Virus record (IMG/VR): IMGVR_UViG_3300047322_001237
Span: 186,001-250,000 of that record
DNA length: 64,000 nt
Reading direction: 5' to 3' (one strand)
Within the stretch, counting starts at the first letter, position 1, and every line of letters begins with the position of its first letter. Below the pieces are notes generated by a model. That model had not been told where the DNA came from. It did no database searches and saw only the letters and a list, made by a program, of their open reading frames with translations. The position numbers and the translations under genes are program-made. Shown piece after piece: positions 1 through 64,000 of the stretch.

Positions 1-913
1 CGTGGTTGCTCGGATCACGGTATTTCACGTGGCCGGTGGCGAGCACCACCAGGTTCCCCGCCGACTGTCGATACGTCCGTTCGATATGCGGGTACTTGTT
101 CTTCGGGATGTTGATGATCGTGAGCGTCGATGGCTCGCTGTAGAAGCGGGTCGTATCGAGCGCGGGATAGACGTACCACTGATTACCTTGGACGTAGTAG
201 CCCATCGCCGAGTTGTACACGCCTCCGCAGTGCTTCTGGATGTACTGAGGCACATCCATCAGTCGTGTCCCGTGCGGGATGACGATATGTTCACGAGGCT
301 TCGGATTTGCCGACTTCACCATCGTGACGCCCTGGACCTGTCGTTGACCGTTGACGGTCGTCTTTTGCGACGCTGCCGTGAGGATGGTCTTGATCGCGTC
401 ATCGACGGTCGTGTTCCGGAAGATCTGTCCGACCGACATCATCCGCATCTGCTCGACGCCCTTGTTGACGCACTGGAAATGCACCGTCGCTATGTCGGTC
501 AAGTCCAGGTTCATGCGGCTCGGCGAGTTGAAACCGTTTTGCTCCAGCAGCGGCGACCCCTTGTCGAGGAGCGTTCCCGTGAACAGTTCCGTCTTGATGA
601 CGCTTTGCTGATCGGTGGTGTCGCCCATTTCCTTCAGAGGCGTGTACGTCAGCATCACATCGACGGCGTTCTTGTACGGATACACTTCGTGCGCGTACAC
701 ACCCATCGGGATCTGCATCTCGACGATCAGCTCGTCGCCATAGGAGTCGAGGTAGTTTCGCTTCAGGTCAATACTCGTGACCTTCAAAGGCTGGACATAC
801 GTGCCCGTGGTCAAGACGAGAAGGTCAGCGCGCACGGTGAAGTGCACCGGCTTTGCGCCACCATTGACGACTTGCTCGACCTCCATCATCAAGGCCGATT
901 GTTCGAGTTCCAT
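1..913 (-). CDS. Virion structural protein, partial (runs off left edge; phiKZ gp101-like by position)
   Basis: Not in ORF track. ATG at 913 (MELEQSALMMEVEQVVNGGAKPVHF...), RBS-like AAGAGG upstream, in-frame at both ends checked, last gene of the minus-strand virion operon. Confidence 0.7.
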   Translation of the reverse strand, partial: MELEQSALMMEVEQVVNGGAKPVHFTVRADLLVLTTGTYVQPLKVTSIDLKRNYLDSYGDELIVEMQIPMGVYAHEVYPYKNAVDVMLTYTPLKEMGDTTDQQSVIKTELFTGTLLDKGSPLLEQNGFNSPSRMNLDLTDIATVHFQCVNKGVEQMRMMSVGQIFRNTTVDDAIKTILTAASQKTTVNGQRQVQGVTMVKSANPKPREHIVIPHGTRLMDVPQYIQKHCGGVYNSAMGYYVQGNQWYVYPALDTTRFYSEPSTLTIINIPKNKYPHIERTYRQSAGNLVVLATGHVKYRDPSNH

Positions 914-922
914 GAGACCCTC

Positions 923-1588
923 TTATTTCCAGCGGACGCTAGCAGGTCCGTTGAGACGTCCTCGAGTGAAGGCGTCGGCCATGCTGACGCGCTCCGGATA
1001 CTTCTTGTCTTCCGGCTCTTGGGCTTCCGCGTTGATGGTGGTAACGCGAGGCGCCAGTGGCTTGATGAGCTGATCGCGCGCAACGCGCATCGTGCCGGAG
1101 AGCTTGCGGTGCAAGATCGACTCGACGTAATCCTCGGGGAACAGATACTTCGCGTGGCGGTAGACCGTGTTCGCAAACTTGTCCAGCTTCACGAGGTCGT
1201 CGATCGGTGCGTGGCGGATGTTCAGCTCGTATTCGAGCTTGTTCTTCCAGGCATTCAGGTGATCGCTGATCAACTCATAAATCACCTTGGTATCTTTCTG
1301 ATTGGCCACCCCAATGGTCACGCCCGATTCCCAGTACTCGATCATCTGCGAGATGGAAAGCATCCGATCCACACGCTCGTTTTGCATCTGCTTGTCGAAG
1401 TCCGGGTCGCCGGAAGTCGGCGTGCCAAACTCGCGCATCGCCTCGATCGACACTGTCTGAATCGCCTGGACCCGACAAAGAAAGAGCTTGTGAAAGATGT
1501 ACCAGGCTGTGTCGCGTTGCTCCGGCGGCAACCACGTACTGGCCGTGGGTCTTTGCACCGGCTGGGAGCGCGGTACTCGCTGTTTCAT
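923..1588 (-). CDS. Conserved jumbo-phage hypothetical protein
   Basis: 221 aa, GGAG RBS, co-oriented and tightly packed in virion operon. Confidence 0.7.
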   Translation of the reverse strand: MKQRVPRSQPVQRPTASTWLPPEQRDTAWYIFHKLFLCRVQAIQTVSIEAMREFGTPTSGDPDFDKQMQNERVDRMLSISQMIEYWESGVTIGVANQKDTKVIYELISDHLNAWKNKLEYELNIRHAPIDDLVKLDKFANTVYRHAKYLFPEDYVESILHRKLSGTMRVARDQLIKPLAPRVTTINAEAQEPEDKKYPERVSMADAFTRGRLNGPASVRWK

Positions 1589-1611
1589 GTCGGGACTCCT
1601 TGTTCAGATTG

Positions 1612-2964
1612 TCAGATGCGCCGAATCGCTGCCCGAATTAGCAACAGCACGATCGGCGTGTAATAGAAGCGCTCAAGTCCGCCCCAGCCGTGATAGGTGT
1701 CACAGAAGGCGAGGAGCAGATCCTTGTTGATGGCGCGGTCTTCGAGGTAGTCGCGAACGACCAGCTCAAGCTTCGACTGACCCGGCCCGTTCTCGTAGAA
1801 GGCTTGCGAGAATACGTAGTGGTCGTCGATCAGCACCGGATTGATCAAAGGCGCTGTGGTGTAGGGCAGGCCAGCGAGGTCCGTGTTTGCGATCAGATCT
1901 TCGAGGCAGCCATTGCGCGAAGGCACGGCTTTCAAACTTGCCTCGGTGATCGGCGTGATGCCAGAGAATTCCTGGTCGACCGTCAGTTCGACGTTGCTCG
2001 GATACACCACGAGGTTGATGCCGCTCCATCGGATGCCGTTGAGCATCGGATTGCGCGTGAAGCGACTGACCCACACCAGTCCCGCCCGCCGGTTGGCGAA
2101 CTTGAGCATTTGCGGATCTTTCTGCAGCAGCACATTCCAAAGTTGCGTGCAGCTCATCGACGGGTCGTCGTCGACGTCGAGCTGCCGCATACGAAGCAGC
2201 TCCGGCGTATCGGTGCTCTCGAACATCTCGGTCAGCGCCCGCACGAGCCAAGCGTCATACGTCGGGTAGGGCTGCCCCGGTGCAATGATCGTCATGAACT
2301 CCTTGCTCATGAACTGCTTGGTGTAGGCGGCGAGCATGGACTCGTAGCGACTATGCAGCGTCGCAATCTGCTGCCACTCCTCTTTCTCCACCAGCGGGTT
2401 CTGACCGGCCTGGAGATAGTCCTTCACGAACTCCAGCGTCTGGACGCTCTTCGTCTCCAGATCCAGCAGACGCTCGGGTTCGGCGTAGTCGACCATCTCG
2501 TACTCGATGCCGAACACCGAGTCCTTGTAGAAAGACTTGCGCTCGCTCGACGTGATCGTGAAAATGCCCATGCGACCGTCATCGACCTGAGCGATGAACA
2601 TGTCACCCTGATTGGGAATCAGCACCGGATACACATTGGCGCTGCCCTTATAGGACATCTTCTTGCTTACCGCGTCCTGCGATGCAGTGAGGGACTGAGT
2701 GACCTTCAGTTCCATCTTGCGGATGCGACGGTACTGCTGATACTGCGCCGGCTTGTTGACTGCCTGCCCCGCAATACCGTTGTCCTGGTCCAGGACCTGG
2801 CTGTAGTAGTCGACCGTCCAGCTGCTCCCCTCGATGTGCGTGAGCAGGTCAGTGGTCGGGACATAACGTGTGTCGATCACGATGCCCTTGTACTTCGGAT
2901 CCGTGACGCGGATCTTGTCGCGATGCGGAACCGGAGGCGACGTGGCCTTATCGACGAGTGGCAT
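1612..2964 (-). CDS. Virion structural protein (phiKZ gp99/100-like by position)
   Basis: Start moved to MPLVDK (2964) with GGAG RBS; 17-nt overlap with the upstream gene. Confidence 0.65.
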   Translation of the reverse strand: MPLVDKATSPPVPHRDKIRVTDPKYKGIVIDTRYVPTTDLLTHIEGSSWTVDYYSQVLDQDNGIAGQAVNKPAQYQQYRRIRKMELKVTQSLTASQDAVSKKMSYKGSANVYPVLIPNQGDMFIAQVDDGRMGIFTITSSERKSFYKDSVFGIEYEMVDYAEPERLLDLETKSVQTLEFVKDYLQAGQNPLVEKEEWQQIATLHSRYESMLAAYTKQFMSKEFMTIIAPGQPYPTYDAWLVRALTEMFESTDTPELLRMRQLDVDDDPSMSCTQLWNVLLQKDPQMLKFANRRAGLVWVSRFTRNPMLNGIRWSGINLVVYPSNVELTVDQEFSGITPITEASLKAVPSRNGCLEDLIANTDLAGLPYTTAPLINPVLIDDHYVFSQAFYENGPGQSKLELVVRDYLEDRAINKDLLLAFCDTYHGWGGLERFYYTPIVLLLIRAAIRRI

Positions 2965-4483
2965 TTGTGTTCTCCACGGCTTGTACATAGAACGTCTCGA
3001 CGGACTTGAAGCCCGTCTGACTGGGGACGGCACTCATGAAGCCGAGCATGGAATTGCGAGAGGTCTGGTTGCTGTTGCCGATCGGTTTCGGGTAGCGGTC
3101 GCGGGGCAGCGCTGGCCACAGGGCCTCGATCAAGCGGACGAGGATGTCGTAGTTGGCGAGCAGGCGTGTCCACGCGGCGGGACTCAAGAGACGCCAGTTG
3201 TAGCAGAGGCCAAACCAGACGTGGAACCGTGCCCGCGGATTGGGATCGAACGTCGTAAGTACGTTCAGGTCGCCATCGACGCGAACCGTGCCATCAGCCT
3301 GCAAGTCGTTCGCGGCATACAAGTTGCACGAGAACACCGAGTTGTAGAGCTGCGTCATATAGGGCGCCTCGCCCGTGACGAAGGCCTTCATCCGGTCATC
3401 CATCGACCATCCTTCCGACAACTCGTCAAGGTTCATCAGCAGATTCGGATTGCCCTCGGCCGACAGATCGAGCGCCGTCATGCCGCTGAAGATGCGGATG
3501 AAAAAGGGCGGCTGGTTGTTCGGCACGAACTCATCCCACGCGGGAAAGCGCAAGCCCTCATTGCCGTTGAACCATCCGTCGAGCGATCGCGTCCGATTGA
3601 ACTGTTCGAAGTAGTAGGCCGACAGCGAGAAGCTTTTCTGTATCTGCTCCGGATTGAACGGCAGCTTGTCTTCGCGGTACTTGATGAGCTGGTTGTGAAC
3701 CATCTGTGGATACTCCATCACCACAGATACCGGCTTGTCGTACTTGAACTTGAACGCGCAGCTGATCGTCCACGTATCGGTGTCGTCTTCTTTGGATCCG
3801 ATCTCTGGTTCGCCTTCGAAATCCCAATATCCGACGATGCGTCCCTGGTGTTCGGGAACCGCGACTTGCAGCTGCTTCCCGCTGAGGTTGGACTCGACGG
3901 TCGCGCGGGCGGTGACGCTATTCTTGAACCACTGGGCGAACGTATCGCCGTAGCCCGCCACGTTCTCCATCAGCGTGTGGATCTCCTCGAGGATGACCAT
4001 CGAGACAGGCGGCAGCTGGTAGGCATAGCGGACGTCGAGCACCTGCACGTCACGCATCTGTGAAGTGCGCACGCGAATCTGCTCGCGCCAGCGCTTCGCC
4101 TTCACTTCGTCGATTGCGCGATACTTGAAGTTGATCGTGATCTCGGTGGACGAGTACACGGGCTTCAGCATCGTTTCGACGCGGGGATCGTGGAAGATGA
4201 AAAGGTTGTCCGGGTATAGGACAGCGGTACTCAGAAGTCGGTCTTGATCGACGGCTTCATCGACTTCGATCGTCACCTGATCGTAATAGGCAAGCTCGCT
4301 ATCAGCAGGATCGGCATGGAGCGTCGACCCCGGCTGCATGGTGTTACCGTGCGCGGACGGGTAGAGAATCGGCGTGTTGTCAGGCAGGCCCGTCAGCTTG
4401 AAGAGACGGCGGGCCACGTCATAGACCACTGGACGCGTTACGCTGTCGTACGTCTCCGGGATAGGCAATACAAGTTTCGGCAT
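2948..4483 (-). CDS. Virion structural protein (phiKZ gp98-like by position)
   Basis: 511 aa, phage-like codon use, first gene after terminator at 4541-4560. Confidence 0.65.
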   Translation of the reverse strand: MPKLVLPIPETYDSVTRPVVYDVARRLFKLTGLPDNTPILYPSAHGNTMQPGSTLHADPADSELAYYDQVTIEVDEAVDQDRLLSTAVLYPDNLFIFHDPRVETMLKPVYSSTEITINFKYRAIDEVKAKRWREQIRVRTSQMRDVQVLDVRYAYQLPPVSMVILEEIHTLMENVAGYGDTFAQWFKNSVTARATVESNLSGKQLQVAVPEHQGRIVGYWDFEGEPEIGSKEDDTDTWTISCAFKFKYDKPVSVVMEYPQMVHNQLIKYREDKLPFNPEQIQKSFSLSAYYFEQFNRTRSLDGWFNGNEGLRFPAWDEFVPNNQPPFFIRIFSGMTALDLSAEGNPNLLMNLDELSEGWSMDDRMKAFVTGEAPYMTQLYNSVFSCNLYAANDLQADGTVRVDGDLNVLTTFDPNPRARFHVWFGLCYNWRLLSPAAWTRLLANYDILVRLIEALWPALPRDRYPKPIGNSNQTSRNSMLGFMSAVPSQTGFKSVETFYVQAVENTNATRR

Positions 4484-4540
4484 GATCGGTCGCCTTATGC
4501 TGGGTTACATAAAATCGACCGAATTGCCAGACGGAATAAA

Positions 4541-4560
4541 GAGAGGGCCGAAGCCCTCTC
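4541..4560 (-). terminator. Intrinsic terminator
   Basis: GAGAGGGC-N4-GCCCTCTC then TTTATTCC on minus strand. Confidence 0.8.
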
Positions 4561-4591
4561 CTTGTTTGCGATGCAGGAAACGAACAAGCGA

Positions 4592-6052
4592 TTACATCTT
4601 GCCGGCTTCAGAGAACTTTCCAGCCTGCTTCATCCGCGCTTCGTTATCGCGATTGACGTGGTCATTCATCTTGTCGGCGGAAGATTTCTTCTCGCCGGTT
4701 GCGTCGTCCTTCTTGCTGCCGACCTTCTCCGCCGCCTTCGAACAATCGTTAAGACCTGCGATACCCAGGGCCAATAGCTTCATGCCGTAACCGGCCATCG
4801 GAATGAACGGTTGATATACCCAGCTCGCGTAGGCCTTGTAGAAATTCACGAGCGCCCGACGTTCCGAGGTCATGCCCTCATCACCGATCTTCTTCACGAA
4901 CGCTTCCGACGCCTTTTTCAGCTGACCTTCCTTCATCTCGATCTGGGTCCACAGACCGCTGTAGAACTTGTCGAGAACGATGAAAATTTTCCAAAGAGCG
5001 CTGGCAGCGCCCCTCATGTCGTCCTTCCGGGGAAGCTCTACGGATTCACGCTTAGAAAGAGATTCTCCTTTCCCGGTCTGACCGAACGTCATCGTCGAAT
5101 TGCGCAACCGTTCAAGAGTTGCTTCAACCGTCGATCCCGATTCGGCGCGGAAAGATTTCTTCTGCAACTCGTAGCCGCCCGGGAAAGAGCGCTTGTCAAA
5201 ATCACTCTTGTCGCTCAGCTCCTCCAAACGTTTCGCAAGCTCTTCGAGAGCTTTTTCGGGTGCGTTCGGGTCAAAGGCGTTGAGCGCTTTTTCGATCGCT
5301 TCACCGCGTCCCAGCACGTTGCGCGCGTCTTGCTCGAAGGCTTCTTCGAAGTCTTGGAGAATGAACCCGCCCCGCGGCGACAGGAACAGTTCGCAGAACG
5401 CGCGATTGACGGACACCTCACCTTCAACGCGCTCCGGATAGCTCTCGGCTTTTTTGCCAGCTTTCCCGAGCGTCGCTCGGTAATACTCAAGCCGGCACTG
5501 TTTCCAAAAGTTTTTAATGTGCTGCCATACGCGCGCTACGAAACCGACGATAGCGTCCCAGATCTTCTTCGCACGCTCTTTGATGCCCTCGGCTTCCAGC
5601 GCGATGGAACGGCCGATGTAATGCTCGAGCGACGGCACGATGGCATCCGGTTCGACGTCGGTACCCGCCACTGCCATGTCACCGATCGTCTCGATCATCG
5701 CGGCCTGCGCCGGCGTCGCGGTTTCGATGGACTTCGCCACATGAGCGAGATCATCCAGTGCATCCGACGTCTGAATTGCGCGCTCTGCTTCCTTCAGGTT
5801 CGCGCCAATCTCAGCGATCTGCTCCATCGCCATGCCGAGAACCGTCACCAGCGATTCCAGCGACACTTCCTCTTCTTCCACCGGAGGCACCAGTTCAGCT
5901 TCGTCCGCAGGCGGCGTATCGTTATCCACTGGCGGAATCGGTTCGGCATCAGTCGGCGCCACAACGGTTTCGGTTTTCGCCGGATCCTGAACGGCTTCGC
6001 CTTCGCCGCTTTCTTCGTAAAAGGCCTCGAGGGCCATGAGTGTGCGTCGCAT
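4592..6052 (-). CDS. Internal head/ejection protein, paralog family (phiKZ gp93-97-like)
   Basis: Acidic propeptide with ALE/SLE motifs; shared core AVAGTDVEPDAIVPSLE...ALEAEGIKERAKKIWDAI. Confidence 0.75.
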   Translation of the reverse strand: MRRTLMALEAFYEESGEGEAVQDPAKTETVVAPTDAEPIPPVDNDTPPADEAELVPPVEEEEVSLESLVTVLGMAMEQIAEIGANLKEAERAIQTSDALDDLAHVAKSIETATPAQAAMIETIGDMAVAGTDVEPDAIVPSLEHYIGRSIALEAEGIKERAKKIWDAIVGFVARVWQHIKNFWKQCRLEYYRATLGKAGKKAESYPERVEGEVSVNRAFCELFLSPRGGFILQDFEEAFEQDARNVLGRGEAIEKALNAFDPNAPEKALEELAKRLEELSDKSDFDKRSFPGGYELQKKSFRAESGSTVEATLERLRNSTMTFGQTGKGESLSKRESVELPRKDDMRGAASALWKIFIVLDKFYSGLWTQIEMKEGQLKKASEAFVKKIGDEGMTSERRALVNFYKAYASWVYQPFIPMAGYGMKLLALGIAGLNDCSKAAEKVGSKKDDATGEKKSSADKMNDHVNRDNEARMKQAGKFSEAGKM

Positions 6053-6083
6053 GTTCTTTGTCTTCCAATCGGAATAAATAAAA

Positions 6084-6111
6084 AGCCCCGAGACACGAGT
6101 GTCCCGGGGCT
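6084..6111 (-). terminator. Intrinsic terminator
   Basis: AGCCCCG...CGGGGCT stem followed by TTTTATTTATTCC on minus strand. Confidence 0.8.
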
Positions 6112-6136
6112 CCTAAACGCATCAGCGGACTAAGCG

Positions 6137-8275
6137 TTACTTCTTGCGCTCGCCGGTCTGATCGTCGTACTTCGGGTTCTTACGGGCGTCGCGTTGCTTC
6201 CCTGCATCCTTCTTCATGCGTTCAGCGAAGTCCTTGACGGTATCGTCGTAGTCCTTTTGCGTGAACTGCGAATCCTTCGCTCGGGCTTCTGCGCCGGCCT
6301 TCGCACGGTCGCTGGTTGCCTTGTGGCGAGCAGACGCCTTCTCGTCGTAGGCTTCGAGGCCCGATTCGACGAGGGCGCTGTAGCCACGGAGCACCTTGAT
6401 CGCATGCGTGAACAGCGGCACGAATGGCTGATACGTCCACTGCGCCCACGCCTTGTTGAAGTTCAACAGGGAACGGTAGTGGTGAATCGTCCTGCCCTCG
6501 GCCATCGCTGCTTCACCGGCCTTGCCCATGGCCTTCGTCGCGGCAGCCGACGCGGTCTTGATACGCTTGCCGAGATCGTCGAATTCGTGGTACGTCTTCT
6601 GATAGAAGTGTTCCATCGCCGACAGCATCTCGTCGAGCATGCCGAGGGTCTGCACATACGTATGCTTTGGCGCGACAGGGATAACGTGCGGAAGCGAAAC
6701 ATGATTCGCGACGAAGTGTGCGCCGTCGTTCACATACTTCACGCCCGAGTTGCGCAAGCGCTCCAATGCAGCATCCACGTCCTCGCCTGCGGTGTTCTCG
6801 TACGCGACGAGTTCGAGGTGTGCATGTCCGATCAGCTTGTCGATACCAGCCGACGAAGCGAAGCCCGCCGGATGCATGCCCGTGAGCTTGTTCTTCAGAT
6901 CCTGCGCGGCCTTCTCCGGGCGGTTCACGTCGAATTCGGCGATCGCCTTCGCGATGTCGTGACCCTTCTCGACCACACCGTTGGCGTACTCAGCGAACAT
7001 GCCACGGACCGTCTTCACGAAGCGGGGCAGATCCAACGGATGTGCCTCGAGGTCCTTCGCGCTCAGGCCGCCACCCTTCACGAAAGCGAAGAGCTGCATG
7101 CTTGCGCGAACGAAGTCAACGTGCTTCTCATCGCCCACCTCGCCGGCCATCTTCTTCAGCGCGTCGAGCTTTTTGCGCCACGTCGGCAGCGTCTTGTTGA
7201 TGCGCCAGTAGCCACGGATCTTTTCCCAGATGCGATCGATGAACATCACGATCGATTCCCAGATCCGCTGAGCCGTTTCCTTGATGCCTTCGGTCGCGAT
7301 GCGATGACCGATGAAGCTTTCCATCGAAGGAACGATGGCGTCCGGTTCGACGTCGGTACCCGCCACGGCCATGTTGCCTGCCGTTTCCATCAGAGCGGCT
7401 TCAGCCGGCGTCGCTTGCTTGATCGAGTCAGCCACGAACGCCAGATCTTCCAGAGCGTCGGAAACCTGAATCACGCGCTCCGATTCAGCGAGGTCGTGCT
7501 GGATTTCAGCAGCGTGTTCGCCAGCATCGGCAACCGCGAATGCAGCCTCTTCCATCGCGTACGACAGTTCGAGGCGCTCGCGCATCGATTCCATCGCTTC
7601 GCTGTCGGCTTCCGCTGCACCGCCTTCGGGAGTCGGTGTCTCATCGGCACCGCCCACGGGCGTTTCAGCAGGAGTCGACTCACCACCTGCATCGGTCGGT
7701 TCCGTCGCCGCCGGCGGGGTCGTATCGTCCGTAGCGGGCGGGGTTTCGTCCGTGGAAGCAGCCGGCGTCTCTGCCGTTTCCGGTTCTGCGGGCTGCGTAT
7801 CGTCGGTCGACGTAGCAGGCGTTTCAGCAGGCGCGGGCGGCGTTTCGGTCGAGGCATCAGCTGCCGGTGTTTCCGGCGTAGCATCGGTCGATTCAGCGCC
7901 AGCCACCGGCTCTTCAGCCGTCGATGCGTTGGTCGGTTCGGACGGCACAGCCGGAGCAGCTTCAGCCGGAGTTTCCGCAGGCGTCGGCGCGTCCTGCGCA
8001 ACCGGCGCCGGGTCTTCTACGCCGGGTTCTGCGGGAAGTGCAGGGGCGGCTGCGGGATCGGTGGGCTTGGCTTCGTCGGGTTCCGACGGCTCCGGGTTTG
8101 TGCCATCGCCCGTCGGCTCAGCGGGTACCGGTGCGTCAGCTGCCGGTGCGGACGCGACAGCAGCAGGATCTGCTTCCGGCGTCACTGCGGTGTCCGGCTT
8201 GTCGGTCTCAGCGTCCGTCGGCGAACCCGTGTTGGAGTTGTCGAAGGCCTCGAGGGCCAGGAAATGTCGTCGCAT
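6137..8275 (-). CDS. Internal head/ejection protein paralog with long Pro/Ala/Thr/Glu-rich propeptide
   Basis: MRRHFLALEAF start, ~220-aa low-complexity stretch, then DALEDLA...VPSMESF...IATEGIKETAQRIWE. Confidence 0.75.
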   Translation of the reverse strand: MRRHFLALEAFDNSNTGSPTDAETDKPDTAVTPEADPAAVASAPAADAPVPAEPTGDGTNPEPSEPDEAKPTDPAAAPALPAEPGVEDPAPVAQDAPTPAETPAEAAPAVPSEPTNASTAEEPVAGAESTDATPETPAADASTETPPAPAETPATSTDDTQPAEPETAETPAASTDETPPATDDTTPPAATEPTDAGGESTPAETPVGGADETPTPEGGAAEADSEAMESMRERLELSYAMEEAAFAVADAGEHAAEIQHDLAESERVIQVSDALEDLAFVADSIKQATPAEAALMETAGNMAVAGTDVEPDAIVPSMESFIGHRIATEGIKETAQRIWESIVMFIDRIWEKIRGYWRINKTLPTWRKKLDALKKMAGEVGDEKHVDFVRASMQLFAFVKGGGLSAKDLEAHPLDLPRFVKTVRGMFAEYANGVVEKGHDIAKAIAEFDVNRPEKAAQDLKNKLTGMHPAGFASSAGIDKLIGHAHLELVAYENTAGEDVDAALERLRNSGVKYVNDGAHFVANHVSLPHVIPVAPKHTYVQTLGMLDEMLSAMEHFYQKTYHEFDDLGKRIKTASAAATKAMGKAGEAAMAEGRTIHHYRSLLNFNKAWAQWTYQPFVPLFTHAIKVLRGYSALVESGLEAYDEKASARHKATSDRAKAGAEARAKDSQFTQKDYDDTVKDFAERMKKDAGKQRDARKNPKYDDQTGERKK

Positions 8276-8356
8276 TGTTGTCTACCTTACGTTTCAAAAG
8301 AGACCCATGGCAGAGCGCTCGCGGCGCACGCGCCACGAGTCTCTTTGTCGGGCGTA

Positions 8357-9739
8357 TTACGCCGGGAGCAGCGGATGCTCGGGCACCGGTACGCCGTGAC
8401 GTTCCTTCTGGACCACGTGCTCGAGGTCGTAGCACTTGATCGATTCCTGGACGCGGGCGATGCCGCTGCGCAGGTTCGTGAGCGTGAGGCTCGTCATCTG
8501 GAGCAACGGTTGATTGATCCAGTGGCAGAAGGCGGCGTTGAAGGCGAGCATCGCGCGGTAGTAGGTCTCGACCACCTTCGAATGACCCGAGGTCTCGCTG
8601 TGATCCAGATCGCCCAGGGACTTCTCGGCCTTCTTCGATGCCGCGGCCAGATCCTTGCGCACGCGCTGGAAATCGCCTTCGTTCTTCGACTTGTCGAACT
8701 TCTCGATCGCATCGAGCTGCGCTTCGAGTTCCTTGACGACTTCTTCCATCTGCTCGACGGTGAGCGGCTTGCCCTTGTGGGTTTCGCCCGCACCGTTTTC
8801 CATCTTGCGGCCGCCGACCGAATCAGCGAGCTGCACGTGATGGGTCCGCAGCTTTTCCAGCACGCCGAGCGTCGTCGCGTCGCCTTCCTTCTGGAAGTCG
8901 GACACGATCAGGATCTTGTTGTGGAGCAAGTCGTCTGTGGATTGGGTTTCGAACTGACCCACCTTCTTCGTGGCTACCACGCCCGGCAGACGGCCGAGCT
9001 TCACGCCCTGGAGCGCGTAACGCAGCTTGTTGGCCGATGCTTGCGGATCTTCTGCGTCGAATGCTTCGATGCCGGACTTCGCCTTCTCGCCCATCGCGAG
9101 CACGTACTTGGCGTAGCTCGAATAGACCCAGTCGACGACCGAGGTGAACGTCTTGTTCGCCTGGATGTACTGCACGGCATCCGTCACGTCCTTGTGCGCC
9201 ACCACGGCGAAGACGCCGACGTGACTGCCTTCCTTCTGCTTCGACTTGGACTTGTCGATGGACTTGATCTGCTTCTTCAGTTCCTCGAGGCGATAGCGCG
9301 CTCGCGGGATCTGCGCGAAGATGCGCTTGAAGAAGTTGACGATCGTTTCCCAGACGTGAGCCAGGAACTTCTGGATGCTTTCCCAGATCTTCTTCGCCGT
9401 CTCTTTGAAGTTCTCGGTGGCGATCACGCCATCCTTGAAGCTTTCCATCGACGGGACGATCTCTTCGGGAGCGATGTCGGTGCCGGCCGCTGCCATCTGA
9501 CCGCACATCTCGGTCAGTTGGGTTTCTTCGGTGCTCGCATCCTTGACGTTACCCGCCACGACCGCGAGGTCTTCCAGAGCATCGGCCAGATCCATGCCGC
9601 GATTCACTTCGGCGAGGTCTTTCTGGATGCGTGCTTCATCGCGCGCGTTCTCGTCGATGAGGAGCATTTCCTCTTCGAGCGAAATCAACGGGCGCGCATC
9701 GTCCTGGACTGCTTCCAGTGCAGGAAAGAAATTGCGCAT
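8357..9739 (-). CDS. Internal head/ejection protein paralog
   Basis: MRNFFPALEAV...DALEDLA...VPSMESF...IATENFKETAKKIWE. Confidence 0.75.
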   Translation of the reverse strand: MRNFFPALEAVQDDARPLISLEEEMLLIDENARDEARIQKDLAEVNRGMDLADALEDLAVVAGNVKDASTEETQLTEMCGQMAAAGTDIAPEEIVPSMESFKDGVIATENFKETAKKIWESIQKFLAHVWETIVNFFKRIFAQIPRARYRLEELKKQIKSIDKSKSKQKEGSHVGVFAVVAHKDVTDAVQYIQANKTFTSVVDWVYSSYAKYVLAMGEKAKSGIEAFDAEDPQASANKLRYALQGVKLGRLPGVVATKKVGQFETQSTDDLLHNKILIVSDFQKEGDATTLGVLEKLRTHHVQLADSVGGRKMENGAGETHKGKPLTVEQMEEVVKELEAQLDAIEKFDKSKNEGDFQRVRKDLAAASKKAEKSLGDLDHSETSGHSKVVETYYRAMLAFNAAFCHWINQPLLQMTSLTLTNLRSGIARVQESIKCYDLEHVVQKERHGVPVPEHPLLPA

Positions 9740-9771
9740 GATTGCTTGAACCTTTCAAATGAAGGAATAAA

Positions 9772-9808
9772 ACCTGAGACTCCAGGAAACATCCCCGGAG
9801 TCTCAGGT
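9772..9808 (-). terminator. Intrinsic terminator
   Basis: 12-bp stem ACCTGAGACTCC/GGAGTCTCAGGT followed by TTTATTCC on minus strand. Confidence 0.8.
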
Positions 9809-9852
9809 CCTACCCAAGACGTGTAGAACGTATTAGGTCACCGCACGAGCCG

Positions 9853-11151
9853 TTAGGCCGCTGCCTTAGCTTCTTCCGGCTTGGCTTCTTCCTTCTTCGC
9901 GCCGAAGGCCTTGATCGACTGCTCGACTTGCTGGTTGAGCGACTTGCCGACCTTGACCGCGTACGAAGCGAGCGCCACGTACGGCGTGTCGATCAGCTTG
10001 AGCGCTGCGCGCGCTGCCTTGATCGCTTCGCCCTGGCCTTCTTCCTTCTTCTGCGCTTCGTCCATCGCCTTCAGCAGCTCGTTCTTCGCCTTCTCGCCGC
10101 TGGCGATCGCGCCTTCGTTCGCCTTGATCGCCTGACCGATGTTGATCACGGCGTCGCAGACGGCGATCATGTGTTCCTTGTTCTGGTGAACCGGAACGTC
10201 TTCGCCCTTGAAGTCTGCCGAGGTCTTGTTGAACGGCATGATGCCGGCCTTCGACTTCTCGATGTCCTTCGCGATCACCACGACGAGTGCGTTGCCGCCG
10301 GGCAGTTCTTCCGAACGGCCGACCTTTGCTTCGCCTTCGACCGGGATGCCTTGCGATGCTGCGTCGTGCACGGCTTGCAGGCCGAACGCGTCGTGATCGA
10401 GTGCCTTCGCGAGTTCGCCGATGTTCGACAGATCCTTCGTGCTGCCTTCGATGCCCGACGTCCATGCGCCGTAATCGCTGAACACCTTCTTCGCGACTTC
10501 AGCCATGCGCGCAGCGCCTTCAGCGCCTTCCGGCACTTTGCCTGCGATGTGCAGTGCCTTCGCCATGCCGGCGTTCTTGAAGGTCTTCTCGCTGGCTTCG
10601 CCATCGACCTTGCCTGCCGCGGCCTTCAGTTCTTCGGCGCGCTTCATCATCGGCTCGGTGTTGTCCCAGAGCTTCTTCCAGAACGACTTGATCCACTCGA
10701 TCGCCTTCTTGACGGCGGCGACGATCGTGGCCCACACCTTCTGCAGCGTTTCTTTCACTTCTTCCAGCGCGATCTTGGTCGCGTCTTCACGGCGCGAGAT
10801 CGAACCGAACGATTCGAGGGCCGGCGTCACGCGCTTCGTGTTGATGCTGACGCGCTTGTACATGTGGTTCAACGACGTCCGCAGGATCGCAGCACCGCCT
10901 TGTTCCAGGCCGCCGTGCTCGAGCGCTGCCTTCAGGTCGTCGCGGATCGATTCGAGCGCTTCTGCGGTGTCGACGGCTTCGTCGGTCAGCGCATCGTGTT
11001 CGGCCAGGCCGGCTTCGTCTTCGGCGATGTCCGTCAGACCTTCTTCTTGCGAGTTCGCGAGGTCCGACACTTCGCTGGTTTCGGCTTCTTCGGGCAGCAG
11101 GTTTTCTTCTTCCATCGCTGCGACGAGACCAACGTGAGAAATGCGACGCAT
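9853..11151 (-). CDS. Internal head/ejection protein paralog
   Basis: AAMEEE, ALES, PALESF, IALEEVKETLQKVWATI motifs; AGGAG RBS. Confidence 0.75.
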   Translation of the reverse strand: MRRISHVGLVAAMEEENLLPEEAETSEVSDLANSQEEGLTDIAEDEAGLAEHDALTDEAVDTAEALESIRDDLKAALEHGGLEQGGAAILRTSLNHMYKRVSINTKRVTPALESFGSISRREDATKIALEEVKETLQKVWATIVAAVKKAIEWIKSFWKKLWDNTEPMMKRAEELKAAAGKVDGEASEKTFKNAGMAKALHIAGKVPEGAEGAARMAEVAKKVFSDYGAWTSGIEGSTKDLSNIGELAKALDHDAFGLQAVHDAASQGIPVEGEAKVGRSEELPGGNALVVVIAKDIEKSKAGIMPFNKTSADFKGEDVPVHQNKEHMIAVCDAVINIGQAIKANEGAIASGEKAKNELLKAMDEAQKKEEGQGEAIKAARAALKLIDTPYVALASYAVKVGKSLNQQVEQSIKAFGAKKEEAKPEEAKAAA

Positions 11152-11265
11152 GTTACTGCTCCTATTGCAATAGGTAATTGAGAGGATGACTAACCAGTAC
11201 CCGCGCGGTACTTGCTATCCCACCCGCGGTGAGACGGCTATACTATTGGCGGGAAAAAGGCCGGC

Positions 11266-11874
11266 TCAGAGGTTGCCGAACAGAAGGTGCAGCGTGCCCA
11301 GGAGGTCTTCTATGCCGCCCGGTTGCGAGAGCCATCGCTGGATCACGTTGGCCAGCGAATAGTCCAAGAGCGACGGGTACACGCCGTCCTTGTAGATCTG
11401 GAAGAACTCTTTCGCCGTCGGCGTGAATTCTTGCGGACGCTCGCCTGCATCGTTCATCTGCAGGAAGCTTGCCCACGTTTCCAGACTCATCTGCCGACGG
11501 CCCGTGGAAATGAAGCGCAGCATGTCGTCCAGGAAGCGCAGATGCACGTCCCCGACAGCTGGGCTTTGCATCTGCGCTTTGCACCAACTGTAGAAGTTCC
11601 GGTCACCGAAGGCGTCGAGCGCGGCGATCAGAACCCTCTCGCGGAAATCGAACGACATCGTGGACGCAGCACGCTTGATGTGCTGAGCGTACAGAGTCTC
11701 CACGACCGGATTCGCGTCAGCGGTGTTCTGCTGGGGCGTGACGATACCAACCGAGGTCGTTGTGCGAACGCGAATCTCGTACGGGCGGGGCTTGGCGACA
11801 AGCCGGGGAGGGAGGACTTTGCCCAGAAATCCCCGCGGGTACAGCCGAAGCCCAGCGGCGATGAGTTCAGGCAT
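11266..11874 (-). CDS. Conserved jumbo-phage hypothetical protein (gp91-like by position)
   Basis: 202 aa, overlaps upstream stop; GGAGG RBS. Confidence 0.65.
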   Translation of the reverse strand: MPELIAAGLRLYPRGFLGKVLPPRLVAKPRPYEIRVRTTTSVGIVTPQQNTADANPVVETLYAQHIKRAASTMSFDFRERVLIAALDAFGDRNFYSWCKAQMQSPAVGDVHLRFLDDMLRFISTGRRQMSLETWASFLQMNDAGERPQEFTPTAKEFFQIYKDGVYPSLLDYSLANVIQRWLSQPGGIEDLLGTLHLLFGNL

Positions 11875-12757
11875 ATTTCGCCTCCATCGACGCGATCTTC
11901 GCGTTCAGGCCCTGCACGCGGTTCTCCATGTACTGGATTTCGTTCTGCAGGGCAGCGTCGGGCTTGCGCTCGTTGAGCTTTTCCAAGTTCAGCTTGCGCA
12001 GCTGCACGAGGCGCAGTTCTTCCTTCGCCGCGTTGTAGCGTGCGACTTCGCCTTCCGCGCTCCACTTGCCCCACCAGTAGAACGGATTCATCTTCGCGTT
12101 GATGAAGCCGAACTTGAACGGGTCAAGGCGTTTCTCGCCGAGTGTCTCGCGCAATGCGTGCGGATCCGACGACTTGATCGTGATCTCGGGGATGCTCTCG
12201 ATGGCTTCCTCGACCGACTTCACGGCCTGCGACACGCTTTCGAAGGCGGTGCAGAATGCGATGAAGTTCTGGCTGATCCACTTCTCTTCCGCCGGCGTGA
12301 TGGCGTCCTTGGTCGACGTATCGCTGTCCGGGATGAGTGCCGTCTCGTGCACGAATGCGTAGTTCACCAGCTTGCGCGCGAACTTCGACACGAACGCGAC
12401 GGCTTCGATGAACTGCAGCACGTTCGCCTTCTTGTAGGTGAGGGCGATCGACGCAACTTCCTCGTTGTAGCTCTTGATGACGTAGCCTTCGGCGGCCGCA
12501 AGCGTACCCACGGATTCCTTCAGGCCGGCTTCGATCACGGCGATCATGTTGCCGCCCTTGACCAGTCGCGAGAACGAGCTGGCGAAGCCTTTCATTTCTT
12601 CCGACTTCCACTTCCACTTGCCGAGCAGCGGCACCGCCACTTCATAGGCGGGCAGGGTGGTTTCGCGGAGTTCGACGCGCGTGTTGCGCACGTCGTCGAG
12701 AATTTGATCCTTGCGCAGCGTCGGAAACAGACTGGCGAGGTACGCTTCGATTTTCAT
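11867..12757 (-). CDS. Head/inner-body protein (phiKZ gp90-like by position and size)
   Basis: Start moved to MKIEAYL; helical protein following the gp89-like gene. Confidence 0.6.
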   Translation of the reverse strand: MKIEAYLASLFPTLRKDQILDDVRNTRVELRETTLPAYEVAVPLLGKWKWKSEEMKGFASSFSRLVKGGNMIAVIEAGLKESVGTLAAAEGYVIKSYNEEVASIALTYKKANVLQFIEAVAFVSKFARKLVNYAFVHETALIPDSDTSTKDAITPAEEKWISQNFIAFCTAFESVSQAVKSVEEAIESIPEITIKSSDPHALRETLGEKRLDPFKFGFINAKMNPFYWWGKWSAEGEVARYNAAKEELRLVQLRKLNLEKLNERKPDAALQNEIQYMENRVQGLNAKIASMEAKYA

Positions 12758-12830
12758 GGTTTCTACGAACCCAGTGATAACCCACACGCTCAGCCGAAGC
12801 TAAGCGCGTGGGCGAATGGAAAGGAGTCTG

Positions 12831-14258
12831 TTACAGCGACGGGCTGTGGCCGACCTGGTAAGCGCGCAGGATGTCGCTCACGTCCGGACCCGACTTGCTT
12901 GCGCTCTTGAGATCACGGAAGCTGACATCGGTCGGTTCGGGCAGACCGCGGTGGTAGAAGCGCACGCGCGACCATTCCTTGTCGATCACGGCGACGATCA
13001 TCAGCGAGGTCTTCTCGAACACCTTCTGACGCGTGGCGAAGTGGTCGAACTCACCGCCCAGCGAGAGCTCCAGCTCCGAAATTGCGGTCGTCGACGTCAC
13101 GACCATGTTCGATGCGGCCGCGACCGACGGATTGCCGCTGTAGAGCGCAGCGAGCGTGTTCTTCTTCTCCTTTGCCAGGATGTTCATGTACAGCGCGTCG
13201 CCGTTGGCCATCAGGTTCTTGCGATGGGCGTCGATCAGGTCGCGGCAGAACACCAGATCCTTCCAGAACGCGAGACGGCCCGATTTCCAGCCGTGGTAGC
13301 GCTCCTTCGAGGACGTCTCTTCGTCGGCGAGGGATAAAATATGAACCAGCTTAGCCGTCGGGATCGTGTTTGCGATCAAGCGGATCGAGACCGGCACGGT
13401 GTACGTGGTGCCGTTGTGCGTGAGGTTGACCTCCAGCATCTTGCCCACGGACAGATTCGAGTTCTCCTTGATCTCGGAGACCGTATCGCGACCGAACGAA
13501 GCCGCTACGCGCGCACGCTCTGCTTCCTCGCGCTCGATGCGCGAAATGTCGTCGAGCTGACGCAGCGTGTGGTGGAATTCATCGCGGTATTCTCGCGTAT
13601 CGCCACGGCCAAATTCCTTGTTGACATCGTCACGGGCCTTGTCTTCGCGCTCCGTCTGAGCCTGTTCGCGGTCGCGCTTCCGATCGCTGTGCTTTTCATC
13701 CGATGCACGGCGTGCATCATCGTGCTTCGCGCCTTCCTGCTCGCGGTTCATGCGCCAAAGCTTGTGCGCACGCTCAGCGTTCTTCATCGCCTCGTCCGGA
13801 TCGATCTGACGACCCTGGGAACCGCCGGCCGATTCCATCGCCACTGAGTTCTCCCAGTGAACGGGCAGGCGGTCCTGGTAGGCCTCTTTGGCAAGCATGT
13901 GGTTCAGGTTCGTCCTCACGTCGCTGACGAGCTTGCCTTGTGCCTGGCCGAGATCGCGACTCGTCGCGAACTTGTCGAGGGTGTCCATCACCTTGACGTT
14001 TCCGATCGTCGAGTTCAGGGCCACGGCCTGCAGGTAGTAACCCGCAAAGATCGACTGCAACGACTGCATCACATCGTGCAGCTCGTCGACGAACAACACG
14101 TCCGTATCGACCAGGACCAACGGCTCCACGCGCGCGGCTTGCGAGAACGAGATGAGCGAGTCGTACTTGGGGTTGTTGAGCATCTGCGCGCGATCGACAA
14201 CCGCTTTGATTGCGCTGATCCCAACTTGAGTAGCGTTGATAGGCACGTCGGCACTCAT
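12831..14258 (-). CDS. Head/inner-body protein (phiKZ gp89-like)
   Basis: Start moved to MSADVP with AAGGA RBS; AKE/AME processing-type motifs and a central highly charged insert. Confidence 0.6.
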   Translation of the reverse strand: MSADVPINATQVGISAIKAVVDRAQMLNNPKYDSLISFSQAARVEPLVLVDTDVLFVDELHDVMQSLQSIFAGYYLQAVALNSTIGNVKVMDTLDKFATSRDLGQAQGKLVSDVRTNLNHMLAKEAYQDRLPVHWENSVAMESAGGSQGRQIDPDEAMKNAERAHKLWRMNREQEGAKHDDARRASDEKHSDRKRDREQAQTEREDKARDDVNKEFGRGDTREYRDEFHHTLRQLDDISRIEREEAERARVAASFGRDTVSEIKENSNLSVGKMLEVNLTHNGTTYTVPVSIRLIANTIPTAKLVHILSLADEETSSKERYHGWKSGRLAFWKDLVFCRDLIDAHRKNLMANGDALYMNILAKEKKNTLAALYSGNPSVAAASNMVVTSTTAISELELSLGGEFDHFATRQKVFEKTSLMIVAVIDKEWSRVRFYHRGLPEPTDVSFRDLKSASKSGPDVSDILRAYQVGHSPSL

Positions 14259-14292
14259 CGCATTTTCCTTTTTTCCAGAACAAGAGGTTAGT

Positions 14293-15621
14293 ATGGCTAA
14301 CGGTACGAACCCGGACGGCACATCCAATCCGAATGGCACGCCTGCAGCGCCTGATTTGACAGACGTATTTGCAAAGGCTGGAGTGAGTCCCGCCGATGCA
14401 GTGGATTCGGTGCTGTTGGGGACACCGCAGACGACCCGAGGAACCGCAGCCTTGGCGAGTGCCTATTACGGCATCAACCATCGTCAAACGCCCGCAGCCA
14501 TTCCGATCAATAAAGACGTCTTTGGTTTGACGTTCTTTACGCGGCCAAACCTGAACCTGACGTTAGGGAACCTGCGCGCGGCGCGCCTGTTTAACCCGCT
14601 AACGACCACGAATCAGTACAGCCTTCAAAGAATTATTCGTTGCTACCTCGACCCGCGCAGCAACCACGGTGAGAACGCCGGTCAGGCGCCCGTGACTTCG
14701 CCCATGGTCGATCCCCAGCAAGCCTTCATCCCGATTTTGACGAACACCTTGATGTCGATTTCGGGCTGGCCTGATGTGACCGTGCCTTACACAACGTCCC
14801 ATGAGGGCGTGTATAAGGAGGTGTTTGGACTCGTGGACGGAGTCACCGAGTTCTATGGGGCATACGATATAACGGCCAATTTCCGCAACATTCCGGGTGA
14901 TCCGGTGACTGCGCTCTTCCTCTATTGGGCGCATTACATGTCCAACGTGTATCAGGGAAACATGATGCCGTACCCGGACATGATCATCGAAAACGAGATC
15001 GACTATCAGACCCGGATCTATCGCCTCGTCCTGGACCCGACCAAGACCAAGGTTCAGAAGATCGCGGCCTGCGGCGCGGCCTTTCCATACGCTGCCCCGA
15101 TTGGTGGCACCTCCTTCAACTACGACAGCGAGAAACCCTACAACCAGTCGAACGACCAGATCAGCATTCCGTTTGAATGCTTCGGGGCGATCTATCAGGA
15201 TCCGATTCTCCTGTACACCTTCAATCAGACCGTCTGTGCGTTCAACGACACGATGGCGGATCAGTATCGGAGCTCGCACTACACCAAGGTGCCGATGGGT
15301 GCGCTGGGGATCTTCAACAACCAGGGCTACCCCCGCATCGATCCAGATACGTGGGAGCTGGAGTGGTGGGTCGATAACGACGTCTACAAGCGCTTCCTGC
15401 CTTGGATGACGACCAACAGCGTGCAGGTCAACAACACGACGTATCAGCAGGTGGTGCCGAACACCAGCACGCTCTCGACGGGCGCAACGCCAGCGAGCAG
15501 CAGTAACCAGTCCAGCGAAAGCAGCAGCACGCTCTACACCGCGCACAACGAACCGACTGTTGATCCGACGGTGACGGGTAAAGCGATTCGCGCGATGCCT
15601 AGCACGACCAACAATGCCTAA
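14293..15621 (+). CDS. Virion structural protein (phiKZ gp88-like by position)
   Basis: Start MANGTNPDG with GAGG RBS; divergent from gp89-like gene. Confidence 0.6.
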   Translation: MANGTNPDGTSNPNGTPAAPDLTDVFAKAGVSPADAVDSVLLGTPQTTRGTAALASAYYGINHRQTPAAIPINKDVFGLTFFTRPNLNLTLGNLRAARLFNPLTTTNQYSLQRIIRCYLDPRSNHGENAGQAPVTSPMVDPQQAFIPILTNTLMSISGWPDVTVPYTTSHEGVYKEVFGLVDGVTEFYGAYDITANFRNIPGDPVTALFLYWAHYMSNVYQGNMMPYPDMIIENEIDYQTRIYRLVLDPTKTKVQKIAACGAAFPYAAPIGGTSFNYDSEKPYNQSNDQISIPFECFGAIYQDPILLYTFNQTVCAFNDTMADQYRSSHYTKVPMGALGIFNNQGYPRIDPDTWELEWWVDNDVYKRFLPWMTTNSVQVNNTTYQQVVPNTSTLSTGATPASSSNQSSESSSTLYTAHNEPTVDPTVTGKAIRAMPSTTNNA

Positions 15622-15630
15622 GGATTAAGC

Positions 15631-18603
15631 ATGACCACGACTTCCCTTTCGATTACGACTGTTCCCTCGGGTAGTCCGACGATCGCTGACTTGATCGACA
15701 ACATCCTGGACTATCAGTACAACCCGGCCGGCATTCAGCAGGTGCAGTACAACTACCTGAACGAAGTGACGGGCGGCAAGGTAACGATCGTCGATCCGAC
15801 CAACCCGTACGTGCATGCGCTCGAGACGAGTGCCGTGAACACGGCTGCGTTCCTGCAGCAGAACGCTGCACTGAATCGCAAGCGTTACGTGGTCGCAGCC
15901 CAGACGATGAGCGATCTGTATCTGCACATGTCGGACACCGACTACGTCAATCGATTCGCCACACCGGCGACATCTACCTGGTCGATGCTGATCGGGGAGA
16001 CCGAGCTTCTGAACAAGCTCGTGCTGGATCCCTCGACTGGTCTCAAGAAGATGGTGATTCCGCGCAACACCTTCTTTACCGTGGGCGATGTGCAGTTCAG
16101 TCTCCAGTATCCGATCGTCATCCAGCAGATGGCGCACGGCGGTCTGAGCATCACCTACGACACGACGACGACGTCGCCGCTGCAAACGCTGTCGTCGAAC
16201 CTGGTGCAGTGGTCATACCGTCCTGCCGCGGACCAGAACTGGGTTTATATGGAATTCCCGATTCAGCAGTTCGACATCATCACCCGCAACGGTACGTGTT
16301 CGCCAGCGCAGGCGTTTAATCTCACCGTTCCCGTGAGCGACCAGTTCTACTATTGCCGAGTGTATTCGCAGGATCCGACTACCTTGCGCTGGACCGAGAT
16401 GCAGGTGACGTACTCGACCGAGGTCTACGATCCCCTGACGCCGACGGCCGTCGTTACGCTGGATACGAACACCCAGACGGGCGGCACTGAAGCGACCGTG
16501 ATGATTCCGCAGGTCTATACGACGACGCGATTGCTCAACCAGAACATCCGGATCGATCTGTACGAGACGAAGGGTCCGCTCAACATGAACCTTGCCAACT
16601 ACGATAGCAGCGCGTTCGCTGCGACGTTCCTGGCAATCGATTCGAACGACTCGACGGTCTACACGGCGCCGGTGAACACCTTCCAGTCCCTGATCACGTA
16701 TTCGGACCAGGTCGTGCTGGGGGGCACCGACGCAGTGGACTTTGCGACGCTGCGCCAACAGGTGATTGACAACTCGGTTGGACCTCAGTCGCTGCCGATC
16801 ACGCCGGCGCAGATCACCGACGTGCTGAATCAGCAGGGCTTCGGCGTGGTGAAGAACATCGACAACATCACCGACCGGACGTTCCTCGCGACGGCGCCCA
16901 TGCCGCAGCCGACGGACTCGACGCTGATCACGGCAGCCAACAGCACGATCGAGACGATCACGACATCCGTGACGGAGGCAGTGACGAACAGCGCAGTGAT
17001 TGACAACGGGACGAGCATCACGATCACGCCCAAGATGCTGTATCAGAACAACAACGGCGTCGTGACCATGGTGACCGATGCGGTCCTGAATCAGCTCAAC
17101 GCGATGACGGTCAGCAACAAAGCGCTGGCGATCAGCGCCGGCAACTACCTGTGGAGTCCGTTCCACTATGTCGTCGACATGACGAACAGTGAATTGGCTT
17201 TCCGTCCGTACTATCTCGCAGCACCGAAGGTCGTCACCAAACTTTGGGTCGGCGAGAACGACAGCACGGGCCTGGAAGTGAGCACGAACACTTACAGCCT
17301 CGTCACGACGGACACCGGGTACAAGCTCACGCTGGCGACCACGTCAAGCGCAGCGTACCAGGCGCTCAACGACGCGGAAGTCTACTGCCAGCTTTCGTTC
17401 ATCCCGCCGGGTGAGACGGCACGTGCTTATCTGCAGGGCACGCTCGCGGGCAAGACGAGTGCCGGAGAACGGATCTTCGAATTTGACCTCTCGACGAATT
17501 TCAACATCAACTCGAGCGGTTACATGTTCCTGACGAGGTTCTTCATGTACAACGCAACGCCGCGTCTGACGGGGGCAGAACTCACGACGACGTTCGATGT
17601 GGTGTACTCGACGAGCGCGGACTTGCCGACGACGTGGGCGCAAGGCGCGGTGGACAAGGTGGTCGGTCACTTCCTCGTGCCGTCCAACGCCGCGGGCATC
17701 ACGAACGAGCAACTAGTGATCGAGCTGGGACAGTACTTGAACACGCTCTGGTCGCGCAGTCGCAGCGTGGTCTCGACGATCCAGTACGAGACGTACAAGA
17801 CGAACGTGCCGTACTACTACAAGGAGGACGTCTATCAGATCGATCCGACGACGGGTAGCGCGATCTCGATCGTCAACGGTGCGCCGAAGTTCACAATCCT
17901 GCATCACAAGGGTGATCCGGTGCTGAATCCCGATGGCTCGCCGAGCTACCAGCACAAGGCGGGCGACGTGATTCTGGACGGGGCGAACAACCCAATCCCG
18001 ACCAATCCGCGGGGCGTCAGTCAGCAGCTCGACATCATGATGATCGATGCGACTTACCGCTTCGCTACGGACAGCGTTGCAGCGACCTACGTGCAGCAGT
18101 TGGTCACGACGGTGGTGGGATGGCTCATGGGTTCGTTCGAGACGATGAACGAGCAGCTCCTTGAGAACACCTCGCTTTACTACTACCCGGTGGCGAATAT
18201 GGGTACGGTGCGCGTGTACGGTCCGGATGGCCTCATCTACAACGTGGATGCGGGACAGAAGTTCACGGTGACGTGTCTGGTGCCGAAGACGGTGTTCAAC
18301 AACGACGCGCTCAAGCAGCAGTTGCAGGCGACCACGATCTCCACGATCGCCGCACAGCTCAAGAACAGCGTCGTGTCCGATTCGTCGATCAACTCCGCGC
18401 TCACGGCCGCCTACGGCAGCGACGTGGTGAGCTTCATCCAGTCGGGCTTGGGCGGAAGCCTGAACCTCAACACCATGACGCTGCTCGACCAGTCGACGCA
18501 GCTCGGTATCGCCAAGCAGTTGGTGGCTAACGCCGACGGATCGCTGACAGTCCAGGAAGCAGTAACAGTCAGCTTCGTCGCGTACAACGTGGCGACCAGC
18601 TAA
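15631..18603 (+). CDS. Large virion structural protein, probably baseplate (phiKZ gp87-like)
   Basis: 990 aa, Thr/Val/Asn-rich beta-type composition, conserved position. Confidence 0.6.
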   Translation: MTTTSLSITTVPSGSPTIADLIDNILDYQYNPAGIQQVQYNYLNEVTGGKVTIVDPTNPYVHALETSAVNTAAFLQQNAALNRKRYVVAAQTMSDLYLHMSDTDYVNRFATPATSTWSMLIGETELLNKLVLDPSTGLKKMVIPRNTFFTVGDVQFSLQYPIVIQQMAHGGLSITYDTTTTSPLQTLSSNLVQWSYRPAADQNWVYMEFPIQQFDIITRNGTCSPAQAFNLTVPVSDQFYYCRVYSQDPTTLRWTEMQVTYSTEVYDPLTPTAVVTLDTNTQTGGTEATVMIPQVYTTTRLLNQNIRIDLYETKGPLNMNLANYDSSAFAATFLAIDSNDSTVYTAPVNTFQSLITYSDQVVLGGTDAVDFATLRQQVIDNSVGPQSLPITPAQITDVLNQQGFGVVKNIDNITDRTFLATAPMPQPTDSTLITAANSTIETITTSVTEAVTNSAVIDNGTSITITPKMLYQNNNGVVTMVTDAVLNQLNAMTVSNKALAISAGNYLWSPFHYVVDMTNSELAFRPYYLAAPKVVTKLWVGENDSTGLEVSTNTYSLVTTDTGYKLTLATTSSAAYQALNDAEVYCQLSFIPPGETARAYLQGTLAGKTSAGERIFEFDLSTNFNINSSGYMFLTRFFMYNATPRLTGAELTTTFDVVYSTSADLPTTWAQGAVDKVVGHFLVPSNAAGITNEQLVIELGQYLNTLWSRSRSVVSTIQYETYKTNVPYYYKEDVYQIDPTTGSAISIVNGAPKFTILHHKGDPVLNPDGSPSYQHKAGDVILDGANNPIPTNPRGVSQQLDIMMIDATYRFATDSVAATYVQQLVTTVVGWLMGSFETMNEQLLENTSLYYYPVANMGTVRVYGPDGLIYNVDAGQKFTVTCLVPKTVFNNDALKQQLQATTISTIAAQLKNSVVSDSSINSALTAAYGSDVVSFIQSGLGGSLNLNTMTLLDQSTQLGIAKQLVANADGSLTVQEAVTVSFVAYNVATS

Positions 18604-18616
18604 CAAACGGCATAGA

Positions 18617-18647
18617 CGCCAGGGAAGGCCACGAGCCCTCCCTGGCG
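18617..18647. terminator. Hairpin between convergent genes (probable bidirectional terminator)
   Basis: CGCCAGGGA...TCCCTGGCG flanked by GGCATA and TTATG. Confidence 0.65.
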
Positions 18648-18661
18648 CTTATGACGCACGG

Positions 18662-20071
18662 TCAGCGAAGCTCTTGCAGACGCTTGCGGTACGACTTCAG
18701 TTGCTCGACTGCAGTCTTCCAACCCGCCGGCGGCTTCTTGTCCTCGTCTTCGAGATGGGCGACAACCTTCCTCGCCACCTCTTCAGCGAACGCAACAGCC
18801 TGCACAGCAAGATAGGATAGGTGTCCAGTGTAGTACTGGACCTGAGCCATGATCGCCTGCAGATCCGCCAAGTCCTTGCCCAACACGAAAATCGCATGAC
18901 GCAAGTCGGAGCCGATCGTCGTGGAGTGCGCTCCCTCGGCACCATCCATGGAGAAGCGCTTCGCAGCGACTTCCATCTCGGTCAGATGCTCACGCATCGT
19001 AGCCATGGGGGTGACGACCGAACGCATCTCGAGCAGTAGCTTTGGAACCTCCGCCTGCTTGAACGCCTCTTCGATCACCCCGAAGAGCTTGTCGAAGTTG
19101 AGGTCCTCTTGCGCCCGCTTTCCCTCAGCCGAGGCTCGTAGATTGGTGATCTCCGAGGAGAGGGCGTTGAGCGACATCTTCCGGCCAGCGTGCTCGACTT
19201 CCATCGGCTGAAGCAGTGGTTTCAGCGCCGCGACGTTCTTCATCTTGTCGATGGCGAAGTTCGGCTGCTTCAAGTCCCGCTCAGCGATGTCCTGAAGCAA
19301 CGCGATACGCTGCTGCATCACGAGCTTGAGACTGGTGAAGAGCGGTGCAATCCGCATCATCTCCTGCGAATACTCGCCCTTGCTGACGATGTCATGGAAC
19401 ACCGGATCTCGCTGGCCCAAGAACATGAGGACCCGCTGATCCCGTGCCTCCTGCTTGAAGAACGTGTCGATCACCCGCTGCATCGTGAAGATGCCTTCCG
19501 TGCTATCCCCCGCGTACTCGCTGTCGGGCTTCATTCGATACGGACGGTTCTCGAACGCGTGCATGGCCGTGCGCAAATCCTTCGCCGCCTTTTCGAACTC
19601 CTCGGCTGCCTGCTCCGCACGCTTGGCCTTCTGCTCCAGCTCGGCTTCCGCGTTCTCAGCCGTGGGCTTGTCGTCGCCGGTGAACCACTTGAAGATCTTG
19701 TAAATGACCGCGATAACGGCAGCGATGCCAGCCGCGATCAGGATCCAGATCCCCTTGCCGATCGATTCCAGCGACACCTTCAGACGGGTCGAGGTGGGCT
19801 GGACCGAGTAGTACGCGACGGGTGCCTTGCCACCGAAGTCCGGCAGAATGCGCAGGCCTTCCATCGCGAGGGCCTGACTCATGCCACGCTGTTCCTCGAT
19901 CTCCCGACGCAAGATGAGCAAGTCTTCGACACGCTCTTCCATCGCGAAGAGTTCGACCACCTCTTCATCGAACTCCGGCGCCACGCCCGTGCCGATCGTT
20001 TCCACGATCTGTGGCACCAGCTCCAGATCGGTGTCGAAGTCCAAACCCGCGTTCAGACTTTGATTGAACAT
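18662..20071 (-). CDS. Processed head/ejection protein with transmembrane segment (gp86-like)
   Basis: Start MFNQSLNAG overlapping upstream TGA; AME/SLE motifs followed by IWILIAAGIAAVIAVIYKIFKW. Confidence 0.65.
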   Translation of the reverse strand: MFNQSLNAGLDFDTDLELVPQIVETIGTGVAPEFDEEVVELFAMEERVEDLLILRREIEEQRGMSQALAMEGLRILPDFGGKAPVAYYSVQPTSTRLKVSLESIGKGIWILIAAGIAAVIAVIYKIFKWFTGDDKPTAENAEAELEQKAKRAEQAAEEFEKAAKDLRTAMHAFENRPYRMKPDSEYAGDSTEGIFTMQRVIDTFFKQEARDQRVLMFLGQRDPVFHDIVSKGEYSQEMMRIAPLFTSLKLVMQQRIALLQDIAERDLKQPNFAIDKMKNVAALKPLLQPMEVEHAGRKMSLNALSSEITNLRASAEGKRAQEDLNFDKLFGVIEEAFKQAEVPKLLLEMRSVVTPMATMREHLTEMEVAAKRFSMDGAEGAHSTTIGSDLRHAIFVLGKDLADLQAIMAQVQYYTGHLSYLAVQAVAFAEEVARKVVAHLEDEDKKPPAGWKTAVEQLKSYRKRLQELR

Positions 20072-20517
20072 CAGATGACCCCGTTCATCAGGTCGCACGC
20101 GAGCTGCGCCAGCGCGAAGATTTCGATCTTGTGTTCGTTGTTGAACTTGTGGCTGTCGTCATCCACCCATTCAGCCACGCCGAGGATGTTGTCGTAGAAG
20201 CCGATGTTCAGGTCAATCACCACCTGCTCGCACGGATGCACCGCATGGTAGCGGAGAAACCAAAACTCACGTGCCTGCGCCAGCGCATGCTTTACATCGA
20301 ACACGACTTGCTCGTTGAAGGCGGCGATGAGCTCCATCACCTGCGGCAGCACCGTGAAGTTGTAGTGCGTGCTCGGCACATCGACCTGCGCCGACGGGAG
20401 CGACACGAGACGCGATGCGGCCAGTGCAACGGCGGTGCCGATGATGCGGCTGCGATCGTCGAAGGACGAGATGACGGTGTCTGCGCGATTGAAGAAGGGA
20501 AGGAATTGCGGTTTCAT
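20071..20517 (-). CDS. Conserved jumbo-phage hypothetical protein
   Basis: 148 aa, translationally coupled to downstream gene. Confidence 0.65.
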   Translation of the reverse strand: MKPQFLPFFNRADTVISSFDDRSRIIGTAVALAASRLVSLPSAQVDVPSTHYNFTVLPQVMELIAAFNEQVVFDVKHALAQAREFWFLRYHAVHPCEQVVIDLNIGFYDNILGVAEWVDDDSHKFNNEHKIEIFALAQLACDLMNGVI

Positions 20518-20538
20518 GATGTCAGGTCGTGAGTGTGG

Positions 20539-21822
20539 TTAAGCGAACTGCCGAAGCGATGCGGCTCGTACGAAGAGGTCGTTGTTCGCGATGGTTTCGA
20601 GTTCGCGCTGCAACTTCTCTTGCGAGATACGACGGCGACGAACAGGCGAGAGGAAGTCACGCACATAGCCGAGCAGCTGCTGGCGGTCTTTCACGCCCGC
20701 AATGACTTCGTCGATCACCGTGAGGTCTTCGGTGTACGAGGCGATCTGTTCTTCCGTCAACTTCTTGCTCTTCATGGCTTCGACGAGCTGGTCGCGCACG
20801 CGGCCAAAGCGCACCTTGGAAAGTGCGTAGACGTCTTCTTCCACCTCCAGTGAGTCGGACGCGCACATGAGGAAGCACAGGACCCAGCTGACACCGTAGG
20901 TAAGCGGGCCGGCCGCCATCAGGGCGAGCTTCACGGCTTCCATGAACAGGTACGAGACCGTGCTGCGGTACTGGATGTGACCAAAGTCGCGCATGAGCTT
21001 GTCCAGTGCGGTGACGATGTCACGGCCTGCGCCATGGCGTGCAGCGAACTGGTCAGCCAGCACCTCGAAGCTGTTCATGTCGTAGAGCGACGTGCCCAAT
21101 TCCGATTCAATTTCGCGTGCGATGTTGGAGACGACGACGGTCTCGATCACCTTCTTGTCCGAGGACTTGGCGAGCGCTTCCGCGTCGAGGTCCTTCAGGC
21201 CCGCGGCATCCTTTACCTTCACCAGCACGGCTTCACGATCTTTGACGTTGCCCGATTGGTCCAGCTTCTTCGAGAGGCCGGCCAGGATCTGGTTGGTCGA
21301 GAGCGTTGCGCTGATCAGCTCGAAGTAGCCGAAGACGTGACCGAGTTCGTGCAAGACTGTCGATGCGACTTCAGCCGGCGTGAGCCGCTTGCGGAATTGC
21401 AAGTCCACCGGCATGTACATCGTGCTTTCGACGTTGCTGAACACGCCTGATACACGGCCGTTCTTGCGGTCCACGCGACCGAGCGGACGTGACTTCGCGT
21501 CGGCGATCAACTTGTCGCCGTCGGTGTTCGGCAGATATTGCTGACGAACCCAGTCCGCCCAGCAGCTAAGCAGCGGGTTGTTCTTGTTGATGAACGGCGG
21601 CATCACCGCGGGGCCCGAATCTCCCCACATGACCCGAACGTTCATTCCAGTGTAGTGGGTGATCAGCGTCGACAGCTGCTGCGCTGCCGGATGGTCCGGG
21701 AGGGATTCAGCGCTCAGGTCGCTCAGTTCGGTGAAGATCCCGGTCAACTCGCGGAAGAATGCGCCCGACTGGAAATCGATACCTTCCGTCGCGATCGCAA
21801 GCGTGCGTTTTTTCAGCCACAT
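20539..21822 (-). CDS. Virion protein with zinc-metallopeptidase-like motif
   Basis: LHELGH (HExxH) and distal FEVLADQFA (ExxAD); N-terminal IATE motif; GAGG RBS. Confidence 0.65.
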   Translation of the reverse strand: MWLKKRTLAIATEGIDFQSGAFFRELTGIFTELSDLSAESLPDHPAAQQLSTLITHYTGMNVRVMWGDSGPAVMPPFINKNNPLLSCWADWVRQQYLPNTDGDKLIADAKSRPLGRVDRKNGRVSGVFSNVESTMYMPVDLQFRKRLTPAEVASTVLHELGHVFGYFELISATLSTNQILAGLSKKLDQSGNVKDREAVLVKVKDAAGLKDLDAEALAKSSDKKVIETVVVSNIAREIESELGTSLYDMNSFEVLADQFAARHGAGRDIVTALDKLMRDFGHIQYRSTVSYLFMEAVKLALMAAGPLTYGVSWVLCFLMCASDSLEVEEDVYALSKVRFGRVRDQLVEAMKSKKLTEEQIASYTEDLTVIDEVIAGVKDRQQLLGYVRDFLSPVRRRRISQEKLQRELETIANNDLFVRAASLRQFA

Positions 21823-21948
21823 GGCGTGCGTCCTCTAAGGGGGAAGTGAAAACTAACCTAGGCTCCCCATGCTGTGTATTCAGCCAGGAGTCGCTAGTGG
21901 TCATAGTGATTACTGGGCTTTCCCTCACGAATTCCCAGCATCGCCACC

Positions 21949-23766
21949 ATGTCAAACGCAGCAAACCAGCAGGACATCAAGGGCTACGAATGTAAGCACG
22001 TGGTCTATTGCCCGCCTCCTAAATACGAACGCGGCGACTATCACCTCGTAAAAGAAATCATCCACTTTAAGGACGGCACGACCAAACCGAATGTCCGGAT
22101 GCTCAAGGACTACAAGCGTGACTTCTACGTGACGAAGAAGGGCTACCGCACGCACCAGGACAAGAAGGAGTGGGAGAAGATCGAACGCCTGGATAAGTTC
22201 CAGTCGACGCAGTCAGAGCTGAACTTCTCGATCGCGAAGGCGCTCGGGATGGCGGGCATGAAGGGTGATCCGCGCGTGATGAAGCGCTCGCCCTATCTAT
22301 ACGGTAGCGACATCCTGTCCACGTGCGTCATCAAGAAGATGTACATGGACAAGTTCCCCGACCTGAACACGCAGTACAGCGTGGCGTCTTTCGACATTGA
22401 GGCGGACGTGGTCGAGGGCGAGAACGACATCATCATGGCGACGCTCTCGTTCAAGGACCGTGTCTTCACGGCTATCCAGAAGCGTTACCTCGCCGGCACC
22501 CATCAAGCCGTCGAGAAGCTGCAGCAGAAGTTCAACCACTATATCGGTGACGTCTACGCCGATCGCAACATCAAGTGGGAAGTGCTGGAAGTCGACCGCG
22601 CAGTCGACATCGTGATCGAGTGCTTCAAGCGCGCGCACGAGTGGAAGCCGGATTTCGTGGCGATCTGGAACATCGCTTACGACATGAAGATGATGCTGAC
22701 GTGCTTGGAGAAAGCAGGGTACCGGCCGGAAGACGTCTTCAGTGATCCGGCGGTGCCGCTCAGGTACCGACACTTCAACTTCAAGCTGGGTCCGAACATG
22801 AAGGTGACGGCATCGGGCAAGAAGAGTCCGATTCCGCCGCAGGCTCAGTGGCACACGGTCTTCTGTCCAGCGAGCTTCTACTTCATCGATGCGATGTGCG
22901 TGTACTGGAACCTGCGAAGCCAGAAGGGCAAGGACCCGTCGTACTCGCTGGACTTCATCCTGCGCAAGACCTTTAAAGACAAGATCCGGAAGTTGAAGTT
23001 CGAGGAGGGTGCACACCTTCGCGGGATCGACTGGCACCAGTTCATGCAGAAGCACTACAAGCTCGAATACGTGATCTACAACGTGTTCGACTGCGTGTCG
23101 ATGGAGCTGCTCGACGAGGCAACGAAGGATCTGCAGCTGACCATGCCGAGCTTCGCCGGTTGGACTGACTTCTGCAACTTCAACTCACAGCCGCGGCGAC
23201 TGGTCGACAAGCTGCACTACTACTGTCTGGAAGAGGCGGAAGAGAAGCGGGTGATCGGCAGCACTTCGGACGAGATGAAAACGGAGTTGGACGATCTCAC
23301 GCTCGGTCTGAACAACTGGATCGTGACCTTGCCGGCTCACCTGGTTGCGGACAACGGTCTCTGCATCATCGAAGAGAACGACATGCTTCGGACCAACATT
23401 CGCGGGCACGTGGGCGATCTGGACGTGTCGGCTTCCTACCCGAATGGGGAGTGCGTGTTCAACATCTCGAAGGAGACCACGTACAAGGAGCTGTGCAAGA
23501 TCCAGGGCGTCAGTGAACGGACGCAGCGTTTGCAGGGCATCAACCTGTCCGGCGGCGCAACGAATGCCGTGGAGTTCGCTTGTGAGATGTTTGGCATGCC
23601 GACGCTGGATCAATGGCTCGAGGCCTTCGCAGAGACGCAGGGTCAGCAGTTCGAGATCCCGAAGTACACGAAGCTCATCAGTCGTATCGACACCGTCTCC
23701 ACAGCAGGCGAGGACTTCTACGACGATGACGAAGATGAAGACGACGAAGACGAATCAGATTTCTAA
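21949..23766 (+). CDS. Split family-B DNA polymerase, N-terminal half (3'-5' exonuclease plus motif A; phiKZ gp82-like)
   Basis: ExoI SFDIEAD, ExoII WNIAYD, ExoIII YNVFDC, motif A DLDVSASYPN; motifs B and C not seen; acidic tail. Confidence 0.85.
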   Translation: MSNAANQQDIKGYECKHVVYCPPPKYERGDYHLVKEIIHFKDGTTKPNVRMLKDYKRDFYVTKKGYRTHQDKKEWEKIERLDKFQSTQSELNFSIAKALGMAGMKGDPRVMKRSPYLYGSDILSTCVIKKMYMDKFPDLNTQYSVASFDIEADVVEGENDIIMATLSFKDRVFTAIQKRYLAGTHQAVEKLQQKFNHYIGDVYADRNIKWEVLEVDRAVDIVIECFKRAHEWKPDFVAIWNIAYDMKMMLTCLEKAGYRPEDVFSDPAVPLRYRHFNFKLGPNMKVTASGKKSPIPPQAQWHTVFCPASFYFIDAMCVYWNLRSQKGKDPSYSLDFILRKTFKDKIRKLKFEEGAHLRGIDWHQFMQKHYKLEYVIYNVFDCVSMELLDEATKDLQLTMPSFAGWTDFCNFNSQPRRLVDKLHYYCLEEAEEKRVIGSTSDEMKTELDDLTLGLNNWIVTLPAHLVADNGLCIIEENDMLRTNIRGHVGDLDVSASYPNGECVFNISKETTYKELCKIQGVSERTQRLQGINLSGGATNAVEFACEMFGMPTLDQWLEAFAETQGQQFEIPKYTKLISRIDTVSTAGEDFYDDDEDEDDEDESDF

Positions 23767-23775
23767 AGAGAGCGA

Positions 23776-24060
23776 ATGATGAAGAAGTTGATTGACATCC
23801 CCATGCGGGATCTGGAGGACCTGTTGGACTGGCACGCGGGCCAGGCGGAACGCTACGAAAAGCTTGAGAAGCATCACGCCGAGAAGTACGCGGCGTTTCC
23901 TAAGCACGGCGGAAGCCTGATCCGTGGCGATCAGCAGCGAGCAACCTTCCACCGACGAGCGGTGAAGATTGTCGCTTCCGCGCTGGATGACCGCGCGCGC
24001 GTGCAGTGCAAGAAGAACTGCACGGTGCCTGCCGGCCAGACGTGCTGCACTGCCCGCTGA
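23776..24060 (+). CDS. Hypothetical protein
   Basis: 94 aa directly after polymerase, AGAGAG RBS. Confidence 0.55.
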   Translation: MMKKLIDIPMRDLEDLLDWHAGQAERYEKLEKHHAEKYAAFPKHGGSLIRGDQQRATFHRRAVKIVASALDDRARVQCKKNCTVPAGQTCCTAR

Positions 24061-24075
24061 CAGAGGAGCATTACC

Positions 24076-24234
24076 ATGAACGTTCGTGTCCACATGCGAG
24101 ATCTGGTCACGTGGGACTATCAGAAAGTCGGCAGTGTACTTAATCTTGACCACGTCGAGGTGCTCGATCTGAACGGCGAAGTGCTCGCTTGCTTTCAGAA
24201 GAGTGACGTCTCGTGGATCGAAATCCGCGTCTGA
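24076..24234 (+). CDS. Small hypothetical protein (52 aa)
   Basis: Below ORF-track cutoff; GAGGAG RBS; MNVRVHMRDLVTWDYQKVG... Confidence 0.55.
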   Translation: MNVRVHMRDLVTWDYQKVGSVLNLDHVEVLDLNGEVLACFQKSDVSWIEIRV

Positions 24235-24253
24235 AGCAAAAAAAATAGACACT

Positions 24254-24287
24254 CATATCGGGAGGGCTTTCGCCCTCCCTTTATGCC
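24254..24287. terminator. Repeated bidirectional terminator element
   Basis: CATATCGGGAGGGC-TTTC-GCCCTCCCTTTATGCC; same arms at 32810-32843. Confidence 0.75.
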
Positions 24288-24292
24288 TTAGC

Positions 24293-24598
24293 TTAATCGT
24301 CCATGCCGATGTAGGAGCCGTTGGGCGTCATCACGGGCCTGCCACCGACGTAGGAGCCGTCGGGAGCCATCGTCGGCCTCCCGCTGACATAGGAGCCGTC
24401 CGGTGCCATGGTCGGCATGCCGCCAACGTAGCTTCCATTGGGCGCCATCGTAGGCCTGCCGCTAACGTAGGAACCATCCGGCGCCATCACCGGCGTTCCG
24501 TTGACATAGCTACCGTCTGGCGCCATCGTCATTTGAGCGAAGGCAGCAGGAGCTGCAGCGAGCAATACCACCGTGCACAGCGACGACAAAAGTTTCAT
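24293..24598 (-). CDS. Secreted tandem-repeat protein
   Basis: Signal peptide (...AAAPAAFA|Q) followed by six ~13-aa xPTMAPDGSYVxG repeats. Confidence 0.8.
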   Translation of the reverse strand: MKLLSSLCTVVLLAAAPAAFAQMTMAPDGSYVNGTPVMAPDGSYVSGRPTMAPNGSYVGGMPTMAPDGSYVSGRPTMAPDGSYVGGRPVMTPNGSYIGMDD

Positions 24599-24772
24599 GG
24601 TTCTCTCCGTGTAAGTCTTGGGTTAGTGAAACGCGGGTGTGACACCCTCGGCAGTCTGGTTATCGGCAATCTCGCCGTTCGACTTGAGCCGACTTTCAGA
24701 CCGCCAGGGATTCGGGGATGACGAATACAGACATACGCCCCGGGCGAACGCCCGGGGTCTGAAACACCTGAC

Positions 24773-25333
24773 TTAGGCGCGGATCTTCGCTTCGAGGTCT
24801 GACCACGTGGATTTTTGACCGTCGTACTTCTTGTTCCAGAGCGCAACAATCACGTTCTGGAAATCCACTCCACCTTCCTTAGCGGTTTGGAGCAACCGTT
24901 TCTCGGCAGCTTTCCCCGCGCGATAGGTGTTGTTGTCGTCCGAGTAGTCGTAAAACCAGTCGTGACGTTCAAGCTCCGCTTCGAAGAGGTCGACCGGTCG
25001 CATGTACTTCATCTTCACGCGGAGAATCTCTGCCTTCTGCGATTCGATGTCGCGCCGGAGGCGATCCAGTTCTGGCTGCATTTCAGCCTTCAGCGTCTGG
25101 CGGAGCTGCAGTTCGTGCTTGCGCTTGATCGCCCAGCGGTGCAGGTCAACACCTTGCTTGCCGAGCAGTTCCGCACGGCGGGCAAACTCCGGCTCCTTCT
25201 TCAACGCGAGCATGTAGTCCGCATAGTTGTCGCACTCGAACGACCAGACGTGCGACCAGAGATCTTCATTGAACTGGTTGAGGTCCGCTTCGTATTGGAC
25301 GCGGTCAAACTTCTTCGGCTCTTGATTGGCCAT
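24773..25333 (-). CDS. Hypothetical early protein (coiled-coil; FEAELERHDWFYDYSDD motif)
   Basis: Start MANQEPK with GAGG RBS, downstream of promoter motif at 25394. Confidence 0.7.
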   Translation of the reverse strand: MANQEPKKFDRVQYEADLNQFNEDLWSHVWSFECDNYADYMLALKKEPEFARRAELLGKQGVDLHRWAIKRKHELQLRQTLKAEMQPELDRLRRDIESQKAEILRVKMKYMRPVDLFEAELERHDWFYDYSDDNNTYRAGKAAEKRLLQTAKEGGVDFQNVIVALWNKKYDGQKSTWSDLEAKIRA

Positions 25334-25393
25334 GGTGAGATAACCTCGGTTAAACGACACGTGTCCAGATCACTATTGATCTAGCTCAGCGTG

Positions 25394-25401
25394 GTCATAT
25401 A
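25394..25401 (-). promoter_or_regulatory. Candidate phage early promoter TATATGAC
   Basis: One of seven YATATSAC-N5-YGA sites upstream of minus-strand genes. Confidence 0.55.
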
Positions 25402-25457
25402 GGTCTGAGAAAAAATAGAAACGGCATAGGAGGCGGGGCAATCCCCGCCTCGAAGCG

Positions 25458-26270
25458 TTACTGCGTGAGTGCCTTGTAGGCGGCAGCCATCCGGGTGTCG
25501 TAACCCTGCTGGTTCTTGCCGTTGTACTGAACAGCAAAGGATGTCCAGTCACGCTTGCGCAGCGCGATGACCATGCCGCCAGCGTTCTCGTCCTGCACGT
25601 AGTTGACGAAGGCGTCGAGCTGATTGGCCTCGCTCTCACACATGGCGGCGACGAATGCCTCGACGGACGTGAAGCCCGCCTGAATGTAGTTGAAGCCCAT
25701 GATCTGGAACAGGCCCCAGGATGCGGAGCGCATCGCGAGTCCTGGCGCGAGGCCGATCCCGGATGCCATGGTCTCGGCCTGAGTCAAGCGACTCCATTCG
25801 CTCTCGCCGCCGATGTAGCCGCCAGGCTGCGGATTCACGATGTTGGGGAACTGTGCGACGAGGTTGTCGACCGTCGTTTGCGGGAGCACGGTCAGGAGGG
25901 CTGCGTAGAACTTGTGGCGCTCGAAAAGGATCGCGCACTTGCCGTTATCGAAGAAGCCCGCGCCTTTCGTTTCGACGTTACAGACGGTGGTCACGGTCGC
26001 GACATCGAGACCCAGTGTCGTTGCGGCTTTCTGAATCGCAGCAAGGTTCAGGTACTTCTGAGCGATGAACGGGTCAAGCAAGGCCTGTGTCGCAGCGTCA
26101 TAAATGCCGGTCACGGGCAGGTTGCTTTTCGACTGGAAAACCGTGAGCGCCGTGACAGACCTCGGACCAAACTGGCCGTCGATGACGAGGCTCGATCCTG
26201 CTTTTTCGTTGAGGGCGCGTTGAATGAGTTTGGCTTTTGCGGCGGTCGTATTGGGAGGCAGTGCGCTCAT
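25458..26270 (-). CDS. Modular endolysin: peptidoglycan-binding domain plus N-acetylmuramidase (DUF3380 family)
   Basis: IQRALN...IDGQFGP...ALTVFQ...TGIYD; catalytic region VETKGAGF...ILFERHKFY...SASWGLFQIMGFNY. Confidence 0.88.
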   Translation of the reverse strand: MSALPPNTTAAKAKLIQRALNEKAGSSLVIDGQFGPRSVTALTVFQSKSNLPVTGIYDAATQALLDPFIAQKYLNLAAIQKAATTLGLDVATVTTVCNVETKGAGFFDNGKCAILFERHKFYAALLTVLPQTTVDNLVAQFPNIVNPQPGGYIGGESEWSRLTQAETMASGIGLAPGLAMRSASWGLFQIMGFNYIQAGFTSVEAFVAAMCESEANQLDAFVNYVQDENAGGMVIALRKRDWTSFAVQYNGKNQQGYDTRMAAAYKALTQ

Positions 26271-26384
26271 GGTGGTCCAGTCCTGTGAGTATGCGGCGTT
26301 AAACCTCCACCCCAGAAGCCCAATACGTCGGGCCTCCGGAGCGAAGGTCGTCACAGGATGGATGTGCGACTTTTGAAGCGAGAC

Positions 26385-27161
26385 TTACTTGCCGAAGTAA
26401 GCCGTGAGACGGGTGCGGCCCTTCTCGGTCAGACCGTACTGAAGCAGCGGCTGGAAGTCGACTTGCTTCAGGACTGCTTGGCGCGACTTCGGATCGGCGA
26501 GCGTTTTGAGCAGCGTCACGATCTTCTCGAAGCCCTTGCGATGCTCTTTCGAGAGCGGCACGTGCTGCACGAAGCGGAACACGTGCGTCTCGCGCAGCGC
26601 GCCTTCACGGTGATGATGGAAGAGGGCGAGGATGGCGGTGAGCGTCGGGCGGAAGTCGGCTTCCAGGTTATTGATCGCCGAGATGAGCGCCTGGTAGAAG
26701 TTCACCTGCTGCTGCGTGCCGTCCTTGACCGAGACCGGCATGCCGGGCTTCATCTTGTCCAGGTACTCGTTGATCGTGTTCAGAACGATCTTCGCCGGAA
26801 TCGATGCATCCTTCATCAGGTTCTCGATCTGACGCTTCACTTCTTCGGCCGTGCTGGTCGCACCGACCACGGCTACGTTCACGACGGGCGCTTGCTGCAC
26901 AGCGGGTGCGGCGGGTGCCGGAGCCGGTGCCACGACAGGAGCCGGGGTGACGAGCGTGCCCGTGGCGCTACCGGTTGCCGCTGCCGCGCTGGCTGCCGCC
27001 TTTTCTGCACTTGCTGTAGCGTCTTCCTGGGTCGCTGCACCGGTCGTCTGCTGCGCAACTTCCTGCGTGATCGCGGGCGTCGTCGGCGCTTCCTGCGACG
27101 GTGCGGAGGACGCGCCTGCTGCGTCTTGCTGGTCCTGTTGGTTCTCTTGAGCGTCGCTCAT
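26385..27161 (-). CDS. Virion-associated protein with low-complexity N-terminus
   Basis: Ala/Gln/Thr/Pro-rich N-third plus helical C-domain; follows the vRNAP gene. Confidence 0.65.
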   Translation of the reverse strand: MSDAQENQQDQQDAAGASSAPSQEAPTTPAITQEVAQQTTGAATQEDATASAEKAAASAAAATGSATGTLVTPAPVVAPAPAPAAPAVQQAPVVNVAVVGATSTAEEVKRQIENLMKDASIPAKIVLNTINEYLDKMKPGMPVSVKDGTQQQVNFYQALISAINNLEADFRPTLTAILALFHHHREGALRETHVFRFVQHVPLSKEHRKGFEKIVTLLKTLADPKSRQAVLKQVDFQPLLQYGLTEKGRTRLTAYFGK

Positions 27162-27186
27162 GGTGGTTTCCTTTTGAGGTGGAAGT

Positions 27187-28509
27187 TTAGAAAAGGGCGG
27201 TCTTGTAATTCATGCGAGCCACCTGCAACGCGGTCCCGTGCATTTTCTTCATAAATAGAAGCAGGAACGTGTTTCCGTAGCCCGCGATCGCGGCGGAGAG
27301 GGCTGTGGGACTGAGCGCGAGCTTGTCGCCTACGCATACAGCGCAGTAGTCGGTCTTTTCCAGCTTGCAAAACATGGAGCTGCGCAAGAGGATTTTCTTG
27401 CCCATGTACTTGCCTGCGGCTTCCAAATCCGGGACCTTCTCGTGACCGTCTTGCGTCACGACGGAGAAACCCGGCAGCTTGTGGATGGAGTCGTTGTCTA
27501 CAAAGATCTCCAGGCCGAGACGAGCGCCGCAATCTTCCTGCGTCACCGTCATGTTCGACGAAGCACGCAGCAGCCACTTCACAGCCTCACCGCCAAGCAT
27601 GGTTTCCGCACCACGATTGAACGAGCCTGCCCGCAAGGAGTTGTTCATCGCCGGGAACTTGGTGATGTCCCAACCTTCGGCGAGCGAGTTCGTCACCAGG
27701 TCAACCTGAACGCCATCGCCCAATCCGGCTTCCGCACCGTGCATCAGGAATAGCTTCGAGCGGACGACGTCGTAGGATTTCCCCGTGATGAGGAAGTTGG
27801 CGCCCTCGTCGTCCTTCAAGTATTCCTTGTCGTACGCGATGAGCTTCTTCATGATGCTGGCGATGACGGCCGGATCGTTCAACCGGTCCTTGTTCTCTTC
27901 CAGCAGCTTCTTGCGCAGCTCGAAGATGCCGGGCGGCGCCTGCATCGTCTTGCGCGTCACGGCGGGCACACACAGCTGCGTGAAGCCAGCAAGGTAGAAC
28001 ATCGCGTCACAGAACTTCAGGTACTCGCTGACATAAAGCGGCGCGTTTCGGTCGCCTTCGTTCGGCGCTGTCTCGCCCGGCTTCAGGTCGTCGACCATTC
28101 GGCCGAGCACGTAGGCCTCGAGCTTCTCTGCGTTCACACGGCCCGTCAGGAACTCGACCTTCTTGCCGAATGGCCAGATGATCGCGGTGAAGTTGAAGAG
28201 CACGTTTCCGTAAGTCGTCTTCACGTCAGCGTAGACGTTCGGAACCTCGCCTTCCTTCAGATCGATGTGGTCCTTGATCTTGAGCGGCGGTTCTTTCGGG
28301 TCCGCGTCCTCGATCAAGGTCAGCGCATTGCCCTTCTCAGGATCCACAAAGAAATGTCCAGAAGGTGTCTGGACGATCCTGTACGGATATGGGTCGGACT
28401 TCCATGCCTCCATGCCTTCACGAATCAAGCTGAACGCCGAGATCACCCACGCGCGCCGTCGATACTCATCGGCCTGCATGGCCTTGAGGAAGAATGTCCG
28501 CTTATCCAT
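27187..28509 (-). CDS. Virion RNA polymerase beta' subunit, C-terminal part (phiKZ gp80-like)
   Basis: NSLAEGW...AGSFNRGAET...VTQEDCG...RSSMFC...CAVCVG Zn-site pattern; start MDKRTFF overlaps upstream stop. Confidence 0.8.
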   Translation of the reverse strand: MDKRTFFLKAMQADEYRRRAWVISAFSLIREGMEAWKSDPYPYRIVQTPSGHFFVDPEKGNALTLIEDADPKEPPLKIKDHIDLKEGEVPNVYADVKTTYGNVLFNFTAIIWPFGKKVEFLTGRVNAEKLEAYVLGRMVDDLKPGETAPNEGDRNAPLYVSEYLKFCDAMFYLAGFTQLCVPAVTRKTMQAPPGIFELRKKLLEENKDRLNDPAVIASIMKKLIAYDKEYLKDDEGANFLITGKSYDVVRSKLFLMHGAEAGLGDGVQVDLVTNSLAEGWDITKFPAMNNSLRAGSFNRGAETMLGGEAVKWLLRASSNMTVTQEDCGARLGLEIFVDNDSIHKLPGFSVVTQDGHEKVPDLEAAGKYMGKKILLRSSMFCKLEKTDYCAVCVGDKLALSPTALSAAIAGYGNTFLLLFMKKMHGTALQVARMNYKTALF

Positions 28510-29359
28510 GTTTGATGCCTGTTGTTTCCTTGATCTCGCACTTGAGCAACAAGTCACCGATTGCGATGTCGGCCTTGGTCAGGAGATCGAGGTCGTTGAT
28601 GAAGTCCTCGATGTGCGCCTTGATGATGGCGCGAGGATTTTCGTATCCGTCGGTCGAGATGATCGCCATCGACACGAGGTTGGCTGCGATGTTCTGCACC
28701 GGCATCCCTTCGAACGCACGGCCCACGAGATTCGCGTAGATCGTGAACGGATAGCCGAAATCGACCCCGCTCGCGATGTAGTGGTCCATGATGAGGTCGA
28801 GGCCACCGACGTGATTCTTGAAGCGTCGATAGGCGTCGAGGTACTTCTCGCGAACTGTCGAGTGCTCGTCCGGTTCCTCAAGCTCAACGCGCTCGTTTGT
28901 TACTTCGATGATCTTTTGGATCGTCCGCTGACTCACGCCGTGGATGTCCACCAACAGTTCTTCTGCAGTGTGGCTGGTCGTGACGGAGAGGATTTCGGCG
29001 AGCAGCTCTTCCGGGTGCAGATCCATCGCGCAGTGCTGCAGGATGATGCGCGGATCCTGATACGACTCGATCGCGTGAAGTCCGGTGAGCAGCGTGGTCA
29101 GGTGACTGACCCGCGCGTCTTCGCTCGGCTCGACACCCATTGCCTTGAGCAAGGTGACGAGAATCTCCCGTGTCGTGTCGTAGATGTGCTGGACGGTCTG
29201 ACCTTGATCGGTCCCGTCGTCCGTCATCAGGATCTCAACGAAGTCATCTGAATAGTCCGGCAACTGCAGCGCATCGAGTGCCGCGTGTGCTTCTTCAATT
29301 GTTTGGGTGAATTCGGGCGAGGCGGCTCCCGCCAGATAGTCCCGCAGAATGTCAATCAT
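28502..29359 (-). CDS. Conserved jumbo-phage protein (gp79-like by position)
   Basis: Start MIDILRDY; coupled to the vRNAP gene. Confidence 0.65.
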   Translation of the reverse strand: MIDILRDYLAGAASPEFTQTIEEAHAALDALQLPDYSDDFVEILMTDDGTDQGQTVQHIYDTTREILVTLLKAMGVEPSEDARVSHLTTLLTGLHAIESYQDPRIILQHCAMDLHPEELLAEILSVTTSHTAEELLVDIHGVSQRTIQKIIEVTNERVELEEPDEHSTVREKYLDAYRRFKNHVGGLDLIMDHYIASGVDFGYPFTIYANLVGRAFEGMPVQNIAANLVSMAIISTDGYENPRAIIKAHIEDFINDLDLLTKADIAIGDLLLKCEIKETTGIKHG

Positions 29360-29521
29360 AGATGGCGAGTCCCGCAATAAGAAAATACCGACGGTATTAA
29401 TGCTGTAGCGAAAACCATCGACGCCAACCCGATCTCTTTTTGATCGAGCCAGGGAATTTGGAAACGGTCAAATAATGGATCGCAGAAACAGTACAACTAA
29501 CTTTCTCAGGATGTTTCACTC

Positions 29522-30301
29522 ATGACCAAGAAGAGCCAAGCGCGCATTCAGCGCGACATCGCAGAAGGCAAGCGCAAGCCGGCCATGCGTTCGGTAAACA
29601 TGGCAATGAACCAGCCGATCAAGCCGACGCAGAAGGCTGATGGCTCGTTCTCGATGTCCGCAGCAGATCGCATTCTCGCCGAATGCCGGACCGGCGCTAA
29701 CACCAACAAGGAAGCGAACACCTGCTGGAACGACCTGATCGGCGTCTATCAGCAGATGTCGGGCATGCTGCTTCGTCACACCGACATCTCGTTGGTCTTG
29801 AACGACGCCGACCTGATGTCCTTCATCGAAGACAAGGACACGTTCAAGACCAACGTCCGTCAGTTCGCGAGCGACCTGCGCCAGTTGAGCGACGAGCTGC
29901 AACAGCTGCGCGCGCTGCACAACGGCAAGACGGGCGGCAGCGATGATCCGGAAGAAGTGCTGCACTCGATCCACATCTTCGAGCAGTACAACCTGTGGAT
30001 GACGAAGCACGACGGCGTGCTCATGCCGACGGTCTACCACATCCTTGAAGCGACGAATCAGGCTGAACTCGCTCGCGGTCGGGCTCGCGCCGCAGACGGT
30101 CAACTCAACGGCGATGCACCGGAACTCGCAGTCGATCCCGCTGTGCTCGACGTGAACCAGATCACCGACGTCACCTTCAACGACGACAACGTGGGCCAAG
30201 TCGTCGGCGTGCCGGATACGAAGGGACTCGTCGAAGCAGCGGTCGAATCTGGTCTCGCAGCCGAGAAGGCCGGTCGCGAAGGCAACTTCGAAATCGTCTA
30301 A
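29522..30301 (+). CDS. Conserved jumbo-phage hypothetical protein
   Basis: 259 aa helical; AGGA RBS. Confidence 0.65.
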   Translation: MTKKSQARIQRDIAEGKRKPAMRSVNMAMNQPIKPTQKADGSFSMSAADRILAECRTGANTNKEANTCWNDLIGVYQQMSGMLLRHTDISLVLNDADLMSFIEDKDTFKTNVRQFASDLRQLSDELQQLRALHNGKTGGSDDPEEVLHSIHIFEQYNLWMTKHDGVLMPTVYHILEATNQAELARGRARAADGQLNGDAPELAVDPAVLDVNQITDVTFNDDNVGQVVGVPDTKGLVEAAVESGLAAEKAGREGNFEIV

Positions 30302-30328
30302 GTCTCCATTCAAGAAAGAGAGGTTGTT

Positions 30329-31918
30329 GTGAGTGGTCACAAAGAACATCCGGTGAACGCGTCGTTCACTCAGCATCTGGAAGCGCAGCAAGGTTCGGAC
30401 GTCGTTCCGCCGGTCGAGACCCAAAGCGCGCCCGTCCTCGGCATGGACACGATCGAGACCGAATATCAGGAACCGGCAGGCTCGCTCGCTGAATCGAAAC
30501 CGGAAGAGCCGGAAATCGCCGGCATCGGTCATTTGCCCGAGTCGACAACCGCCCAGCAGGACGCTGAAGTGTTCTTCCCGCTCGACGGCGAATGGGACAC
30601 CAACGGCACGTTCCTGATCGGCCAGGCCGACACGCAAGATCGTGCATCCCGCGCCATTGCCGCCATGCCGAATCTGGATCTGACAGATACGGAAAGCGGT
30701 CGCGAGTGGGTGGACTACATGCGTGAAAGCATGGTCAGCGCACCCAACAAGGATCAGTGGCGTGCCACGGTCGATCGTGAAGCCAGCGAATGGCGTCAGG
30801 GCGTGAAGTCCGAGCGCGGCAATATCGCGATGGGTGCGATGTCGTTCAAGAACGTCGGTGGCGAACTTCTCACTGGCGAGAAGGCAGTGTTGCAAGTCCG
30901 TGCGCTATTGGGCCTGGGAAGTACCATCCAGGTTCCGCTGTGGCACTCAGGCTTCCACATCACCGTCAAGGCGCCGTCGGAAATCGCGCTGCTCGAACTC
31001 AACCGTCGCTTGATGGACGAGAAGATCGTCATGGGTCGCACGACCAACGGTCTGGCTTTCGCGAATACGTCGTCTTATCTCAGCGGCGGGTTGCTCGACT
31101 TCGCCATGGAACACGTGTACGACACGTCGCTCCAGGAGAAGGACATGAATCGCATCAAGTCGATGATCGAAACACCCGATTTGCCCTTGCTGTTCTGGGG
31201 TCTCGCCTGCGCCATCTGGCCGCGCGGTTTCCAATACGCTCGTCCGTACCTCGATCCGATCACGAACGAGGAAAAGATGCTGCGCGAGAAGCTCGCGGTT
31301 GGCAAGCTGCTCTGGGTCGACACCAAGGCACTCACGCCGTGGCAGATCGCGCACATGGCCCATCGCGGCAGCGGCACGATGACTGCGGACGCGGTTAAGC
31401 GCTACAAGACCGAGTTCACGCTCGGTCAGGCGCGTCGCGTCCAGTTGTCGGAGCATATCGCGGTGACGCTCAAGGTGCCGGCGGCCAACGACTACGTGCT
31501 CTCGGGTTATAAGTGGATCAGCGAGATCACGCGCGTGGTCGATGAAGCGTTCCAATTGCCTCCGGAAGATCAGCGTCGCACCAACTTCATCATCCAGCAC
31601 GGCAAGGCCACCAACATGCGCCAGTACATCCACTGGGTTGCTGAGGTTCATCCGGGTGCCGCCACGATCACGGATCGCGAAACCATCGAGAAGATCATCG
31701 ATGACCTGTCGAGCAACGACGAGGTGCGTCGCAAGTACTTCGACGAGGTCAAGAAATACATCGATGATTCGACGATGGCCGTCATCGCAACGCCGACGGC
31801 GAACACGAAGGAAGAGAAGGAGCTGCCGCGCTTCCCGCATCTGTTGCCGATGAATGTCGAGCAGACTTTTTTTACCCTGCTCGAACAGAAAATCAGCCAG
31901 ATCTCCCTCCGGAACTAA
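30329..31918 (+). CDS. Conserved jumbo-phage protein, possible tail/baseplate assembly factor
   Basis: 529 aa, GTG start with GAGG RBS; T TTT TTT heptamer near 3' end. Confidence 0.65.
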   Translation: MSGHKEHPVNASFTQHLEAQQGSDVVPPVETQSAPVLGMDTIETEYQEPAGSLAESKPEEPEIAGIGHLPESTTAQQDAEVFFPLDGEWDTNGTFLIGQADTQDRASRAIAAMPNLDLTDTESGREWVDYMRESMVSAPNKDQWRATVDREASEWRQGVKSERGNIAMGAMSFKNVGGELLTGEKAVLQVRALLGLGSTIQVPLWHSGFHITVKAPSEIALLELNRRLMDEKIVMGRTTNGLAFANTSSYLSGGLLDFAMEHVYDTSLQEKDMNRIKSMIETPDLPLLFWGLACAIWPRGFQYARPYLDPITNEEKMLREKLAVGKLLWVDTKALTPWQIAHMAHRGSGTMTADAVKRYKTEFTLGQARRVQLSEHIAVTLKVPAANDYVLSGYKWISEITRVVDEAFQLPPEDQRRTNFIIQHGKATNMRQYIHWVAEVHPGAATITDRETIEKIIDDLSSNDEVRRKYFDEVKKYIDDSTMAVIATPTANTKEEKELPRFPHLLPMNVEQTFFTLLEQKISQISLRN

Positions 31919-31986
31919 GACCGCGGCACGTCGCGCAGCCGGACTTTGGCGAGCACGTCAAGGACGAGAATCCACTGAAGGCCGCA

Positions 31987-32346
31987 ATGGAGCGCGGTCC
32001 CGTAGTGCTCAACTCCTCCGACGTGCAGCTGGCGCTGCGCGACTGCTACGAAACCGCGTACCACATCTACGACCATTCGCGATCCGGGCCGAACGACACG
32101 CTCGCGCTGGTCGCAATGCGGGATGCGGAAGATAGTTCGTCGGGTGGTCTTCTGTACGAGCAGATTCGGCGATTCGAAGAGCGGCAAGTCTACAAGCACT
32201 TCGGTCTGAACCTGGTCCAGTTCCTTGAGCTGCCGTCAGACATCGTGCGGTTCGTTCTGGAAATGTCGCTCAAGCGTCAGCAGAACACCGCGAAGACGCA
32301 GGAAGACGTGGTGGATGAAATCCAGCGTATGGCGGAGGGACAATGA
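31987..32346 (+). CDS. Small conserved protein; possibly the C-terminal extension of the upstream protein via -1 frameshift
   Basis: Frame open from 31768 without an earlier start codon; YKHFGLNLVQFLELP resembles the end of tail-chaperone/gp51-type proteins. Confidence 0.6.
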   Translation: MERGPVVLNSSDVQLALRDCYETAYHIYDHSRSGPNDTLALVAMRDAEDSSSGGLLYEQIRRFEERQVYKHFGLNLVQFLELPSDIVRFVLEMSLKRQQNTAKTQEDVVDEIQRMAEGQ

Positions 32347-32789
32347 TCGAGCAGGTTGCAGTGCAAGACATTTTCACTTCTGCCTGTCAGGCGCTGATTG
32401 TGCCGGTGAACGTAGTGGGTACAATGGGCAAGGGTTTGGCGAAAGCCTTCGCTCAGCGGTATCCAGGACTCGAAGCAGCGTATCGAGATGCGTGTCGCCG
32501 GCGAGTGTTTTCAAACCACGGGCTGTTTGTCTGGGAAGCAGGGGACGGGAAACTGATCGTCTGCTTTCCCACCAAGCGTCACTGGGCTAACCCATCTCGA
32601 CTTCCATGGATCGACGAAGGTCTAAAACGACTGGCGCGCGACTTCGAAAAGTATCAGATCCGGTCTATCGCGATGCCGATGATCGGATGCGGTGAGGGTG
32701 GTCTACGTTGGGATGACGTCTATCCCTTGATCGTGGAATGGCTCGAACCGGTGGAACTGCGAGTGCGAGTATGTCTATCGCCGCGGTGA
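32343..32789 (+). CDS. Macro domain protein (Poa1p/DarG-like ADP-ribose hydrolase)
   Basis: DIF...PVNVVGTMGKGLAKAF...FPTK.HW...SIAMPMIGCGEGGLRW. Confidence 0.85.
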   Translation: MIEQVAVQDIFTSACQALIVPVNVVGTMGKGLAKAFAQRYPGLEAAYRDACRRRVFSNHGLFVWEAGDGKLIVCFPTKRHWANPSRLPWIDEGLKRLARDFEKYQIRSIAMPMIGCGEGGLRWDDVYPLIVEWLEPVELRVRVCLSPR

Positions 32790-32809
32790 AACCAAAAAAG
32801 AAGGAAGGT

Positions 32810-32843
32810 CATATCGGGAGGGCACGAGCCCTCCCTTTATGCC
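32810..32843. terminator. Repeated bidirectional terminator element
   Basis: CATATCGGGAGGGC-ACGA-GCCCTCCCTTTATGCC, identical arms to 24254-24287. Confidence 0.75.
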
Positions 32844-32858
32844 GTCTTCTCTTTTTCA

Positions 32859-33029
32859 TTACTTCATTGCCACGACTGCACGCTGCGATGCCATGTCGTG
32901 ACCGACGTGGTCCGCAACCACGAGGCTAAGGCCACCGAGGATGAAGAACATCGTGATCAGGAAGGCGCGCTTCGTCGCACCCTTGTTTGCTTTGCCCGAG
33001 TGGTAGTTGTTGTTTGCAAAGTCGATCAT
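32859..33029 (-). CDS. Small membrane protein (56 aa)
   Basis: Below ORF-track cutoff; GGAG RBS; AFLITMFFILGGLSLVVA TM segment; promoter motif at 33086. Confidence 0.6.
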   Translation of the reverse strand: MIDFANNNYHSGKANKGATKRAFLITMFFILGGLSLVVADHVGHDMASQRAVVAMK

Positions 33030-33085
33030 GATTCGCTCCGAATAGATTGGTTTTGCAATCTCACCTGTGGATTGCGTTCGGGCGA

Positions 33086-33093
33086 GTCATATG
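33086..33093 (-). promoter_or_regulatory. Candidate phage early promoter CATATGAC
   Basis: YATATSAC-N5-YGA family. Confidence 0.5.
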
Positions 33094-33161
33094 TGTCTGA
33101 GAATTTCTGGAATCCTCGATTGACGGCTTGCTACAATTTCTCTTTCCTCAGGAGTTTTGTA

Positions 33162-33488
33162 ATGGCAAGGCAACCTCGCGCGACACTCGAACAACTACGC
33201 GAACGACTGGCGACGGTGCAGGAACAAATCGCCAAGGAAGAGGAGAAGCGGCGCACGACGGCGCTTGAGGAGATTCATTCGCTGATGTTTCAGCACGGAC
33301 TCACGCCGACTGACATCGAAGCGAAAGGGAAACGAGGGCCGGCGAAGAAGCAATCGAAAGCTGCTTCAAAGACGACGGTCGCGCCGAAGTATCAGGATCC
33401 GAAGACGGGCGCGACGTGGAGCGGTCGCGGTCGCGAACCGCTGTGGATCAAGGGCAAAAAGCGCGAAAAGTTTTTGATCGCGAAGTAA
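33162..33488 (+). CDS. hns: H-NS family nucleoid-associated protein (Burkholderia Bv3F-like)
   Basis: Coiled-coil N-term; VAPKYQDPKTGATWSGRGREPLWI DNA-binding motif; AGGAG RBS; extended -10 TGCTACAAT upstream. Confidence 0.92.
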   Translation: MARQPRATLEQLRERLATVQEQIAKEEEKRRTTALEEIHSLMFQHGLTPTDIEAKGKRGPAKKQSKAASKTTVAPKYQDPKTGATWSGRGREPLWIKGKKREKFLIAK

Positions 33489-33511
33489 GCGAGCATCTTA
33501 GTGATCGCCCG

Positions 33512-34285
33512 TTACGCTGCGGGGTCCGGTTCGTCGTCAGGCGCCGGATCGTTCTTCTCCGTTTGATCCTTAATGTTCGACCCTTTCCTGCTTCTTGGTT
33601 TTGACTTCGCTTTTGATTCAGGTGCACTAGAGGACCTTTCGGAAGCGCCTGCTGACGTGCTCTCGTTCCGTGGCAGTTTCGGGACGAAACCAAGGTAGTC
33701 GCCAATCCGCTGGCGGATACTTTCCTCCAAACCGTGGGAGAGCCCACTGGCGATTCCACAAATCACCATCCCCAATGGCACGGAAATGAGCAAGAGCATC
33801 GTGTCCTTGCCAACGATAAAGCCAGCATACGCGCCAATTGCCGAACCGGAGGCACGCACTAAATTTTCTAATGAGATGCTGCTAAGTGGGGAGCTTTCGA
33901 ATGGAACAATGCTCTCGTAAGACAAGTAATTCACAAACTCCATGGCATGTCCGTAGTTGACCTCTCGAAGAGATCTAGACTCATGTATGACATCCCTTAA
34001 TGCTTTCCTTGGGTCGAGTCCCTTCAAGGGTTGGTCAGCATTAGGATTTGTGATCTCTTTGAAATAGTCGAAACGCCCAATTAGGGCTCTTTTTTGCCAG
34101 TCGAGGCGGTACCGCTTCAGCTCCACGTTTTCATCCCGAATCGGTCGGACGAAACCCTCAGGAAAGCACCGCTGCGGAACGCTGAACAAATGCGCAGACA
34201 GACCACTTTCTTCGTCGTAGATCGTGGTCTCGTAAAACTGAGGCTTCCGATAAAACTTGGGCGTGCCCGGTTGTTCATCAGTCAT
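33512..34285 (-). CDS. Hypothetical membrane-associated protein, lower GC
   Basis: 257 aa with Gly-rich hydrophobic hairpin (AIGAYAGFIVG...LLISVPLGMVICGIASGL). Confidence 0.6.
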   Translation of the reverse strand: MTDEQPGTPKFYRKPQFYETTIYDEESGLSAHLFSVPQRCFPEGFVRPIRDENVELKRYRLDWQKRALIGRFDYFKEITNPNADQPLKGLDPRKALRDVIHESRSLREVNYGHAMEFVNYLSYESIVPFESSPLSSISLENLVRASGSAIGAYAGFIVGKDTMLLLISVPLGMVICGIASGLSHGLEESIRQRIGDYLGFVPKLPRNESTSAGASERSSSAPESKAKSKPRSRKGSNIKDQTEKNDPAPDDEPDPAA

Positions 34286-34327
34286 GGCGACGAATCCCCC
34301 TAGGTAATCGACTTCACATAAATGAAA

Positions 34328-34630
34328 TCAACTCTCTCCAAACGATCTCGCGAGCTTTTCCCATCGCCGCTGCAACAGGTCGATCACTTTTTGGTTACGC
34401 TCTCGCCCGACCGTTGCCATCTCGAAATACTCTTCGATCGATGCTTCCACCTTGGCCGGATCGTCCCCAACGATCTGATGCCAGGGGCCGACGTAGGCCA
34501 CGATCAGGCTGTCATGGAAGATGCAGCGCCCGATCGCCGCGCCAGCGGACATTACGAAGCCTTCATAATGACACCCCTTGAGAGGCCGTCCGTCGGCGGG
34601 CAGGTTTCGAAAATGCAGTTCCACCTTCAT
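34328..34630 (-). CDS. Hypothetical protein
   Basis: 100 aa, protein-like composition. Confidence 0.5.
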   Translation of the reverse strand: MKVELHFRNLPADGRPLKGCHYEGFVMSAGAAIGRCIFHDSLIVAYVGPWHQIVGDDPAKVEASIEEYFEMATVGRERNQKVIDLLQRRWEKLARSFGES

Positions 34631-34818
34631 CGTGCTTTGGGGCTCCGTGTCGAGGGTCGATCCGCCAAGACCTGACTACGGACAGCAAAATGCGTACATG
34701 CGGGGTTGTGCCCCTAACTTTTTACCGGTTTCACGCCGTCGACGCGCCGTCAACTGCGCTCAAATAACCCTCGGCACCTTCGACACTCGTACAACTCAGA
34801 GTCGGTCGTCGCAGGCTC

Positions 34819-35067
34819 CTATTTGCTTAGCGACGAGTTCCGGAACCATCGCGTTTGCGAATCTTGCCGTTGTTTCGAAATTCGTTCGTCCAAAGCTAGC
34901 TGCAGGTCGTCGATGTGCTTTGTGGCGACCGCAAGCGCGGAGGCTGCGGAGCGGTCGGTATTGAAGAGCCGTTTAAGTGTCTCCACACGCTGCTCGCGCG
35001 GGACGGCCCGCGTGTCGGGGTACAGCACGGCGAGGATGTCGATAAACTGCTCAAGGTGATTTGACAT
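34819..35067 (-). CDS. Hypothetical protein
   Basis: 82 aa helical. Confidence 0.45.
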   Translation of the reverse strand: MSNHLEQFIDILAVLYPDTRAVPREQRVETLKRLFNTDRSAASALAVATKHIDDLQLALDERISKQRQDSQTRWFRNSSLSK

Positions 35068-35222
35068 AACTGTTTTTAGCGAACTTTTACGGATTACTTA
35101 CATAAACTTGGCACGTGCAATGCTGAAACGACACGGCGTGACCATGTCACGCGTGGTCTCCTCGTATTGGGCCCGTCGCCAGTCCCCAGCGTGACGGGCA
35201 TTTTTTTTAACGAGCAAGACCG

Positions 35223-35459
35223 CTACACGCGGTAGCCATGGGAGGCTAGCAGTTCCCCGATATTCGCCCCTTCCCACGAGCCGGGCCGACTGTGCACCAT
35301 GGCGGCGTCTTCCGCGAGCATGACGAGCAACGCCTTAGCGTCCAGTGGTCCGTGGGTAGTCGCGCCGTCGCGCTGCTTGTTCACAACGCTGCATGCTTCG
35401 GCGACCATGACCAAGCCGCGGTAGACGTCGTCTCTAAGCTCCATCTCGATCTTGACCAT
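35223..35459 (-). CDS. Hypothetical protein
   Basis: 78 aa, GGAGG RBS. Confidence 0.6.
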   Translation of the reverse strand: MVKIEMELRDDVYRGLVMVAEACSVVNKQRDGATTHGPLDAKALLVMLAEDAAMVHSRPGSWEGANIGELLASHGYRV

Positions 35460-35518
35460 CGGTGCCTCCGCTGCGGGTATCGGCTTTGCTGCGGGCAGAT
35501 TATCAGAGGGAGGTCGTC

Positions 35519-36016
35519 ATGTGCTACGGAAAACCAGAAGAGCTACTTGCTCAGCTTTTGCAAGCGCGGCCATTGAAGCCAAACCAGTACGGCCATACCG
35601 CGCTGGAAGACTTCGAGCATTTCTGTGCTTACTCGGGGTGCGACCCGAATAACACTTGGGCTAAGCTAGCCTTCGTAACAGCGAGTCTTCCACCATCAAC
35701 CCCGAAGGGCCATGCCATGAGCGAAGAACTCGAAAAACAGTGCGCTGACATTAGCATGCTCCTGCGCGATCATCCGCCCGGAACAACGGCCGACATCGCG
35801 GAGTTTTGTATCGTTTATTGGGACGGCGACAGACTCGTCGGTGCGCATCTGTCCGCGGATCACCCGGGCCAACCAGACGAGCCATTTGACGTCGACGAGG
35901 TGTTGTCAGAGATTCCGGAATGCGTCGACGAATGGCTGAAGGCACCGAAGTACTCCTTCAGGCCGACAATCGTCGAATGGATGAAGGACTCGCCGCCGCG
36001 TGAATCGGGGGCGTGA
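35519..36016 (+). CDS. Hypothetical protein
   Basis: Start moved to MCYGKPEE with GGAGG RBS; a second start is possible at MSEELEK. Confidence 0.5.
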   Translation: MCYGKPEELLAQLLQARPLKPNQYGHTALEDFEHFCAYSGCDPNNTWAKLAFVTASLPPSTPKGHAMSEELEKQCADISMLLRDHPPGTTADIAEFCIVYWDGDRLVGAHLSADHPGQPDEPFDVDEVLSEIPECVDEWLKAPKYSFRPTIVEWMKDSPPRESGA

Positions 36017-36022
36017 GCTTCC

Positions 36023-36664
36023 GTGAGCCTGCCGATAATCGAGCCGGGCGACATGATGCACGGCGTGCGAGTACGCGCGCCCTTCTCTCGCGATGGCTGG
36101 ATCTTTGAGATCAAATACGACGGGTATCGCGCCTTTATCCGCAAGCAAGCTGACCGCGTCGAACTTCTATCTCGCCACGGCACGGTCATGAATGCAGTCT
36201 TTCCGGACATCATCGAGGCCGTTAGCGCGGTGCCCGGAAACTTCATTTGGGACGCCGAGCTCACGGTCGACGAGAGTAACGGACGTTCTTCGTTCGAGGG
36301 CCTTCAACAGCGAGGGCGCTTACGCGTTCCGATGCGTGTCCGTGCAGCCGCGCGCGAGCGCCCTGCCCGTCTCTACGTCTTCGATATCCTCGCCTCCGAA
36401 GATGACGACCTACGACAACTCCCGCTCGACCAACGAAAGGAAATCCTCAGAGACACGTTCGATGACAACTCGGTGCTGATCTACGCAGGGGGAATCATCG
36501 GCGCCGGTGAATGGGTCTTCGAGCAGGCGCAGAAACTCGACCTCGAGGGCGTCATGGCGAAACGCCTCGACTCGCTCTACGTGGCGGGTCGCTCCCATGC
36601 ATGGCAGAAGGTCAAGAACCTAGACTACAGCCGCCCTGCTGCTCTCGGTATCGGTCGCCGGTAA
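36023..36664 (+). CDS. ATP-dependent DNA ligase, adenylation domain only
   Basis: Motif I EIKYDGYR, III WDAEL, IIIa YVFDIL, IV EGVMAK, V WQKVK; no OB domain. Confidence 0.85.
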   Translation: MSLPIIEPGDMMHGVRVRAPFSRDGWIFEIKYDGYRAFIRKQADRVELLSRHGTVMNAVFPDIIEAVSAVPGNFIWDAELTVDESNGRSSFEGLQQRGRLRVPMRVRAAARERPARLYVFDILASEDDDLRQLPLDQRKEILRDTFDDNSVLIYAGGIIGAGEWVFEQAQKLDLEGVMAKRLDSLYVAGRSHAWQKVKNLDYSRPAALGIGRR

Positions 36665-36666
36665 CA

Positions 36667-37380
36667 CTACGCGCCGGTCGCCGCGAGGATCGATTGCATC
36701 GCCGTTGGCGCAAGCGTCCTCGCAGGCTTGCTGGAACGTCCATAGGGACTGAGCAAGATCGGCGACGGCTTCAGTGCTAAATCGAAAGGCTCGACACCGA
36801 TGGGACCTTTTCGCTTCACGATGTTGACCGAGACGCCGTCGGCTGCTGGCCGGATGGCGAGTCGCAGCGACGCGGGCGATGTGTCCTGCTGCACGGCAAG
36901 CGGACGGAAAACGAAAAACAGCATCTCCGACGACTGCGAGACCAGTAACAGACGCCGCAGCGATTCGGGACGCATGTGCTGCTGCCACAGTAAGACCGCC
37001 CCGCATGTATTCGCCTTCAGTATCTGCTCAGTCGACCAGAGCACGTCCGCCGTCTTTTCGACCTCCAGCCGAATCAACTTCTCCGGCGGAACGCCGATAT
37101 ACGCGAGTCCCTGGACGTTCGGAACATGTGGCGGTTTGATTAATACAACAGGCCGTTTCGCCACCGTGGTCAGCGCCGGCTGCAACATGCGCACTTCGCC
37201 GATCCCTGGCTGTTGGACTAGCAGTTCGACCAAGGTGCCAATCGGCCACCCCCCGCCAGGCAATTCCGCCGATAGCCGGTCGTAGCCGGTGTCGACCGTG
37301 CGCCCTGCCCTTCTTGCCAACTGGTTACCGCGCCAGAGGGACGGGTGGATTTCTTCAATGTCCTTGGGAAGTGCTGACAT
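36667..37380 (-). CDS. imuA: ImuA/SulA-like RecA-fold protein
   Basis: HPSLWRG...TGYDRLSAELPGGGWP...ELLVQQPGIGE...LWSTEQILK...LRRL; start MSALPKD. Confidence 0.85.
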   Translation of the reverse strand: MSALPKDIEEIHPSLWRGNQLARRAGRTVDTGYDRLSAELPGGGWPIGTLVELLVQQPGIGEVRMLQPALTTVAKRPVVLIKPPHVPNVQGLAYIGVPPEKLIRLEVEKTADVLWSTEQILKANTCGAVLLWQQHMRPESLRRLLLVSQSSEMLFFVFRPLAVQQDTSPASLRLAIRPAADGVSVNIVKRKGPIGVEPFDLALKPSPILLSPYGRSSKPARTLAPTAMQSILAATGA

Positions 37381-37395
37381 CGTCGCGCCTAAACA

Positions 37396-37411
37396 CTGTA
37401 TAGATGTACAG
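37396..37411. promoter_or_regulatory. LexA (SOS) box
   Basis: CTGT-ATAGATGT-ACAG, canonical CTGT-N8-ACAG, 15 nt upstream of the imuA start. Confidence 0.88.
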
Positions 37412-37834
37412 TATCCTACACCCTTTTTCGCGGCGCATCGTCTACCACTTAGGGAACCGCTTGGAGAGACAGTTAGTTGCGTGGTGAAAACCACAAAAAA
37501 CGTATCATTCATTACGTTTTGGCGCCGTGACTGTCTGCCAACCTCGGCCGACTTCCGGATCACGTCAAAGAACGCTTGCCAGCGGCCACTTAGTTCTTTT
37601 TCCGTGAAACATTCCCCGCGAGCTGCCGCCGACGCCTTGATTTAGAACAAGTTGGCGCCTTCGAAAATTTGTCCCGAGTGTTTCACGGGACGTCATTCGA
37701 ACTTAAGACTACTTCGAGGTTCCACGCCCTCTTCCCCGCCCTGCTTGACCGACAAAAAGTGACAGTACAGCGAAGTATACTTGCTCTGCCCTTGTTTACA
37801 AGCTAGAGTTCGACACAATTCGGTCGTGCGCCGC

Positions 37835-37874
37835 ATTCTTCGGTCGAAGGTGATTTTTCGAAAAACCGAAGAAT
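37835..37874. promoter_or_regulatory. Inverted repeat upstream of parA (candidate ParA operator)
   Basis: ATTCTTCGGT-N20-ACCGAAGAAT, overlapping the palindrome TTTTTCGAAAAA. Confidence 0.5.
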
Positions 37875-37896
37875 CCACAACAAAGGGGAACCTCTC

Positions 37897-39099
37897 GTGA
37901 ATGCAAGCACTCTGCTCGCCAGCGGCCTGCCGCCGGCGCTTGACTACGCCGCGTCCATGGACACATTGGCTGATGTGTCCGCCCGTGCCTCGGGTGTTCT
38001 AAATCAGATCCGCGATCGGATGCTGGAACCATATCCGCGCAAACGCCCGCCCACGTTCACGAGCGCACAGGTGGCCGGCCTGTGCGGACTTGAAAAAATG
38101 CGTTTCCAGTATCTGACTACGAAAGGCGATCTCCCCACCGGCACGTCGATTAAAAATGGCAAGAGCAAAGTCTTTACGTTGGAAGAGACACTACGGTATA
38201 TCCGGGCTGTCGGCAATCGCCCGCCGCGACCAGAGAACGCTCCCGGCAAAGTTGTGACGGTGGCCAACTTCAAAGGCGGTGTGGCTAAGACTACGACGGC
38301 CGTCTCGCTCGCTCAGGGACTCACCTTACGCGGTCGTAAGGTTCTCGTTATCGACTGTGATCCCCAAGGCACCGCTACGCAGTTATGCGGCTTCTCGCCC
38401 GAAACGGAAATAGGCGAGGAGATGACGCTCATGCCTTTGATCTACGGCGATGAAACGAGACTGGACTACGCAGTCCAACAAACCTACTGGCAGGACCTAG
38501 ACCTGGTCCCGGCGTCTTCCGGTCTCTTTAGCGCTGAGTTTCATATTCCGGGCAAGCTGGCCACCGACCACAAGTTCGAATTCTGGAACATCTTGAATCA
38601 GGGCCTCGAAGGCCTCAAAGACAAATACGACGCCATCGTCATCGACACTCCGCCATCTCTAAGTTATCTGACGATCAATGCGTTGATGGCGGCGAACGGA
38701 CTATTGATGCCCTGCCCGCCCGAGGGGCTCGACTTTGCCAGCTCCACTCAGTTCTGGTTCCTCTTCACCGAAATGTCGAGGCACGTTCCAGCAATGCGTG
38801 AGACGAAAGACTTCGATTTCGTCAATGTCGTGCTCACGAAATCGAAGAGTGACGACCTTTCCGGCGTTGTACGGGGCTGGCTGCAAAAGGCCTACGGAGA
38901 TCGAGTCCTTCCGTATGAGATTCCCGACTCCGTCGTCCCGAAGAGCGCATCTGCTCAACTCTCTACCGTCTACGACCTTACCAAGCCCGAGGGCAGCGTG
39001 GCAGCCTACACCCGCTTCAAGGATCCGATGGATCAGTTGGTGAGGCACATCGACTCCCAGTTTGTACAGGCTTGGGCGTCTTCCATGTTGGAGGTCTAA
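37897..39099 (+). CDS. parA: ParA partition ATPase (type Ia, N-terminal HTH extension)
   Basis: Deviant Walker A NFKGGVAKTT, DCDPQG, DTPPSL; GTG start with GGGG RBS. Confidence 0.95.
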   Translation: MNASTLLASGLPPALDYAASMDTLADVSARASGVLNQIRDRMLEPYPRKRPPTFTSAQVAGLCGLEKMRFQYLTTKGDLPTGTSIKNGKSKVFTLEETLRYIRAVGNRPPRPENAPGKVVTVANFKGGVAKTTTAVSLAQGLTLRGRKVLVIDCDPQGTATQLCGFSPETEIGEEMTLMPLIYGDETRLDYAVQQTYWQDLDLVPASSGLFSAEFHIPGKLATDHKFEFWNILNQGLEGLKDKYDAIVIDTPPSLSYLTINALMAANGLLMPCPPEGLDFASSTQFWFLFTEMSRHVPAMRETKDFDFVNVVLTKSKSDDLSGVVRGWLQKAYGDRVLPYEIPDSVVPKSASAQLSTVYDLTKPEGSVAAYTRFKDPMDQLVRHIDSQFVQAWASSMLEV

Positions 39100-40094
39100 T
39101 GCGCGCCGCTCAAAGACTTAGTGAAAAGATTGGTGACATCGACATCCCAGAACCCGGTCAATCGCCGGCGGCCGGTGATCCGTTTCGTCCAAGGACGGCA
39201 CCAGGTGGAGCGCTCGCCTTTCAGCATGCAATGCGCGAGAAGCAGGCCGAGCTCGACGCGATGTCCGCACAGCTGGCCGAACTGCAAGCTCAGAAGCAGA
39301 CGAACTCGCCCAGCGGCGTCGAGATTCCCCTCGACCAACTGCATGAAGTCGCAGGTCGCAGACGCTACATGCCGCCGGAAAAGTACAATGAATTGCGGGA
39401 AAACCTGCGGAACAACAAGCTGATTCAGCTGCCCGTCATTCTGCCACGTGCAGAAGGTGGCTTCGAAATACAGTCGGGACATCACCGGATCGACGCTTAT
39501 CGGGAACTCGGGCGTTCGACCATTCGCTGTGTTCTGGGTGACGCGACGGGCGATGAAGCTGACGACGGCGCGTTCTGGGCCAATCTGATGCAGTCGGACC
39601 TGACTGACTATGAGAAGTACGTTGGACTGACGCGCGTACATTCGAAACATCCGGAATTGGGCCAAGTCGAGCTAGGCGAGCTCGTCGGCATTAGCACTTC
39701 CCACCTCAACGCCCTGCTCTCTTTCGGTCGTTTGCCTGAGCAGGCCCGCGCGATTCTCGATACCAATAAGGCGATCATGGGCGCGAACGCGGCCGCGGCT
39801 TTTGCGGCTATCGCGGAGGCCGGCAAGGCGGAGCGGGTTGTGGAAGCGGTACGACGTCTCTCCGAGCGGGAGCTAGATCAGGCGCAGGCGGTGAAGTTTG
39901 CAAAAGCCGTTGAGACGCCCAAGGCAACGAAGCCGGCTGCTGAGTCGTACAAGGTGAAGACCGGAAAGAGTACGTGGTGCGATGTGCGCAAGACGAAAAA
40001 CATCATGCGCATCGAGTTCCAGTCCGAAGAGGTGGCCAATGCCGTCCAAGAAGCCATCAAGCAAACCCTCGAGGCGCTCGCCGCAAAGTCCTAA
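39099..40094 (+). CDS. parB: ParB partition protein
   Basis: TAATG overlap with parA; ParB N-domain (...FEIQSGHHRIDAY...) and HTH (ELGELVGISTSHLNALL). Confidence 0.93.
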   Translation: MRAAQRLSEKIGDIDIPEPGQSPAAGDPFRPRTAPGGALAFQHAMREKQAELDAMSAQLAELQAQKQTNSPSGVEIPLDQLHEVAGRRRYMPPEKYNELRENLRNNKLIQLPVILPRAEGGFEIQSGHHRIDAYRELGRSTIRCVLGDATGDEADDGAFWANLMQSDLTDYEKYVGLTRVHSKHPELGQVELGELVGISTSHLNALLSFGRLPEQARAILDTNKAIMGANAAAAFAAIAEAGKAERVVEAVRRLSERELDQAQAVKFAKAVETPKATKPAAESYKVKTGKSTWCDVRKTKNIMRIEFQSEEVANAVQEAIKQTLEALAAKS

Positions 40095-40162
40095 ACGCTA
40101 AGTGCTTGATTCTTTTGATTTCCTTAGTACGGAAAAAGGAGACGGCAGTGAAATAGCTGCTA

Positions 40163-40307
40163 GAAACACGAAGGCCCCCAGCTGGAAACTGAGGGCCTTC
40201 GCATAAGTGGGCTTGGCTGGAAACCGTCGCTCACTACACTCCCAAGCTGGAAACTTGGAAGGGTACTTCGTCAACCCCGAGTGTAGCGAATAGCGATCGA
40301 CAGTCAA
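40163..40307 (-). ncRNA. Candidate counter-transcribed RNA of the rep leader, with its promoter
   Basis: Minus-strand TTGACT-16-TACACT (40307-40280); transcript would fold CCAAG and GAAGGCCC hairpins and end at GTGTTTCT. Confidence 0.55.
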
Positions 40308-40345
40308 GCAAATTCAATCCATTTTTGAGAAATGGACCGCTCGAC

Positions 40346-41434
40346 ATGTCTATCGCGCAACAGCTCGTTGCTGGCGAGGGTGAAACACACCCCGACGATT
40401 CAGCAGCCCTCACCGCTTTCCGGTGTGACTCGACAAACCTGCCTTGGGTCATCTTCCGGGCTGCGTTCCGTGCAGCACACATTGAGGAGATCCCTCCTCG
40501 CGCACGTGCGGTTCTTTCCGCCCTCGCCCGCACCGTCGACGCCGCCAAGCCGTTCGCCGCGATCTTCGCTCGTCGTGAACTGCTCACAGGACGCGCACTG
40601 CAATCCATGCGCACCTTCTACCGCAGCCTCGATGACTTGGAGTCCGCCGGTCTAATCGATCGCCGCGCTCAATCCCGCTACGTTGAAGCCGGTCTCTTCG
40701 GTCGTGCCTACATCCACCTCACCGCGCGAGCAGCCGAGCTTCTAGGGCTCGTTGAGTCGATGCAACCGCCCTCACCTGAGCCCGTCGAATCTTCGCTTCC
40801 GCATCCGTCTGCCAACTTGGCAGACGGTGGAATATATAAGGATCTAAGCCCTTCTGTTTTTCAAAAGAGACAACCGGGGCAAGTGCCTGAGGATCTCCAG
40901 CGTCTGCGGTCCCTGGGTTTTTTTGATTTCTTGATTTTCAAACTCATGCGGGAAGCGCGTGAGCATGGCAAACGTCTCTCGGATGTCGTGGAAGCAACAT
41001 GGGACCACCTGAAGCTCGCCAAAGCCCCAATCAACTACCTGCGGAGTCTGCTGCGGGGAACGGTTGATTTCGCTCACCAACTGCGCGCCAGGATTAACGT
41101 CAAAGCCGAGGAGCAGGCTCGGGTGAAGCGCACCTTGGAAGCCGATCAGGTAGCCCGTCAAAGCGCCGGCAAAACGTTCCTAGACGCCTCGGGGGCACGC
41201 AAGTACGTGATCGATGCCGACGGCGAGAACATGGTCGTCTACAACCGTGACGAAGGCATTGGTCGACAAGCCGCGGGTTGGAAAGAAGGTTTTGCTGCAG
41301 CGCTCGCTCGAGGTCAGATCCGTGCGGCGAGCAGCTACGTGCAGCCGGAGCAGGGCAGGGAACGTCCGCCAGTTACAGCACAGGTTCGGGAACACATCGC
41401 GGGACTGCGCAGCCTGCTGGGAGCTCGTCGCTAG
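40346..41434 (+). CDS. Replication initiator of Burkholderia chromid/megaplasmid type (winged-helix, often annotated replication protein O)
   Basis: NLPWVIFRAA...RARAVLSALARTVD...IFARRELL...RTFYRSLDDLE...GLFGRAYIHLT; third gene of the parA-parB-rep cassette; start may be TTG 40325. Confidence 0.8.
   Translation: MSIAQQLVAGEGETHPDDSAALTAFRCDSTNLPWVIFRAAFRAAHIEEIPPRARAVLSALARTVDAAKPFAAIFARRELLTGRALQSMRTFYRSLDDLESAGLIDRRAQSRYVEAGLFGRAYIHLTARAAELLGLVESMQPPSPEPVESSLPHPSANLADGGIYKDLSPSVFQKRQPGQVPEDLQRLRSLGFFDFLIFKLMREAREHGKRLSDVVEATWDHLKLAKAPINYLRSLLRGTVDFAHQLRARINVKAEEQARVKRTLEADQVARQSAGKTFLDASGARKYVIDADGENMVVYNRDEGIGRQAAGWKEGFAAALARGQIRAASSYVQPEQGRERPPVTAQVREHIAGLRSLLGARR
40805..40827. repeat. 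23-bp interrupted palindrome inside rep (candidate oriV)
   Basis: CCGTCTGCCAA-C-TTGGCAGACGG followed by AT-rich AATATATAAGG...TTTTTCAAAAG. Confidence 0.55.
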
Positions 41435-41467
41435 TCAGGACTGCTTAGTTTTTGAGCAAAAAAAAAA

Positions 41468-41487
41468 GACGGGTCCGAAGACCCGTC
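41468..41487 (-). terminator. Intrinsic terminator between rep and lipoprotein
   Basis: GACGGGTC-N4-GACCCGTC followed by a long T-tract on minus strand. Confidence 0.8.
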
Positions 41488-41492
41488 AAAAG

Positions 41493-42251
41493 TCAGTTGG
41501 CGAGCTGCCAGCCGTTATCCGTCAACAGCATGTAATACGTTGCCGTGTAACTGTAGCGCACGTCGTCGCTGTATTGACTCGGTTTAAGGTCAGTTGCCAG
41601 CATTGTACTAACCAGATTCGGACTGACATTCGGACATTCGGCGACAATATTTCGAGAAAACACGGATCGGATATTCTGTGCTTCTACCACTTTGTCGTGA
41701 TACGCCGTTGTCGTATCCCATGCCTTCAGCGCAGCGGCCTCAACGTCAGGATGCTGCTTGAGGTACATGTCCGAGTAGACATTGAGGGGATAGCTCACGG
41801 CGGCAGCGAGTCGGTCGTCACCTGGCTGCGACTCGCGAATCTGCGTGTTATAGGCGGCCTGCTGATCCTCAGAGAGGGACGCCCGAAGCGCATCGACCCC
41901 ATCTGACACGTCTTTTGCGTATTTCTGCAGCGACGCATCCGCCTCGTCCCGTGCCTCTTTATGCGATTTAAGATACTCATCCAAGTCGGTCAAGTATCGG
42001 ACGTTGGCACGTGCGGGTTTCATCACCACTTCGGCAGCCATCTGCATTTCGTAATGTCTGTCGTCGACCTTCACGCCATTGACCTTGTCGAACTTGGTTA
42101 TCTTGAAGAGATCACAGTCGGCTATATGGAGATTCTGCTCGACGCCCTTGCGTACATCCGACTCGGACGGGGACTGAGAACAAGCAGCCAAGGTGGCAAC
42201 CACTGAGGCGCACAGAGCCAGCCGGCCCACGCCGGTGCGCTGAATAAACAT
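41493..42251 (-). CDS. Lipoprotein
   Basis: MFIQRTG...LALCASVVATLAAC lipobox; downstream of promoter motif at 42344. Confidence 0.75.
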   Translation of the reverse strand: MFIQRTGVGRLALCASVVATLAACSQSPSESDVRKGVEQNLHIADCDLFKITKFDKVNGVKVDDRHYEMQMAAEVVMKPARANVRYLTDLDEYLKSHKEARDEADASLQKYAKDVSDGVDALRASLSEDQQAAYNTQIRESQPGDDRLAAAVSYPLNVYSDMYLKQHPDVEAAALKAWDTTTAYHDKVVEAQNIRSVFSRNIVAECPNVSPNLVSTMLATDLKPSQYSDDVRYSYTATYYMLLTDNGWQLAN

Positions 42252-42343
42252 GATTCTTTTCCTTTCTAATTGAAAACGTTTGCCCAGACGGGCAGGGGAG
42301 ACGGGAGTCGGAAGCCGCCGCATCTTAGACGAATATCGGCAGC

Positions 42344-42351
42344 GTGATATA
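42344..42351 (-). promoter_or_regulatory. Candidate phage early promoter TATATCAC
   Basis: YATATSAC-N5-YGA family, just after terminator 42381-42400. Confidence 0.6.
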
Positions 42352-42425
42352 ACTCTTTAGGAAAAAGACAAAAGAAAAACGGCCTGGGAAAACCCAGGCC
42401 GCTATGCCCTCAAGAGGGAAGGGGA

Positions 42426-42956
42426 TCAGTCGAAGCTATAACGCACGACTTCCTTGAGCGGGAGAATGCCGATCATCTTGCCGGACCCGCAACCCGCTAC
42501 CTCGCGAAAGAGGCGCACGTAGTTGGTGTCGATGTCCTCTTCCTCGCACCATGCGAAAAAGGAGATTGGATCGATCAGGCCAACGTTGCGCTCAGACGTC
42601 CGCCATTCGCTCAGATCGCGACGGACACGATGAGCGAGCGTACTGCCGATCGAGATCTTGCGACCGTCGAACGTGGTGAGTTCATCCATAGCGTCCAGAC
42701 TGCCTTCCACAGGAAGCACGCCATTGATCAAGCAGCAAGCCATGAGGCCCGACCAGACTTTTAGCTTTAAGTAGCGAGCGACCAACAGAATTTGATCGGC
42801 TGCAGATTGCACGTTATCAATACGCGCAACTGAAACGGACGGAACGAGTACGACACCTTTTGCGTCCGTCGTTTTTTCTGCAAGGTATTCGCGAAGTTCG
42901 ACGAACGCCCGTTGGTTTGCGGCGAGGCTGTCCTCGCCAAATGAAGAATGGCCCAT
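42426..42956 (-). CDS. Hypothetical protein
   Basis: 176 aa co-oriented with neighbours. Confidence 0.6.
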   Translation of the reverse strand: MGHSSFGEDSLAANQRAFVELREYLAEKTTDAKGVVLVPSVSVARIDNVQSAADQILLVARYLKLKVWSGLMACCLINGVLPVEGSLDAMDELTTFDGRKISIGSTLAHRVRRDLSEWRTSERNVGLIDPISFFAWCEEEDIDTNYVRLFREVAGCGSGKMIGILPLKEVVRYSFD

Positions 42957-42968
42957 GGTATCTGTACC

Positions 42969-43289
42969 TTATTTGATCTCATCGCCCATGCAGGCAACGA
43001 GCGATGGATGGATGAATGCGAGCTGTGTCGTGGTGAAAAGAATGTCGCGTTGGTCGTGTTTGCCGCTTTGCGTGGCCGTTGAGATCAAAGACTCCGAAAG
43101 GTCCTCCACGAGCACGAGATCCTTTTCAGACCAGACAAGCTTGTAGACTTCTGTTTGTTCCTTGATGTAATTGGTGAGTACCGACAGATACTCGGCCGCA
43201 GCTTTGATCTCAGCCGCGCAGGTCGGCGGATCCAGAAGCAGCATATTCAACACGGTGCGCTGTGTAGCGCTGAACCGCTTTTCACGCAT
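42969..43289 (-). CDS. Hypothetical protein
   Basis: 106 aa, GAGAG RBS, promoter motif at 43394. Confidence 0.6.
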   Translation of the reverse strand: MREKRFSATQRTVLNMLLLDPPTCAAEIKAAAEYLSVLTNYIKEQTEVYKLVWSEKDLVLVEDLSESLISTATQSGKHDQRDILFTTTQLAFIHPSLVACMGDEIK

Positions 43290-43393
43290 GATTTTACTCT
43301 CTCAGGTTGAGCCGTTCTCGGGATGCTACTAATGGTCGATGCCACCGACCCCTCAAGCAAGCGGGACTTCAATACTCCGCGTTGCTCAAGGGC

Positions 43394-43401
43394 GTGATAT
43401 A
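43394..43401 (-). promoter_or_regulatory. Candidate phage early promoter TATATCAC
   Basis: YATATSAC-N5-YGA family. Confidence 0.6.
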
Positions 43402-43487
43402 AGGCTGAAACTTTTTAGGATCGGCAAAAAAAAAAACTAAACGGCATAACTGCCAGAGGTTTCCCCCTGGCAGCGACAACCACGGCG

Positions 43488-43937
43488 CTACGCCGCTTTC
43501 TGCACCAGCTCCGGCGCGCGGTGGGTACCGCGGTTCGGCAGCTTTTCTTCGACCAGGAACGTCTGGATGTCCTGGCATGCTTGATACAGTTCCGACAACT
43601 CGTACTCGTATCCGGTCAGGAATTCGAGTCCGTCTTCGAGGCACTGGTGGTGCTTGAAGAGGTCGGTCGTTTGCTCATAGTCCGTCAAAAAGACACTGAA
43701 CACATTGCGATCCGTCTCGCAGATCCAGGCATTGCGGCAGCCGAAATGACGGCCTCCCGGATGCTTCTCGACGAACATCTTTAAACGCGTGACGCGCATG
43801 GTCCGCTCAGTGTGCTGAGTGATATGCGTGTTGCCACGGGGGGACCCCTGATGTTGGAACATCAGATACAGCATTTCAACGATAGCGGTCCCGACGGGGG
43901 TGATGCGATTAACGACAACGCGATTCATGCTTGACAT
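43488..43937 (-). CDS. Hypothetical protein
   Basis: GAGGA RBS at 43937; alternative start at 43799. Confidence 0.55.
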   Translation of the reverse strand: MSSMNRVVVNRITPVGTAIVEMLYLMFQHQGSPRGNTHITQHTERTMRVTRLKMFVEKHPGGRHFGCRNAWICETDRNVFSVFLTDYEQTTDLFKHHQCLEDGLEFLTGYEYELSELYQACQDIQTFLVEEKLPNRGTHRAPELVQKAA

Positions 43938-44101
43938 TCCTCGTTATAATTTTGTTGTTTAGCTGCTGTTCAAGTGAAACTCGTAAGAAAAGCTACTATC
44001 GATCGAGTGCGAGCGACCCGACCCCGTATGGCCTTTATTGTTTTTTTGGTTGTTGCCGGTTTTTGATTCGTTTGCTACCTATCCTTGATTAACCTCCTCG
44101 C

Positions 44102-45631
44102 TTACATTGCATTGGGGATAACGACTGACGAGTACGCCAGTGCGCGAGTTCTAAGCAATTCCTGATTCTTTTGCTGATACGCCATGTGCTTCTCGACGTC
44201 GGCGCAGTAAAAGGAAATGCATTCAGGCGTCTTTCCCGTCTTCAGCTTTCGAGTCCGGCCAAACATCTGCAGGATCTGCTGCTGACTGGAGATCGCCACG
44301 GACATGATGTTCGTGGTGAGGTTCGGGATGTCGACCGCGGTGCCTGCCGAGATCGGTGTCGTGACGCGGATGTCCGCTTCGATACAGTTCTCGAACGGGT
44401 CCTCTTCCACGTAACGACGCACGTCCAGGTTCGGATACTGCTTCTGCAGGAACTCCGTCACGAGCGTGCAGAATTCGATCGACGCGCAGAAAATGATCGC
44501 CTTCTCAGTCGGCTGATACGTCCTCAGGTACTTCGCCTTAAGCACCTGGTCAATCAGGTTGAGGTAGTTCTTCAGGACAGGCGGGTTCTTCATCAGGTAC
44601 TTCTCGAACACATGGTTCGAGTAGTTACCTTGCATGTCCTTGGTGCGGATGGCGTCAGGCCGCGCAATGCGGTAGAACAGGGCGGTCGCATTGGTGTAGC
44701 GGTCGTATGCCGGACCCTTATGGCGGTCAGGGGACGGATACGCGATCTCATACATCCGCTGGATGAACGCATCTTCCTTGTCGAGCGTTGCGGACAACGA
44801 CAGCGACTTATGGCAGTGCGTGTAGAGATCCACCAGGAAGTTCAGGTGAAAATCCTGGTGCACTTCGTCGATGAGGCGGAACCCCGATCGCAGCGTTTGC
44901 ATCAACTCCGATGGACGACATGCATAGCCCATCTCAAGCGTCTGGTCGCCGTACTCCTTGTAGAGTTTGAACCAGTTCTGGATCGTCTTGTTACTGATCA
45001 GGACGATCTTGCTCGTAAGCCGACCTTCGAGCGCCATCTCCAGAAGCGCCATCAGATGATCGCTTCCGCGGATGATCATCAGGTCTTCAATCGCGATGTC
45101 GAACACTTCGCGGATTTCGTCACGCCACTTCTCCAGATACATCGGCTTCACGATGATCACCGGAGCAAGGCGCGTCTTCGCCACAGCAAAGAGCGACGTT
45201 ACGCCTTTACCTTTACCCGTCTGAAACTCGATCAGCTTCGAGACCGAACCGTCCTCCTTGAGGACGTAGTCGACGCCTTCATCCTGATAGTCGTGCAGGT
45301 TCCAGCTGTCGAAGATCTTGAAGTCAACTTCTCGAACCGGCGGCAACTCGACCTGCTCGATGTCGACGAGCGAATCCTTCAGGTTGTGAAACGCGAGGTA
45401 TTCCTTGAATTTCTTCAGGACGTTGATGTGATAGCGATACTCACCAGTGTCAGCACAATGCGTCGCATAGACCGGAGGCTTCGGAGGCGGCTTTGTCGAA
45501 TAAGGACTCGGCTTGGCGCGAAGGGGCTGCACGAACTGCTTGGTGAATCCGAGCACCGCGGGCATGGCGCGCGGCGTCACCTTGCTGACGACGAAGTGAT
45601 GCGAATGAAGACGAATCAGAAGTTCAGCCAT
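44102..45631 (-). CDS. SF2 (DExH) helicase (phiKZ gp75-like)
   Basis: QTGKGK, DEVH, SAT, QMFGRTR motifs; start MAELLIRL. Confidence 0.9.
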   Translation of the reverse strand: MAELLIRLHSHHFVVSKVTPRAMPAVLGFTKQFVQPLRAKPSPYSTKPPPKPPVYATHCADTGEYRYHINVLKKFKEYLAFHNLKDSLVDIEQVELPPVREVDFKIFDSWNLHDYQDEGVDYVLKEDGSVSKLIEFQTGKGKGVTSLFAVAKTRLAPVIIVKPMYLEKWRDEIREVFDIAIEDLMIIRGSDHLMALLEMALEGRLTSKIVLISNKTIQNWFKLYKEYGDQTLEMGYACRPSELMQTLRSGFRLIDEVHQDFHLNFLVDLYTHCHKSLSLSATLDKEDAFIQRMYEIAYPSPDRHKGPAYDRYTNATALFYRIARPDAIRTKDMQGNYSNHVFEKYLMKNPPVLKNYLNLIDQVLKAKYLRTYQPTEKAIIFCASIEFCTLVTEFLQKQYPNLDVRRYVEEDPFENCIEADIRVTTPISAGTAVDIPNLTTNIMSVAISSQQQILQMFGRTRKLKTGKTPECISFYCADVEKHMAYQQKNQELLRTRALAYSSVVIPNAM

Positions 45632-45697
45632 AATGAACCTGCATAGAACGGAGGAAGGGGATTGCGCGGACGGTTGCAATCCCCCGCACTACGATGC

Positions 45698-47689
45698 TTA
45701 TGCGCCGTTACGTTCCAGATGCTCGAAGACCTCGCGCGGACAGAGCGCGACGTCAAACGGGTGATCCATCCGGTTGGTACTGATGAAGCTGATCGGGTCG
45801 GTGATGGCTTCGCGGTGATCCTCGAAAGCCATCGTCGCGGAAAGCGAACGCGACAACATCGAAAGCGACATCACACCGAGACCTTCATCGGTCCAAGGCT
45901 TCGGCAAGCTGTAGTCGCCGTCCTCCGCCGAAACAATCATCGCTTCGTAGAGAACGACATCAAGCACTGTGAGGTTCACGTCAAGCTTGCTGTTGACCAG
46001 GTCGTACAGTTCGATCAGGGCGTCATCCGGCCTGACGTTCTTGTCCCGGTCTTGCATCATCTTGACGCTCGACTCCAACATCTTCGCGATGTCACGCGAA
46101 TGGTCCGACATGTTGAAGTGCTTGAGGGGAAGCGCCAGAATCGGCAGCGACCAGTCCCAATCCCTCATATCGATGACGTAATTCCCGGTTTCCGTATCGA
46201 GATCCCAGCCGACGCGCCGAATGTGATGCAAGAGCGAATGCGTCATCGAAGCTTTCCGACCGCTCACCGCCGTCAGGATGTCGACGCCTTCCGCCTTCCC
46301 GTATTCGCCGACCAACAGCCCCACGTACTCGAGCTCCGAGAAGCGCGCGATGTTGAGATTGTCGGGATCGTCGATCTCGTTCACGTCGTTCAAATTCGGT
46401 GCAGACTCCGCCGCGATCACCAGCTTCACCGGCAAGTCCTTCAACCGATCCGCCATGAGATACGAGTTGTCGTCCGACCCCACCTTCAGGTACAGCTTGT
46501 CCGCATCCCGCAAGACGATGGCCTCGATCGATGCCGAGCTGTCCAAGTGCTTAACCGACAGCACGGACTGCGACGACTTCTCGGTCAGCAACATGCAACA
46601 CATGTGACCGATGTTCGTGAAATCCGGCACCGAGTTGGCGAGTTCGCCGAAGCACGTCGAGCACACGCCGACAGGATCGGGATGTGCGCATCGCATGACC
46701 GAGCGAACCCGAACCGTCTTACCGACCAGATGCTCGTCCCCCTTGCGGAGGATCTTGAGCTTGTTCTCCTTTTCGTCCAGATAGAACTTGCCGGCGAGAC
46801 GCCCCAGGTCCTTCTTGCGCATCGGCCACTTCACGTACTTGGTCGTACCGCAATCCCCCTTATGCAGGTTCTGCACGTTCATGGACATGAGCTGCAGACG
46901 ACGCGAGAAGTACTCGGCCTGCTGCAACGGCGCCTTCGAGAAGATCAGCGATTTCGCGGCCGAACGGGATTCGACCAGCGAGTCGCGGAAGTTCCGATAG
47001 CCTTCGGTATAGCTGCGCAGAATCGGCAGCTCGAAGACGTTCGAGTCGATCTCGGTGACGCGACCGCGAGCGGACACGCACTGGAGCAACTGATCGAACT
47101 TCACCGTACCCGCACGCGCGGCAAGCGCGAGCGGATTCTTCTTCAGATCGACGCCGCCCTTGATCACTGCGCCGACGGCCTGATAGCTGTCCTCGAGCAT
47201 CTTGTCCGTGACCTTCTCCAAGGGCACCGAGAACAACGGCTTCTTCGCCTCAATGATCTTCGGATGGTCGAGCATCTCGATGAAGTCAGTGATGTCGAGC
47301 GACACCACGTATTCTTCGAGTCGGTACGAGAGCTCGTTGTACATCTCGTTCGTGATCTCGTACGTGCGCTTGGCCAGTCGGTCGAGCGTGACTGCCGGAT
47401 CGCCGTGATAGGCGTCAAACGTATCCCACACCACGCTGGCGAGCAGATCCAGGTGCGTGTTGGAGCCGAGGCGCTTGTCACCCAGCACCGAGAGAACGTG
47501 ATGCTTCTTCAACACCGGCGTCTGGGGAAACTCGCGGTGGAACTGCCAAACGTATGAGCTGTAGATGGTCGAGCGGAAGTCGACCTCCATTTCCCCGTCG
47601 TCGAACACACAGATGAACGACCCCCAGAGCGAATTCCACAGATCCTCTGTGCTCATTCCGATGAGAGTGCGCGCGCTGATGCGTCTCAT
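45698..47689 (-). CDS. Non-virion RNAP beta' subunit, C-terminal part (phiKZ gp74-like)
   Basis: EYFSRRLQL...LHKGDCGT...RSVMRC...CSTCFG...SQSVLSVKH. Confidence 0.88.
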   Translation of the reverse strand: MRRISARTLIGMSTEDLWNSLWGSFICVFDDGEMEVDFRSTIYSSYVWQFHREFPQTPVLKKHHVLSVLGDKRLGSNTHLDLLASVVWDTFDAYHGDPAVTLDRLAKRTYEITNEMYNELSYRLEEYVVSLDITDFIEMLDHPKIIEAKKPLFSVPLEKVTDKMLEDSYQAVGAVIKGGVDLKKNPLALAARAGTVKFDQLLQCVSARGRVTEIDSNVFELPILRSYTEGYRNFRDSLVESRSAAKSLIFSKAPLQQAEYFSRRLQLMSMNVQNLHKGDCGTTKYVKWPMRKKDLGRLAGKFYLDEKENKLKILRKGDEHLVGKTVRVRSVMRCAHPDPVGVCSTCFGELANSVPDFTNIGHMCCMLLTEKSSQSVLSVKHLDSSASIEAIVLRDADKLYLKVGSDDNSYLMADRLKDLPVKLVIAAESAPNLNDVNEIDDPDNLNIARFSELEYVGLLVGEYGKAEGVDILTAVSGRKASMTHSLLHHIRRVGWDLDTETGNYVIDMRDWDWSLPILALPLKHFNMSDHSRDIAKMLESSVKMMQDRDKNVRPDDALIELYDLVNSKLDVNLTVLDVVLYEAMIVSAEDGDYSLPKPWTDEGLGVMSLSMLSRSLSATMAFEDHREAITDPISFISTNRMDHPFDVALCPREVFEHLERNGA

Positions 47690-47740
47690 TTGTTTTCCTT
47701 GTTAAGCGGCCCGGCCGATGAGCTGGCCGGGCGGTCGTCT

Positions 47741-49990
47741 TCAATGAGTGAGTGCTGCTTGCTGTTTTGCCAGGTTGCCGCTACGGCCTTTCCAAGACGG
47801 CGAGTAGGGTCGATAGACGAACTGGACGCCAGCGCACGCGAGGATGTGCTTGACCAACTGCAACGGACGCGAGTTGCCGTACGGGATGACCGAACGATCA
47901 ACGGCGTTGTGGATATTGGTCGGCTCGTCTGCATCGAGAATCGCGTTACAGACCATCTCGTGCGTTTGCGGATTGTTGTTGCGATCCATGACCTCGGCCG
48001 ATGCCCGCGGTCCAACGTACGATGCCAAGATCCGCTTTTCCGCCTCGCCCCATGCACGAATCGACTGTGCACGGTAGGGCAGGGCGTACTTGTCGGCGTT
48101 GGTCACCTGAGACAGGACACCGTAGTGCTGAACCTTGCCCGACGACACGGCCGTCCAGTCGTCCGCGATCTTTTCCAGCAGGATGATGTACACGCTGCCA
48201 ATCCGCACCGGGACCTTGGTCGTCACGCGTCGACCAGAGTTGCCGACGTAAGTCACGGGACCGTACGTCGACGGATAGTTGGCTTCGAGCATCCGAACGA
48301 TGTCACTCGACTCGCGCGGGTTGTTCGTCGGCAGATGCAGATAGATGCCGTTGCGAATCACCTGAGCCAGGTGTTCCGCACGCGTCTTCAGATACGCACC
48401 ACCTTCAAACCACGAGTGCATGACAGGTGCCACGATTTCGTAGTAACCCATCAGGTAGTTCCACGCGTGATCGAACACCGGCTTGTTGCTCGCCTCGAGT
48501 TCCTGCGCCTTCGCCAATGCCTGACGATCGTTCTCCGCGATGCCGAACCATGCACGAATCTGCTTGGCCACGTCACGCGAATGTGCGTTGATGTAGATCT
48601 CGTACTTGCGGCCGAGATTCATCCGCGACACCGTCGAGTTCGGGTCCATCACGATGTCTGCACGATTGCCATCCGCGTCGACCGGCATGTGATCCGCGGG
48701 CACGACGTTACAGATCACGCCCTTACCACCGTGCGTGTCGGTCAGCTTGAAGCCGATCGTCGGCGTGACGTCGTACTCGATCGTGAACTCGATGCGCCAG
48801 TCATCCAGCGGAGCCTTGCGATACAGCTTGTAGATGCGCTCCTTGGATTCCTGGACCACGGACAGGGCTTCGACCACGAGACGATGGAACTCCGGCGTCA
48901 GACGCAGGGACTCCTTGCGCTCGCGCTCAAGGCGTCGCCATTCGTAAACGATGTCCGAGTAAAACTGACGACGCGCCCGATCGTAACGATCAGCCTGAGC
49001 ATCCATGCCGATCGGCGTCGGCGAGTTGTTCGCCTGCGTATCGTGATGAACACGGATGTCGATCACCCGGCCGCCTGCACCGTCTGCGTAGATCATCTTG
49101 TCAAAAACGTGATCGATCTCCATCAGGTCGTACGTGCCTTGCTCGACGATCGCCAACTCGCGGTCGTAGCTTTTCGGATCCTTGTCGTGCGGACGCAGTG
49201 CCATCAGCACGCCGTCTTCACGAACGAATTCACCGATGTCCGGGAACGCCTTGAAGTTGTCCTCGTCACCGTACAGATTCAGCGGGTAGGCCTTGGCGCC
49301 AAATTCGACGACACGCGTCTCGTACTTCTTGAAGCCGAATTCTTTGAGCACCTCCGCGCTGATCATGATGCCGTCCTCAGAGGTGGCCGGATGACTCATG
49401 TACGCGATGTTGCATTCACGCCCGTACTTGTAGCCGCCCGTATCCGTCACAGAGGGAGAATCCGTGAGGATCGTGTCCGCCTTCAGATAGCTGCCCACGC
49501 GGATGTCGGAAAGCGAAGGCTTGATCGCGTTCCGGAACCCGAAGTAGCTGTGATACGACGTGTGCGTCGTGATGTTGATGCAGCCGATCTCCTTCGTGTG
49601 CACGTTCTCGTAAATGAGCACGCTGTGCGGGTTGTCCTGGCGGCGCTTGAGCACCGTGTCCTGTCCGAACGTTTCGCGATAGCGGTCGATCACCTTGATC
49701 ACTTCGCAGTCGACCGGCACCTTCGTCGAGAAGGTGTACTTGCCGAATTCACGTTCCGTGCCGCTCTGGCAGCGGCGCTCGGTCGAGCCCTTGATCACGA
49801 GACATTGACCGACGTGCGACGAAAACATCTGTTTGCGGGCAGCCGAGTTATGGCCGTCCCACGGGTTCAACCCGCAAACGTTCATGAGCTCCGGGTCCAG
49901 CTCATTCGGTTCTTCCAGCAGAACACCCGAGCGACGAATCGCGGATGTCATGGGCTTGATGCTCGCAGTCAGACTGGCGGTGTCCATCAT
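47741..49990 (-). CDS. Non-virion RNAP beta subunit, C-terminal part (phiKZ gp71-73-like, uninterrupted)
   Basis: SAARKQMFSSH, EDGIMIS, GFKLTDTHGGKGVI, DIVMDPNSTVSRMN. Confidence 0.9.
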   Translation of the reverse strand: MMDTASLTASIKPMTSAIRRSGVLLEEPNELDPELMNVCGLNPWDGHNSAARKQMFSSHVGQCLVIKGSTERRCQSGTEREFGKYTFSTKVPVDCEVIKVIDRYRETFGQDTVLKRRQDNPHSVLIYENVHTKEIGCINITTHTSYHSYFGFRNAIKPSLSDIRVGSYLKADTILTDSPSVTDTGGYKYGRECNIAYMSHPATSEDGIMISAEVLKEFGFKKYETRVVEFGAKAYPLNLYGDEDNFKAFPDIGEFVREDGVLMALRPHDKDPKSYDRELAIVEQGTYDLMEIDHVFDKMIYADGAGGRVIDIRVHHDTQANNSPTPIGMDAQADRYDRARRQFYSDIVYEWRRLERERKESLRLTPEFHRLVVEALSVVQESKERIYKLYRKAPLDDWRIEFTIEYDVTPTIGFKLTDTHGGKGVICNVVPADHMPVDADGNRADIVMDPNSTVSRMNLGRKYEIYINAHSRDVAKQIRAWFGIAENDRQALAKAQELEASNKPVFDHAWNYLMGYYEIVAPVMHSWFEGGAYLKTRAEHLAQVIRNGIYLHLPTNNPRESSDIVRMLEANYPSTYGPVTYVGNSGRRVTTKVPVRIGSVYIILLEKIADDWTAVSSGKVQHYGVLSQVTNADKYALPYRAQSIRAWGEAEKRILASYVGPRASAEVMDRNNNPQTHEMVCNAILDADEPTNIHNAVDRSVIPYGNSRPLQLVKHILACAGVQFVYRPYSPSWKGRSGNLAKQQAALTH

Positions 49991-50068
49991 GCGTATTCCT
50001 TGTGAAGATGCTTGAATTTGTTATCAGTGTTTTCCACTCTGATAAAGCAGCTGCGCCGCTTCAGAGTA

Positions 50069-50076
50069 GTGATATG
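50069..50076 (-). promoter_or_regulatory. Candidate early promoter CATATCAC overlapping a plus-strand TATG
   Basis: Divergent gap between RNAP beta and the 50110 gene. Confidence 0.55.
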
Positions 50077-50109
50077 TAACCGTGATTCTTTTGAGACGGA
50101 TTTCTAACA

Positions 50110-50478
50110 ATGGCCTCAACTTCCAGCACATCCAGCAACGCGATTAATGCCCTCATGTTCGATCCGGGACCGACCGTCTTTTACACAGACGGCTTTCGCC
50201 AGGTGCTCGAAGACCACATGACGTACCTGCGCCAACATCAGTCGACGCAGCTCATGTCCGTGAGTCCTCAGGCTGCCTGGGAAAACGATCAGGATCTGTT
50301 TGGGTTCTTGCAGGTGGTCAACTTGGCGCCGCAATACCACTGGGTGACCATGCGGATGAACAACTTCTCATCACCAGCGGAATTCGGCACAGGCGTCACG
50401 CAACTACTTATCCCTTCAAGCGTTGTCCTCGAACAACTGCGTTCCGCCTACATGACCAGTAATGTCTTGACGGCGTAA
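50110..50478 (+). CDS. Conserved jumbo-phage small protein
   Basis: 122 aa opposite-strand gene inside the RNAP block, ends at shared hairpin ~50497-50527. Confidence 0.6.
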   Translation: MASTSSTSSNAINALMFDPGPTVFYTDGFRQVLEDHMTYLRQHQSTQLMSVSPQAAWENDQDLFGFLQVVNLAPQYHWVTMRMNNFSSPAEFGTGVTQLLIPSSVVLEQLRSAYMTSNVLTA

Positions 50479-50547
50479 TGCAAAAAAAGAAAGAGTCGGA
50501 GAAGAGGGCGTGAGCTCTCTTCTCCGGCTTATGCCGCTAGGTCTGGT

Positions 50548-52062
50548 TTAGACCAAGCGGCCACCCGCGGGCGGGTAGTAGCCACCTTGCGGCTGCTGGA
50601 ACCCTTGCTGCGGATACATCGGTTGCTGCTGCGGATACATCGGCTGGCTCTGCTGATTCGCCCAACGCGATCCTTGCTGCTGCACCGGCGCTTGTTGCTG
50701 TGCCGGATAGCCACCAGTTGCGTAGACAACCGACGGGTTGGTCGCCATCACCGAGTTGAAGTCCAGCCCACGACCCGTGTGCACGAGATGCGGCGCTTGT
50801 TGCTGCGGCGCCGGTGCGTTCGGGTAGAAACCACCCGTCACCTGCGGCTGCTGGTACACCGGCTGATGATGCTGAACGGGTTGGTGCGGTTGAACCGGCT
50901 GATGAGGACGATGGGTTGCCGACATCCACGCTTGCTGGTGCTGCTGATGCATGGCGCGTTCTGCTTCACGTGCCGCCAGGAAACCGTCGAGAGGCTGACG
51001 ATTTGCCGGAGCCGTCGAGACCGGTGCTGCCGCGACAGGTGCCGGAGCTGCCACCGGAGTCGGGGCCGCCAGCACGACCGGAGCCGGTGCCACGGGCGGC
51101 GTCGGTTGCGGATACGACGAGGGCAATGCAGTTGCAGCAGGTTGGGTCGCGACCGGCGGTTCACCGGACGAGCCTTCGTTGCCAGCCTGCATCGGAACCT
51201 TGCGGATTTCCGACAGCATGACGCCGAGGTTGTCGAAGGTGCGTTCCCATTCGCAGTCGATCACGAGATCGGACGCCGGATTCGTCTCGTCGCCGAGCTG
51301 GTTCTCGAACGTGCTGGTCAGATCGTTGAGCGGTGCGATCACGGCAAGCGATGCCTGCATCAATGCATCCAGATTCGGCGCGACGTCGGAGTCGGAACCG
51401 CGGTGATACGACCCCTCCACGTCGATCTGAGGGAACATGAATTCCATCAGCGAGATCAACGTTTCCTTGTCCTTCACGCGGCACTTGATGCCGTAGATGT
51501 CGTTGCCATCTTTCTTCAGTTCCTGATACAGCGGGAACGTCACGACACCGACGCGCTTGTGGCGTTTTCCGCCGACCGATCCGGTCTTCTTCAGAAAGAT
51601 CGTGATGATGCGGCGCGCGGTCTGATCCGATGGCATTGCAGCCAGCACCTTCTTGAACAGATCGTAGGTCTTGTCATCGGCGTTTTTCACCTTCGACAGG
51701 AACTCAGACTGGTCCGGCGCGAGCTGTGCATGCAGGTCGGTCGAGATCGCGATCGAGATCAGCTGCAGCATCAGTTCGGCTGCGACTAGGTTGAAGCGCA
51801 CCATCAGGACCGAGCGGAACTTCTCCAGCACTTCCGATTCGCCGCGCGTGATCGATTCCGCGAGTGGATGGAACAGCACGATCTGGCTCTTGTCCGGATT
51901 CGCGAGATGCTCAGGCGTCGGCAGTGCGAGTCGCTTGCCCTTGATCAGCACCGGCATCGTCTGCTTCATGAGCTTTCCGGAAACCAGGTTGTCGCTCGTG
52001 ACGACTAGGTTCGCGGTCTTCATGAGCGACTTATACAGCTCGATCAGATTGGGAGTTGTCAT
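50548..52062 (-). CDS. Conserved core protein (phiKZ gp70-like) with Pro/Gln-rich disordered tail
   Basis: Position between gp69-like and RNAP beta; QQPMYPQ repeats. Confidence 0.65.
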   Translation of the reverse strand: MTTPNLIELYKSLMKTANLVVTSDNLVSGKLMKQTMPVLIKGKRLALPTPEHLANPDKSQIVLFHPLAESITRGESEVLEKFRSVLMVRFNLVAAELMLQLISIAISTDLHAQLAPDQSEFLSKVKNADDKTYDLFKKVLAAMPSDQTARRIITIFLKKTGSVGGKRHKRVGVVTFPLYQELKKDGNDIYGIKCRVKDKETLISLMEFMFPQIDVEGSYHRGSDSDVAPNLDALMQASLAVIAPLNDLTSTFENQLGDETNPASDLVIDCEWERTFDNLGVMLSEIRKVPMQAGNEGSSGEPPVATQPAATALPSSYPQPTPPVAPAPVVLAAPTPVAAPAPVAAAPVSTAPANRQPLDGFLAAREAERAMHQQHQQAWMSATHRPHQPVQPHQPVQHHQPVYQQPQVTGGFYPNAPAPQQQAPHLVHTGRGLDFNSVMATNPSVVYATGGYPAQQQAPVQQQGSRWANQQSQPMYPQQQPMYPQQGFQQPQGGYYPPAGGRLV

Positions 52063-52098
52063 GTTTTCTTCGGGACTCGCTTCCGAGTCCGCTCCTTG

Positions 52099-53607
52099 TT
52101 AGATGAGACCGAACTGCGGCGTGGCAAGTCCTTCCGGGGTGCCGGGCATGCCCGTGTGGTCGTTCAGGTGATGGAACACCTGCTCGAAGTCGCGCGAGAG
52201 TTGCATGTTCAGGTTCTCGTTGTTCGTGATAACGGGCACCATCAAGGCGTCCGCGAAGCTCGGTGTCACGTACGTGATCAGCGGACCGCCATCGAGCGAG
52301 ATCTGCATCCACGTTTCGCCCAAGAGGTCAGCGCGCATTTCGATATAGAAGTCGACCGCGTTCTTGAACGAGATGTCGTTCAGGACCATGTGCTCGAGCT
52401 TCACGATGAAATGCTGCAAGTACGGACCAAGGTCGTTCGAGCTGAAGCCTTCGGCGTTGGCGATCGCCGTGCTGACCGGCGAAGTGGAATCGAGCGACAG
52501 ACCCGGATGCATCGCACCCGACAGAACCCGGCGGTTCGTCGTCGTGAACGCCAGCTGCGTCAGCGTGAGTTCCATCATCAGAGCCGGAACCGACTGGCTG
52601 AGAATGGTCGCCACTTGCGTAAGACGATCGGAACCGCCCCAGTCTTGCGACATGCCCGAGCCTGCGCTGTGCACATCGCCCATCGTCGGTGCCGCGTGAT
52701 TCGTTTGGCCGAGTGCCGCCACAACCGTGACATGGTCGACGTTCGGATCGAAGCGCTGCAGATCGTGCCATGTGAAGAAGTTCGAGACGACGCCGTCGCG
52801 GAACTTGGTCATCGCCGAGAAGAACGAGTTGTATCCGATCGGCTGCTCCTGCGCGTAACCGCGCGCCGTTTCCAGCACATCGGTTTCCTGTTGCACACCG
52901 AACGCGTTGTCAACCGTCGCCTTCTTGTAGTTGTCGAGCAGATTCGCTGCGTAATCCGCAGCAAGGTTGTTACCCCGCCGCGATGCAACCGGCGTCTGCG
53001 ACAACACCGTGCGGCAATCGACCACATCGCCGAGGCCCTGCAGATGGCTCAGCTGCATCGTCGAGTACACATCTTCCGGACGCATGCGGTGAGTCCGGTT
53101 CGGCGTGTAAGCGTCGATGAATGCGGGGTCGACGAGCACGTGCGCGTTTTCCGCGACGTTCGTGTAGGCCTGGTTGCCGAATGGCGTGTGTTCGACCGTG
53201 GTTCGAACGGTCACGATCGAGTTCACGAAGAATTCCATCTTCGGGTCGATGTAGTTCGAGTGGAAGATGACGCCGGGATAGTTCGTGTAGCCCAGGACGA
53301 TGCTCGTGGACGTGCCACCCGCCATGTATTTGGTTTCCACTTCCATCATGAAGCGCATGCGACGCTCGTTCCAGCCATTCACGATGCCGGCCGCCTGTTC
53401 CGCGGTGGCCGACGGCGCGATCAGCTGATTCGCCACACCTGCCAACAAAGACGGCGTGTACTTCTGCGTGCCGTGCAGCGCATCGGCGAGATGGTTGAGC
53501 GTCGGACCTTGGACGTTCGTTTCGTAGGGACGGCGATACTGCGTGTTGTAGGTGCCAGTTTCCATCAGGAACAGGCGCTTGACCTGCATGCGGGCGGCTT
53601 GATTCAT
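52099..53607 (-). CDS. Conserved core protein, probable nuclear import factor PicA/Imp1 (phiKZ gp69-like)
   Basis: Immediately downstream of the gp68-like gene; start MNQAARMQ with AAGGAG RBS; assignment positional. Confidence 0.6.
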   Translation of the reverse strand: MNQAARMQVKRLFLMETGTYNTQYRRPYETNVQGPTLNHLADALHGTQKYTPSLLAGVANQLIAPSATAEQAAGIVNGWNERRMRFMMEVETKYMAGGTSTSIVLGYTNYPGVIFHSNYIDPKMEFFVNSIVTVRTTVEHTPFGNQAYTNVAENAHVLVDPAFIDAYTPNRTHRMRPEDVYSTMQLSHLQGLGDVVDCRTVLSQTPVASRRGNNLAADYAANLLDNYKKATVDNAFGVQQETDVLETARGYAQEQPIGYNSFFSAMTKFRDGVVSNFFTWHDLQRFDPNVDHVTVVAALGQTNHAAPTMGDVHSAGSGMSQDWGGSDRLTQVATILSQSVPALMMELTLTQLAFTTTNRRVLSGAMHPGLSLDSTSPVSTAIANAEGFSSNDLGPYLQHFIVKLEHMVLNDISFKNAVDFYIEMRADLLGETWMQISLDGGPLITYVTPSFADALMVPVITNNENLNMQLSRDFEQVFHHLNDHTGMPGTPEGLATPQFGLI

Positions 53608-53609
53608 TA

Positions 53610-55172
53610 TTAGAAGCTCCTTGATGCCAGCGCAATGGAGAGTTGCGCCAGTTTGATTTTGATGTTGCCGGGCACGGCGTAGTAGCGGTCGTGCTGATTC
53701 CCAGTGAGTTGTCCAACCCACTCGGCGGGCAGCGTGAGACGCCAGTCGTGCTCGCTTAACTGCTTAGAAATGAGATCGATCGCAACTTCGGCCGAGGTCG
53801 GGAGTCGCGGAGCTTTCTGCTTACCGGGTTGACGACGGGGATGCTTGTACAGCGCTGAGAGCTGGTCGATCATCGGCGCGGGGATCTTCGCCTTCGAATC
53901 GCTACTCGTCAGGTGCATTACGTCCTCGTTCGATCGTGCGATTGCACTCACGAGGCCGGCGAGCTCGGGATAGCCCTTGTGCCAATAAATGGCTTGCGCA
54001 GCTGCGATGGCCTGAAGCTTGGAAGAGATCTTCAGGTGATGGATACCACGCGGCTGCAACTGCCGATGACTCTTCAGCGCAAACATCACGAGAAGCGTCT
54101 GCGGCTTGTAATGGATCTCGTTCTCGAGCGCCTTCACGGTCTCGAAGGACATGTCCAGAAATTCCGAGGGCATGTCCGGCGCGATCTGCTGCGCAATGTG
54201 ACGCATGTCGCGCGCGTACATCCGGATAGGCGCGATCTTGCCTTCCGCAACGGGCAGCTTGACCTTGCAGCTTTCGAGCTTGGACTGCTGGTTCTCGGTG
54301 TCCTGGTTCTGACCCTCGACTTTCTTTTCCTTCACGATTCCGCTGAAACCGCTATCGGAACCGCCGCGCGTCTTGTACTTGATGAAGTTGAAGATGCGGC
54401 TCACCAAGTGCGAGTTCGGATCGACACCGCGCACGTCGCCAAAGGCGAGCTTGCGAACAAGCACCTGACCCATGATCAACGCAGGAAAGTCTTCGACGCT
54501 GATGCCCTTGAAAATGTGCGCGCTATTGGCGACGTCCATCTTCTTCGGGTCACTCGGAATCATCGATTCCACGTACGTGCGCAGTCGCTCCATGTGCACC
54601 GATTGCGCCATGCGAGTTTGCGACAGCAGCTGATACGCGTGGAACTCTTTCCAATTGGTGCCGCATTCTTCCTTCACCTGCGCGATGAACTCGCCCCAGA
54701 TCGGGAAAATGACGCGCAATGCGACGGAGATCGCGATGAGCCAACCATAATCTTCGCGCAGATACGTTCCTTCACGCGTGCCCGGCATCTCGTGCATGAC
54801 GAAATGCTCCTTGAGGTCTGCCGGGTAGTAGATGTTCGCGTGAAAGTCGATCCAGTGCTTGATGTCTTCGAGCTCATGCAGCTGGTAAAGCTTGGCCACC
54901 AATTCGTACAGAAAGAGGGTCAGTTGGTTCGTGTCGTAGTACATCCCGAACACGTCCTTGACCTGACGGAAGATCGAGAAAATTTCGTTCTGCCGCTCCA
55001 TCGGCAGATGTTTCCAGAACGCGTTGATCTGCTCGAAGATGTCGTATTCGAGGTCCTTAATTATGCCTTTGAACTCGGAGATATTCCATTCAATACTCTG
55101 CCCCTGATGCGAAAGCGTCACTTCGGTACGACTGTTGTCAACCAGCCCGATTTTGCTGATCTGCAGTTCCAA
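53610..55172 (-). CDS. Non-virion RNAP sigma-like subunit (phiKZ gp68-like)
   Basis: ~520 aa, position; probable TTG start after AAGGAG. Confidence 0.7.
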   Translation of the reverse strand: MELQISKIGLVDNSRTEVTLSHQGQSIEWNISEFKGIIKDLEYDIFEQINAFWKHLPMERQNEIFSIFRQVKDVFGMYYDTNQLTLFLYELVAKLYQLHELEDIKHWIDFHANIYYPADLKEHFVMHEMPGTREGTYLREDYGWLIAISVALRVIFPIWGEFIAQVKEECGTNWKEFHAYQLLSQTRMAQSVHMERLRTYVESMIPSDPKKMDVANSAHIFKGISVEDFPALIMGQVLVRKLAFGDVRGVDPNSHLVSRIFNFIKYKTRGGSDSGFSGIVKEKKVEGQNQDTENQQSKLESCKVKLPVAEGKIAPIRMYARDMRHIAQQIAPDMPSEFLDMSFETVKALENEIHYKPQTLLVMFALKSHRQLQPRGIHHLKISSKLQAIAAAQAIYWHKGYPELAGLVSAIARSNEDVMHLTSSDSKAKIPAPMIDQLSALYKHPRRQPGKQKAPRLPTSAEVAIDLISKQLSEHDWRLTLPAEWVGQLTGNQHDRYYAVPGNIKIKLAQLSIALASRSF

Positions 55173-55213
55173 AACTGATCTCCTTAGGAACATTAACTAC
55201 GGAACTTCAGGGA

Positions 55214-55227
55214 GGTGATATATCACC
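55214..55227 (-). promoter_or_regulatory. Candidate early promoter within perfect palindrome GGTGATATATCACC
   Basis: TATATCAC-N5-TGA; TGAAAC 12 nt upstream, as at 62182. Confidence 0.6.
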
Positions 55228-55326
55228 GAAGCTAGTTTCAATGCGATCTGGGGTCAAAGAACCGGTCAAGCCCCACAGCCTGACCGGTTCCTCAACTAAC
55301 TCAGCATTTCAACTGCCTTAACCTGC

Positions 55327-56055
55327 TTACCAGGGGATGTCGTCCGACACTTCTTCGGTCGAACCGCCGCCACCGCCGCCACCGTAGCTGTTGCCACGAT
55401 TGCCGCCGCCGCCACCGTTGTTACGGTTGTAGCCACCACCGCCACCGTTGCGGTTACCGCCGCCGTTGTCCTTCTTCTCCGGCTCGACGTACTCGGTCAC
55501 GAGGAGGTGCGCCAACATGTTTTCCATGAGGCGGACCCAACCACGTGCGAAGAGCGCCGACTGCTCGCCGTTGCTGTACTGCTCGCCGGTCTTGTGGAAG
55601 AGCGTGTGGAAGTCACTCTTACCGAACGGGAACTTGATGCGGGGCCGATCACGTGCGGTTACCGAAACCCACACGACGCCTTCCGCATCCTTGCCGAAGT
55701 GCAGTTCCGACTGCACGACCGGCGATTCGCTGCGCTTGCCGCCCGGGAAGATGAAGTTCTTGTTCTCGATCTTCACCTTGTCTTCCTGACCTGCCGGGCC
55801 GTCGATGATCTTCGCCAGCGCGCCGAGGAAAACCATGAACACTTGCGCGTCGAGGTTCGCGGTGATCTTGCCGTACTGCTTCGACTCGCCCTGATCGTCC
55901 GGGTCGTTCGTGTAAACCGTAATGCGGGGATTGTTCGAGAAGAGGTTGACTTGCAGGCTCGAGTACTTGCCCTTAGCCGTGGGGCAGGGAGTCGACAGAT
56001 GCAGCTTGCGGTTGTCGAATGCAATCTTCTTTCGTTCTTTGCGGAAGTCGCTCAT
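55327..56055 (-). CDS. SSB-like protein with Gly/Asn linker and acidic DDIPW tail
   Basis: Start MSDFRKERK; ends GGGGGGGSTEEVSDDIPW. Confidence 0.6.
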   Translation of the reverse strand: MSDFRKERKKIAFDNRKLHLSTPCPTAKGKYSSLQVNLFSNNPRITVYTNDPDDQGESKQYGKITANLDAQVFMVFLGALAKIIDGPAGQEDKVKIENKNFIFPGGKRSESPVVQSELHFGKDAEGVVWVSVTARDRPRIKFPFGKSDFHTLFHKTGEQYSNGEQSALFARGWVRLMENMLAHLLVTEYVEPEKKDNGGGNRNGGGGGYNRNNGGGGGNRGNSYGGGGGGGSTEEVSDDIPW

Positions 56056-56141
56056 TTTCTTTGTAATCCGATGTTCTGTGGGGTGACAAACGATACCCAC
56101 GATGAATAAAAAATCCCCAGTCGAATCGTGTTTCCCCGCAC

Positions 56142-57005
56142 CTATTGACTGGTTACGATGCTCTTCAAGATTTCCCGCGTGAAGGGATCCTGGATGAATT
56201 CGAGTCCCAAGCGCACCTTGTCGGTGGTGGTAACGCTCGTCCAGTGAAAACGGTTGGCGATCTCGATAACCTCCTTTCGAACTTTGATCGGCATCGGGAC
56301 GAACGTCTCGTTATCGCCGAAGACCTGCATGAGGTCCTCGCGAAACGGCAGCATGACCAGGTCACGCCCGTTGGCGTACTTCGTGTACCAGAGCGCTTTG
56401 TCCTTGAGTCGTCCCGTGTGCGATTCCAGCAGCGTGACGCTGCGAAAGTATTTGGCCGAGAGCAGGTCGTACGCGACGTGCGTCAACAACAGAATCTTCG
56501 GCGTGACTTCCTGAGGCGGGTTGAGCAGGCGATCGAAAGTCAAGATCGGCAGAGGCCGCGTCTTGTTTTCAGCCAGCATGAGCGCGAGCGTCTTCTTCAG
56601 AATGGCCGTGTACTCCATCTGCTTAGGCGTGTTGTCCTTGCGCAGGGTGGCATAGCGATAGCGCGTGACGAGATTCGTCATGTTGTTCACGTAGAACACG
56701 ACCTTGCAGCGACCGCTGCTGCTCTCGGCGACGATCTGGCTGATCTGCTCCATCTCGTCGTCGAGGTTTGCTGCGATCTCTTCCGGTACCACGCTTCCAG
56801 CCGTGACCTTGTCCAGCGCACCAAGAAAGTTGCGGAACAAGGTCTTCACGTTGACCCACAGCTCCTCGTACTTCAGGATGGGCGGAGAGTCGACGGGGAT
56901 TTCCGGGTGAATTCCGTTGGCGCTCTCGATCGCCAGCGACGTGGCGACGGAGAGGGGGTACTGACCCACGGCACGCTCGGCAATGCCAGCATTCATCAGC
57001 TGCAT
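56142..57005 (-). CDS. Conserved core protein, possible RNase H/5'-3' exonuclease-like
   Basis: LWVNVKTLFRN...LLTHVAYDLL...LESHTG; adjacent to SbcD-like gene. Confidence 0.5.
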   Translation of the reverse strand: MQLMNAGIAERAVGQYPLSVATSLAIESANGIHPEIPVDSPPILKYEELWVNVKTLFRNFLGALDKVTAGSVVPEEIAANLDDEMEQISQIVAESSSGRCKVVFYVNNMTNLVTRYRYATLRKDNTPKQMEYTAILKKTLALMLAENKTRPLPILTFDRLLNPPQEVTPKILLLTHVAYDLLSAKYFRSVTLLESHTGRLKDKALWYTKYANGRDLVMLPFREDLMQVFGDNETFVPMPIKVRKEVIEIANRFHWTSVTTTDKVRLGLEFIQDPFTREILKSIVTSQ

Positions 57006-57009
57006 TACA

Positions 57010-58128
57010 TCACCTCACTTCGTTGATTTTCTGTTGTGCAATGGCGATCATGTCCGCCGAGACACCCATGGCCTGCAGGCGCTCGGAGAGCAGTTCGACA
57101 ATGTTTTCGCGTGTGATCGTGATAGGCACGAACTCCACCGTTCCTTCTTCCAGCGCGGGCGCCTCCACTTCATCCGCGTCCTTCGGGTTCTTGCTCCAGA
57201 CGAACTGGGGATAGATCCGCATCAACGCATCCATATCTGCAAACAGCGGATGGTCGTAGTTCGCCTCCAGGCGGACCGCCGAGTTATCGGGCAAATGCTT
57301 CACACGACGCTCGATCTCAAGCAGCGAGTCCTCGACCGACATGTGCATGCAGTACACCGTGATGAACTTGCGCGCGCCCGTGTTCTCGACGAAAACGACA
57401 TCGCGATCGCCGTTCGGACGAAACGTTGCGCGGAAGTGACCCTTCGGTTCTTCTTCGCCGTGGCCGAGACGATCGAAGGAGCCTTGGGCGTAGATCCACT
57501 TGTAGGTCGACTGGATATGAACGTGTCCGATGAAAACGCCCATGCGCGTGATCCGGAGATACGCTTCCGAGTCATGCTTCTGTGCTTTCACGTGGGGCGG
57601 GAGCTGATACTCGAATTGCCCGTGCATGAACATCAGATCTACCTGTTCGAGTCCTTTCGCTCGGAGCAGGTCGTAGATTTGGCTAAGAGTTTGGTCTGTT
57701 GTCGGCGCACTCTCATCGGGTACGAACCCAACCCAGATGTCCAGGGAGGGTTCGTACTCGACGGAAATGTCTTTAACATATTTGAGATTAGCGCCAATGC
57801 CTGCGATCTCATTGATAGAGACGAACCGCTCCGACTGTCGCCAATCGTGACTCGGCGTCCCCTCGAGGACGTAGAGCACGATGTCGTGCTTTTTGCACAG
57901 GCGCAGCAGGTGAGCGATCCAGAAATCGATCTCTACCAAATCTTCGTCATTCAACGACAACAACGTATCGAACACGTCGCCCACGAGGCAGATCATGTCG
58001 AGTTCGGCCGTCTCCGCGTTATCCGGGAAGGCGGCCTTCAGGTTCTTGATGATGTCACGCGTCGGTGTGCGCTTTGCACCCAGATGGATGTCGCTCACCG
58101 TCGCGATCTTGAGGTCAGAAGTCCTCAT
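57010..58128 (-). CDS. SbcD/Mre11-like metallophosphoesterase nuclease
   Basis: SDIHLG, GDVFD, GTPSHD, HGQF, GHVH, GSFDRL. Confidence 0.9.
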   Translation of the reverse strand: MRTSDLKIATVSDIHLGAKRTPTRDIIKNLKAAFPDNAETAELDMICLVGDVFDTLLSLNDEDLVEIDFWIAHLLRLCKKHDIVLYVLEGTPSHDWRQSERFVSINEIAGIGANLKYVKDISVEYEPSLDIWVGFVPDESAPTTDQTLSQIYDLLRAKGLEQVDLMFMHGQFEYQLPPHVKAQKHDSEAYLRITRMGVFIGHVHIQSTYKWIYAQGSFDRLGHGEEEPKGHFRATFRPNGDRDVVFVENTGARKFITVYCMHMSVEDSLLEIERRVKHLPDNSAVRLEANYDHPLFADMDALMRIYPQFVWSKNPKDADEVEAPALEEGTVEFVPITITRENIVELLSERLQAMGVSADMIAIAQQKINEVR

Positions 58129-58744
58129 ACTCGGGCTCGTCTCCCTGTGTCGATGCCGGTCCCGTCGCTTGCGCGGGAGCAGCGGCCGCTGCTTGTTCCG
58201 CCGCGAAAAGAGGAGGGCGACCGTACCGCGTCAGGATCTCGTTCCACACCACAGCATGTTTGTGGAGCTTGTCGCTCGTGTTCATGATCGACGCGCGCTG
58301 ACCCAAAACGTTGCGCAAATAATTCACACCCGCCATTGGGTGCAGATGCGAGTACTGATCCGCCAGCTTCACGACATCCTGAATCGGCGTTTGCCGCCGG
58401 TCCGCTGGATCGCGGACCGGGTTCACCCCCTGGTAGTCAAACAGGGGAGGTACCCGGAACAGCACTTTGTCGGTGCCCGGTTCGAACACGTCGACGGATT
58501 TGTACGGTGTGCCGGCAATCGAGATCCAGTCAGCAACCGTGACCTTGTGCGGAAGTTCCTCGTCGCCGGCGAGGAGGGGCAGGAAGACTTTCGAGAAGAT
58601 GTCTTCCGGCAGACGCGCAACATCTTGCGATGCGATGACGTTGAGGCTGGCCGCGATCGTGTTGATGAAGTTCGCCTGGCCCTCGTCACGACCGTACGTC
58701 GCGCGAGCGCGCGCTGCCTGAAACTTGTTCGCGGGCTGGTTCAT
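58115..58744 (-). CDS. Conserved jumbo-phage hypothetical protein
   Basis: 209 aa, GGAG RBS, overlaps sbcD-like start. Confidence 0.65.
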   Translation of the reverse strand: MNQPANKFQAARARATYGRDEGQANFINTIAASLNVIASQDVARLPEDIFSKVFLPLLAGDEELPHKVTVADWISIAGTPYKSVDVFEPGTDKVLFRVPPLFDYQGVNPVRDPADRRQTPIQDVVKLADQYSHLHPMAGVNYLRNVLGQRASIMNTSDKLHKHAVVWNEILTRYGRPPLFAAEQAAAAAPAQATGPASTQGDEPEYEDF

Positions 58745-58755
58745 GCGCGGACTCC

Positions 58756-59358
58756 TTAGTCAGCTGCGGGCGTCGGACCGTCAGAGATACCGGCCGCTTT
58801 GGGTTGCGACTTGGCGTAGCCGTTAGGATCTTCGAAAGCCTCGACGACGTTCGGCCTGAGAACGGTGAAGTACAGGAACTGCATGTTGCGCAACTGCAGC
58901 GCATGAGCTTGTCGCTTGAGCTCGGCTGCGATGGCAGGCGACGGCGTCTGCGGGATGTTCTCGTACGCGAAGCGGCCGCGTTCCTGATAACAGAAGAGCT
59001 TGAAGTCGACGACAGCAACATCGTCGGGCTGCTGACCCATCATGGCGTCGTCGCCGTTCTCGAAGATCGGCGTGTAGACGATCACGAAGCAGTTATCTAC
59101 CGCAATCGGGAACACCGTCTGAACGATGATCGAGCCGTCCTGCATCAGGTGCGGCTTGGTCAGCACTTCACTGGGTTTCAGTGCATGCGGCAGCTTGCGA
59201 AAGTCGAGGTACTCGTGTTGTTCGAAGTGGACGACGTCGAGGATCGACTTGTTGATTCGGCGGAACAGGCTTTCGAGCCATGCCGGTGCTTGGTTCGGGG
59301 TGGGCACCTCTTCGAACGCGGGACCCGGGGACGTGATGGGTTTGATGTCGGAGATCAT
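58756..59358 (-). CDS. Hypothetical protein
   Basis: 200 aa, ATGA coupling with upstream gene. Confidence 0.6.
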   Translation of the reverse strand: MISDIKPITSPGPAFEEVPTPNQAPAWLESLFRRINKSILDVVHFEQHEYLDFRKLPHALKPSEVLTKPHLMQDGSIIVQTVFPIAVDNCFVIVYTPIFENGDDAMMGQQPDDVAVVDFKLFCYQERGRFAYENIPQTPSPAIAAELKRQAHALQLRNMQFLYFTVLRPNVVEAFEDPNGYAKSQPKAAGISDGPTPAAD

Positions 59359-59789
59359 GATGCTTGTTGGATGACGTTGGCTGCTACCGACTGTCCGGTG
59401 TTGTTCAAATTTACGGCTTTGATGAACTTGGAATTACTTGCCTGGATGAGTCCCGAATACGGGTACGTCACGCCGTCCTCAGTGACCTGCGCGTAAACCA
59501 TCAAAGTCACGAGGCTCGTACCGTCGCTGTTGTCGCTTGCCACCTGAACGGTCGCGGCGTCGTAATAGCGATTGAGGTACGTTTCCATCGCGACCTGAAT
59601 GGCCTGACAGGTTCCCGGGATGTCACCAGCGTTCTGCTCAATCACTTTCTGAATGCTGGTGATGTTCCCTGGGTACGTGTACGTCTGGTTGCTCATCGAC
59701 TCGTAGATGTGCGCCATCAACAAGTCGGCTTTCTGCTGCGGCGAAACAACCCAACCTGCAGTAGAAAGAGACGGCACGGGAGTTGGCAT
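59355..59789 (-). CDS. Conserved jumbo-phage small protein (possibly gp25-like fold)
   Basis: 144 aa; fold guess from alpha/beta pattern only. Confidence 0.55.
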   Translation of the reverse strand: MPTPVPSLSTAGWVVSPQQKADLLMAHIYESMSNQTYTYPGNITSIQKVIEQNAGDIPGTCQAIQVAMETYLNRYYDAATVQVASDNSDGTSLVTLMVYAQVTEDGVTYPYSGLIQASNSKFIKAVNLNNTGQSVAANVIQQAS

Positions 59790-59910
59790 GATTGGGGCTC
59801 ACAGTATCAAAGGAAGACATAAAATCTGCCCATCGATACCGTCGACCAAGCAAAAAATAAAGGAGTACGAAGGCACGCCCGGAAGACTTTCATCTCCCGG
59901 ACTTACCTTC

Positions 59911-60531
59911 TTACAGCCTTTCGTTCCACTTCGAAGTCGGATCGTCCTGACCAATCTCGACATACGCGCGGATCACGTCGTGAGTGTTGAGGATGTCTGC
60001 CTTCTCCTCGAACTCCAGCTCGCGATCGCCTTCGTGAATCTCGTCAAGATAGTGATGAACGACCCAGCCACCGTCTTCCGTATCCTCCACCACGCCGTGA
60101 TGAATCCTGCGCCAATCGTAATGCTCCACACCACGACGACCCGGCTCGACGTCGAAGTACGTCTGCGAGTAACCATCGCATCGCTGCTGGTGATAGAGCG
60201 TACGCACATCTTCCTGCGCCATAATCCAGCGCTGCATCGTGAGCGGGGCATGCTGCAACCGACCCAGATCCCAGATGCTCTGGATCCTGTCGCTCATGAA
60301 CAAGCTATCGAACTTACGCGTCGCTGCTCGCGCAATCCGCATTGCTTCCGAACTGTTGAAGCTGTCGTACAGATGCTTCGCCGAGTTGAAGAACGCCTGA
60401 CCGAACTCCGTCAACGCTCCGCTGAACTGCTGCACCTGGTTCTCCAGAAACGCGAGGGTGCCCGGATGCTTCTGGGCGCCATACACGAGACTGTTGAACG
60501 TCTGGGTATTACCCTGAACGATCATTACCAT
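59911..60531 (-). CDS. Conserved jumbo-phage hypothetical protein
   Basis: 206 aa directly after nvRNAP beta'-N; GAGG RBS. Confidence 0.65.
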   Translation of the reverse strand: MVMIVQGNTQTFNSLVYGAQKHPGTLAFLENQVQQFSGALTEFGQAFFNSAKHLYDSFNSSEAMRIARAATRKFDSLFMSDRIQSIWDLGRLQHAPLTMQRWIMAQEDVRTLYHQQRCDGYSQTYFDVEPGRRGVEHYDWRRIHHGVVEDTEDGGWVVHHYLDEIHEGDRELEFEEKADILNTHDVIRAYVEIGQDDPTSKWNERL

Positions 60532-60544
60532 TTCTCACCTCGCG

Positions 60545-62074
60545 TTAATGAATAGCCGGAACCGGTTCCGCAGCCGGCGGCGCTTCGGGAATCGCTGCCA
60601 TGCGACGCAGAACTTCCGGATCGGCTTGTTCCGGTTCGTCCCAGTGAATCCAGTTGCTGATCGTCGCGATCACGGTCTTGGGCATCGACAGATTGCGCGA
60701 CACGGTACGCGGTGCGTTCATGTCGAACACGCTCTGATGCGGTGCCAGTCGATACAGCTCTTCGGCCGTCACGAAGTCGAGCGACAACGTTGCGTTGAGC
60801 TGGTCGCCGTCGAAGTCCGCGTTGAAGCCGACCACCGACAGAATGCTCATCGAGATCGTCGGGATCGCCGGTTCGCTCTTCACCTTCGTGATGAACATGG
60901 CCTGCGCCGATGAACGCGCCAGCGACGGATTGCGTTGCAGCACGATCGGGACGCCCTTGTACGGGGAACGCTCGATGAAGTCGTGGAACATCTGGTCGAG
61001 CATCGGACAGTACTTCGCCGCGTGGTCGAGCAGGTACGCATCCGCTTCCGACGGCGTCATGCCTTGACGCATCATGCGGTTCTTCAGATGCAACTCGAAC
61101 ACGGCAATGCCGATGCCCCACGGGATGTGAACTTCGTCGTAGTCGTGGCGATCCGTGAGCGAACTGATCACCGCACGGAAGCTGAAATGTGCCCGCGTAC
61201 CATAGACGTGCTTGCGGAAGATGCCTTCCTTCTTCGCCAGCACCGTGCGCATCGTCTCGTCGTAATACTGCGACGTCTGGATGATCATCTTGATCGTGCG
61301 GTTCTCTTTCACTCGTTCGGAGTGGACGGAGAGCGGCGCGTCAATGCCGACCATCATCAGAATCGCGTCCACAGCAACAGGAGCGGTCGCGTCCGTGTAC
61401 GAGCCGTGATTCGTGTCTTCCAACACGAGCAGTGAACGGTTCGGCAGCGGCAGGTATTTCGAGAAGACGCAATCGCGCTGTTCTTGCAGCAGCTGCTTGA
61501 GCGGAGCGAGCTTCTTCTTGCTGTAGAACTTCAGATTGAACATGAAGTCCATGATCTGATCGAAGTTCTCGACGAAGTTGTTGTAGCCGCGCGGGATGTT
61601 CGCCTTGCGGATGTAGTCCATCACAGGCGGCTCTTTCACGGTCGCCTTGTAATTGACGTCGACGATCCAGCGCATCACGTCGAAGTTGCTCTTCTCGAAG
61701 CGCTCCGCGATCATCGTCCAGACCGTCGGATTGATCAGGGCCGTGACACCCTTCGGTGCGCGCAGCCAAATCAGCGGTTCGAGATCGCGCTGATGCGGTG
61801 CCGTCACTTCGGTGTGGCAGTCCGGGCATTCCACGGCCTTGATGTACTTCCCGTCACCGAGCTTATCGACGCCGACCGTGTTGCCGCAGTCACACGAGGG
61901 GATGTTCGAGAGCAGATCCGAGTTGATCAGATCGTACTTCGTGAAAATCAGGTTGTAGATGTGTTCTTTTTCCTCTTCGGAAGTATCCGAGAGGTCGTTG
62001 ATGATGATCGGTTCCTTGGACGAGAAGTGATTGAACACTTCGTCTTGGTTCACGAGTTGGAGGAATACGCCCAC
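60545..62074 (-). CDS. Non-virion RNAP beta' subunit, N-terminal catalytic part (phiKZ gp55-like)
   Basis: CDCG...CPDC Zn finger, RKHVYGTR...RAVI, QRNPSL, catalytic NADFDGD; AAGGAG RBS plus GTG. Confidence 0.95.
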   Translation of the reverse strand: MGVFLQLVNQDEVFNHFSSKEPIIINDLSDTSEEEKEHIYNLIFTKYDLINSDLLSNIPSCDCGNTVGVDKLGDGKYIKAVECPDCHTEVTAPHQRDLEPLIWLRAPKGVTALINPTVWTMIAERFEKSNFDVMRWIVDVNYKATVKEPPVMDYIRKANIPRGYNNFVENFDQIMDFMFNLKFYSKKKLAPLKQLLQEQRDCVFSKYLPLPNRSLLVLEDTNHGSYTDATAPVAVDAILMMVGIDAPLSVHSERVKENRTIKMIIQTSQYYDETMRTVLAKKEGIFRKHVYGTRAHFSFRAVISSLTDRHDYDEVHIPWGIGIAVFELHLKNRMMRQGMTPSEADAYLLDHAAKYCPMLDQMFHDFIERSPYKGVPIVLQRNPSLARSSAQAMFITKVKSEPAIPTISMSILSVVGFNADFDGDQLNATLSLDFVTAEELYRLAPHQSVFDMNAPRTVSRNLSMPKTVIATISNWIHWDEPEQADPEVLRRMAAIPEAPPAAEPVPAIH

Positions 62075-62181
62075 CGTGTTCTCCTTGCTTGGTGCAACTG
62101 CTTGATTGGGGATCGTGTTGCTACGTTGCTGCTTACGATTGCTGGGGGAAATAAAATTCGCCTTGCAATCTATTCACGGTA

Positions 62182-62189
62182 GTGATATA
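62182..62189 (-). promoter_or_regulatory. Candidate phage early promoter TATATCAC
   Basis: YATATSAC-N5-YGA family upstream of the nvRNAP gene. Confidence 0.6.
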
Positions 62190-62238
62190 TCGCCAAGTTT
62201 CGTTTCAACCGTCTGGAAACCGGCGTCATCTGCGATGC

Positions 62239-62373
62239 TTAAGGCTGCACCGACTTCTCCTCCTCAGGCGTCTCATCGAGGAGCGCGACGTTCGAGGAGG
62301 TGCCGCGAAGGAGCCAAGCAATCGTGATTGCCAACACCAACCAACCTGCACCAAACAACATCCAAGCGTTCAT
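62239..62373 (-). CDS. Small membrane protein (44 aa)
   Basis: Below ORF-track cutoff; MNAWMLFGAGWLVLAITIAWLL TM plus acidic tail; AAGAG RBS. Confidence 0.55.
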   Translation of the reverse strand: MNAWMLFGAGWLVLAITIAWLLRGTSSNVALLDETPEEEKSVQP

Positions 62374-62512
62374 CTTGTTTCTCTTATTGCTCGCGGTGGT
62401 CTATCCGCGTTGCATGAACCAAAAAAAAAATACGGCATAAAGAGAGGGGAGAGGGCTTTCGCCCCCTCCGCTCAAACTGCACCTCGCATGAGCGAGGCGC
62501 AGGCACTACTGC

Positions 62513-64000
62513 TTACTGGTTGGACCAGCGGCTGAAGCCAGCGCGGGCGCCGTACTGCTGTTGTTGCGGGTGCGCGAAGCCGCGGTTGAACACCGAGCCG
62601 TTCATCGAGCCCGTATCCAGACCAGCCGACACTGCGTACGGGTTCACCGCGCGCTCGTACTGGTTCAGATCCGTCATCGGGGCGATGGTGCGCACCGACA
62701 GACCCGTGTCCTTGCATGCGTTCAGCAGCGCGACGATGAACGCCGGCTCGAAAGTCACGCGGCGTGCGAAGCCGGTGAACTCGACGTTGTTCTTGCCGAG
62801 GATGCCTTCGATGATGTGCTTGCGCTTCGCCAGACGAACTTGCAGGTCCAGGTTCGTGCGTGCGAACGTATCCGACCATTCGCGTGCAACTTCCGGATCG
62901 CGATCGCCGACCATGTTGAGCACGGCCAGGTAGTCGATCTCGCGGAGGTCGCGCTTCACGCCGTGACGGTCGACGTACCAACCCAGGTGGATGCGGTTGA
63001 ATTCGTCGGACGCCACGCGGCCGCCGGCCTGGAAGTAACGGCTGAAGTTGCCGTGCGTGAGCACGTTCGCCGCGCGGATGATGATTTCATTCGCTTTCTG
63101 CCAGTTGTTGCCGCTCAGCTCAGCAGCTGCTGCGAAGATGCCGTTGAACCAGGTCTGCGGACCGCACTCGGGCACGTCCAGCGAGAGGATGAGCTTCGGC
63201 GTGATGACCGAGCCAACCAGACGCAGGAGGTGGTCGCTCGTCTGACCTTGACCGCGCTGGAACGCATCCGACTTCGTGTCGACGCGCGAGCCGAAGCCGT
63301 TCGGGTTCTTCTCGAAGTTCGCTTCGATGCCGATGGCGCCGATGTCCTTCCAGTCGATTTCCGCGCTGTTGCTCATCGGTGCCGGACGGAATGCCTCGAC
63401 CCATGCGTGGTTGTCGGCCAGCGTGAACGCCGTCACGAGCGCCAGCAGCTGCGCCGGAATCGTGAGCAGCTTGACCGACTCGAGATCGGTCATCACGAAA
63501 CGCGGACGGTAGCGCTTGAACTCGTCCGGCGACGACGGCTGAGCCGTCTGCTGGACCCACGGGTCGAAGCGTTGCGTCTGCTGTTCGGTCGGCGCCCACA
63601 CGAGGTCCATGTAGCCGCTGATGCGCGAGATCTGCGACACACGCTGGGTCACGCCTTGCTGGCCCGGGATTTCCTGCCCGCCTGCGCGGAAGTCGATGAC
63701 GATGTCCGAACGGATCGGTGCGCCGACCATGTCACGCGACTGGCCGTTGCCGAACGTCGGCTGAACGGTCAGCGAGTTCTCTTGCTCGACGGTGCCCAGG
63801 TCCAGGTCCTGGAAGCCGCCCGGCTGACGCACTTCGAGTTCGGTCTGGCACGCCGTTGCAGCGTTCGCTGCCAGCTCGTGAACCAGCGTCACGTCGTCGA
63901 CGTTGAAGTCACGCGGCACCACGCATGCGTCCACCGGCCAAATCGGCATGCCCGGGAACGTGCGCGACACGGCGGCGAGCACTTCGTCCGACAGCGTCTT
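62513..64000 (-). CDS. chmA: Chimallin, major nuclear shell protein (partial, N-terminus beyond right edge)
   Basis: RSDIV...ISGYMDLV...DIGAIG...SLDVPECGP...NRIHLGWYVD..G.KRDLREIDYLAVLN...RRVTFEPAFI; directly upstream of nvRNAP beta'-N as in phiKZ. Confidence 0.88.
   Translation of the reverse strand, partial: KTLSDEVLAAVSRTFPGMPIWPVDACVVPRDFNVDDVTLVHELAANAATACQTELEVRQPGGFQDLDLGTVEQENSLTVQPTFGNGQSRDMVGAPIRSDIVIDFRAGGQEIPGQQGVTQRVSQISRISGYMDLVWAPTEQQTQRFDPWVQQTAQPSSPDEFKRYRPRFVMTDLESVKLLTIPAQLLALVTAFTLADNHAWVEAFRPAPMSNSAEIDWKDIGAIGIEANFEKNPNGFGSRVDTKSDAFQRGQGQTSDHLLRLVGSVITPKLILSLDVPECGPQTWFNGIFAAAAELSGNNWQKANEIIIRAANVLTHGNFSRYFQAGGRVASDEFNRIHLGWYVDRHGVKRDLREIDYLAVLNMVGDRDPEVAREWSDTFARTNLDLQVRLAKRKHIIEGILGKNNVEFTGFARRVTFEPAFIVALLNACKDTGLSVRTIAPMTDLNQYERAVNPYAVSAGLDTGSMNGSVFNRGFAHPQQQQYGARAGFSRWSNQ

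What the first reader, a model, noticed from the sequence alone, without database searches (positions are those of the whole stretch)
40095..40345. Structured parB-rep intergenic region with convergent sigma70 promoters: ctRNA copy-number control
Seen: a minus-strand TTGACT-16-TACACT (40307-40280) and a plus-strand TTGGCT-16-TACACT (40213-40240). GCT(G/A)GAAAC occurs four times (40159, 40181, 40216, 40246), two of them as loops of hairpins (GAAGGCCC..GGGCCTTC and CCAAG..CTTGG). CTACACTC/GAGTGTAG can form an alternative stem. Established: repABC and many low-copy plasmids place an antisense RNA between the partition and rep genes. Inference: the replicon is actively regulated and not a relic.
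Basis: partly seen in the sequence, partly recalled or inferred. Interest (0 to 1): 0.7.

Follow-up and report, generated by a model that had tools for sequence, protein, structure and literature searches.

The report
Antisense RNA gene controlling phage-borne replicon
The gap between the partition gene parB and the replication gene rep holds a gene for a roughly 110-base antisense RNA of a family not yet described, which most likely limits production of the replication protein; this copy sits inside a giant phiKZ-like phage genome.

Summary
The minus-strand promoter (TTGACT-16-TACACT, 40307-40280) and a terminator hairpin (40170-40200) about 110 nt downstream bracket a three-hairpin antisense RNA.

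- Conservation: one full-length copy lies upstream of every one of 97 related rep genes in Burkholderiaceae plasmids, chromids and phage records. The -35 box is invariant and the hairpin stems covary.
- Experiment: in the family member pMOL28, a published genome-wide map places a transcription start on the minus strand at 2354. That is exactly 7 nt below the homologous -10 box. No plus-strand start lies between parB and repA.
- Plus-strand "promoter": it is not conserved as a promoter. It is the inverted-repeat partner of the antisense promoter and probably one arm of a leader switch that exposes or hides the rep start codon. This mechanism is inferred.
- GCTGGAAAC repeats: three of the four are hairpin-loop motifs. 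The copy at 40159 is part of the terminator tail.
- Novelty: there is no Rfam match and I found no description in the searchable literature. It is a new variant of antisense copy-number control.

The host record is a phiKZ-like jumbo phage, and related phages carry the same module.

The parts
37897..39099 (+). parA (partition ATPase; the exact start codon is uncertain)
   Evidence: Pfam AAA_31/CbiA. NCBIfam partition_RepA scores 214 bits, below its cutoff.
39072..40094 (+). parB (partition protein)
   Evidence: NCBIfam parB_part and Pfam ParB_N give weak matches. Homologues are annotated ParB/RepB/Spo0J.
40095..40159 (.). Variable spacer that travels with the par module. It contains CTAAGTGCTTGATT (40098-40111), the reverse complement of a motif found downstream of parB in related plasmids.
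   Evidence: It is not conserved with the rep cassette; DNA homology starts at about 40160.
40280..40307 (-). Promoter of the antisense RNA: -35 TTGACT (40307-40302), 16-nt spacer, -10 TACACT (40285-40280)
   Evidence: Found by the scanner. The -35 is invariant; the -10 is TACACT or TAAACT in nearly all (one reads GATACACT) and the spacer is ungapped in 94 sequences. The homologous pMOL28 promoter fires: TSS_2354-5, score 903, RpoD class 's', with boxes TTGACTCAGG and GCTACACTCC.
40160..40273 (-). Antisense (counter-transcribed) RNA, about 110 nt. The TSS is predicted at 40271-40273 and the 3' end in the U-rich tail at 40160-40169.
   Evidence: Covariance model R1 hits 40160-40271 on the minus strand at 83.4 bits (E 1e-23). 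The fold is -50.8 kcal/mol, z -4.25. Length is 103-118 nt in all relatives.
40242..40258 (-). SL1 of the antisense RNA (CCAAG/CUUGG stem, loop UUUCCAG). On the plus strand it is the target hairpin hp3.
   Evidence: Stem covariation: A-U 27, G-C 20 at the closing pair.
40207..40233 (-). SL2 of the antisense RNA (GGGC/GCCC-type outer stem, weak in this copy, presenting a third UUUCCAG)
   Evidence: Four of its six pairs show compensatory change.
40170..40200 (-). SL3, an intrinsic terminator hairpin (loop UUUCCAG), followed by GUGUUUCU. Its stem can also form on the plus strand.
   Evidence: 99% of cells are paired and 5 of 12 pairs show compensatory change. G-U wobbles are 18 on the minus strand against 4 on the plus. 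The scanner lists a terminator-like site.
40209..40242 (+). Left arm of the rep-leader inverted repeat (GGGCUUGGCUGG...CUACACUCC). It lies inside the antisense target and is the proposed anti-sequestor.
   Evidence: It pairs with 40278-40310 in the plus-strand fold. The core of stem P3 is kept, with C-G 53 and U-A 35 at one pair.
40278..40310 (+). Right arm of the leader repeat. It is the same DNA as the antisense promoter, and it is the proposed sequestor of the rep start codon.
   Evidence: 40293-40302 is complementary to 40347-40356. The pair 40300/40349 is A-U in 40, G-C in 22 and G-U in 13 sequences.
40318..40336 (+). Conserved hairpin UCCAUUU/AAAUGGA just upstream of the rep start. It overlaps the weak Shine-Dalgarno GGA.
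   Evidence: CCATTT and AATGG are nearly invariant in 94 sequences. It is predicted in the folds.
40346..41434 (+). rep (362 aa, helix-turn-helix initiator of the pMOL28 RepA type). The first 36 nt are conserved at nucleotide level.
   Evidence: No Pfam or NCBIfam hit. There are 116 plasmid records with homologues, including pMOL28 at 34% identity. The stretch ATGnnnATCGCGCAAC...GTTGCTGGCGAGG is essentially invariant in 94 loci, with a few single-base variants.

Best explanation
The parB-rep gap encodes a roughly 110-nt antisense RNA, transcribed from 40272 leftwards to about 40163.

Anatomy:
- It starts at a constitutive sigma-70 promoter that lies in the rep leader and points away from rep.
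- It ends at a GC-rich hairpin with a U-rich tail.
- It folds into three stem-loops. In this copy all three present the same loop, UUUCCAG.

Proposed action:
- rep has no promoter of its own. It is read from parA-parB transcripts that pass the hairpin.
- The antisense RNA pairs with the complementary leader segment and lowers Rep synthesis. This would set copy number and act as an incompatibility determinant.

Proposed (inferred) mechanism:
- In the free leader, the left arm (40209-40242) pairs with the right arm (40278-40310). The start codon is then accessible.
- When the antisense RNA occupies the left arm, the right arm (40293-40302) pairs with AUG plus codons 2-4 (40347-40356) and blocks initiation.

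Status of each step:
- Shown: conservation, covariation, strand bias, and a mapped TSS in a homologue.
- Inferred: repression of rep, and the refolding mechanism.
For: - Breadth: model R1 finds exactly one full-length minus-strand copy (54-113 bits) upstream of rep in each of 97 loci. These span six Burkholderiaceae genera with Rep identity down to 33%.
- Promoter: the -35 is invariant, the -10 is TACACT or TAAACT in nearly all, and the spacer is ungapped. RNA length is 103-118 nt.
- Structure: 96.5% of cells are paired. 13 of 22 pairs show compensatory change, in 89 cells against 26 in shuffles (0 of 500). Slid controls reach at most 63% paired.
- Strand: the antisense span folds better on the minus strand in 93 of 94 sequences. 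Z-scores are -4.68 (minus) against -3.02 (plus), with minus lower in 49 of 54. G-U wobbles are 37 on the minus strand against 13 on the plus.
- Experiment: pMOL28 TSS_2354-5 is on the minus strand with score 903 +/- 51, rank 435 of 5,765, and RpoD class 's'. It lies 7 nt below the homologous -10 at 2366-2361.
- Operon: there is no plus-strand TSS between the parA promoter and 3056. parA, parB and repA read 149, 174 and 33 NPKM within one annotated operon.
- Distant paralogue: the pHG1 copy (30% identity) keeps a minus-strand TTGACA-17-TAAACT and a terminator about 95 nt downstream, although the sequence has diverged.
- Mechanism: covariation in P3 and P7. The modelled unpaired probability of the AUG falls from 0.57 to 0.36 when the target is blocked. 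It is lower in 30 leaders and higher in 3, out of 54.
Against: - No transcript data exist for this phage; no RNA run was listed for the window.
- The pMOL28 map also shows other minus-strand TSSs inside parAB (500, 1505, 1664), so antisense starts are common there.
- The 3' end and the RNA's abundance have not been measured anywhere.
- Support for the leader switch rests mainly on two covarying pairs. These may reflect few evolutionary events, and 18% of P3/P7 cells are unpaired.
- In this copy the U-tail is interrupted (GUGUUUCU).
- The matched SL1 and SL3 loops are not required by simple antisense pairing and remain unexplained.
Confidence: 0.8

Rival explanations
1. The repeated GCTGGAAAC units are DNA binding sites (iterons or operators) for Rep or ParB. 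The region would then be an origin or an autoregulated operator, not an RNA gene.
For: - There are three direct repeats about 30-35 bp apart.
- The SL1 and SL3 loop sequences change together among replicons. They match in 50 of 85 against 19 expected, across several shared alleles. Sites for a co-evolving protein would behave this way.
Against: - Each repeat sits in the loop of a hairpin whose stem covaries. A duplex DNA site does not need that.
- The middle repeat does not follow the other two.
- Folding and wobble counts show a strand bias.
- A TSS is mapped in pMOL28.
- There is no AT-rich or DnaA-box neighbourhood.
- Loops can be inverted within the hairpin (CGCCAA instead of UUGGCG).
Confidence: 0.08
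2. Two convergent sigma-70 promoters face each other, and the plus-strand one (40213-40240) is the rep promoter.
For: TTGGCT-16-TACACT is present in the window. Some relatives read TTGACT at the -35 position.
Against: - It matches only 8 of 12 positions and is not listed by the scanner.
- The -35 third base and its spacing vary (TTAACT, TTTACT, TT-GCTG). The -10 degenerates to TGCACT or CGCTTC in many relatives.
- pMOL28 has no plus-strand TSS in the gap.
- A transcript starting at about 40247 would lack the left arm and most of the antisense target.
- The similarity is explained by its being the inverted-repeat partner of the antisense promoter.
Confidence: 0.12
3. The antisense promoter acts mainly by transcriptional interference with polymerases reading from parB into rep. 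The RNA product itself would have little role.
For: A strong promoter faces the incoming operon transcript only about 75 nt before rep. repA RNA is five-fold lower than parB RNA in pMOL28.
Against: Interference does not need the three hairpins. It also does not explain their covariation, the conserved RNA length, the loop motifs (including UUGGCG, known from IncI antisense loops) or the conserved terminator.
Confidence: 0.12
4. The conservation reflects only a structured cis-acting rep leader plus a bidirectional terminator. The minus-strand start would be transcriptional noise.
For: Plus-strand helices P3 and P7 show covariation. Antisense TSSs are pervasive in pMOL28.
Against: - The -35 hexamer is invariant and the spacer length is fixed in 94 sequences.
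- The TSS has a high score, rank 435 of 5,765.
- Structure is better on the minus strand.
- The promoter and terminator geometry is kept in the diverged pHG1 paralogue.
Confidence: 0.05

Closest known systems
repABC ctRNA of alphaproteobacterial plasmids (RepE / incA / inc-alpha; Rfam ctRNA_p42d RF00489)
   Same: - The gene order is the same: partition A, partition B, antisense RNA on the opposite strand, then the initiator gene.
- It has a sigma-70 promoter and an intrinsic terminator.
- The initiator is read from the partition operon.
- The proposed action is the same: antisense pairing refolds the leader so that the start region is occluded. The PMC6090056 review is cited. The p42d model comes from my own knowledge.
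   Different: - The Rep protein is unrelated; there is no RepC Pfam hit.
- There is no Rfam match.
- The RNA is twice as long (about 110 nt against about 50) and has three stem-loops instead of one.
- The hosts are Betaproteobacteria (Burkholderiaceae) and a phage.
Inc RNA / CopA of IncI-alpha, IncB and IncFII plasmids (ColIb-P9, R1)
   Same: - An antisense RNA is encoded in the rep leader and controls Rep translation through hairpin-loop contacts.
- Many family members carry 5'-UUGGCG-3' in the antisense loops. This is the motif described for ColIb-P9 Inc RNA (Asano et al. 1998, listed).
   Different: - There is no leader peptide and no evidence for an activating pseudoknot. Loop changes are not matched near the start site.
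- The Rep family differs.
- This copy carries UUUCCAG, not UUGGCG.
ColE1 RNA I
   Same: It is about 108 nt with three stem-loops that have 6-7-nt loops plus a single-stranded 5' tail. It is an untranslated negative copy-number regulator (own knowledge).
   Different: RNA I blocks primer maturation, and ColE1 has no Rep protein. There is no sequence relation.
pMOL28 parA28-parB28-repA28 replicon of Cupriavidus metallidurans
   Same: It is a true homologue. Rep identity is 34%, the gene order is the same, and the gap keeps the same promoter, terminator and start-region motifs.
   Different: The antisense RNA was not described for it in the literature I could search. Its TSS was recorded but assigned to a gene 16 kb away.

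Membership tests
repABC replicon / ctRNA_p42d | Initiator of the RepC family (Pfam RP-C / RP-C_C) | tested here: not met
   Rep has no Pfam or NCBIfam match at E <= 0.001-0.01. A profile search against PDB gives nothing.
repABC replicon / ctRNA_p42d | Match to the Rfam covariance model of the ctRNA | tested here: not met
   cmscan at E <= 10 returns only ctRNA_pGA1 at 13.9 bits against a gathering score of 45, which is noise.
repABC replicon / ctRNA_p42d | Antisense RNA gene between the second partition gene and the initiator gene, within one operon | tested here: met
   The arrangement holds in all loci. pMOL28 has a single operon and a minus-strand TSS in the gap.
Antisense-RNA (counter-transcript) control of plasmid replication | Active promoter on the strand opposite the rep leader | tested here: met
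   The -35 and -10 boxes are conserved. A TSS is mapped in the homologue pMOL28 at the predicted base. It has not been measured in this phage.
Antisense-RNA (counter-transcript) control of plasmid replication | Short, terminated, stem-loop RNA whose structure is under selection | tested here: met
   Terminator scans, covariation and minus-strand bias.
Antisense-RNA (counter-transcript) control of plasmid replication | Represses Rep synthesis, sets copy number and causes incompatibility in trans | not testable with these tools
   Only indirect evidence is available. repA RNA is five-fold below parB in pMOL28. Modelling suggests AUG occlusion. Co-resident replicons never share both hairpins, but this is not significant.
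Iteron-type origin or operator | Arrays of 17-22-bp direct repeats bound by Rep, next to AT-rich DNA and DnaA boxes | tested here: not met
   The repeats are 9-10 nt, sit in covarying hairpin loops, are irregularly spaced (22, 35 and 30 nt) and are not conserved as a set.

The most novel reading that the evidence does not exclude
A clade of phiKZ-like jumbo phages of Caballeronia and Paraburkholderia maintains itself in growing cells as a low-copy plasmid prophage. It would do so with a complete parAB / antisense-RNA / rep replicon of the pMOL28 type, regulated by this RNA. The two matched hairpin loops would form a combinatorial incompatibility code that lets several such elements share one cell. 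That would be a plasmid-prophage lifestyle in a phage group regarded as strictly virulent.
Probability: 0.4. Interest if true: 0.85.

Novelty: new variant of a known kind. Interest (0 to 1): 0.62.

Why it matters
- Scope of the family: antisense control of replication is a classic theme, but this RNA family is absent from Rfam and from the literature I could search. It accompanies the replication gene of over a hundred Burkholderiaceae replicons. These include the model plasmid pMOL28, replicons over 1 Mb in Caballeronia, and plasmids of plant and human pathogens.
- Practical use: naming it gives a handle on their copy-number control and incompatibility. It also explains an orphan strong TSS in published data.
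- Design: the layout is compact. The same DNA appears to serve as the antisense promoter and, in the mRNA, as the strand that hides the start codon.
- Phage context: an intact, regulated plasmid replicon inside a phiKZ-like jumbo phage, shared by related phages found in cultured isolates, makes the question of plasmid-like persistence of such phages directly testable.

Tried and rejected
- Rfam scan of the region: nothing above noise.
- RNA-seq for the window: no run was listed.
- TSS table of Maertens et al. 2020: it is truncated in storage, so the pMOL28 rows are missing. The 2026 TSS paper has no supplement held.
- Leader peptide: rejected. The only frame (GTG 40207 to TAG 40290) is not conserved, and the alignment has indels that are not multiples of three. 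The alternative ATG at 40332 is out of frame and its spacing varies.
- ColIb-P9-type activating pseudoknot between the target loops and the start region: rejected. The P6 arm and the GCUGGCG in codons 9-11 do not change when the loops change.
- Plus-direction attenuator terminator between the target and rep: none found.
- Covariation test of cognate against non-cognate spacer/start duplex energies: only a weak difference, -13.0 against -12.0 kcal/mol.
- Incompatibility signal from co-resident replicons: in the expected direction but not significant.
- Rep fold identity: the profile search against PDB found nothing. No structure prediction was run.

Full report
**1. The observation**

- The minus strand has TTGACT (40307-40302), 16 nt, then TACACT (40285-40280). 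This is the only sigma-70-like site the scanner reports in 39500-41000 (9 of 12 matches; shuffles give 0.5).
- The plus-strand TTGGCT-16-TACACT (40213-40240) exists but matches only 8 of 12 positions.
- GCT(G/A)GAAAC occurs at 40159, 40181, 40216 and 40246. The whole window has five matches against 0.75 expected, and no shuffle of 100 reaches five.
- The hairpins are at 40170-77/40193-40200 and at 40242-46/40254-58. Each carries CTGGAAA in its loop.
- CTACACTC (40234-41) is complementary to GAGTGTAG (40279-86).

**2. Surroundings and relatives**

- The flanking genes are parA (37897-39099), parB (39072-40094) and rep (ATG 40346 to 41434). Rep has no Pfam or NCBIfam family.
- DNA searches find the stretch from about 40160 through rep in 93 Burkholderiaceae plasmids at 70-85% identity. 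The homology stops exactly at 40160.
- The parA, parB, gap, rep order recurs in all loci fetched.
- The gap is more conserved than the protein, whose identity is 33-70%.
- Protein searches extend the family to 116 plasmid records. These include pMOL28 of Cupriavidus metallidurans (34%), a pHG1 paralogue (30%) and Caballeronia replicons over 1 Mb. There are also 80 genome loci and five IMG/VR records.

**3. An RNA gene on the minus strand**

- Promoter: in 94 distinct sequences the -35 (AGTCAAG on the plus strand) is invariant. The -10 is TACACT or TAAACT in nearly all, and the 16-nt spacer is never gapped.
- Length: about 105-115 nt downstream lies the GC-rich hairpin, followed on the minus strand by UUUUGUCUUUC. 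The span from start region to tail is 103-118 nt everywhere.
- Covariance model: it was built from 54 non-redundant minus-strand sequences. It finds one full-length hit per locus in 97 loci (54-113 bits; window 40160-40271, 83.4 bits). The plus-strand hits are only the terminator read backwards.
- Covariation on the model-aligned set:
  - 96.5% of cells pair.
  - 13 of 22 pairs show compensatory change (89 cells against 26 in shuffles; 0 of 500 shuffles).
  - Sliding the partners drops pairing to 63% or less.
- Strand:
  - The span folds more stably as minus-strand RNA in 93 of 94 sequences.
  - With dinucleotide shuffles, z is -4.68 (minus) against -3.02 (plus), and minus is lower in 49 of 54.
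  - G-U wobbles number 37 in the minus reading against 13 in the plus reading.
- Shape of the RNA:
  - a 5' tail;
  - SL1 (40258-40242);
  - an 11-nt linker, GGAGUGUAG..;
  - SL2 (about 40233-40207, weak in this copy);
  - the terminator SL3 (40200-40170).

**4. Experimental anchor**

- From the pMOL28 sequence, the homologous -10 is the complement of 2366-2361. That predicts a start at 2354.
- The Cappable-type TSS map of Grosse et al. 2022 (PMC9045368) lists TSS_2354-5 on the minus strand.
  - Its score is 903 +/- 51, rank 435 of 5,765.
  - The authors' own motif calls are -35 TTGACTCAGG and -10 GCTACACTCC, class 'strong RpoD'.
  - It lies between parB (1187-2186) and repA (2424-3603).
- The authors attached it to trbF, 16 kb away, and do not discuss it.
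- The same table shows no plus-strand TSS between the parA promoter (score 976) and 3056. It places parA, parB and repA in one operon with NPKM 149, 174 and 33.
- Other minus-strand TSSs occur inside parAB, so antisense starts are not rare there. The exact coincidence with a conserved promoter is still hard to ascribe to chance.
- The diverged pHG1 paralogue keeps a minus-strand TTGACA-17-TAAACT and a terminator about 95 nt downstream.

**5. The plus-strand 'promoter' and the leader**

- The two 'convergent promoters' are the two halves of one inverted repeat: GCTTGGCT...CTACACTC against GAGTGTAG...AGTCAAGC.
- The left half is not conserved as a promoter. The -35 reads TTAACT, TTTACT or TT-GCTG, and the -10 reads TGCACT or CGCTTC.
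- It does keep pairing with the right half in the plus-strand reading. One pair switches between C-G (53) and U-A (35), and there are 69 G-U against 32 A-C.
- The right half cannot be part of the antisense RNA, because it lies upstream of its start. This pairing therefore belongs to the rep leader, which must begin upstream of 40209.
- The spacer of the antisense promoter (40293-40302) is complementary to AUG plus codons 2-4 (40347-40356). The pair 40300/40349 is A-U in 40, G-C in 22 and G-U in 13 sequences. This explains the nucleotide-level invariance of the first codons.
- Partition-function modelling of 54 leaders gives an unpaired probability for the AUG of 0.57 when free and 0.36 when the antisense target is blocked. 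It is lower in 30 leaders and higher in 3.
- I therefore propose a two-state switch in which antisense binding frees the right arm to occlude the start codon. This is inference. The covariation rests mainly on two pairs and is not corrected for phylogeny.

**6. The loops**

- Three of the four repeats are the loops of SL1, SL2 and SL3. The 40159 copy is part of the U-tail template and is not conserved.
- Loop sequences differ among replicons: UUCCAG, UUGGCG, UUCCCG, UACCAG, UUAGCCG, UUGCCG and the inverted CGCCAA.
- SL1 and SL3 carry the same core in 50 of 85 unique RNAs, against 19.3 +/- 3.2 on permutation. Excluding UUCCAG it is 22 of 49 against 4.9. Simple antisense pairing does not require this, and it is unexplained.
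- UUGGCG is the loop motif of ColIb-P9 Inc RNA (reference listed).
- Replicons that share a genome never share both the SL1 hairpin and the SL3 loop, in 29 pairs. The chance rate is only 3.8% per pair, so this is not significant.

**7. Comparison with known systems**

- It works like the repABC ctRNA in position, orientation, operon logic and proposed refolding. It is not a member of that family: there is no RepC, no Rfam match, twice the length, and three stem-loops.
- It shares loop motifs and translational control with the IncI/IncFII antisense RNAs, but shows no leader peptide or pseudoknot signal.
- In gross shape it resembles ColE1 RNA I.
- I found no description of it for Burkholderiaceae replicons.

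**8. Context noticed**

- The record (278,988 bp, terminal repeats) is a phiKZ-like jumbo phage.
  - It has four phiKZ internal head protein paralogues and two pieces of the phage multisubunit RNA polymerase beta subunit.
  - Its nearest relatives are Burkholderia phage FLC9 and Ralstonia phages RP12/RP31.
- No GenBank phage has this Rep, this ParB or the DNA.
- Three other IMG/VR records carry both the phage polymerase and the module a few kb apart.
- The draft genome of Caballeronia arationis LMG 29324 holds phage DNA 85-93% identical to the window. It also holds several imuA-parAB-rep contigs.
- The par and rep halves have different histories, with the breakpoint at the antisense terminator.
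- GC content is uniform across the window.
- Together this argues that the replicon is in use rather than a relic.

**9. Verdict**

- The antisense-RNA reading is well supported. I give 0.8 for a regulatory antisense RNA, and about 0.4-0.5 for the specific refolding mechanism.
- The convergent plus-strand promoter is probably wrong.
- It is a new variant of a known kind of control. Interest is raised by the breadth of the family and by the jumbo-phage setting.

Noticed in passing
window 4592-11151 and 44102-52062: The record is a phiKZ-like jumbo phage. It has four phiKZ internal head protein paralogues, two RNA polymerase beta-subunit pieces (45698-47689 and 47741-49990) and a helicase (44102-45679). 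Its closest GenBank phage is Burkholderia phage FLC9, at 56% amino-acid identity for the polymerase. The plasmid-type par-rep module sits among these genes.
   Followed up: partly
L092, L095, L096 (IMG/VR records G001, G004, G005); G006 contig C275:134978-143663: Related jumbo-phage records carry the same par / antisense RNA / rep module a few kb from the phage polymerase. The cultured strain Caballeronia arationis LMG 29324 holds phage DNA 85-93% identical to the window. It also has at least three contigs with imuA-parA-parB-rep synteny. This suggests stable carriage in isolates.
   Followed up: partly
window 36667-37563 (minus strand): An ImuA homologue (translesion-synthesis associated; NCBIfam NF033429, 215 bits) lies just upstream of parA. 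It is syntenic with the module in the C. arationis contigs. No imuB or dnaE2 partner was looked for.
   Followed up: no
window 37897-41434 compared with L012, L015, L092, L095, L096: The partition and replication halves have separate histories. ParA/ParB are 90/84% identical to L095/L096, where Rep is 60%. Rep is 83% identical to L012/L015, where ParA is 41-44%. The most closely related phage (polymerase 97%) has ParA 45%, ParB 48% and Rep 78%. The DNA breakpoint is at 40160, the antisense terminator.
   Followed up: partly
window 40098-40111; L004, L006, L008, L010 about 2860-2990: Downstream of parB, related plasmids carry one or two copies of AATCAAGCACTTAG next to 14-16-bp palindromes such as TTCCCAAGTTGGGAA. 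These are probably centromere (parS) sites. The window has the motif once, inverted, and no palindrome here.
   Followed up: no
window 40349-40381: Codons 3-12 of rep (ATCGCGCAAC..GTTGCTGGCGAGG) are essentially invariant at nucleotide level in 94 loci, including rare codons. They can form a small hairpin (GCAAC/GUUGC). The part beyond the proposed start-codon helix has no explanation yet.
   Followed up: partly
L039 5093-5419 (Paraburkholderia sp. HD33-4, 406-kb contig); G009 contig C352:10879-11400 (the genome that holds L038): Fragments resembling the phage RNA polymerase subunits turn up in two Paraburkholderia genomes that carry this rep. One (L039) is intact over 117 aa and lies about 1 kb downstream of rep. 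The other carries stop codons and lies on contig C352 of the genome that holds L038; I did not check whether that contig also carries its rep. These may be remnants or further phage-plasmids.
   Followed up: no
L097 (pMOL28) 500, 1505, 1664 minus strand: The published TSS map lists further strong minus-strand starts inside parA and parB of pMOL28, with scores of 1898, 320 and 892. Their meaning is unknown.
   Followed up: no
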